A stretch of 35,464 bases of DNA from positions 1 to 35,464 of the IMG/VR virus record IMGVR_UViG_3300042887_003088; one strand, written 5' to 3'. The first letter of the stretch is position 1. Each line of letters starts with the position of its first letter. Origin of the DNA: a virus. Taxonomy: Duplodnaviria; Caudoviricetes. Shown one piece after another: positions 1-35,464 of this stretch. A program made the position numbers and the translations under genes. A model generated the notes under the pieces. That model did not search any database. It was not told the DNA's origin and saw only the letters and a list, made by a program, of their open reading frames with translations.

Positions 1-47
1 TTGATATAATAACTATAAAATTTTGTTTCAAACAATGTACTTTGCAC
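1..47 (-). CDS. 5' fragment of a gene running off the window edge, possibly another TIGR02466-like oxygenase
   Basis: A GTG at 47-45 overlaps the TAG stop of the upstream gene and has an AGGGG RBS-like element upstream. It reads MQSTLFETKFYSYYI, loosely like the 'IFPAAIY'/'WFPTLIY' N-termini of oxygenases in this window. Confidence 0.4.
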   Translation of the reverse strand, partial: MQSTLFETKFYSYYI

Positions 48-775
48 TAGTGATTCCCCTGGAAAAATGATTTGATCTTGGCATAATTTCTTACGAAAGT
101 GTTGTTCATCAATATATAATTTATCGTAAGTGCTTCTTTGTTGATATCGGTCTTGATTTCTAATTCTAAAGACTCTTTGGGAACTGCAATTAATTGTGCA
201 AGAGGAGTACCAGCTTTGATCACCGTTTCCTCGTTGAGATTATGCCAGAACACCGGAACATTGATATTATTGATTCCGTAGTCACTAGAATAAATCCCAC
301 TTAGCGCAGTGAATCGATTTTCATCTGCATAAAACACAGGGGTTTGTATCAACACATAATCATTTGGAATCTTACAACACCAGCCGGTTATAAACTTTAT
401 TACAGATCGACTGGAGTGCTGCGGCCAGTGTTGAAATGTTTTAAATAGACTGTCTTGATGTTCTTCGATTGCCGGACTGCCGTTAATTTTCTGCTGATCA
501 ATAGGAGTGCGCCATTGTATTTTATCGTGAGGTGAGCCTGCGTTGATATAGATGTCTTGCCATGCTCGCACCACATATCCTTGGCTCTGTAAAGAGTTGA
601 TTCCAGGACAATTGGAAATACTGTGTATGATATGGCCGAGATTATTTTTTTGATTTTTAAATTCTCTAGCTGCTTCCTGTTTCCAATTATGCACAATTTT
701 ATCAGCAGATAAAATAGGCATTGTCTTATCGATACCAGGTATAGTGGGATAGAATATAATCTTCTGTCTAGTCAT
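47..775 (-). CDS. Hypothetical phage protein, possible dUTPase-like beta-clip fold; paralog of 9877..10680
   Basis: 242-aa ORF with 'CPGI...GYVV.AW.D', 'IKFITGW' and a C-terminal 'IKAGTPLAQLI'. The same layout occurs in 9877..10680 (C.AV...GIAIPAW, IKLISPW, PLTPLA). Confidence 0.6.
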   Translation of the reverse strand: MTRQKIIFYPTIPGIDKTMPILSADKIVHNWKQEAAREFKNQKNNLGHIIHSISNCPGINSLQSQGYVVRAWQDIYINAGSPHDKIQWRTPIDQQKINGSPAIEEHQDSLFKTFQHWPQHSSRSVIKFITGWCCKIPNDYVLIQTPVFYADENRFTALSGIYSSDYGINNINVPVFWHNLNEETVIKAGTPLAQLIAVPKESLELEIKTDINKEALTINYILMNNTFVRNYAKIKSFFQGNH

Positions 776-782
776 GTATTTA

Positions 783-811
783 ATTATACAGCATTGGCAC
801 AGCTTTTACAA
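783..811 (-). promoter_or_regulatory. Sigma70-like promoter (TTGTAA-17 nt-TATAAT), probably giving a leaderless mRNA
   Basis: On the minus strand: TTGTAA (811-806), a 17-nt spacer, TATAAT (788-783), then the ATG at 775 seven nt later. There is no SD. An adjacent TAAATA lies at 777-782. Confidence 0.55.
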
Positions 812-861
812 ACAATCATTTACTCAAAAAAAACTTGTTTGCTTCTTAAGTTATCTGCAAA

Positions 862-1413
862 TTACGGCACTAAACTATCACTGAAATCCCAGATATTTTG
901 ACAAATAATTTCCATGTTAATAGAAATTCGATAATCCAAAGAGAATGATTGGTGGGGTTGGTGGTTAAGATAAAAAGGAAAAATTATCAAATCGCCGACT
1001 TGAGGTCTTATATTATAAATTTCGTGAAAGTTATTATCATAAAAACTTAAAGAACCTTGACGTGTGTCTGTAGTTTCAGGTACATTTAAATAGTAAACTG
1101 CATTAATGACGCAGGTGTTTAGGTGGTTGTGAATGCCGCCTTTGTAAAAAAATTTATTTGTAACATATCCCCAGCAGCTAGCAAGATTTTTTTGATGTAA
1201 TTCTAATGGTCCGAATTGCTGAACAGCAATATGAAAAAAATCTTTGTATAGAGCGTGAAACACTCCTGAAGAATCCTTAATTGGAAAGTTATTTCCAGTT
1301 CTATAGTCAGCCGTTTGGTGTGCTGCTAACACCTGGGTCTTCATCCGATCAATTGGATAGGATTTTAGACCTTGATGTAGAAATATTGGTAGATTTGAGT
1401 CTACTTGATTCAT
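862..1413 (-). CDS. Putative 2OG-Fe(II) oxygenase (TIGR02466-like)
   Basis: Motifs HNH...INAVYYL...GDLIIFPFYLNH...RISIN give an HxH...H facial triad plus an RxS 2OG-binding motif. Confidence 0.8.
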   Translation of the reverse strand: MNQVDSNLPIFLHQGLKSYPIDRMKTQVLAAHQTADYRTGNNFPIKDSSGVFHALYKDFFHIAVQQFGPLELHQKNLASCWGYVTNKFFYKGGIHNHLNTCVINAVYYLNVPETTDTRQGSLSFYDNNFHEIYNIRPQVGDLIIFPFYLNHQPHQSFSLDYRISINMEIICQNIWDFSDSLVP

Positions 1414-1427
1414 GTAACCAAACTATA

Positions 1428-1943
1428 TCACTCGTCGTCGGGCGGAGCCGGATCGTAATATTTTAGTAGGTCTTCAAATGATTTTTTATGCGCTAATGAT
1501 CTTCTTGATAATTCACCAAACCATTCTACTAAATGTGGCAACTTTTCTTCTAGAGCATCAGCTGCATATTTTGTATACATCTCGGCTGACTTTTGCATTT
1601 CAGAAACAATTGCAGTTTCTAATACTTGGGTAAGACTCATCGATGGCTTTCCAGTATCTGGATCACCTAATCCACCCATGATAGCTTCCTTCAAATGGCC
1701 TTGGGCGGACTTGTGTTTGTCTTCGGCAATTTGTTTAAAATAAGCTGTGGCATTTGCATCTTCATATTTTTCAGCTACGGTAGCAAAATAGTGATATCTA
1801 TCATTAGATCGTGCCTCAGCAGCAAACGCTAATTTAATATTGGCTGCAGTTTTGCTATCTAGGGGTATCGGAATTGCCAGTGGCGTAGTCGGGTCAATAG
1901 GGACTGCAGGACCTGAGTTGGATGTTGCTGATTCTGTATTCAT
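1428..1943 (-). CDS. Rubrerythrin/ferritin-like protein with degenerate di-iron ligands
   Basis: 'NIKLAFAAEARSNDRYHYFA', 'GDPDTGKP', 'AIVSE...EMY' and 'EWFGEL' match the short rubrerythrin pattern. A GGAGAA RBS lies at 1951-1956. Confidence 0.75.
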   Translation of the reverse strand: MNTESATSNSGPAVPIDPTTPLAIPIPLDSKTAANIKLAFAAEARSNDRYHYFATVAEKYEDANATAYFKQIAEDKHKSAQGHLKEAIMGGLGDPDTGKPSMSLTQVLETAIVSEMQKSAEMYTKYAADALEEKLPHLVEWFGELSRRSLAHKKSFEDLLKYYDPAPPDDE

Positions 1944-1970
1944 GTAATTTTTCTCCGAAATAGTTGAAAT

Positions 1971-1985
1971 TATTTAGTATATTTA
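1971..1985 (-). promoter_or_regulatory. Tandem T4-late-like TAAATA boxes
   Basis: tattta at 1971-1976 and 1980-1985, upstream of the rubrerythrin-like gene. Confidence 0.5.
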
Positions 1986-2591
1986 TTGTTCTGCATCGCT
2001 GATTACTAGGGTGTCATTATTGAAATTTCCTTTAATAAAAGTATTAAAAGAAATACTCAGTCGTTCATTGTTTGTGGTATTTACGGGCACACTGTGATAG
2101 AGACTAGAAGGAAAAAGTATTAACATTGCATCTTCAACAGGAATCGACCATTCGATACTGTTAAATGGAGTACGTTCATTACAATTAAACTCCATAAAAA
2201 ACGGTGAAGTTAGTCTGTTGAAACAGATAGAATTTTCACTGTTTGCAACATTCACATAGTATACTCCTGAAATAACACTATTTCTGTGATTGTGCAAATC
2301 GTGCGGTTGTCCTTTTTTATTTTGATTTTTCCAAGAATTTGTCATATAAAATTGGCAGTCAGTTTTGATCACTTCTCTAGCATAATTGTGAACATGTTCC
2401 ATGAATATGTTTTTCAAATCTAAGAATACCGTGTCATCAAGTAGAGAGGAGTTGACAGAGGTCTGATTGCCTTGTCTACTTATAGCAGTTATAGTATTGG
2501 TGTCAAACGCTGTACGTTCAGTCGTTGATAACTTTCTAAGATTAATTCTATAGATAGCTGCAGGAAAAATTGGAATAATTTGCGGAGTCAT
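1983..2591 (-). CDS. 2OG-Fe(II) oxygenase, TIGR02466 family
   Basis: IFPAAIY N-terminus, then SW.N, HNH.NSVISGVYY, LILFPSSLYHSV and RLSISFN. Confidence 0.88.
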   Translation of the reverse strand: MTPQIIPIFPAAIYRINLRKLSTTERTAFDTNTITAISRQGNQTSVNSSLLDDTVFLDLKNIFMEHVHNYAREVIKTDCQFYMTNSWKNQNKKGQPHDLHNHRNSVISGVYYVNVANSENSICFNRLTSPFFMEFNCNERTPFNSIEWSIPVEDAMLILFPSSLYHSVPVNTTNNERLSISFNTFIKGNFNNDTLVISDAEQ

Positions 2592-2597
2592 AATGTT

Positions 2598-2614
2598 ATT
2601 ATAACAAGTATTTA
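2598..2614 (-). promoter_or_regulatory. Composite promoter: TAAATA plus extended -10 (TGtTATAAT), probably leaderless
   Basis: The minus strand reads TAAATA CT TGT TATAAT AACATT ATG. TATAAT is at 2598-2603, 6 nt from the ATG, and there is no SD. Confidence 0.5.
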
Positions 2615-2672
2615 ATACGGTATCTTTAGGCTAGTAAATAATCTGGCAGGATAATGTGGGATAAAACAGAAA

Positions 2673-4322
2673 TTAAATACTGGAAAAGTTTTTAATCTGA
2701 ATAGTTCCAATCATGCTACCATGAATACTACACTGATATCTGTAGCTACCACTAATGCTATCTGGAATCTTCCAATACAGTGTACCGGATGTTTGCCCTT
2801 GAGCAGACGAGCCTGTAGTAACTGTACCTCCTGTGGTTACGTGTACTAACCCAGTGTTGTAATTTGCACCTGCACCATCTTGTATCAAGAAAGGATGTCC
2901 CATCACATTGAGATTAAAAGCTATGGTGGTGCCATTTATGGCATATACTGTAGGATCGTCTGTGGTCCCGTATTGGTCAAATCTGTATGCTGTGGCACCG
3001 TTATTGGTCACATTAAGCCTTGTTATGGCCTGTAGATAAAATTGGTCAATAGTAAGATCTGCACGATCGCTTAGTCCAGTAAACGCTGTGGCGCCTGCAC
3101 TGACTGTGCTAGCAATAGTCACTGTGTCTGTGCCAGCATTGGTAGTTATTGAAATACCAGTGCCAGCTGCTAGGGTCAATGTGTCTGTAGTCGAGTCTGC
3201 TTCAACATTTGACTGTCCAGCTACTGCCACAATGCTAAAAGTATTTTGACTCGACCCTGAACTAGTTATAGTGATAGAATCTGTGCCAGCATCTGTTGTA
3301 AGTGTTATACCTGTGCCTGCTACTAGTGTCAATGTATCTGTGGCAGAGTCTGCCACAACACTAGATTGTCCTGCAACGGCTATAGTAGCAAAACTATCAG
3401 ATGCGGTGCCGCCACCGGAAACTGTAGCCCATGTATTGTCGCCTCTTAGATACGTAGTAGCATCTCTTGTACCTGATGAGCCTAATCTCAAAACCGGAAC
3501 CGTGCCGCTGCCTAGATTTGTAGCATTCAATGCAGTAAGATTTACGCCACTAACAGCTGGCAGTGTGGCTGGAAAACGTGCGTCGGGCACTGTACCTGAA
3601 GTCAATTGATTGGCATTGAGTGCAGTTAGATTTGCACCTGAACTTGCAGGTAACGTGGCTGGAAAACGTGCATCAGGCACGGTGCCACTAGTCAATTGCG
3701 TGGCATTGAGTGCAGTTATTAAATGGCCATCACCACTGAAACTGGTAGCAGTGAGTAATCCAGCATCGCTAATAATAACTGAGCTGTTTTTAATATTTGT
3801 GCCACTAGTACCACTATATCTAACTACGGCATTATCGACATAGCCACCTAACACAGAATTTACGTTGCCCGAACCGCTGCCACTTGCGCCGGGTGGACCT
3901 TCTGGTCCTGCTGGTCCTTGCACGGTGGCTGTGGTTTGAACAGTGTTATCTGGGAATCTCAAAGTACCGCCTAGCACCAAATTGGGAGTTATGGTTATAG
4001 GATTGGCATTGGTAACGTTAAGAGTTGTGCCTACAATAGTGATATTGCCAGTAGAAGCCACGGAAGTAAAAGTTATAGTATCTGTGGCTGCATTGGTTGT
4101 GATAGCAATACCGGATCCTGCTACCAATGTCAGTGTGTCTGTGGCAGTGTCTGCTATCACAGTTGGTTGTCCTGATACAACCAAGTTGGTAAAACTAGGT
4201 GAGGTTGAGAAATCAAATCCACTGCTGATCACATTCCAAGCAGTGCCGTTGTATCGCCACGATTTTTGATCAACAGTATAGACTTGATTGAGTGCTGGGC
4301 TATTAGGAAAATTTATAGGCAT
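2673..4322 (-). CDS. Tail-fibre-like virion protein with C-terminal cupredoxin (blue copper)-like domain
   Basis: 'INFPNSPALNQVY...W.YNGTAW' phage fibre N-terminus, a short collagen-like GPAGPEGPPG stretch and Thr/Gly-rich repeats. The C-terminus has GHPF...YQCSIHGSM, a His/Cys/His/Met type-1 Cu motif. Confidence 0.75.
   Translation of the reverse strand: MPINFPNSPALNQVYTVDQKSWRYNGTAWNVISSGFDFSTSPSFTNLVVSGQPTVIADTATDTLTLVAGSGIAITTNAATDTITFTSVASTGNITIVGTTLNVTNANPITITPNLVLGGTLRFPDNTVQTTATVQGPAGPEGPPGASGSGSGNVNSVLGGYVDNAVVRYSGTSGTNIKNSSVIISDAGLLTATSFSGDGHLITALNATQLTSGTVPDARFPATLPASSGANLTALNANQLTSGTVPDARFPATLPAVSGVNLTALNATNLGSGTVPVLRLGSSGTRDATTYLRGDNTWATVSGGGTASDSFATIAVAGQSSVVADSATDTLTLVAGTGITLTTDAGTDSITITSSGSSQNTFSIVAVAGQSNVEADSTTDTLTLAAGTGISITTNAGTDTVTIASTVSAGATAFTGLSDRADLTIDQFYLQAITRLNVTNNGATAYRFDQYGTTDDPTVYAINGTTIAFNLNVMGHPFLIQDGAGANYNTGLVHVTTGGTVTTGSSAQGQTSGTLYWKIPDSISGSYRYQCSIHGSMIGTIQIKNFSSI
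3108..4196 (-). repeat. Three copies of a ~45-aa repeat (F..I.V.GQ..V.AD..TDTLTL.AG.GI..TT.A.TD.IT)
   Basis: Copies at about 4062-4196, 3261-3395 and 3108-3242 within the fibre ORF. Confidence 0.85.
3487..3723 (-). repeat. Tandem 90-bp (30-aa) repeat LTALNA.QLTSGTVPDARFPATLPA, about 2.6 copies
   Basis: gtggctggaaaacgtgc occurs at 3565 and 3655, a 90-nt period. The protein repeat is visible three times. Confidence 0.9.
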
Positions 4323-4340
4323 TTTTTAATCTCTGTAAAA

Positions 4341-4346
4341 TATTTA
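4341..4346 (-). promoter_or_regulatory. T4-late-like TAAATA box
   Basis: Directly after the protease TGA stop and 18 nt upstream of the fibre ATG. Confidence 0.55.
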
Positions 4347-6377
4347 TCAACGACCCAATCTCAGTTTTAAACCACTGTTGATCCTAAGATTAGACAAGAT
4401 TTTTCTTGATCCTGATTTAAATCTAGCGTCAATCTGCCCTTGGTAAATCACTCGAGCATCGCCTCCTTCGAGACTTTCGTAGTCCAACCAATTCGCAGTA
4501 TTGACTGTGGTTGATTCCGTGCCAAAGTAAAAATCAGCAGCGTCCTGTGTTTCTAGCGATTGTAACCATGCTTTGACTTCCACCCAGGTCCAGTCTCTAT
4601 TCCACTCTAACACGGTGGCTATAAACCCTGTGGCCACCGGACAGGCAGCACTAGTGCCGCTAAAGGCAGCGTCAGTGGTGTTTCCGGAATTGTAGCTAAG
4701 AGCAGCATAGGTATCGGGTCTTGGCCAGTTTGTGGCATAGCCTCTATTGGCTGCCAAGGTGCCATCTGCAGGGGCATACACATCTATGCTGTTTCCTCTA
4801 TCGCTGTAAGAAACTTTGGCTTCTTTTGAAGTTTTATAATCGTCATCTAGTGCTCCGATATTGATCACAGGATAAATCACTGTGCCGTTGGCATCAGTGT
4901 ATTTGCCGCCTTGTTGAGGAAATCCTCGACGATTTGTTGTGCCAAATACTCCAATTCCAAACTCGGAAAAATTGGAGGTAGCTAGGGGCCCGCCATTGAT
5001 AATGGTAATAAAATTGTTATAGTCAGGATGGCTGCTGTTGACCTGTTTTTGATTACTGTTGCCAGACGCTGCAACAAAAATCACCCCGGCATTGATCAGT
5101 TCCTCTTGCGCTGTGGTCAGTGAATTTGTTTTCATTTCACTTTTCCATCGGCCGGAGTCGCCCTGTGTGCCCATATGGCTCAGCCAATTTATACCTGTTT
5201 CGGTGGTGTAAGCAGTGTTGCTTGTTGATCTATGAGTGTAATAGTAAGTTGCTCCACCGGGATCTTTGTCGGATCGATAGCCCCAGCTATTACTTGTTAT
5301 TGTAGGATTTCTAGTATTAAAAAGGGTATTCACTGGCTTTACCGTATGAAATATTTTCATTATATCAAAGCCCTGTTCTATGCCTGCACCGTATCCGCCG
5401 TAAAGATCTAATACCCATTTATTGGCGTTATAGGCCCAGCCTTGTGTTCTTCCGTAGGTCAGTGCAGCACAACAGGTGCCGTGATCGCCTTCATTAGATA
5501 TTGCAGCGTTAGTACCATTGCAGTTTGCCCTAGTATAATTAGAAGTAACACTCACTGTGCCTGCATTCGCAAACTGTGTGCTGCGCAGGTTGTTGTCTGA
5601 CCACCATGATCTTGCCACTGAATCTACTGGGACTGTAGTGCCGTCCCATCTGGTGATTAATCTTGTGGCAGGATCAGCATTGAACCAATCAGGATCAATA
5701 TAATATGGAGCATCTAGTACCAAGTCTAATAGATCACAGGTGCCGTTGCCTGGTAGAACATTGCCTCCAACATAGCCATTGGGCTTCGGCACAGCAGCGA
5801 AGGGACTAGAATCGGAAAGAGAATTGTTTTGAAATTCTGGGTGGCCGATCCAGGTGCCGTCATCTGCAACTATGACATCCACGTGCTTGCCCGTGCCGTA
5901 TTGTGGAATATTGATATTGACCACTGCGTTGTCAGCCAGTGCAGCATCTACCCAAGGATCTAATTTCTGTGTGCATCTATAAAGCTGATATCCGGTTCTG
6001 TTGACGTCTGAGGTATCGGGCGTTGCTGCCAGTGTATTGGAAGCAGAAAATTCTCTGTAATTTTTCACCGCAGCAGTATATCTGTTTACCAAGTCTGGTC
6101 TTACTGAATGCAGTTCGTCCGGTGGCGGGGTGAATTCTGAATAGCGTTTGTAATCTATGTTGATGAATTTTATTCTTGGATCGTTTTTTAACTGCTCTGC
6201 TTCGGTATCAGTGAGTAGATACGTGCCTCGAGTCAAACTGTGTAATTGGTCATCTACACAGTCTACGGTTCTGTCAGGCACGTATTCACTGACTCGGCCT
6301 AGACGGGTTAATTCTGCGTTTAGCTCATCCCATTCTGCTTCAGTATGTGTGCCTAATTGATAATATTTTTTTTCCAT
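4347..6377 (-). CDS. S8 (subtilisin-like) serine protease
   Basis: Catalytic motifs in order: VDVIVADDG (Asp), DHGTCCA (His), FVAASGNSN (oxyanion Asn), FSGTSAACP (Ser). The N-terminus has a propeptide-like 'LTDTEAEQLKNDPRIKFI'. Confidence 0.92.
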   Translation of the reverse strand: MEKKYYQLGTHTEAEWDELNAELTRLGRVSEYVPDRTVDCVDDQLHSLTRGTYLLTDTEAEQLKNDPRIKFINIDYKRYSEFTPPPDELHSVRPDLVNRYTAAVKNYREFSASNTLAATPDTSDVNRTGYQLYRCTQKLDPWVDAALADNAVVNINIPQYGTGKHVDVIVADDGTWIGHPEFQNNSLSDSSPFAAVPKPNGYVGGNVLPGNGTCDLLDLVLDAPYYIDPDWFNADPATRLITRWDGTTVPVDSVARSWWSDNNLRSTQFANAGTVSVTSNYTRANCNGTNAAISNEGDHGTCCAALTYGRTQGWAYNANKWVLDLYGGYGAGIEQGFDIMKIFHTVKPVNTLFNTRNPTITSNSWGYRSDKDPGGATYYYTHRSTSNTAYTTETGINWLSHMGTQGDSGRWKSEMKTNSLTTAQEELINAGVIFVAASGNSNQKQVNSSHPDYNNFITIINGGPLATSNFSEFGIGVFGTTNRRGFPQQGGKYTDANGTVIYPVINIGALDDDYKTSKEAKVSYSDRGNSIDVYAPADGTLAANRGYATNWPRPDTYAALSYNSGNTTDAAFSGTSAACPVATGFIATVLEWNRDWTWVEVKAWLQSLETQDAADFYFGTESTTVNTANWLDYESLEGGDARVIYQGQIDARFKSGSRKILSNLRINSGLKLRLGR

Positions 6378-6380
6378 GGC

Positions 6381-7889
6381 TTAATGCAGATCTACCCAGG
6401 CGCCGCCGGCACGTCCTTGAAACTTACTTGTTGTGGTGTTATAGATCATATCGCCGTTGACCGCTGTCAACAGATCTCTTGCTGTAGATGTAAAAGATGC
6501 CATTTTCAAAGGACTTGCTGTTATCTCCACACGGGTACCAGCTGTTAATTGTATTTCATTATCTGAAAAAAGTTCAGGTGTTCCAGATCCCTGACTTGAA
6601 AAATTGCCAGTCAGTATGATGTCTTTCACAGTCAATCGATTATTTACTGACAGATCCAATGCAACGTTGACACTGTTATCTATCACAAGATTATTTTGCA
6701 CTGTGACATCTGATTCATAAATCACTGCGGGCGTAAATATTATAGCGGAAGAATCCGATGAGTCTATAGTGGTCACAGCAAAGGTAATATTACCTGTGGT
6801 GCCACCACCGATGATCGTGATGTTGCCTGAACTATCAGAAGTTGTAGTAATGCCGCCTGAGCCGTTGAATCGCACTGTGCTGCCGGTTGAGATAGATCTT
6901 GTTGTAGAGTCATCTGCTTGAACACTTAATACAAATGCACCGGCTGACACAGCCGAGGTTACAAATGATGTTGTGGCCAATCCTGCTGTAGCTGGTAGTG
7001 CTGCTACTGTGGAATCCACGTAGGATGTAGTAGCTAAATTTGTAGTGTCAGGATATGGAAATACCGGCTGGATCCACTGTTCAGAATCACCGTCATCAAA
7101 ATAAACATACAGTATACCAGTGTTGGTATCTAACCAAAGATTGCCTGGACTGGGGGAACTCGGCGCTGTGTCATCTACAGATACACTAGTTCCTCCGCTG
7201 GCCTGGCCTGCCCCGTCTTGATATAACACTGTAGGTGCTAAAGGGTCACCTGAATAGTCTGCAGGAAGATCTGCGGTTGCCGGTACCCAATAAGGATTTG
7301 TGCTAAGGGCATATTCTGTAATGTTTGATCCGGTTTGCTGAATCCACACAGTATATGTAGTGTTTGCTGCCAATGTGACAGCACCGGGATGCAATGGGTT
7401 GCCGGCTAATACGTTACTTCCAACAGCAAGCGATGGGTCCCATGGACCAAGATGTCCGTAGGTTAACATTTGATTTACATCTTGACCAGCAGTCCATGCT
7501 GTGCCTTGTTGAATAGCAAAGAATGCTTTTAGGTCAACCCCTACGTATTTTGTTAGATACAATGCTGCAATGCTATTGGTACCCACTGTAAATGTTACAT
7601 AGTCTTTGTCGCCCGAAATCAAATTGCTATTTACAACAGTATTATGTATGTGAATATTTGGGCCAAACAGTCTAGAGCTGCTAGCTAGACTCACAAAGTC
7701 TGTTTCTGAAACATTAGACAAATCGCCTTTGGCTAAATTTAGTCCGCCAACGGTGGATCCGTTATAAATTCTAAGAGTATTAGCTGTTTGATCGTAGAAA
7801 ATTTCACCTCTTAAACCTGATTTTCTGTTAAGGAAATCAGCTTCTCTGGGGATTATTCTCACTGCATCGGATACGGTTATTTTGGCCAT
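6381..7889 (-). CDS. Mosaic fibre-like virion protein
   Basis: Start reassigned to MAKITV (7889) because a TAAATA lies at 7912-7917, inside the longer ORF call. Contains 'GEIFYD...LRIYNG', 'APSSPSPGNLWLDTNTGILYVY', LATTSYVD repeats and a C-terminal 'GDMIYNTTTSKFQGR..GAWVDLH', all typical phage fibre modules. Confidence 0.7.
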   Translation of the reverse strand: MAKITVSDAVRIIPREADFLNRKSGLRGEIFYDQTANTLRIYNGSTVGGLNLAKGDLSNVSETDFVSLASSSRLFGPNIHIHNTVVNSNLISGDKDYVTFTVGTNSIAALYLTKYVGVDLKAFFAIQQGTAWTAGQDVNQMLTYGHLGPWDPSLAVGSNVLAGNPLHPGAVTLAANTTYTVWIQQTGSNITEYALSTNPYWVPATADLPADYSGDPLAPTVLYQDGAGQASGGTSVSVDDTAPSSPSPGNLWLDTNTGILYVYFDDGDSEQWIQPVFPYPDTTNLATTSYVDSTVAALPATAGLATTSFVTSAVSAGAFVLSVQADDSTTRSISTGSTVRFNGSGGITTTSDSSGNITIIGGGTTGNITFAVTTIDSSDSSAIIFTPAVIYESDVTVQNNLVIDNSVNVALDLSVNNRLTVKDIILTGNFSSQGSGTPELFSDNEIQLTAGTRVEITASPLKMASFTSTARDLLTAVNGDMIYNTTTSKFQGRAGGAWVDLH

Positions 7890-7911
7890 TGATGTTTTTA
7901 TGTTAGTAAAG

Positions 7912-7948
7912 TATTTATTGAAAAATGTCATCTATGTGTCAATAAATA
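7912..7948. promoter_or_regulatory. Divergent pair of TAAATA late-type promoters
   Basis: tattta at 7912-7917 (minus, for the 7889 gene) and taaata at 7943-7948 (plus, 4 nt before the ATG at 7953). Both are in an AATAAATA context. Confidence 0.6.
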
Positions 7949-7952
7949 TACC

Positions 7953-8180
7953 ATGACTGGTACTATCAAAATAATACAAGATGACTTTTCTGTGAGTTTT
8001 ATTTTTCTAAAGGCTTTAGAATATCTTATAGAAAATCAAAATCAACTATCTGTTGTTGATCAGTCTGTAATTAGGCAACTTTGGCAAACTGAATTTAAAT
8101 CAACGATTTCTGAAGACTGGAGTTACATTGAATTTCCAAATAGTTTTGATCAATTGACGTTTTCATTGAAATTTAGTTAG
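7953..8180 (+). CDS. Small hypothetical protein
   Basis: 75-aa ORF filling the gap, with a TAAATA box just upstream. It overlaps the end of the convergent gene by 8 nt. Confidence 0.6.
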   Translation: MTGTIKIIQDDFSVSFIFLKALEYLIENQNQLSVVDQSVIRQLWQTEFKSTISEDWSYIEFPNSFDQLTFSLKFS

Positions 8181-8517
8181 TTTCATCTATCCATATATTG
8201 TTAGTAACAAGCTGTATGTCATATTTTGCAAGCAATTTCTGCACCTTGTCCGAAGCATCAACACCTGAAAATGTCAACGAATGAAAATTTGTTTCTGACA
8301 AAACAGGATAATACACAAGATAAAATTCACAGTATGGATCCCAGGCAGCATATACTCCTATTACGCCCGGTTTAAAGTAGATTTCTTCCCAAACTGCTAT
8401 GTCTGCAACACTGGGATCTGCAATAGTTTGCAAGTTTTTAGACGAGGTGGGTTGACAATAATCCTTATCAAATTTGTGGTTGAAAATTTCGTCACTGGAA
8501 ATAAAACGTGTGGCCAT
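8173..8517 (-). CDS. Hypothetical protein, paralog of 11951..12379
   Basis: WEEIYFKPGVIGVYAAWDPYCEFYLV compares with WEQICYKSGGIGLYAAYLPYAEFYIV. The ATG at 8517 is 6 nt after a TAAATA. Confidence 0.8.
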   Translation of the reverse strand: MATRFISSDEIFNHKFDKDYCQPTSSKNLQTIADPSVADIAVWEEIYFKPGVIGVYAAWDPYCEFYLVYYPVLSETNFHSLTFSGVDASDKVQKLLAKYDIQLVTNNIWIDETN

Positions 8518-8523
8518 AATCAA

Positions 8524-8557
8524 TATTTATGAAATAATTTTGTTGCAGTCTTAAATA
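8524..8557. promoter_or_regulatory. Divergent pair of TAAATA late-type promoters
   Basis: tattta at 8524-8529 (minus) and taaata at 8552-8557 (plus, upstream of the oxygenase cassette, which has an AAGGA RBS). Confidence 0.6.
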
Positions 8558-8580
8558 GCTAGTGTAAAAGGATAAACAAT

Positions 8581-9210
8581 ATGACCGTGGTAATAAACAA
8601 TTTTTTCCCTGGAGAACTGCAACCCAGCACAATAATAGGAGGCTGTATTGCCATTTATGAAAATGCTTGGCCGAATCCAGAGAACACCATCAAGATGGTA
8701 GAAAATGCAGCTTCTGATTCAGATTCCGGGGTGCATTGGCAACGAGCGGAAACCACCCAGGACGGTCCACATCAAACCGCCAGAACAAATAAAATGATGG
8801 GCGTCACTCATCTAGCAGGAGTTACCAATAACGCTGTGTTACAAAATGTTCATAACCAGTTCTATATGTTATTGTTAGCGGCGTCAATTCCGTATGCCAA
8901 AAGATTTAATATCAAAGAAGGGCTATGGCACGAGCATTACCAAATGTTAAAATATGAGCAAGGTGAAGAATATAAAGGTCATTATGATGGCGGAACCCCA
9001 ATAGGAAGATCAATATCTTGCTTGTGCTATCTAAATGGCAATTTTGAAGGTGGCGAGTTAGAATTTCCTAATTTTCACGTGAAAATTAAACCTGAACCTG
9101 GAATGTTGGTTTTATTTCCGTCCAACTATGCGTATCTACACATTGCGCATCCAGTGACATCTGGCACAAAATACAGCATGGTAACGTGGATCAAGGATAG
9201 AGAAATATAA
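8581..9210 (+). CDS. Prolyl 4-hydroxylase-like 2OG-Fe(II) oxygenase
   Basis: LKY..GEEYKGHYD, RSISCLCYLN.NFEGGELEF, LFPSNYAYLH...PVTSGTKYSMVTW give HxD...H...K. Confidence 0.92.
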   Translation: MTVVINNFFPGELQPSTIIGGCIAIYENAWPNPENTIKMVENAASDSDSGVHWQRAETTQDGPHQTARTNKMMGVTHLAGVTNNAVLQNVHNQFYMLLLAASIPYAKRFNIKEGLWHEHYQMLKYEQGEEYKGHYDGGTPIGRSISCLCYLNGNFEGGELEFPNFHVKIKPEPGMLVLFPSNYAYLHIAHPVTSGTKYSMVTWIKDREI

Positions 9211-9211
9211 T

Positions 9212-9880
9212 ATGTATTTTCCTTCTTTGTGTGTAGATAATTTTTATAACAATCCAGATGTAATTAGAGATTTTGCGTTGTCATTGGAGTTTAAAGCAAC
9301 TACCGCGGTTCCGTGGCCGGGCAAAAGATCCCCGTCGCTGGACGCTGTAAATCCAATATTTTTTAAAAATTTCTGTGACAAATTATTTTGTTTATCCTTT
9401 GATTTCAAAAAAACCAACAGTGTTAAATGGGCAGTAGAAACATACTTTCAAATTGCAGAACCAGATCAATACTCATCAATCAACAAAGGCTGGATTCATT
9501 CAGACTATAAACCTTATGCAGGAGTTATATATCTTACTCCTGGTATTGATATGGATTGCGGGACATCGTTGTTTAAACCAAAAAACTCATTCGACATTCC
9601 TATAAATCTAGAAGAAAAACAAGATATGTTTTTGAACTTTGAAAAAAACAAAACTGATTTTTACTACGAAAAACTACAAGAAAACAACAGTCTATTTGAA
9701 GAAACTGTAAATTTTAAAAATATCTACAATAGAATTGTTGCTTATGACGGATTCCAGTATCACGGTGTAAATAAATTCACAGGGTATGATAACAGGCCTA
9801 GACTTACACAGGTATTTTTTATTCAAGAAGTAAGTTCTGACTATTTTCCTATTCCTGCATCGAGACAAATATTATTATGA
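9212..9880 (+). CDS. Putative 2OG-Fe(II) oxygenase (DUF6445-like)
   Basis: VDNFYNNPD.IR, WPGKRS, WIHSD, AGVIYL.P...GTSLF, YNR...YD...YHG and RLTQVFF. Confidence 0.8.
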   Translation: MYFPSLCVDNFYNNPDVIRDFALSLEFKATTAVPWPGKRSPSLDAVNPIFFKNFCDKLFCLSFDFKKTNSVKWAVETYFQIAEPDQYSSINKGWIHSDYKPYAGVIYLTPGIDMDCGTSLFKPKNSFDIPINLEEKQDMFLNFEKNKTDFYYEKLQENNSLFEETVNFKNIYNRIVAYDGFQYHGVNKFTGYDNRPRLTQVFFIQEVSSDYFPIPASRQILL

Positions 9881-10680
9881 AATTTCCATATTTTTTTATC
9901 AAACAAGAAGAAATAGTTTTAGACTGTTTTACTCATGTCCCACATGCCTATGACTACGCTAAAATTGACTGGGCCATGAAGTATGCGCCTGAGTGGTGGA
10001 AACAGTTGCCATCGAAAGTTCCAGACTCTGATCCTCCTTTGGTAACCTTAAAACATTGTAATGCAGTTATAGAATACTATAAAAAAGGCATAGCTATTCC
10101 TGCATGGTTTGAAATGGATATGATTGTAAATCCCATAGGATCTGAAAAAGAATGGGAATGGACTAGTTCTAACCAAGACGTTTCTACTAGCTCTAATCAT
10201 CCAGGTGTGCAATTTCCCGGCTTTGCTGGCCAGCATGGTCATAATATAAAACTTATTTCTCCTTGGGCAATCAAGACCAAAAAAGACATGAATTTTACTT
10301 GGACTGAGCCGTTATGGAATATGCAAAATACACATAAAGTGATATCAGTATTGCCTGGCCTAGTGAACTACAAATATACCCATGCCACCGAAATCAACCT
10401 ATTTGTAAAACAGACCAACGAACTACAAACTTGCACCATACTGCCGCTGACTCCACTGGCTATTATGCACCCTATGACTGAAAAAAAGATCAAAATTGTG
10501 CAACATTTGGTTACGCTACCTGAATATCAACGAGTATTTGGCATTGATAAATTTGTGATGAAAAGAGATGAATATCGTGATTCTACTCTGCTTTATAATA
10601 ACAAAAAAAGACTGCATGAAAAAATAGAACAGCAAGGACAAGGGTGTCCTTTTCACCAAGGAAAACATAATGGAAAATAA
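9877..10680 (+). CDS. Hypothetical phage protein, possible beta-clip fold; paralog of 47..775
   Basis: PEWWKQLP, TLKHC, GIAIPAW, IKLISPW, LPGLV, TPLA and a C-terminal GCPFH. It is coupled to its neighbours by overlapping start/stop codons. Confidence 0.65.
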   Translation: MKFPYFFIKQEEIVLDCFTHVPHAYDYAKIDWAMKYAPEWWKQLPSKVPDSDPPLVTLKHCNAVIEYYKKGIAIPAWFEMDMIVNPIGSEKEWEWTSSNQDVSTSSNHPGVQFPGFAGQHGHNIKLISPWAIKTKKDMNFTWTEPLWNMQNTHKVISVLPGLVNYKYTHATEINLFVKQTNELQTCTILPLTPLAIMHPMTEKKIKIVQHLVTLPEYQRVFGIDKFVMKRDEYRDSTLLYNNKKRLHEKIEQQGQGCPFHQGKHNGK

Positions 10681-11347
10681 AGATTTTTTTGAAAAAAACA
10701 AATACCTAATACTTAGATCTGCTATTTCTACAGAACTAAGAGATTTTGTTACGCAATATGCACTGTTTGACGAAATGCAGAATTTTACTCCGGAAAAGGC
10801 CTTTGTAGGAAGTGGTGCACCGTGTCCCGAAGCTCATTCAAAATACTGCGATCCTGCAATGGAAAGTATGTTGTTATACCTTCACCCTGTTATGGAACAA
10901 GCAGTGGGGTTTTCTTTGTTTCCAACTTATTGTTATTATAGAATTTATAGAAACGATGATAAAATGCCTCCCCATATAGATAGGCCTAGTTGTGAAATTT
11001 CTGCAACTGTGTGTTTAAATTTTAATTACAACGTTGATAACGTTTGGTCAATATATTTAGACGGCAATCAAGTTGATCTGCTACCTGGTGACCTAGCAAT
11101 TTATCGAGGCTGTGAAGTCCCTCATTGGAGAGAACCGTTTGACCGAGGTCAAGATGCTTGGCAAGTACAGGCGTTCTTTCATTATGTAGATGTTCACGGA
11201 CCAAATGCAGAATGGAAATGGGACAAACGACCTTCTCTAGGCGTGATGGGTTCGGGCCCTAATATTGAACGGCTAAAAGAGTATAACGCATCTACTAAGC
11301 CTAGTAATGCTATGGCTGAGAAATCCTATATTCAATACACCAAATGA
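10670..11347 (+). CDS. Phage 2OG-Fe(II) oxygenase
   Basis: PTY.YYRIY, HIDRPSCEISATV, L.PGDL.IYRGC...HWR and QAFFHYV. Confidence 0.88.
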   Translation: MENKDFFEKNKYLILRSAISTELRDFVTQYALFDEMQNFTPEKAFVGSGAPCPEAHSKYCDPAMESMLLYLHPVMEQAVGFSLFPTYCYYRIYRNDDKMPPHIDRPSCEISATVCLNFNYNVDNVWSIYLDGNQVDLLPGDLAIYRGCEVPHWREPFDRGQDAWQVQAFFHYVDVHGPNAEWKWDKRPSLGVMGSGPNIERLKEYNASTKPSNAMAEKSYIQYTK

Positions 11348-11943
11348 TAGACGCTTGGTTTCCCACACTGATATATAATGATCAATTGGATTTCCCCCAT
11401 AATCAGCATCTTGTAAACAAAGCCAAGACTATATATTCTCAAACTCAAGGCCATACTGTTACCAAGTGGGCCTGTGATACCTACAATACTGTGGGATTTT
11501 ATGATTATAAATCTGATCAAGACACTGCGGTTCTATCCTTGATCGAACTGCTTCGAATCAAGGTACACGAATTTGGTAAAAGCTACGGTATTAATCTTCC
11601 TATCGAATATCTTCACTGCAAAGACTTTTGGTTTAATCTTGCAGAGCCGGGAGCCTATCAAGAATACCATCAACACACTCGATCTCATTTCAGTGTTAGT
11701 TACTATCTAGCTGTGGGAGAAAACTGTGGGAAAATTCGATTTAGAAGCATAGAAGCCATGACTGACATGTATACTCTTCCGGTAGAAGGCAATCTTGAAA
11801 ATTTTGCTAGTAGAAAAACTTGTGCATATGAACCAGTAGAAGATTTGCTTTTGATATTTAGATCTAATGTTCCACACATGGTGGAAAAAAATTACAGTGA
11901 AGATCTCAGGATCAGCATTAGCGCAAACTTTGAATATGCCTAG
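11344..11943 (+). CDS. 2OG-Fe(II) oxygenase, TIGR02466 family
   Basis: WFPTLIY, WFN...G.YQEYHQH..SHFS..YY, LLIFRS.VPHMV and RISISANF. Confidence 0.88.
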   Translation: MIDAWFPTLIYNDQLDFPHNQHLVNKAKTIYSQTQGHTVTKWACDTYNTVGFYDYKSDQDTAVLSLIELLRIKVHEFGKSYGINLPIEYLHCKDFWFNLAEPGAYQEYHQHTRSHFSVSYYLAVGENCGKIRFRSIEAMTDMYTLPVEGNLENFASRKTCAYEPVEDLLLIFRSNVPHMVEKNYSEDLRISISANFEYA

Positions 11944-11950
11944 GCCGGAG

Positions 11951-12379
11951 TCAGTCAGACAATATGATATTGCCTTGCTGTTTGGCACCACCAGGTTGGT
12001 ACAACCACAGATCTTTATCGTCTACCCAGGTTTCTCTTACAGGAACTATTAGACCTAGTTCTTTAGCTCTGTGATATGCGGCTTTCATGGAACCTGGGCC
12101 GTAAAAACATTCAATATTGCCAGGTTTTGCCTGTATCCATTTTCCTGTGACAATATAAAATTCAGCATAGGGCAGATATGCAGCATATAACCCTATGCCT
12201 CCAGATTTGTAGCAAATCTGTTCCCAGATTTCTACATCTTCAACCCTCATTTCTCTATCATATTTCCAATTTACAGTTGGTGGCGCATATGGAACATCAT
12301 GATCCATCCAATTTTCATTAAACAGTTCATCTTCCCAAGGCGCTGTAAATATATCTCGATTAGTTTTAAAAAACGCCAT
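11951..12379 (-). CDS. Hypothetical protein, paralog of 8173..8517
   Basis: Shares the WE.I....G.IG.YAA..PY.EFY motif. Its start overlaps the stop of the Gly-rich gene. Confidence 0.8.
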   Translation of the reverse strand: MAFFKTNRDIFTAPWEDELFNENWMDHDVPYAPPTVNWKYDREMRVEDVEIWEQICYKSGGIGLYAAYLPYAEFYIVTGKWIQAKPGNIECFYGPGSMKAAYHRAKELGLIVPVRETWVDDKDLWLYQPGGAKQQGNIILSD

Positions 12380-13323
12380 TAGCTAGGATACCTTACTACA
12401 ACAAAGCCACTAGCGCCATAGCCGCCGCCAGCGCCCCATCCAATATTTGGAGCCCAGTATGAGCCGGCACCGCCGCCTGACCCAGAATTGGGAGAATATG
12501 CATGAGTAACACCCCATCCTCCGCGAGGATCTTGACTGTATGAATAGTAGCTGTAGCCCCAATTTGGGCAGCTGCCGTGGCCCCGGCCGCCGCCGCTGGC
12601 TCCGTCGCCGCCTGGCTCTGAACTATTACCACCACCACCACCACCACCTGCTCGGGCTATACTAGAACCTGTGATCGAACTGCTGGTACCAAGTCCGCCT
12701 TGCTGATTTTGACCCGATTGGGACGATCCGCCGCCACCGCCACCAGTCCATGTATAATTGTACGGACTACCTGGATTACCTTGGCCTCCTGTGCCACTTC
12801 CTGCACCATATCCATAAGCTGATCCGCCGCCACTGCCGCCGTATTGTCCTGGACTGCCGTGGTAGTAGCCGCCGCCGCCTCCATAGACGCCTTGGATTGG
12901 GCCAAAATTACTAGATGCGCCAGTTGTAGTGCCATTGTAAGGATATGGGCCTGCGCCGGCACCCACAGTCACTGGGGTACTGCTACTAATCGGTGTGCTG
13001 CCAGTAAGATATCCTCCTGCTCCGCCACCACCATTGCCGTTGGTGCTGTACCCCATTCCGCCACTGCCGCCGCCGCCAATTACTAGATACTCTACAGTTG
13101 CTGATGTAGCTGCTGTTACAACTAAATTTGACATTGAATCTTTATATTTTTCTTTGACTTTGACTTTTAGCTCATGGTCACCTACAGTGGTAAACAAGTG
13201 GATGGTATATCCTCCGGCGGTGTATACTTTATCCCCACCGGTGATTTCGTAGATAGATTCCGAAATTGCTTTTTCGGGCTGTTGAACATTTGATTGACTT
13301 CTTATTGTGCTGATAAAAGGCAT
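12379..13323 (-). CDS. Glycine-rich virion protein (fibre tip/adhesin-like)
   Basis: ITGG...GGYTIHLFT, VEYLVIGGGGSGG, GGGGAGG, VTVGAGA and a C-terminal GASGFVVVRYP, the typical phage Gly-rich domain. A GGAGA RBS is present. Confidence 0.8.
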   Translation of the reverse strand: MPFISTIRSQSNVQQPEKAISESIYEITGGDKVYTAGGYTIHLFTTVGDHELKVKVKEKYKDSMSNLVVTAATSATVEYLVIGGGGSGGMGYSTNGNGGGGAGGYLTGSTPISSSTPVTVGAGAGPYPYNGTTTGASSNFGPIQGVYGGGGGYYHGSPGQYGGSGGGSAYGYGAGSGTGGQGNPGSPYNYTWTGGGGGGSSQSGQNQQGGLGTSSSITGSSIARAGGGGGGGNSSEPGGDGASGGGRGHGSCPNWGYSYYSYSQDPRGGWGVTHAYSPNSGSGGGAGSYWAPNIGWGAGGGYGASGFVVVRYPS

Positions 13324-13341
13324 ATATTTCTCCGTTTTTTG

Positions 13342-14244
13342 TTATGGACTGAACGTAAAGCTGCCGGTTGAAGTAAACTGATGCAGTCTGTATCCACTAG
13401 GCGTAGTAACTGTGCCGCCTGTGGCTGCGAACCCTGTTGCTGCCGGGGCTCCATGTATTACCAACCAAGTGTCTGTGCTGCGTTTTCTACACATTAATTC
13501 TTCAGATGCATACATTGCTCCCGAAGCAGTATTACCTGTAAGAGTGACTCCACTACCTGCTGTGAGAGCCACACTGCCCGTGTTGACTCTAGCTATGCTG
13601 ATTGTTGTACCTATGGGAAACGCCACACTGCTATTGGGAGGTATAGTTATAGTTGCTGAGCCGGTGTTGTCCATAGTAACAACTTTTCCGGCGTCTGACA
13701 ATACACAAGTATAACTGCTTGTTTGCACATTTTCTACTTCTAAACTTGTGGCCAGTCCTGCTACTGTTAGCTGTGTGACAGTTAACGTGCCTGTGCTGGG
13801 TTGAAAAGTTAATTTTGAAGAACTACGTCTTACCGCAGTAATTGTAGTGTCTGAAGTAGCTGTGGTCAACGTCACGAAGTGAGAGGCAGCATCAGAAGTA
13901 TTATCTGTTAAAGATAATCCAGCAGTGGCCCAACTTAATGTACCTGTTCCGTTGGTTGATAACAACTGGGTATTTGTGCCGTCTGTGGCAGGCAGTGTCC
14001 AGGTCACGTTGGAAGACACTGTTGCTGGAGCTTGAAAAGCCACCCAGTTTGAACTATCTGCATCTGCGAATCTTAAATCGCCCTGACTCTGTAGCTGTGC
14101 ATCACCGGCCACTTTGAATATACCAGTGCCGGCAGGATCTATGGTAATGTCCAGATCGTCAGCAGCAGTTAGAGTGGTGTTATCTATATTAAAACCACCA
14201 ACTCCTGAGCCGCCTGCTGTTCCTGCTGTATGTTTTCTACCCAT
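13342..14244 (-). CDS. Tail-fibre-like virion protein
   Basis: 'TWTLPATDGTNTQLLSTNGTGTLSW', 'YTCVLSDAGKVV...TITIPPNSSVAFPIGT' and a C-terminal 'ATGGTVTT..GYRLHQFTSTGSFT'. An AGGAG RBS is present. Confidence 0.8.
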   Translation of the reverse strand: MGRKHTAGTAGGSGVGGFNIDNTTLTAADDLDITIDPAGTGIFKVAGDAQLQSQGDLRFADADSSNWVAFQAPATVSSNVTWTLPATDGTNTQLLSTNGTGTLSWATAGLSLTDNTSDAASHFVTLTTATSDTTITAVRRSSSKLTFQPSTGTLTVTQLTVAGLATSLEVENVQTSSYTCVLSDAGKVVTMDNTGSATITIPPNSSVAFPIGTTISIARVNTGSVALTAGSGVTLTGNTASGAMYASEELMCRKRSTDTWLVIHGAPAATGFAATGGTVTTPSGYRLHQFTSTGSFTFSP

Positions 14245-14257
14245 GGTATTCTCCTAG

Positions 14258-14578
14258 TTACGCTGTTGCGGTTTCGATGCCATAGGCCACTACGTTAACC
14301 CCAGTAGCACTGGAACGTACCACTAGTAATTTTCCAGCGTCCATGACGATACCTGTGCGTTCTAGCACACCTTTGGGGGATAGACTCACGTCATATTCCA
14401 GCCATTCTGCGTCTGTTGGTGAAGCAGAACTTGCTAGTGCTATTCGTATCAGTGCTGCACTTGCGCCACGATTTACCACACTGACTGTTGCCACTGTGAA
14501 TGTTGTAGCAGGCACTGTATACACTGTTGTCAGTGTTACTGCTGCAAGATCTGCTGTTCCTAGTCTTCCTGTTGCCAT
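14258..14578 (-). CDS. Small beta-rich virion protein (adaptor-like), paralog of 28481..28813 and 31654..32004
   Basis: 106 aa with the pattern T.VYT.P...TV..V.V.N...L.P...L.....L..G..L.V. A GGAGA RBS is present. Confidence 0.7.
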   Translation of the reverse strand: MATGRLGTADLAAVTLTTVYTVPATTFTVATVSVVNRGASAALIRIALASSASPTDAEWLEYDVSLSPKGVLERTGIVMDAGKLLVVRSSATGVNVVAYGIETATA

Positions 14579-14598
14579 AATTTATTTCTCCGTTTTAT

Positions 14599-17500
14599 TT
14601 AGTTCAAAAAGTAATTGAATGCTAAAGGTATTCCTATAACACCGCCTCTAAATTCAAAAACTGCATTCATTTTAATTGGACCTGCTGTAGTAGTAGTGAT
14701 AACGTTTGAACTAATAAACACACTACCTGCTGTAATAGAGTTTACGTTTAAACTTGCGCCACCACCACCAATTTGACCAGCAATATAAGCCTTAATAGCT
14801 CGCTGTGTAGGTACTATATTGTCCGAATCTGCTGTAAAGAACGGATCTGTGGAGAATTCAGTGATTGTTGCTGATCCGCCACCTAGTGTCACATTACCCA
14901 AATTAAGTTCTTGTAGTCCCGAAATATTAAATGCATCTGCATTCAGTGTAGCAATACCAGTTGACTGTTCAATAGCAAACAAATCACCAACACGGAAGTT
15001 ACCGTCTTGGTCAGTTGATGTAAAGAACACCCTGCCTCCTCCATTATCCACTGCTTCGTTGGCAGCAATAACGGGTTGGGTGCTCAACCCTGGATAATTG
15101 GTTTCTTCAAAGTTTCCTGTGCCTATGTCCAGAAAATCGTGTCCAGTCAATCGAACCTGGCTGTATCTAATCCTGGTTTCGACACTGACTCCGTCTGTTG
15201 GTGCTTCTGATCTTGTTAGTTGTGGGCTGATTTGGAAGAATGCTGTGTAAGCACCTGCGTTTTCTCCCAAGAAGGTGATCACGTTGACCAATTTGAAAGT
15301 TCTGTCAGGTAAATGACTGAACACCACGTTGGCGCCTGGCACTGGTTGAACGCTGATTCTTCTCACGGCTACAAACGATCCTGGCTGGAATAGATTGGAA
15401 TAACCATCACCCAGGTCTACTTCTCCACTGCCTGTGACGTAACTTGCACCTCTGTTTACAAAACTTGGATTGGCCAGCACTCCACTGCCTGTTCTCACGG
15501 TTACGGGAGATTCAAATGTGTTGTTGGGATCAGTGAATGTAATAGTTGGTGCTGTGGCATAGCCCGATCCAGGTTCTGTGATATTAACTTGGAACAGTTT
15601 GTCAGCAGCCACTTTAGCACGACCTCTAGCGGTAGCGCCTGTTCTAATATAAGTAGCTACTGTTGTAGGACCGCCGCCGCCAACTCCTACGAACAAGCCG
15701 TATCTATTTCTGTTACCAAAAGTGATTGCGTTGAAACCGTTGGCTGCTGTAGATGTGGCTCTTAGAGTCCAAGTAACACCATCTGGCGATGTTGCCGCTG
15801 TTGTGGTTGTACTCACAGCAAGGAATACTCCTTGACCGTAGGTAACTTTGTACCAATCTGCTGTGGCTGGCAGTGTGCTGGCAGCCCAAGTTATACCATC
15901 TAAACTATAAGCTGCAATTGCGCCGTTGGTGCTTGAAATAACAACAAATCTGTTGTTACCGTAGGCAATGCTTTCCCAGTTTGACGAACTTGGCAATGCA
16001 CCTGCAGTCCATGTTCCTGTAACACCTGTTGAGGTAGCATGATTGGCTATTGAGCCACCTCTCTGTATGGCCACAAATCTGTTTTTACCGTAGGCAATAG
16101 CTGTGAAGCCGGTAGTGGTTAGTGTGCCTGTTTGATCCCAGACTTCACCGTCGTTACTGATTCTCACTGTGGTTACATCATCGCTGATAGCTACAAATTT
16201 TTGTTTGCCGAAGGCCACATCAACCCATATAGCAGAAGTCTGCATGTTGGTTGCTGACCAAGTGATACCGTCATCGCTGTAAGCACCTGTGGTGTTGGCG
16301 ACGGTGCCAGCCACCGCTACAAATTTGCTGACTTTGCCCACTGAAGAACTGTCGTCAAAAAGACCTGCAGCCATTGCAGACCAGTTTGCTGCGCTTGGCA
16401 TCAAGCTAGTTTGTGAAGTCCAATTAACGCCATCTTCTGATGTTGCACCAGCGGTAACTCCATTGCGTAGAGCAACATATCTGCCACCTATGCCGTAACC
16501 TGAGTGATCAAAATCTAAGATAGCACCTGTGGTAGAATTCACTGCGGTGATTGTGATCACTAGATCATTGGCAGTTGTGGTGCCGCCTAGGCTGGTGCCT
16601 AGTATGGTTATGGTTTGTAATCTAGCATAACCTGTTCCGGCACCCTGAATAGATGGTATATATTTCCATCCATTACGTATCACTGTGAAAGTGGCTCCTA
16701 CACCTGATCCAGCATAAGTGCCTGTGACTGTGGTATACACAGCAGCAGTTTCACCGTATTTCACTGCGGTCCATGTGCCTGAAGTTGGCAGAGTGGCAGC
16801 TGTGCTGGCGTATCCAGGTGCTGAGAATGTCACTCTAGGTTCAATGACATAGGTAGTAGAAGCATCTGGATTAACTATGGTAGTTCCTGCTATCAAATGA
16901 TCAAATCCTGCTACACCGTCTGATTCTTTGACCAGTCCTGCCACTTTTGTACCTGAATTATAAGTGGTAATTATACCAAACTGTCCCGCACCTGCACCTC
17001 CTGTGAGCACAACTTTCATGCCTATATAGGCAGTGCTGGATTCGCCGTCTGTGGCAGCTATGGTTATACTAGTTGATGTTCCACCTTGAGCAGTGTTGGC
17101 AGCAGTCTTATAACCAAATCCGCCAAGATTTCCTTCTGCTTCTGGAGCATTTGTGCTGTCGTCAACCAGGTCCAACATGCGAACTTCAAACACAGCATCG
17201 TCACGGAATTCATCAGCTTCAACAATGGCTCCACTACCGCCACCAGTTAGCGTGTAAGTTACTTCAGTATAGTCAATACCTGCGTTGGTAAATTCTAATT
17301 GTGTTAGTGCTGATCCGTCAGTGATGACTCGATCAATCTCTGCATCAAATTGCAGGCGGTTATCAACTATGGCTGTGCCGGCAGTTTCAGTGTCGTCGAA
17401 ACCTTCTGCTACAGAACCAAAATCTCCGTATGAGTTGTTGCCGTTAGTTGCTCTGATTCGGCCGCCTGCTTCAGCTAGGTATGCTATGTGTGCATAGTAT

Positions 17501-20500
17501 GAGAACACAGATACTAATTCAGCACGACCGTTGTTGGTGATCCAAGCGCCAATACCGTCTGATATTACCTGAGTAAAGTCATTGGAAACAATACTGTCAT
17601 TACCACCGTTGTGTAAAGAGCCATCGATCTTCTGTCCCACAGCCGCTGTTCCCAATGTGGTTAATCCCTGCACATAGGGTGAACGTGTTATAATCCAAGT
17701 GCGATAATCGTCTGGTCCCCAACCTGGATCCAAACTTGCATATGCTCCTGCACTCACTCTAGAAGTACCGTATTCATTTTCAGCTAACAGGTCACCAGTG
17801 AGTCCTTCGAGTGTTTGATCTCTTAGACCTGTGGCATCTCTGAGATAATACATATCTTCTTCCAAACTGCCCATTACACTGTTTGCATAGTATCTAGCTG
17901 CGTATCTTGATTTGTAGTTGCCTGGATATTTCAAATCGTATTTCAATGCATCTATGTAGGTGTTGACGTCTCTGAGACAGGCTGCGCTACTGTAGTAAAG
18001 AGCCACTGTCATTGAACCACTGCCGTTGCTGGCAATATTAAATGCGGTGTTTGAATCTCTTGTGGTAGCAATCTTAAATGTAGTAGCACTGACCACATTC
18101 TGTACATAGTAAGTAGTGGTGGTAGTTACTCCACCAATAGTCGTACCTGTGAATCTTACAGCTGCATTTCTTGTCATCCATGCCGTTGATGTACAAGTGA
18201 ATACGTCAGTGGCAGCTGTGGCAGCGGTAACTGTGGTAGTGAAAGTTGAATCAATGTAAGCATCAATTTCTGCAACAATATAATCTCTGTTGCGCTCTAA
18301 TTGTAGCACAGCATAATCAACCATTCTGTTGCCTGTGGCACAGCGACTGCCTTCGTTGGTAGCACCGTAAAGGATATCATCTACCAAGGTCATTAGTGTT
18401 TCAATACGAGCCTGTGCAGTTGCGTTACCGCCCACATTGGCCAGTGCTTCTGTTTTGGCGTTAGTTAATGCGTCTCTAGTAATGGTTTTTTGATTACCTA
18501 CAAATACCTCTGCTGCTGAAGCTCTTAGATATGAGTATGCTGCTTCTCTAGATTTGAAGTTGCTGTTGAACATAAAGTCAAACATCACAGCTTCTAATAT
18601 CAATCGAGTATCTCTAATACACTTGGTTTGTAGATATCGAATCTTAGGAGTAACACCATCAGTTTTGTATGCACTTGGGAATATCGCATTAAAGGAAGTA
18701 CCACCTGACGATAGGCAAGATACAGTAATACTTGTTATGTTAACAATGTCGCCTGCTGCTAATCCGTGTGTTGCAGTAGTCACTACCGCATATCCTGTAG
18801 AGTTATTATAGACAAAGTTACTAACTGCTAACTCTGTTCCATTGGATTTCGTTACTATTCCACCACTGACATAGGTGTGTGCGAGAGTATGCTTACCAAC
18901 GTAGATTCTAAAATCTGTCGAGGTCAACGAAGTTTCGTCTACTACAAAGTCAGTGTGCCATGCTACTGCATTTAAATCATCTACAACATTTTGGACAATG
19001 GTTTCTTGTGCAGCGTCTAATGTCACTGCGGCTGCTATCAATGCAGTGGTCGATGTAACGGCATTAGTAGCTGTAGGGTAATCTATAACTTCTACAGATA
19101 TACTAATACCAGCACCGTTGGTAAATGTAGTTAACACTGCGCCGCCATATGTAGCTGCCAGTTGGAATGTGTTAGTGGTTACTGTGCCTACTACCCAATA
19201 TTTGACACCGTTGGTTAACCCGTTGCCAGTTTCTCTTGGAACAACTGCATCTCCTACACTTAATCCATGACTGTTGCTGGTAAGTGTGTCTGTACCAGAT
19301 ATTGTAGTAACTGTGATCTGTGGCGTTGTGGCCTCAGTGGAATCACCTTGTATGATATTAGTAATGATGTCTACTAATGCACCTACTGTGGCATTGGCAG
19401 CTGCACCACCTGTAAGGTTGGTAACATCAGTCCACTGCGTAGCGTTATTTCCAGTGGATTTCGTTACTGCGGTGTTGATAATAATCTGTTGCACAATTTC
19501 TTTTAACCTAGCGTAGGCAGCTACTGTGGCAGCAATTTCTGTACTGTCAATTTGCAATGCTGTGCTGTTGTCGCCGTCAAAGTATGCTGTGCCGGCTACT
19601 AGTGTAGCCCAGGTTCCGCCATAGGTCAAATCATAGCCCATGGCATCAACAATAAATGCCACGTCACGTTTGCATTTGGTTCTGCTGAATTTTAATGTGC
19701 TGTAATTCTCATTTAAGAAAGCTGTGATTTCTTCTTTGATAAATTCTTTGTTTTCACTCAGCAGTTTTCTTGCATCGCCAAACCCGGTTAGATATCCAAC
19801 ATTATAACCTGTAGGGTCTGTGTTTGATACCATCAAGGTAGAGCTAATTTTATAATCAATCTGATGCTGCATGACTCTGACTAACTGTGCTGCATCTGCT
19901 GCTTCGTCTGTGCTGGCGTATGGGAATGATGCGCTTTGAACTGCGGTGTTACCAGAGCTTTCTGTAACGTTGGCTCCTCGAACAATTTGGTCAACCACTG
20001 TTTGTAATCTAGTCAGTGTGCTTACGCTGTAGCCTGCATCGGATCTATTAGTTAGACTGCCTGCTGGGCCTGCATTGGTTGAACGAAGCTCATCCCCAAT
20101 CACACAAGTCTGTTCTGGCACAATGATAGGCAGTGTCTCACGATACTGACCTGTGGCAACTCTTATGAGATTGTTGGGGCTACGTCTTGCTGGCACACTG
20201 GCTATGGCAGCTGCTATCTGAGGTGCCGTGACTGCTGCTGCTCTAGCTGTGATGGCATTAGTGATCAGTGTAACACTTGCTGTTATTGTGGTCAATGCAT
20301 CAGCTTCTGCTGTGATATCGCTGTTGAAATATTGAGCCACTGTGGCAGTAGAATTGTCACCGTTCAGTGTCTGATAATTTATTGTTGGAGCTGTCTGTGC
20401 CAACACATTTCCAACAACTGTGAGCATGTAGTTGTAGGCAGCTACAGATTCGTCTGACTCGATGGCTAGTCCTGGATATGCTTCTGTCTCGCCTTCGGTG

Positions 20501-22443
20501 AGACCGCCAATCAATGAATTAGCTACTCCACGTGATTTAATATTACCGCCATGACATAGATCATAGGTTACTGCATCTAGTGTAAATCCTACATCTCTCT
20601 CACATTTGAAATCATCGTAGACAAATGCTGTGGTAAATGGTGCAACGTTATTAGTAATTTGATTTTGTATAAATTCTGTGACTTCACGTTGTATGAACAC
20701 ACGATTCAATTCTAATAGATGCCGTGCGTCGGGATTTCTAGGACCACGTTCTACCTGTTCGCAAGCATAGCGTATGGTCTTAAACGGTTTGTCCCAGGTT
20801 CGGCCGTGTATCGGCGAAGGCAAATCTGTGCCTGTAGTTGCTACAAAATAAGTATGATCAACTTCACCGAGAGCAATCCACTCTGGATCTTGACCATTTG
20901 ATCTTAATACAGTACCTTCGCGCCCAATTGGCAGTCTCTCTGGACCATTTCCGCCAAAAAAGACTAGATCTCCTTGCACTGACAGCACACTGGTTTCTGT
21001 ACCAATGTTTAACAGATTCCAATATGTGCCTGTACTATCCTGATCTGGTCTGCTGTTAGCTTGGCCGCCGCCGGCTGTGCCCACAGTAGAACCGTCATCC
21101 CCTTCCGATCTATGGGCCAATACGCAAATAAATGCATTGGCTCCGAATCTTACTGCATCACCTAATAGATATTCTCTGTCATCTTCCCACTCACCTTGCC
21201 AGCTGATACCGGCATTGAGTCTTGACCAATATGTGGTATTTGGTGGTTCAGCTGACACTGTGGCAGTCATTGAACCCGATGCATTTGCAGCAATATTAAA
21301 TGTTGTGCCGCCTGGTGTGGTACTCACAGTAAACTCACCTGCGGCCACAGTTTTTACATAGTACCTAGCTGTAGTAAACACCCCACCAAATGTTGTGCCC
21401 GTAAATCTTACAGACATTCCCACTGCTAGGCCTGCTGTTGAGGCTACGCCAAAGACATCGGTAGCTCCAGTTACTGACGTGACAGTAACTGTAGTTGAAG
21501 GAGAATCCTGTGCAGCTAGATAGGTATAACCACCGACAGATACTACCTCACCTATTTTATATGATGTAGTATTAGCCCAAGAAGATTGAAATTTAAATCC
21601 TTCTGTGTATAGATCCCATCTTGATGCCTGTGTTGGTGGTGTTTCAGAGGCAGCAGCGGCAGTATGCACAGTTTTTGCTATGTATTGATTACCGCCGTAT
21701 GTAACAATATCACCAGGTTGATACAGAGTAGCATTATTCCAAGTGCTTTCAAATTCTGCTCCTTCTGTGAACTGGCTCCAACGACCTGCGGTGCTGTCTG
21801 TTAAAAATGCAGCATCAGCAGTATGTTGTGTGGTACAGATCCACAGACCGGCACCGTATTTTACCACATCATTGAGTTTGTATCTAGTGGCTGTAACCCA
21901 GGTGCCTTTGTATTCTATACCAGGATTAAATGAATCCCATTTGGCTTGATCAGCTTCTAATCCCGATGCTTCGGTTGCAGCTGATGTATGATAGGTATTA
22001 CACACATAGGTGTAACCACCATACTGTACTAGATCATTTACCTTGTAGCGAGTGGCTACTGTCCAATCGTTCTTCCAATCAAGTCCCTCTGCATATAGCG
22101 TCCATTTGGCTTGATCAGCTTCTAATCCTGACGCTGTAGTAGCTGCTGAAGTGTGGCTGTCGTTACAGATGTAAAGAAGGCCGCCGTATTTGACCACGTC
22201 ATTGAGTTTGTAGAAAGTACTGATATTCCAATCTCCAGTCCAGCTTTGACCGTCACTCATCTGATTCCATTTGGTCGGACTGTATTCTAAATCTGTGTTA
22301 AAATCTGCAGCAGAAGTGTGTCCCACTGCACAGATATATGTGCGAGCACCATATCTTACCACATCATCGATGTAATAGGTGGTGGATGGAGACCATGTGT
22401 TTTTCCAAACAAATCTAATTCTACCTAATTTAAATTCTGCCAT
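14599..22443 (-). CDS. Giant multidomain virion fibre protein (2614 aa)
   Basis: N-terminal tandem W...Y..DVV.YG...Y.C...H (CBM5/12-like) repeats, then a 'KPFKTIRYAC...IRVATGQY.E.LPIIVP...GDELRST' beta-helix entry and helical C-x-R-D repeats. These are followed by W..IAYG..RFVA propeller-like repeats and a C-terminal 'FFTSTDQDGNFRVG...PTQRAIK'. A GGAG RBS is present. Confidence 0.82.
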   Translation of the reverse strand: MAEFKLGRIRFVWKNTWSPSTTYYIDDVVRYGARTYICAVGHTSAADFNTDLEYSPTKWNQMSDGQSWTGDWNISTFYKLNDVVKYGGLLYICNDSHTSAATTASGLEADQAKWTLYAEGLDWKNDWTVATRYKVNDLVQYGGYTYVCNTYHTSAATEASGLEADQAKWDSFNPGIEYKGTWVTATRYKLNDVVKYGAGLWICTTQHTADAAFLTDSTAGRWSQFTEGAEFESTWNNATLYQPGDIVTYGGNQYIAKTVHTAAAASETPPTQASRWDLYTEGFKFQSSWANTTSYKIGEVVSVGGYTYLAAQDSPSTTVTVTSVTGATDVFGVASTAGLAVGMSVRFTGTTFGGVFTTARYYVKTVAAGEFTVSTTPGGTTFNIAANASGSMTATVSAEPPNTTYWSRLNAGISWQGEWEDDREYLLGDAVRFGANAFICVLAHRSEGDDGSTVGTAGGGQANSRPDQDSTGTYWNLLNIGTETSVLSVQGDLVFFGGNGPERLPIGREGTVLRSNGQDPEWIALGEVDHTYFVATTGTDLPSPIHGRTWDKPFKTIRYACEQVERGPRNPDARHLLELNRVFIQREVTEFIQNQITNNVAPFTTAFVYDDFKCERDVGFTLDAVTYDLCHGGNIKSRGVANSLIGGLTEGETEAYPGLAIESDESVAAYNYMLTVVGNVLAQTAPTINYQTLNGDNSTATVAQYFNSDITAEADALTTITASVTLITNAITARAAAVTAPQIAAAIASVPARRSPNNLIRVATGQYRETLPIIVPEQTCVIGDELRSTNAGPAGSLTNRSDAGYSVSTLTRLQTVVDQIVRGANVTESSGNTAVQSASFPYASTDEAADAAQLVRVMQHQIDYKISSTLMVSNTDPTGYNVGYLTGFGDARKLLSENKEFIKEEITAFLNENYSTLKFSRTKCKRDVAFIVDAMGYDLTYGGTWATLVAGTAYFDGDNSTALQIDSTEIAATVAAYARLKEIVQQIIINTAVTKSTGNNATQWTDVTNLTGGAAANATVGALVDIITNIIQGDSTEATTPQITVTTISGTDTLTSNSHGLSVGDAVVPRETGNGLTNGVKYWVVGTVTTNTFQLAATYGGAVLTTFTNGAGISISVEVIDYPTATNAVTSTTALIAAAVTLDAAQETIVQNVVDDLNAVAWHTDFVVDETSLTSTDFRIYVGKHTLAHTYVSGGIVTKSNGTELAVSNFVYNNSTGYAVVTTATHGLAAGDIVNITSITVSCLSSGGTSFNAIFPSAYKTDGVTPKIRYLQTKCIRDTRLILEAVMFDFMFNSNFKSREAAYSYLRASAAEVFVGNQKTITRDALTNAKTEALANVGGNATAQARIETLMTLVDDILYGATNEGSRCATGNRMVDYAVLQLERNRDYIVAEIDAYIDSTFTTTVTAATAATDVFTCTSTAWMTRNAAVRFTGTTIGGVTTTTTYYVQNVVSATTFKIATTRDSNTAFNIASNGSGSMTVALYYSSAACLRDVNTYIDALKYDLKYPGNYKSRYAARYYANSVMGSLEEDMYYLRDATGLRDQTLEGLTGDLLAENEYGTSRVSAGAYASLDPGWGPDDYRTWIITRSPYVQGLTTLGTAAVGQKIDGSLHNGGNDSIVSNDFTQVISDGIGAWITNNGRAELVSVFSYYAHIAYLAEAGGRIRATNGNNSYGDFGSVAEGFDDTETAGTAIVDNRLQFDAEIDRVITDGSALTQLEFTNAGIDYTEVTYTLTGGGSGAIVEADEFRDDAVFEVRMLDLVDDSTNAPEAEGNLGGFGYKTAANTAQGGTSTSITIAATDGESSTAYIGMKVVLTGGAGAGQFGIITTYNSGTKVAGLVKESDGVAGFDHLIAGTTIVNPDASTTYVIEPRVTFSAPGYASTAATLPTSGTWTAVKYGETAAVYTTVTGTYAGSGVGATFTVIRNGWKYIPSIQGAGTGYARLQTITILGTSLGGTTTANDLVITITAVNSTTGAILDFDHSGYGIGGRYVALRNGVTAGATSEDGVNWTSQTSLMPSAANWSAMAAGLFDDSSSVGKVSKFVAVAGTVANTTGAYSDDGITWSATNMQTSAIWVDVAFGKQKFVAISDDVTTVRISNDGEVWDQTGTLTTTGFTAIAYGKNRFVAIQRGGSIANHATSTGVTGTWTAGALPSSSNWESIAYGNNRFVVISSTNGAIAAYSLDGITWAASTLPATADWYKVTYGQGVFLAVSTTTTAATSPDGVTWTLRATSTAANGFNAITFGNRNRYGLFVGVGGGGPTTVATYIRTGATARGRAKVAADKLFQVNITEPGSGYATAPTITFTDPNNTFESPVTVRTGSGVLANPSFVNRGASYVTGSGEVDLGDGYSNLFQPGSFVAVRRISVQPVPGANVVFSHLPDRTFKLVNVITFLGENAGAYTAFFQISPQLTRSEAPTDGVSVETRIRYSQVRLTGHDFLDIGTGNFEETNYPGLSTQPVIAANEAVDNGGGRVFFTSTDQDGNFRVGDLFAIEQSTGIATLNADAFNISGLQELNLGNVTLGGGSATITEFSTDPFFTADSDNIVPTQRAIKAYIAGQIGGGGASLNVNSITAGSVFISSNVITTTTAGPIKMNAVFEFRGGVIGIPLAFNYFLN
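21937..22128 (+). repeat. Exact 27-bp direct repeat within the N-terminal repeats of the giant protein
   Basis: ccatttggcttgatcagcttctaatcc at 21937-21963 and 22102-22128, 165 nt (55 aa) apart. It encodes GLEADQAKW. Confidence 0.9.
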
Positions 22444-22461
22444 TTTCTACTCCGTATTCTA

Positions 22462-22467
22462 TATTTA
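22462..22467 (-). promoter_or_regulatory. T4-late-like TAAATA box
   Basis: In the 30-nt gap between the two giant genes, upstream of the GGAG RBS. Confidence 0.55.
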
Positions 22468-22473
22468 GTTTGC

Positions 22474-25400
22474 TCATTGTTTGAACGATCTGTAAAACAT
22501 TGTTTGGGCTAACATACTGCCACTTATTCCAGAATTTGCTGCGTCAAATTCTGCTCTTACTGGTACAATAATTCGTAGGCCAGCAACGTTGTTAATTCTA
22601 TCAGGTCCTACCAGTACAGTTCCTGCTATAAAACTACCTACTGCAATTTCTGATCCACCTACACTAAGTCTATTTGCCAAGTAAGCAGCTATGGCTCGTT
22701 GAGTTGGAACAATATTATTTGAGTCTGCTATGAACAACGGGTCGGTAGAAAATTCTCTAACAACTGCTCCGGTGCCTCCAATCCTAATACCACCAAGTCG
22801 TAGTTCAGTAAGTCCAGAAAGATCAAAGAAGTCTGAACTAATTGTCACAGTTCCTGTGGCCTGTTCAACTGCAAACAATTCGCCTGCTCTAAAGTTACCA
22901 CTTTGATCTGTTGAAGTATAAAATACTCGTCCTCTATTTTCTTCTACGATTTCATTAAATGGTTGTGGATCATAAAATCCACTGTATAATTCAGGATAAT
23001 TGGTTTCTTCAAAATTTCCTGTACCTATGTCCAAGAAATCATGACCTGTAATTCTACATTGAGAGAATTTAGTTCTTATAGTTATTTCAGTGAGATGCGT
23101 TAAATTGTCACGAACTTTGATTTCTGGTGTTATACGTATTCTTGCTGCTAGCCCTCTGTCTGTGAGACCTAGTTCTTCAATGGTAACCAATGTATAGTCA
23201 CTGGACAAGTTACCTATGGTTAGATTAGAACCAACTTTGGGATATGTCACTAAATCGTTGATAACAATAAATTTACCGCTAGGAATCACATCTGCGAATC
23301 CATTACCAGATATGGTTACTCTAGTAGATATTGTTCTATATCCTAGACCTCTATTAAGCCAACTTGGTTGTGCCAATACTCCGTCTCCGGTGCGGCATTC
23401 AATTCTTGCATCTCTATTGTTGTTGGGATCAACAAATACACAGGTAGGACCTTCTATATAACCAGATCCCGGATCCCATAATTTCACACTGCTTATAACT
23501 CCACTGGCAATTGTTACCCGTCCCAACGCTCTTGCGCCAGTTTGTATTTTGTTGAATTTATTTGAATTATCAATAGCGATCCATGTAGGTGTATTGTTTC
23601 CTACTGTGGAATCTCTAGCATCTACGTATGGGGTGCCAAATGCCACTGACTGCCAACTCTGTGTACTGGCCAGTGTTCTCGAAGTCCATACAATGCCGTC
23701 AAAACTGGTTGCTGCAAAATTCGTTATGCCAAATGTTGGATCGGCACCAACTGTTCGATTTCCTGTGTCTCCCACAGCAAAAAATACACCCTGTGCATAT
23801 CTAATTTTTTTCCAATTGTGTGCTGTGCTACCATCTTGTGACGGCATAGTAGCAGGTAACCAATCATTACCATCAAAGCTGTAGGCCGCATCGCCTGTGC
23901 TTGATATGGCAACGAATCTGCCGTTGCCATAGGCAATGCTGACCCAATCTTTGGCGCTGGAGTCTGCAACCACGTCCATGATATGGCCAGCCCATGACCA
24001 TGTGTTTAAAGTGGAGTTGTATGTACCTGTTGCTACAATGTTTCCACTGTTGGCCAAAACCACATATCTGTTTTTGCCGTAGGCTATGTCTACCCATTGG
24101 TTTAGAGTGGAATCACCAAATGAGGGCAATGCCAACGAACTCCAAGTTGTTCCATTGAGACTGTAGGCCGCTGTGTTAGAGTTTGTGGCCACAGCAATGA
24201 ATAACCCGCCACCGTATATGCAAGAATTCCATTGCAGAGACACCGGCATTGATCTTGTGGTCCAGGTAATACCATTTAAAGAACTAGCTGCCACAGAACT
24301 GCCTTGACGTATGGCTACAAATATATGATCGCCTAGTGTGGGATAAGTTACTCTACCTGCTGCTAGGCATTTCCAATCACCCACTGTGGGCATGTTGAAT
24401 GCAGTCCAGTTAGTGCCATCCGAACTATACATAGCAGCACTACCAGCAGTGGATACTACTACAAATTTACCGCTAGCAGCCAGGTTGTCTTCGCCTGTGC
24501 CATAGGTCTTTTGTTGTGCAGCCAGTATAGAATTTGTGCTGTCGTCGCTGACATCAGTGACTAAAATAATCAAATCATTAACTGGTGTAGCTCCACCTAA
24601 AAGGTCACCGTCTATGGTTAGTAGTTGGCCAGCCTCATATCCTGCACCCCCGTTGTTGATAGTCAATGTGTAATTTCTACCTCGTTTTACAATGTTAAAT
24701 GTAGCTAAGGCAGCAACAACATCTATAGTTGTACCGGTGCCTGATTCATTAACCGCAATGTTCGTGTAAGTTTCAGTGGTGTCACCAAACACAATTTCTG
24801 ACCAAGTGGTGCTAGCAGGCGTTGTAATTTCTTGTGCTGAATACGCAGGAGCAGAAAATATCACTCTGGGTTCTATTCGATATGTGGTGTTGGTCAACAA
24901 CGGCACTGTCGGCAGTTTACCTGGAATCACATGGTCCCATCCTGGCTGATCATCGGATTCTCTGTATACAGTAACTACTTTAGTGACATTGTCATAGGCA
25001 GTGATGTACCCATACTGTCCTGTGCCAGCACCGCTGGTAATGAGTATTCTCATTCCAAGATATTCAGCAATACTGTTGGCATCATTGGTCGCTATGGTTA
25101 TAGTAAAAGCATCGCCCGTTTGTGCATTGTTCTGCACCACCACATAACCACTGCCGCCTATTTCTTGTGCTATCAGAGCAGTGTCTGCATTGGCATCCAG
25201 TCGTCTTGCTTCAAACACAGCATCATCTCTAAACTCTTCAAAAATCACATCAGCATTGACACCAGCCCCAGTAAACACCGCAGTGGCTTCTGTATAATCT
25301 TGTCCAAAATTTGTCCATTCTAAGATTTGTATTTCGTCGACAAAATCTCCTGCAAATGCAGCAGCTACTATAGCCTGCTGAGCTCTGGTATAGTTTCTTG

Positions 25401-28092
25401 CTGTGGCTGGGATTTCCGAAGCATCGACGCCATCTGATATGGCGCCATAAGTGCCATAAGAACAGTTGCCGTTTGTGGCTCGTATAATGCCACCGTCTTC
25501 GGCAAAATAACCAATGTGGCAATAGTATGTGAACACTGAAACTAGTTCTGCACGACCGTTGTTGCGAACCCAGGCGCCAATACCATCACTGAGTACCTGT
25601 GTGAAATCATTGCTAACTATGGATCGATTGCCGCCGTTATGAAGTGCGCCATCAATCTTTTGTCCAACACATCCTGTGCCTAAAGTGGTAACACCTTGAA
25701 TATACGGTGATCGAGTGGTAATCCAGGTGCTGGTATCGGCAGGCCCCCATCCTGGATCCAATGACACATAGGCTCCGCCCAATGGCAGTTGGTATAGATC
25801 AAAAGCCACAGGTGGATTCAGCACAGACTCTATACCTTTCAACGTGCAGTTGCGAATCCCTGTGGCGTTTCTAACATAAAACATATCTTCAGAAGTTGTG
25901 CAGCCTAATATTTGATTTCTGTAATATCTGGCTCTTAACAAAGATTTGTAATTTCCTGCGTAGATTATATCATATTTCCAAGCATCTACGTATCCCATAA
26001 CACTGTATCTCAGCAAATCTGCATCAAACACATATGTAGGATATGTGGCCTGCATAAAGGCCACAGCTTCTTCAATAATAAAAGTCTTGTTGGCTTCTAG
26101 TTGTAACACAGTATTGGTATATGCAGTGGAAGTCTGTGCTGTGTTAGATCCTGTTAGTGTGGGGTCTGACCCAGAACTGTTGATATAAAAATTAATGTAG
26201 GCAATTATATCTGTAATTTTATTTTGTATTGCCAATGCAGCAGCACTGCTGGTAGCGATAGGTCGAGGACTTGTGTCTAAGATTTCATTTGGCGGAATCT
26301 CATTATCAAAAATTGGCGGGTTAAATGATATCGGAGTGGTTTCTGTCAAAAACACTTGATTCAACGAATTGCCCACCGACTTTGCTGGAATAATAGGTGT
26401 TCCTGCTATAATTGCCTGTATTATTGCAGAAATTCTATTTAACACAGCTATGTGACGTGTTCGATCAGCAGCCAGTATCACCGGCCCAGACGGTTTTATT
26501 GTTGTGCTACGGAGTTCAGCACCTAGTATAACTGTTTTAGGAGGCACAATAATTGGAGTTAATTCTGTATATTCTCCTACAGCAACCTTGATTGTGGTGT
26601 GTCCATTGTAGCCATCATTGACCTGCTCACAGGCAAATCGAATAGTTCTCCAAGGCAAGAATTGACTGGTTCCCCGCTCTGGATTTGTATAGTCATCAAC
26701 GCCGTCGAGATCCACATATCTTACTCTGGCCGAATCTCCCCAGTAGGCATAATCAACACTGCCTTCTTGATTCGTAACAAGAACTTGACCCACTGTTCCG
26801 ATTGGAACATTTGTTGGTCCAAAAGTACTACCATCGCCTACAGATGTTCTTGAAAGATCAAAGGTCAATAGATCGCCACGCTGTGACATTCCCACTTCCG
26901 AACCAGCCTGCAACACAAGATCCCAATAAATTATACCCTCACCGTTATCACCTGGGAAATTTGAATTAGCAGCAATGTGTTCAGTTGTGGCCTTGTAGAC
27001 ATTGCCTTTGAATACAACAAGATCATTCAAACTATATGTTTGACCCGCAGTCCAAGAACTTCTATATTCTTGAGAAGTAGTAACTATTTCCCAATTACTG
27101 GTATCTAAGTAGTCCAGTGAGCTGCCGTCATTTACGGTATCAGATATTGCTATGTATAGATTGCCACCGCGACGAACCACATCACCAACTTTATAATCTA
27201 TAGTTGCACTCCATGTGCCCATAAAATCAGTAGCTTTGGACAGTAAATTCCAATTTACAGTGTCTTCTGAAATGCTAGAACTGTTGGTATGATTGGTAGC
27301 GGAGATGTACAGATATCCTCCGTATCTTACTATGTCACCGACAGCATAATAAACTGCATTGCTCCAGTTTTGATAAAAATTAAATCCGGGAAATTCTGTA
27401 ACAAAATTCTCATTGGTAATATTAGATGATGCAACGTGTCCTGTGACACAGCGTAAAATACTGCCACCATATTTTACAAGGTCGTTACGTCTGTATCTAG
27501 TAGTAGCAGTCCATGTTCCTTTGTACTCAATGCCCTCGTAGTATATCTGCCACAATTCGCCTGAGCTGTCATCTTCAGTGTCATTGTTTCCTATTTCTAG
27601 ACCTAATGCTGTAGTAGATGAAGTGTGCTCTACAATACATTTATACGCAATACCGTTGTATCTAATAATGTCACCAACGCCGTATCTGGTGGTTGGAGTC
27701 CATTCTGATCTCCAATTGTCTGTTGCTAAGTACACTGCCCAATTAAACACAAATGCATTAAATAATGCCGCGGAAGTGTGGCTTACAACACAGATATATA
27801 TGACACCACCATATAGTGCAAGATCACCGGGATTATACAGAGTTGTGCCGCTCCAATTTCCACGCCACACATACCCGTCGGTCATTTTCAGCCAAGTTGG
27901 AGTCGGCTGTGTGTCTGAAGGATTATTATAATAATTTTGGTCAGCAGCAAAAGTTGATGCAGTGTGTTGGCGTAGGCATATCCAGGTGCTGCCACCATAT
28001 CTCACTACATCATCTTTATTATATGTGGATGAATCGGCTGCCCATTCATTCTTCCACGTATATCTAATTCTACTGATCTTAAATTCTGCCAT
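22474..28092 (-). CDS. Giant multidomain virion fibre protein (1872 aa), paralog of 14599..22443
   Basis: Same domain order as its paralog: MAEFK.(G/S)RIR..WKN, EDM.Y.R.ATG.R, SLDPGWGP, RSPY.QG.TTLG, SNDFTQV.SDGIGAW, TGHDFLDIGTGNFEETNYP and TSTDQ.GNFR. Confidence 0.82.
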   Translation of the reverse strand: MAEFKISRIRYTWKNEWAADSSTYNKDDVVRYGGSTWICLRQHTASTFAADQNYYNNPSDTQPTPTWLKMTDGYVWRGNWSGTTLYNPGDLALYGGVIYICVVSHTSAALFNAFVFNWAVYLATDNWRSEWTPTTRYGVGDIIRYNGIAYKCIVEHTSSTTALGLEIGNNDTEDDSSGELWQIYYEGIEYKGTWTATTRYRRNDLVKYGGSILRCVTGHVASSNITNENFVTEFPGFNFYQNWSNAVYYAVGDIVRYGGYLYISATNHTNSSSISEDTVNWNLLSKATDFMGTWSATIDYKVGDVVRRGGNLYIAISDTVNDGSSLDYLDTSNWEIVTTSQEYRSSWTAGQTYSLNDLVVFKGNVYKATTEHIAANSNFPGDNGEGIIYWDLVLQAGSEVGMSQRGDLLTFDLSRTSVGDGSTFGPTNVPIGTVGQVLVTNQEGSVDYAYWGDSARVRYVDLDGVDDYTNPERGTSQFLPWRTIRFACEQVNDGYNGHTTIKVAVGEYTELTPIIVPPKTVILGAELRSTTIKPSGPVILAADRTRHIAVLNRISAIIQAIIAGTPIIPAKSVGNSLNQVFLTETTPISFNPPIFDNEIPPNEILDTSPRPIATSSAAALAIQNKITDIIAYINFYINSSGSDPTLTGSNTAQTSTAYTNTVLQLEANKTFIIEEAVAFMQATYPTYVFDADLLRYSVMGYVDAWKYDIIYAGNYKSLLRARYYRNQILGCTTSEDMFYVRNATGIRNCTLKGIESVLNPPVAFDLYQLPLGGAYVSLDPGWGPADTSTWITTRSPYIQGVTTLGTGCVGQKIDGALHNGGNRSIVSNDFTQVLSDGIGAWVRNNGRAELVSVFTYYCHIGYFAEDGGIIRATNGNCSYGTYGAISDGVDASEIPATARNYTRAQQAIVAAAFAGDFVDEIQILEWTNFGQDYTEATAVFTGAGVNADVIFEEFRDDAVFEARRLDANADTALIAQEIGGSGYVVVQNNAQTGDAFTITIATNDANSIAEYLGMRILITSGAGTGQYGYITAYDNVTKVVTVYRESDDQPGWDHVIPGKLPTVPLLTNTTYRIEPRVIFSAPAYSAQEITTPASTTWSEIVFGDTTETYTNIAVNESGTGTTIDVVAALATFNIVKRGRNYTLTINNGGAGYEAGQLLTIDGDLLGGATPVNDLIILVTDVSDDSTNSILAAQQKTYGTGEDNLAASGKFVVVSTAGSAAMYSSDGTNWTAFNMPTVGDWKCLAAGRVTYPTLGDHIFVAIRQGSSVAASSLNGITWTTRSMPVSLQWNSCIYGGGLFIAVATNSNTAAYSLNGTTWSSLALPSFGDSTLNQWVDIAYGKNRYVVLANSGNIVATGTYNSTLNTWSWAGHIMDVVADSSAKDWVSIAYGNGRFVAISSTGDAAYSFDGNDWLPATMPSQDGSTAHNWKKIRYAQGVFFAVGDTGNRTVGADPTFGITNFAATSFDGIVWTSRTLASTQSWQSVAFGTPYVDARDSTVGNNTPTWIAIDNSNKFNKIQTGARALGRVTIASGVISSVKLWDPGSGYIEGPTCVFVDPNNNRDARIECRTGDGVLAQPSWLNRGLGYRTISTRVTISGNGFADVIPSGKFIVINDLVTYPKVGSNLTIGNLSSDYTLVTIEELGLTDRGLAARIRITPEIKVRDNLTHLTEITIRTKFSQCRITGHDFLDIGTGNFEETNYPELYSGFYDPQPFNEIVEENRGRVFYTSTDQSGNFRAGELFAVEQATGTVTISSDFFDLSGLTELRLGGIRIGGTGAVVREFSTDPLFIADSNNIVPTQRAIAAYLANRLSVGGSEIAVGSFIAGTVLVGPDRINNVAGLRIIVPVRAEFDAANSGISGSMLAQTMFYRSFKQ

Positions 28093-28105
28093 GATTTATT
28101 CCATT

Positions 28106-28471
28106 TTAACTTGAATGACCTGTGGGATATGAATATCCCTGATTTATTCGCTGTGTTAATCTTCCCTGATTATCAACATAGTACAATATATTTCTGTTAT
28201 CCCAACGATATTGTGTCCATACCAAATTGTCATATTCTATTTCGTGATCAGTTGTTATACCATCAAAGTAGTCTACTCCTGGTTCAAAATCTTCAAAATT
28301 TTCTTCAACGGCTCCAGGCAAGTTTAATTCAATACTGTCTTTGTCTTTGAGCTGATCACTTCTATACAAAAATAATTCACCGTCGTTGTTTCTACGCAGA
28401 GCATACCAATAGCGAGGACTATCACCTAGTGCTTCATCTGGACTTTGACCTAAATAATAATTACTTGGCAT
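28106..28471 (-). CDS. Hypothetical acidic protein in the virion gene cluster
   Basis: 121-aa ORF, tightly packed, with an AAGGA RBS. Confidence 0.75.
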   Translation of the reverse strand: MPSNYYLGQSPDEALGDSPRYWYALRRNNDGELFLYRSDQLKDKDSIELNLPGAVEENFEDFEPGVDYFDGITTDHEIEYDNLVWTQYRWDNRNILYYVDNQGRLTQRINQGYSYPTGHSS

Positions 28472-28480
28472 GATTTTTCC

Positions 28481-28813
28481 TTAAGATATTTCTACATAAC
28501 TAATGACAGCATCGATGCTGTCTTCAGTATCACTGACTATTCGTATGCCTGCAGTTTCTGGCAATATCAGTTTTTCGCCTTGTGTGATAATCTTAGCTGT
28601 GCTGTTGGGAGCAATTGTTAGACCACGCACATAATGGGCCTGGGTAGAGTTTTCATCTATAACAAATACATTAACTACCACAGTGTCATAGTCTGTGATG
28701 TTGGCAATATTCATACCAATTACGGTAACTCTAACTCCTGCATCTACCTGTAACACATCTACAGGTGTGGTTCCTATTTCGGTGTTTACTGCGTGTCTAA
28801 ATAAGGTTGGCAT
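28481..28813 (-). CDS. Small beta-rich virion protein (adaptor-like)
   Basis: 110 aa with TVIGMNIAN...IAPNST..I..GEKLIL...DAVISYVEI. Paralog of 14258..14578 and 31654..32004. Confidence 0.72.
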   Translation of the reverse strand: MPTLFRHAVNTEIGTTPVDVLQVDAGVRVTVIGMNIANITDYDTVVVNVFVIDENSTQAHYVRGLTIAPNSTAKIITQGEKLILPETAGIRIVSDTEDSIDAVISYVEIS

Positions 28814-28817
28814 AATT

Positions 28818-29870
28818 TTATCCTAGCATCAGCGCATAAGTGGCTGCTATTTCGTTGGCTTGAATTTCTGAAACTGCTCCAGATGCTCCCGCAGGGGATG
28901 CCCAAGTAATTCCGTCCCAAATTTCAAGAGCTTTTGAATTGGTGTTGAAACGAGTCATACCCAGTACTGCATAGGCAGTGGGTCTTTGAGCATCACTGCC
29001 TACAGGAGGAACAAAACCATTTGTTCCTTGAATTTTAAAATATCCTGTGCCCGTTTGCGCAATTTCAGTTACTGCATTAGAACTGAGATTAGTTATAACA
29101 TTGTCTACAATTCTAAAGTTTCCCAGTCTAACGCCACCGGCACCATTGCCGTCTATGATTATGTCCTGTCCCGTAGTACTGGTAATTTCATTGTCTCTAA
29201 ACATGAGATTACCAACATCCAACATGGTAACATTTAATACATTAGTATACAGGTTGTTAACGTAGACATTTCTCCAGCGATAGGCTCCGGAACCTAAATC
29301 CCAGGTGTTATCCGTTTGGGGAACTAGATCACTTTGAATGCTAGCATTGATAGTAACAGAATCAGTTAGACTGTCTCCAATAACAATATTTCCGCCTATG
29401 GTTACGTTTCCAGTGGCATTGATATTTCCTGTGACATTAAGATTGCCTGTAATGTTGGTGTTACCGTAAATATCTATTATTCCTGTACCGTTGGCTCGTA
29501 GTTCTAAATCACTGTTTGATACTTCTGTGGAAATGGTATTTCCTAGAATTTGAATGTCATCTACCACTAATCTAGCATTATAGATAGTTGGTTCAGCACC
29601 CGATGGTGCAAAAGTTATGGTACTGAGATCGCTGCTGATAGTATTGCCAGTGACTGTTATATTGCCAATGTCAAATTGATCGGTTACTTCTAGATCAGTG
29701 GATTTTGTTGTGCCGTTAACGTCTAAGTCGTGCAGCGGAGAAGATTTGTTTACTCCAATTCGAGAGTTAACAACATCCAAATATAATAAGTCAGTCTCAA
29801 ACGCTAGATCCACGCCATCTCTGACTAGGTTAGGTTTAAGCATTTGACCGGAAATTCTTCCAATAGCCAT
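28818..29870 (-). CDS. Fibre-like virion protein, paralog of 29991..31100
   Basis: GRISG..L..NL.R.GVDL.F, LLYLDV.N..IGVNK, DN..DLG....RW, GTNGFV.P.G...QR..G.TR.NT and a hydrophobic C-terminus YALMLG. An AAGGAG RBS is present. Confidence 0.78.
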   Translation of the reverse strand: MAIGRISGQMLKPNLVRDGVDLAFETDLLYLDVVNSRIGVNKSSPLHDLDVNGTTKSTDLEVTDQFDIGNITVTGNTISSDLSTITFAPSGAEPTIYNARLVVDDIQILGNTISTEVSNSDLELRANGTGIIDIYGNTNITGNLNVTGNINATGNVTIGGNIVIGDSLTDSVTINASIQSDLVPQTDNTWDLGSGAYRWRNVYVNNLYTNVLNVTMLDVGNLMFRDNEITSTTGQDIIIDGNGAGGVRLGNFRIVDNVITNLSSNAVTEIAQTGTGYFKIQGTNGFVPPVGSDAQRPTAYAVLGMTRFNTNSKALEIWDGITWASPAGASGAVSEIQANEIAATYALMLG

Positions 29871-29970
29871 TAGCTCTCCTTAGACCCCGTGTTTCACGGT
29901 TAACCACCTTGCATTGCGGGTTTACCACAGTTTGACCATACAAAGAAAGACCTTCCTTTGTAATCATTAG
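29871..29970 (-). ncRNA. Candidate structured 5' leader (three hairpins)
   Basis: Lies between TATAAATA and the RBS. Hairpins: TACAAAGGAA/TTTCTTTGTA (10 bp), TGTGG-TAAAC-CCGCA and CCGTG-AAA-CACGG. Confidence 0.45.
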
Positions 29971-29978
29971 TATTTATA
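29971..29978 (-). promoter_or_regulatory. Perfect T4 late promoter TATAAATA
   Basis: tatttata at 29971-29978, intergenic. Confidence 0.75.
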
Positions 29979-29990
29979 TCGTTTGGAGAA

Positions 29991-31100
29991 TTAGCCTAGG
30001 ATGAGACTGTATATGTTTCCTAAATCTTGCATTATCGGCACACTTATTGTTGCACCACCACCAGTTGATAATTGCCATACTGTTCCGTCATAGCACTCAA
30101 TATATTCTAGATCAGTGTTCCAACGTGTTTCACCTTCTTCGGGATTAGCTCTTCTTTGATTTTGTGGAGTACCTGGGGCAAAATTATCGTCACCTGTTCC
30201 TGCAGGTATTACAAAACCATTTGTGCCTTGATATTTTAAATAGCCTATCCCAGTAGATGTAATAGTGATAGCAGAATTGTTAAGATTGGTGACTATGTTC
30301 CCCTGCCACTGAGTACGTTCAATCGTAGTTATTCCAGTAAATGGTGTTATTCGAATATCATCATTTGACTGCACACTAATAATTTGTCCAGTAACTCCGT
30401 CTAGTCTCATTTGATCGCTGATAACAACTGCCTGAGGCAGCACAAGATTAGCGTGTGTTAGATCATCAGCTACGTGTAACTGACTCCACCGTTTTGCAGA
30501 TTGGCCTAGATCATAACTATTGTCTGTGCCCGGGATAATGTCTTGTGTAAAATCTGGAGCCACTACTACAACATCTAAGGGACTATCGCCAACTATGATG
30601 TTATCTGCTGCTGATAAATCACCAGTTAGTATAGTATTACCGGTGACTGCTAGATTACCTAGTATACTGGTACTGCTTTGAATAATTACGGAGGCGGATG
30701 CATTAGGGTTAAGAACAATACTTCCGTTAGTTGTGTAATTTTTAATTACATTTCCGTTGATTTCAAGTTGTGCTGTTAGTACTCTGTCAAGATTAATAAC
30801 TGCACCTGCCCCAGCAGGACTTATGTTAATGGCTCCTACAACTGTTGATATTGTGCCGTTGGCACTGAATATGAGATTGTCAAGTATTGCTTGATTGTCA
30901 ACTATTAGATCTGTAGTTTTTGTATAACCGTCAATGTCTAACTCAACCACTGGAGTTTTATTAACTCCAATTTTAAAATTGTTTACATCTAGATATAATA
31001 AATCGTCAGATCCAGGATTATTTCGAAAAGTAAGATCAACACCATTTCTTTCCAAGTTTGATGTTAAAATTGGACCGCTTATTCTGCCCAGTTGTGTCAT
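29991..31100 (-). CDS. Fibre-like virion protein, paralog of 28818..29870
   Basis: Collinear motifs with 28818..29870. Ends LGNIYSLILG. Confidence 0.78.
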   Translation of the reverse strand: MTQLGRISGPILTSNLERNGVDLTFRNNPGSDDLLYLDVNNFKIGVNKTPVVELDIDGYTKTTDLIVDNQAILDNLIFSANGTISTVVGAINISPAGAGAVINLDRVLTAQLEINGNVIKNYTTNGSIVLNPNASASVIIQSSTSILGNLAVTGNTILTGDLSAADNIIVGDSPLDVVVVAPDFTQDIIPGTDNSYDLGQSAKRWSQLHVADDLTHANLVLPQAVVISDQMRLDGVTGQIISVQSNDDIRITPFTGITTIERTQWQGNIVTNLNNSAITITSTGIGYLKYQGTNGFVIPAGTGDDNFAPGTPQNQRRANPEEGETRWNTDLEYIECYDGTVWQLSTGGGATISVPIMQDLGNIYSLILG

Positions 31101-31102
31101 GA

Positions 31103-31657
31103 TTAGTTAGCGTAACCGTAGTAAATAGTTACGTCTTTTCCTACTGGTACTGCATCTCCAAAACTTAAATAATATCCTGCTGGATATGCAGCTCCGGCAA
31201 GATATCCAGTCGGACTGCTAGTGCCTCCGGGATTATTAACTATGGTAAAGTTTGTAGTTGAAATTTGCATAACATTTTCAACTAGCACAATAATGTTGTC
31301 TGGACTGGCTGTATAATCTGGAGCATAGGTAGTATTCAATGGTCCAAATTTAGTTTCAACCAAGTCTCCTGGGCCAATAGTTTGTTTGATAATTGAATTG
31401 GCTGCTGAACCCTTGACTGTTTCCCAGAAGCCGGCAATATAACATTCTAGTTCATCAGTGGTAGTATTATAACGCAACATTCCATTAGCGCCGTTAGGCA
31501 TTTCTACTCCGGAAAGATTTGGCTGTTGTGCTGTTGTGCCTTTTGGCAGTCGAAGGCCACCCACACCATCCATAGTATAACGACCGTATGGGTTAACCTT
31601 AAGGGCATTGTCCTTGAGACCAAATCTACTGGTGTTTTGTGTCTTTAAAAATTTCAT
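31103..31657 (-). CDS. Virion structural protein (fibre/baseplate-like)
   Basis: 'LRLPKGTTAQQP...GMLRYNTTTDELECY..GFW' module, then a 'NIIVLVENVMQI...LSF..AVP.GK.VTI' module. Confidence 0.72.
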   Translation of the reverse strand: MKFLKTQNTSRFGLKDNALKVNPYGRYTMDGVGGLRLPKGTTAQQPNLSGVEMPNGANGMLRYNTTTDELECYIAGFWETVKGSAANSIIKQTIGPGDLVETKFGPLNTTYAPDYTASPDNIIVLVENVMQISTTNFTIVNNPGGTSSPTGYLAGAAYPAGYYLSFGDAVPVGKDVTIYYGYAN

Positions 31658-32004
31658 ACTGGTAATGTGCTTACAGTTATAGTTAATAATCCACCGACTC
31701 CGCCCGTGGAGCTGGCCTGAGCCTGAACAGTATCTCCGTTGCTTAAAACTACTCTTTCTTCGCTAAAGAAAACTGTTTCACCTGCTGGTATTGTCAGCTT
31801 GCTGACTATTCGTGTGGCTTCAGTGCCACCACCTCCGCCACTTGGAACCAAATATAAATCTAGATCGCTAGCACGAGTAGTTTCATTAGTAAGATCTACT
31901 GCTCCGGTGTTGCACACAATAATTGTGGTAATTGCATTGTTGCCAGAACTTGTGTAAACTGTGACTAGCCCTGTAGTTGTTAATCGTGTGTTTGCGATTG
32001 CCAT
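31654..32004 (-). CDS. Small beta-rich virion protein (adaptor-like)
   Basis: 116 aa with TVYTS..NAITTIIVCN...TIPAGETVFF.EERVVLSNGD.V. Paralog of 14258..14578 and 28481..28813. Confidence 0.72.
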   Translation of the reverse strand: MAIANTRLTTTGLVTVYTSSGNNAITTIIVCNTGAVDLTNETTRASDLDLYLVPSGGGGGTEATRIVSKLTIPAGETVFFSEERVVLSNGDTVQAQASSTGGVGGLLTITVSTLPV

Positions 32005-32013
32005 TTATAATCC

Positions 32014-33120
32014 TTAAAATAACATACTGAAAAGTAGTGCTCTATTTTTACTTATTAATTCATCTGTGGTAAAACTGGCGTTTACTGTGCCGTCCAATTC
32101 TCTACTAGGTCTAGTGTTTCTAAAACTTAAACCTGTAGTACCTGTTCCTGGAGTAGATCCGTAAAGTATAGATGTGTTGCCAACCTGTGTTACTGGACTT
32201 CCATGATATTCAAAACTCATAGCATATGAGATCACAACCTTTCCCGTGCCGTTGGTTTCTAATCTTATGTTGGCATTGGTATTGTCTGCCTGGATTACTA
32301 CTGCTTCAGCATTTTCAACGTTAGCATTTCCTCCAAAGTTTGCTTCAATATCAGGTCCAACTTGATCTTCTGCAAAGATTGTTAGTCCACGCATTTCAAA
32401 ATGATCTGTAGTCATTACTGCTACACGCTTGTTATCAACAATAAACGCAATCTCACTACGTACTGGTTGAGATATATACGGTCCTATTGCAGGTGAAAAC
32501 GATGACGCTGGGAGTGCATTCTCTTTGTCAAATACAATAACTCTGGTATCGTCTTTGGTAATTTGAAATGTAGGATTTAATTGAATTGCATCATCTACAT
32601 AGCGTTTGTTTGGAACATCGTCATCGTCTAACACTCGCTGTTCGTAATTCACAGTTCCTGTTACTTTTACCACTCCTGTGCCGGCACCAATTAGAATTAG
32701 GTCTCCGTCGTCAGTAGCAGCATCTGTAATAATCTGTGACAATTTTAATTTGCTGTCAGTGTAGTTAAAACCGTCCTCAGGAGTTCCCTGTGCTATCTGC
32801 CAGGTTTCATTGGCTTCATCCCACAACAAAGCAGTTGGCGCAACTTGGCTAGAATCAATGTTATATCCTCGATCTATCTGTACGCCAGAATAACCCAGTG
32901 TAACACCTTGTCCAGTTTCACCATAATTAAGTATAATGATGTTATCCTGCACATTCAAGTTTGTAGCTTCTACCGTGAGGGTTTCTCCCAATACAATGAG
33001 ATTGCCAGTGATTCGAACTTCGCCTACATTAGGACCGGTGTCCAGCAGAATAGTACTGCCTTCACCGGTTCTTATATTATAATCACCGCTAGATTGTACT
33101 GTACGTCCACTCAGTGCCAT
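32014..33120 (-). CDS. Fibre-like virion protein
   Basis: GNL.V.G.T..V...NL.VQDNII.LN, G.QIDRG, LLWDE...W, DVPNKRYVD and a hydrophobic C-terminus KNRALLFSMLF. An AAGGA RBS is present. Confidence 0.72.
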   Translation of the reverse strand: MALSGRTVQSSGDYNIRTGEGSTILLDTGPNVGEVRITGNLIVLGETLTVEATNLNVQDNIIILNYGETGQGVTLGYSGVQIDRGYNIDSSQVAPTALLWDEANETWQIAQGTPEDGFNYTDSKLKLSQIITDAATDDGDLILIGAGTGVVKVTGTVNYEQRVLDDDDVPNKRYVDDAIQLNPTFQITKDDTRVIVFDKENALPASSFSPAIGPYISQPVRSEIAFIVDNKRVAVMTTDHFEMRGLTIFAEDQVGPDIEANFGGNANVENAEAVVIQADNTNANIRLETNGTGKVVISYAMSFEYHGSPVTQVGNTSILYGSTPGTGTTGLSFRNTRPSRELDGTVNASFTTDELISKNRALLFSMLF

Positions 33121-33133
33121 ATACTATCCTTGA

Positions 33134-33802
33134 TTAAATTGCTGTTAGTACAATATAGTCTGCTGAAGAATCGCTTTCTAGGTACCATGTGTAACGAACA
33201 CCGTCATGGTTAGTAGAAGTATTGTCGTCTTCACCTCTATGAATACCACCGCTTAGTACTGGTACACTTGGGAAGCCATAAGCTAAACGTTTTGTTAGTT
33301 TACGGATTGGCACTAGACCGGCCGAAGTTCCAGCTGACTCACCACCACCTGTTCCGACTACTGGGGAACCTTGAATTAAAATTTCACCGTTGGCGTTTGG
33401 TGTTGTGTCAACCAGCTTACCTACTTGATATGCACCAAAGTGCGTAACTGTAACAGTACTAGCAGTTGCAGTTGCATTTGCAGTCATTGTTATTTGAGTT
33501 GCACTGTCAATAGATAATACTCTTGTACCTGTTGGAATACCGGCACCTGAAATCTCATCACCGATAGTAACTTCAACTTGATCACTCATGTTGAGTAGTG
33601 TTGCAGTACCGTTGCTAGTGTCTGCTGTAAATGTTTCTTTTTTTGCAACTACATATGTGTTAGCACCACGTTGTTTGATTAATACGTAGTCTGTAGATAA
33701 AGCGCCACCAAAATATCCGCTTACTGCAATTCCGGTATTACCGAGGTTGTTTAAACCTAGTACATCTGTACCAAATATGTCTTTCTTTAATGAACGTCCC
33801 AT
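33134..33802 (-). CDS. Probable virion protein
   Basis: 222 aa, Gly/Thr-rich, with an internal 'G..ISGAGIPTGTRVLSI.SATQITM.ANATAT' beta module. It has an AGGAG RBS and a late-type promoter upstream. Confidence 0.65.
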   Translation of the reverse strand: MGRSLKKDIFGTDVLGLNNLGNTGIAVSGYFGGALSTDYVLIKQRGANTYVVAKKETFTADTSNGTATLLNMSDQVEVTIGDEISGAGIPTGTRVLSIDSATQITMTANATATASTVTVTHFGAYQVGKLVDTTPNANGEILIQGSPVVGTGGGESAGTSAGLVPIRKLTKRLAYGFPSVPVLSGGIHRGEDDNTSTNHDGVRYTWYLESDSSADYIVLTAI

Positions 33803-33884
33803 TTGTTTCTCCTAGTGATTTTTTAAATCATACGCGGCGGGTTCCGCATAAGTCCGATTTTACGGCTCTTACTTTATGATACTT
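33803..33884 (-). ncRNA. Candidate structured 5' leader (three consecutive hairpins)
   Basis: TAAGagCCG..CGGaCTTA, TATGCGG-AACCCG-CCGCGTA and TGATTT-AAA-AAATCA, followed by the AGGAG RBS. Confidence 0.45.
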
Positions 33885-33890
33885 TATTTA
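33885..33890 (-). promoter_or_regulatory. TAAATA late-type box overlapping the upstream TAA stop
   Basis: tattta at 33885-33890. Confidence 0.55.
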
Positions 33891-34157
33891 TCCGCGACTC
33901 AGCATTGACATTAACTCTAGTTTTTCAACTGTGGCTAATGTTCTGTTTATAGAATCTATTTCTAGTTGTGCTTTTTCTAAGTAACTTCTATTATGTGTTT
34001 GTCTATGCAAGACCATAATTTTACTGTGCTGCTGTATGTGTCTGTCTATAATTTTTTCTATTTGTTGTACATCGTGAACAAACATAGGAAATCGTTTTCG
34101 CCAAACTAAAAATTGATTTCTCAGTTGTGTAAAATCTTTATCACTTTTTATTTGCAT
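33888..34157 (-). CDS. Hypothetical helical protein
   Basis: 89-aa ORF with a TAAATA 4 nt upstream of the ATG. Confidence 0.7.
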   Translation of the reverse strand: MQIKSDKDFTQLRNQFLVWRKRFPMFVHDVQQIEKIIDRHIQQHSKIMVLHRQTHNRSYLEKAQLEIDSINRTLATVEKLELMSMLSRG

Positions 34158-34161
34158 CAGA

Positions 34162-34167
34162 TATTTA
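34162..34167 (-). promoter_or_regulatory. TAAATA late-type box, probably leaderless
   Basis: TAAATA TCTG ATG, immediately downstream of the capsid terminator, with no SD. Confidence 0.55.
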
Positions 34168-34170
34168 AGT

Positions 34171-34200
34171 CAAACAAAAAGGCTCCGAAGAGCCTTTTTG
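34171..34200 (-). terminator. Rho-independent terminator with C(UUCG)G tetraloop
   Basis: The minus strand reads CAAAAAGGCTC TTCG GAGCCTTTTTG TTTG, just after the capsid gene stop. It is symmetric, so potentially bidirectional. Confidence 0.92.
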
Positions 34201-34223
34201 AACTTTGTTGTAAAAGTCAGCAA

Positions 34224-35399
34224 TTAAGCAAACTTAACATTACCGCTAGTGATAGCAACGTTAGCCAAATAATCAGCTGCGTTACCTAGAGATGATGCTG
34301 TGTTAGTCAATTCAACATAACCATAACGTGTCATGAATGATACGACTGGTTCGAATGTTGATGGATCAAGTACAACTCCACTGCTCATCAATGGAATGTA
34401 TGGGCAGTAGAAAGCGGCTGCATCAGATTCAGAAGAACCTTTGTAACCAATTAGTACTGGAGCACTGTCAGCGGCATAACCGTTAACATAGATCTTCATA
34501 GCACTGTTCAATGTACCAACAAACTTGGTGTTTGTAGGAGCTTCGAATGTACCTTCTGTTGTACGAGCAAATGCGCTTGTAGTAGCAGACTGAAGAATTG
34601 TCAATGCAAATGGACTAACAACTGCAAAGTTACCTGCGCCACGACGTGTACGCTGTGCAATGATGTTGCTAGCACGGTTAATTTGAACAGCTAAAGCAGC
34701 GTGTTCGTCACCAACGAATGTAGCAGTACCACTAACAGTAGCCTGGTCGTAGGTTAGTACGGCTGTGCCAGATAGTGTTGTCAAGCTACGTAGAACTTCT
34801 TGATCGATCTCAGCTGTGATCTCTTGTGCAAGAGCAGCCATGATTTCTGCTTCGATGTCAATGCCTTGTTGGGCTTGTGCATCTTGAGCAGCTTCAAACG
34901 TCCAGCGAGCTGATAACTTACGTGTCTTAGCTTCAACTGTTTGTTTCAAGATCTGAATGCTCATTCTGTTACCAGCTGCACCTTCTTTGGCTGCTGTTGC
35001 ATCAGCTCTGCCATTTGTGTTACCAGAATATCCTTCTGCAACCTTAAATGGTGATAGAGCTTCTTCACCAGCACTTGCACTGTCACCAGTACTGCCTGTG
35101 TAGTTGTCTGCGTAACGAACACGTAGAGTGTGGATTTGACCCACTGGGCCAGTCATAGGCTGGACACCTACCAACTCGTTAGCAATAACTGTTGGCATTA
35201 CACGTCTAATGACGGGTAGAATAACACGGTTAAGTGTTGCGATATTGCCGGCGGATGTGGCTCCAGCAGTGGCACTCTCTGCCAAATACTTGCGGGTATT
35301 TTCTAGAGTAGTTGCCATTACTGAACGCTTGTTACCTTGAAGACCTTCTAAAAGAGCTTCTTTGGTTTCCGACCAGCGTGACTCGAGTAATTGTGACAT
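34224..35399 (-). CDS. gp23: Major capsid protein, T4 gp23 family
   Basis: LENT, RRVMP..IA.ELVGVQPMTGPVGQI, VEAKTRKL.A.W..E.AQD, EI.AEID.E, RRGAGNF, GYKG..E.DA..FYCPYIPL and F.P...FMTRYG. An AAGGAG RBS is present. Confidence 0.97.
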   Translation of the reverse strand: MSQLLESRWSETKEALLEGLQGNKRSVMATTLENTRKYLAESATAGATSAGNIATLNRVILPVIRRVMPTVIANELVGVQPMTGPVGQIHTLRVRYADNYTGSTGDSASAGEEALSPFKVAEGYSGNTNGRADATAAKEGAAGNRMSIQILKQTVEAKTRKLSARWTFEAAQDAQAQQGIDIEAEIMAALAQEITAEIDQEVLRSLTTLSGTAVLTYDQATVSGTATFVGDEHAALAVQINRASNIIAQRTRRGAGNFAVVSPFALTILQSATTSAFARTTEGTFEAPTNTKFVGTLNSAMKIYVNGYAADSAPVLIGYKGSSESDAAAFYCPYIPLMSSGVVLDPSTFEPVVSFMTRYGYVELTNTASSLGNAADYLANVAITSGNVKFA

Positions 35400-35410
35400 T
35401 ATAGTTCTCC

Positions 35411-35464
35411 TTAAACTTTTAGTCCCGCAAGCCTGCGGATGTCAATGATTTCAGCAGTTTTATC
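35411..35464 (-). CDS. 3' end of probable prohead scaffold/core protein (gp22-like), partial
   Basis: Reads DKTAEIIDIRRLAGLKV*. The TAA overlaps the capsid RBS, and the position upstream of gp23 is where gp22 sits in T4-like phages. Confidence 0.6.
   Translation of the reverse strand, partial: DKTAEIIDIRRLAGLKV

Follow-up and report, generated by a model that had tools for sequence, protein, structure and literature searches.

The window, i.e. the whole stretch of 35,464 bases analysed here, corresponds to a complete virus record. Its minus strand carries a run of structural genes, including those of two giant paralogues (1872 and 2614 aa), both of which have N-terminal CBM5/12 repeats, match tail-fibre PHROGs (9851, 5342 and 4527) and are encoded on the same strand as gp23 and downstream of it, i.e. 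within the structural gene block (Table 1). Relatives with a capsid protein 87–89 % identical to that of the window have a genome size of around 350 kb, and the phage is an uncultured jumbo phage. Photosystem reaction-centre genes were found in none of ten related records, with both cyanophage controls positive; a cyanobacterial host is therefore unlikely. Among the remaining genes, a subtilase of 676 aa (positions 4347–6377, minus strand; PF00082, E 5e-22) is located amid fibre-like genes, and a 2OG-Fe(II) oxygenase cluster (862–2591 and 8581–11943) adjoins fibre genes and includes a rubrerythrin-like gene (1428–1943). Similar 2OG-Fe(II) oxygenases adjoin the haem oxygenase gene in phage Mosig.

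Table 1. Features of the window discussed in the text (positions refer to the window)
Feature	Position	Strand	Remarks
Major capsid protein Gp23, T4-like	34224..35399	-	PF07068, E 3e-97; used for placing the phage among relatives
1872-aa paralogous fibre protein	22474..28092	-	PHROG 9851, E 7e-157
Fifth domain copy, in the paralogue	25900..26481	-	Permuted (G-H before A-B-E-F); lacks Cys-x-Arg-Asp
2614-aa giant tail-fibre-type protein	14599..22443	-	Host of four domains; PHROG 9851 tail fibre, E 8e-166
N-terminal region, ~aa 1-490, CBM5/12-type repeats	20974..22443	-	PF02839, 6 stretches, E 2e-31; boundary approximate
Repeat 1, whole phycobiliprotein-like globin domain, aa 572-744	20212..20730	-	CERD at 20593-20604
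Orphan G-H helix pair, aa 802-869	19837..20040	-	Predicted to form a circularly permuted domain together with repeat 4
Repeat 2, whole domain, aa 890-1035	19339..19776	-	Copy modelled; CKRD at 19663-19674
Insert of ~86 aa between repeats 2 and 3	19069..19326	-	No Pfam match
Repeat 3, helices A-B, aa 1135-1158	18970..19041	-	Contiguous with the rest of the repeat in orthologues
107-aa insert within repeat 3	18649..18969	-	Weak Pfam matches only (E1_FCCH, E 0.014)
Repeat 3, helices E-H, aa 1266-1362	18358..18648	-	CIRD at 18610-18621; family profile E 1e-19
Repeat 4, helices A-B, aa 1375-1400	18244..18321	-	
80-aa insert within repeat 4	18004..18243	-	
Repeat 4, helices E-F, aa 1481-1524	17872..18003	-	CLRD at 17968-17979; no G-H after it

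The sequence-only reading had proposed four phycobiliprotein-like helical repeats bearing the bilin-attachment motif Cys-x-Arg-Asp (CxRD) in the larger of the two proteins. All eight peptides quoted for the helix pairs are present in its ORF, the coordinates given for the four second helices are exact, and the motifs start at aa 614, 924, 1275 and 1489. These four are the only CxRD motifs in the protein, compared with 0.032 expected from its composition, and they take up 4 of its 15 Cys residues. For repeat 3, first and second helices had likewise been paired correctly across an insert, since orthologues (L046, L062 and L059) carry this repeat without the 107-aa interruption.

Fold and sequence comparisons independently agree on the family and, although single tests are moderate, confirm the four repeats computationally as remote phycobiliprotein homologues. 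The non-globin helical bundle named beforehand as the refuting outcome did not occur: the AlphaFold model of repeat 2 (pLDDT 91.4, pTM 0.87, six helices) shows a globin-type fold with phycobiliproteins as best matches. In a structure comparison against 48,161 chains, the top eight were allophycocyanin, phycoerythrin and ApcE at Z 11.6–14.0, where values below around 13 may be generic for helical bundles. The best match was 8or7_A (Z 14.0, rmsd 2.2 over 114 residues), and the alignments with 8or7, 5aqd and 4xxi (Z 13.0–14.0 over 111–135 residues) span the globin fold, helices A–H. Haem and non-haem sensor globins followed together with biliverdin-binding photocobilins at Z 10–11. The suggested Foldseek check on the PDB also ranked phycobiliproteins first, but only at E≥0.018 and with nothing at E≤0.001, and a search of the ESM Atlas gave no usable match.

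At the sequence level, a search with repeat 2 alone gave four PDB matches, the best three being phycocyanin alpha, at non-significant values (E 0.15–0.68), and a 38-row family profile reached E 0.072. A more diverse 78-row profile (A3) gave a best E of 3.9e-4 against the PDB, with phycobiliproteins as 39 of 40 matches and the motif in register; CxRD, present in four of four repeats, aligns with the alpha-84 site of CpcA. Moreover, 17 of 78 family members match PF00502 at E≤0.1, while every other family is matched by one member at most. The window's own single repeats gave no match to PF00502, so that they do not reach the Pfam gathering score, which was passed by the multi-repeat homologues P0100 and P0107 as whole proteins only. 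The N-terminal helices X–Y of phycobiliproteins serve in alpha–beta pairing. Both structural and sequence matches start at residue 37–40 of the phycobiliprotein chain, with other sequence preceding each repeat, which indicates that X–Y are absent and that the domain is not an antenna subunit. A proximal His is conserved in haem globins and globin-coupled sensors; His was not among the top residues in profile columns 9–100 of 1291 domains. One scan of prokaryote genomes by exact-peptide patterns, which reaches close relatives only, found no relative.

Repeat 4 stops after helix F, and a matching G–H half is found upstream, at aa 802–869. This orphan helix pair matches the G–H profile of the paralogue at E 7.8e-14 and that of the whole repeats at E 3.5e-4. 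In the paralogue, the A–F part of the fifth copy was recognized by hhalign at 99.8 %, and its G–H part matched the G–H half of the whole repeats at 93.9 % (control 1.4 %), with the permuted unit being modelled as a single body (pLDDT 91.5, pTM 0.84). In a fold search, this model gave poor matches only (best Z 5.1; Z 4.3–4.6 for phycobiliproteins), and 1b8d_A covered the A–F half only (78 residues, rmsd 2.5); the permutation therefore rests on the profile comparison and the pTM. Thus, a circular permutation is predicted for repeat 4, with repeats 2 and 3 inserted into a loop of this domain. The segments flanking the repeats, which have no PDB match, presumably resemble beta-helix rungs. The paralogue copy lacks CxRD in 28 of 33 sequences with the fold kept, and orthologues of the 2614-aa protein retain all three motifs of the nested segments in 115 of 120 cases. 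A third giant protein with the domain and a gp9/10-like N-terminus was seen in a related phage (G001:209003-216292, L088). A second type of array (P0056, P0095, P0100, L551 and L582) has up to 36 tandem copies, most of them shortened to ~110 aa with the last helix missing.

A profile search recovered 1588 family representatives (50 % identity), and single proteins held as many as 37 stretches. Of 50,697 phage records, 241 matched, and 240 of these bear the name Synechococcus, Prochlorococcus or Cyanophage. Conservation was assessed on 1291 non-redundant domains (2734 aligned rows, of which 2633 covered the motif, reduced at 60 % identity). CxRD is present in 1136 of these, and 1042 have no second Cys, which rules out an intra-domain disulfide for most copies. 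The motif Cys is 91 % conserved, against a mean column identity of ~21–31 %. In the 111 rows lacking it, which are not independent, Arg drops from 96 to 38 % and Asp from 99.9 to 56 %, a joint decay to which common descent or less reliable alignment of these rows may contribute. Asn21, Asp61, Gly65 and Asn67 are maintained in the same rows; profile positions 87–94 also drop but were left out because permuted copies lack that segment. Considering this joint decay, and that the motif is kept in orthologues and lost in the paralogue, CxRD behaves like a ligand site. The joint decay and the haem oxygenase (hemO) and reductase genes of relatives give indirect support to the four repeats as candidate bilin-binding domains. 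Copies from cultured cyanophages have CxRD in only 12 of 33 cases and CxDD in nine, and Cys-x-Asp-Asp or Cys-x-Thr-Asp is frequent in place of Cys-x-Arg-Asp among cyanophage copies (L405–L410 and L429–L430).

First searches for bilin enzymes were blank in five of five records, as was a scan of 260 ORFs of G001, the nearest long relative of the window (DNA 82–85 % identical over long blocks). G001, however, is only 80 % complete and breaks off immediately ahead of the region where hsp20-clpS-hemO-reductase is located in G050, a complete relative, while the domain-positive fragments (G040–G046, G002–G005 and G007) also miss clpS. We therefore set these blank searches aside as counter-evidence. 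In fact, G094 overlaps the end of G001 with 100 % identity over 15.9 kb and carries the hemO and bilin reductase cassette ~9 kb further on, and G087 has an orthologue 78–80 % identical and both bilin enzymes on one contig.

Co-occurrence was examined in ten records rated at least 90 % complete, which were reached through relatives and not at random. Five of these carry the domain and both enzymes (G050, G090, G138, G118 and G119), and three carry neither (G088, G089 and G091), G088 keeping hsp20-clpS without the cassette. The two with the domain only are both doubtful: G120 is a fragment of G119, which is 102 kb longer and has the locus at 99.99 % identity, so G120 was discarded as a counterexample, and G137 (93 % complete, 18 CxRD copies, no cassette) misses the entire hsp20-clpS block. 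Thus, hemO and reductase share a genome with the domain in 5/7 near-complete domain-bearing records, away from the fibre gene in the jumbo clade, and the reductase accompanies haem oxygenase in every positive record. A CpeT or CpeS lyase was found in none of five jumbo records. The split between jumbo phages with and without domain and enzymes is a single clade contrast, to which clpS and capsid trees added no further independent ones, whereas G118 and G119 represent a second lineage (capsid 36–38 % identical) with the enzymes beside groES, i.e. in another gene setting. The domain–enzyme pattern therefore rests on about two independent lineages.

An enzyme gene adjoining the domain gene was found in Sf-CH3 only (L393 / W07:21146-34862), where pcyA immediately precedes the gene of a virion structural protein with five domain matches; in P-SSM7, cpeT-pcyA is located ahead of gp5. 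G050 also encodes an ALA synthase (L272:927-2132; 567.5 bits, above the NCBIfam cut-off), thus possessing ALAS, HemO and bilin reductase. Directly downstream of its hemO-reductase genes (L288:5257-12176; G050 320–327 kb) are genes for a CHASE2-adenylate cyclase, F5/8, FecR, a curlin repeat, CsgG and CsgF, a block of curli-type secretion and signalling in a jumbo phage with similar genes in L375 and L626. The G001 genome (L084, L089 and L090), in turn, holds ~17 radical SAM genes and several Asp/Asn hydroxylases, as well as Fe-S assembly genes, a superoxide dismutase and a Bax-inhibitor-type protein.

Among cultured reductase-bearing phages, seven of the nine tested have the domain. It was not detected with a wider profile in the whole genomes of Mosig (haem oxygenase and reductase) and P-SSM2 (reductase), indicating that bilin enzymes have other uses as well. 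S-PM2 has nine domain copies and no reductase; its host makes bilins. The domain is also present in P-HM1, which carries CpeT, and in P-HM2, and none was found in P-SSP7. P-HM1 and P-HM2 have been reported not to adsorb in the dark, light-dependent adsorption of S-PM2 to be independent of host photosynthesis, P-SSM2 to adsorb in the dark, although light still enhances its adsorption, and P-SSP7 not to be stimulated by light (PMC6628666). The accessible text of that study names light-sensitive receptors or tail fibres for light-dependent adsorption, giving no candidate (PMC6628666). This comparison of adsorption and domain covers five phages, two of them near-identical.

Taken together, our data suggest a virion fibre loaded with bilin, the pigment being made by the phage's own haem oxygenase and reductase. 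For this chain of steps taken jointly, leaving its purpose aside, we estimate a probability of about 0.62. According to computed homology and fold, a phage lineage of phycobiliprotein-related globin domains is built into a tail-fibre-type protein, with the CxRD motif, as aligned, matching the alpha-84 site of phycocyanin. Phage hemO and bilin reductase, seen in the nearest long relative and presumed for the 35-kb window fragment, would convert host haem to biliverdin and then to a reduced bilin within the infected cell. Modelled on the bilin biosynthesis-associated globins (BBAGs) BBAG-1 and BBAG-3, one bilin per repeat would become attached covalently at the Cys, lyase-free and in the cytoplasm before fibre assembly. 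The fibre would be part of the particle, judging from the family annotation, since cultured homologues are annotated as virion structural proteins.

The most serious rival to a bilin-loaded fibre is a pigment-free structural module, i.e. a globin captured from a bilin-binding ancestor that now acts as a rigid spacer, with CxRD retained because it aids packing, forms a salt bridge or links chains. Arrays of up to 37 stretches per protein, the paralogue and many cyanophage copies doing without the full motif, and phages that have bilin enzymes without the domain are all in keeping with such a spacer. The fold, however, survives loss of the motif, so the motif is unneeded for folding, and yet its Cys is 91 % conserved; most domains also lack a partner Cys, and domain and enzymes occur together in two distant lineages. 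We regard a pigment-free spacer as rather unlikely. It is improbable that the pocket takes up another ligand, be it haem, biliverdin alone or a tetrapyrrole of the host surface, or that the domain mimics a host phycobiliprotein for recognition. Sensor globins and biliverdin-binding photocobilins as the next fold matches would fit another ligand, and nearly all of the 241 matching cultured-phage records being cyanophages would fit mimicry. No His is conserved in profile columns 9–100, though, the constant company of reductase and oxygenase points to a reduced bilin, and the ten related records without photosystem genes indicate no cyanobacterial host. For the latter reason, host-pigment mimicry is the weakest of the three purposes offered in the sequence-only reading, i.e. 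sensing, photoprotection and mimicry.

If bilin is bound, our first choice of purpose, which falls just short of even odds, is a passive one, the bilin stabilizing the globin modules and quenching light-generated oxidants at the exposed fibre; it is preferred because reported BBAGs are photoinert and copy numbers run into dozens. An optical sunscreen was ruled out by inference, as chromophores that absorb green or red light, a few hundred in number, cannot keep UV off the capsid. Light control of adsorption comes second and, again given a bound bilin, is a tentative option. Taken as a rival in its own right, such a light switch, in which light changes the fibre conformation and gates adsorption in favour of daytime infection, is unlikely. 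The light-dependent adsorbers P-HM1, P-HM2 and S-PM2 carry the domain and P-SSM2 and P-SSP7, which infect or adsorb in the dark, do not, and the permuted repeat, which would clamp two distant parts of the fibre, is a plausible hinge. These are five phages only, however, two of them near-identical, and P-SSM2 is light-enhanced without the domain, while dozens of copies exceed the need of a switch. Phytochromes isomerize the 15,16 double bond of their bilin, a bond missing from phycoerythrobilin, the PcyX product. Reported BBAGs, furthermore, are described as photoactivity-lacking or photoinert (PMC10151467).

The boldest version, i.e. that phages build pigmented particles whose tail-fibre globins carry the phage's own bilin, sense light and time adsorption, is likewise unlikely. 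If true, it would provide a substrate for the orphan bilin enzymes of phages and account, from the virus side, for the light-dependent adsorption of cyanophages such as S-PM2 and P-HM2. To our knowledge, a covalently pigmented virion would be a first. With a candidate acceptor bearing the right motif, it can be tested what haem oxygenase and bilin reductase are for in phages whose hosts are not photosynthetic, and also why some cyanophages adsorb only in light, as cultured S-PM2 and P-HM1 carry the domain. The large family also adds a viral branch to the question of phycobiliprotein origin. A search not extending to subscription papers and supplements found no published description of the domain in phage, so novelty is provisional. 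The window contributes a permuted, nested arrangement of the repeats, a motif whose residues decay together, an enzyme cassette traced along with the counterexamples to it, and a lead on adsorption.

Compared with light-harvesting phycobiliproteins (PF00502), the fibre domains have in common the globin core helices A–H and CxRD in the alpha-84 register; phycocyanin alpha (CpcA) is closest by sequence, with the bilin-binding domain of ApcE also near. They differ in their low identity (16–23 %), in lacking the X–Y helices and any phycobilisome context, and in being embedded, repeated, split and permuted in a 2614-aa phage protein. Thus, judged by alignment and model, the fibre domain would work like a bilin-binding globin, yet it falls outside the light-harvesting phycobiliproteins (no X–Y, no Pfam score). 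The same domain is found in giant ‘baseplate wedge / virion structural / tail fibre’ proteins of T4-like cyanophages (S-PM2, P-HM1, Syn9 and S-CAM1), which are annotated without a pigment-related domain and whose copies are more often degenerate.

BBAGs resemble the phage domains in being non-cyanobacterial CXRD globins from genomes with haem oxygenase and bilin reductase, and BBAG-1 and BBAG-3 bind bilins without lyases (PMC10151467). They are, however, cellular and clustered with the enzyme genes, whereas the phage domains are part of a viral fibre encoded far from these genes; the accessible text mentions phages only for PcyX and PcyA (PMC10151467). Photocobilins and photoglobins (PDB 8j2w and 8j2y; Z 10.7–11.1) also have a bilin-related globin as a module of a larger protein but differ in their fusion to a B12 domain, in CXQD in photoglobins (PMC10151467) and in not being viral. 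In cyanophages, bilin enzymes are usually read as serving the host antenna (PMC10452541). For phage hemO-pcyA/pcyX-valaS cassettes, to which the hemO and reductase of the window's relatives and the additional ALA synthase of G050 correspond, a light-harvesting role was considered unlikely for the phage in question and the purpose of hemO-pcyA/X was left open, the main text containing no occurrence of ‘tail’ (PMC11480375). Set beside these cassettes, the fibre domain represents a candidate acceptor encoded by the phage itself.
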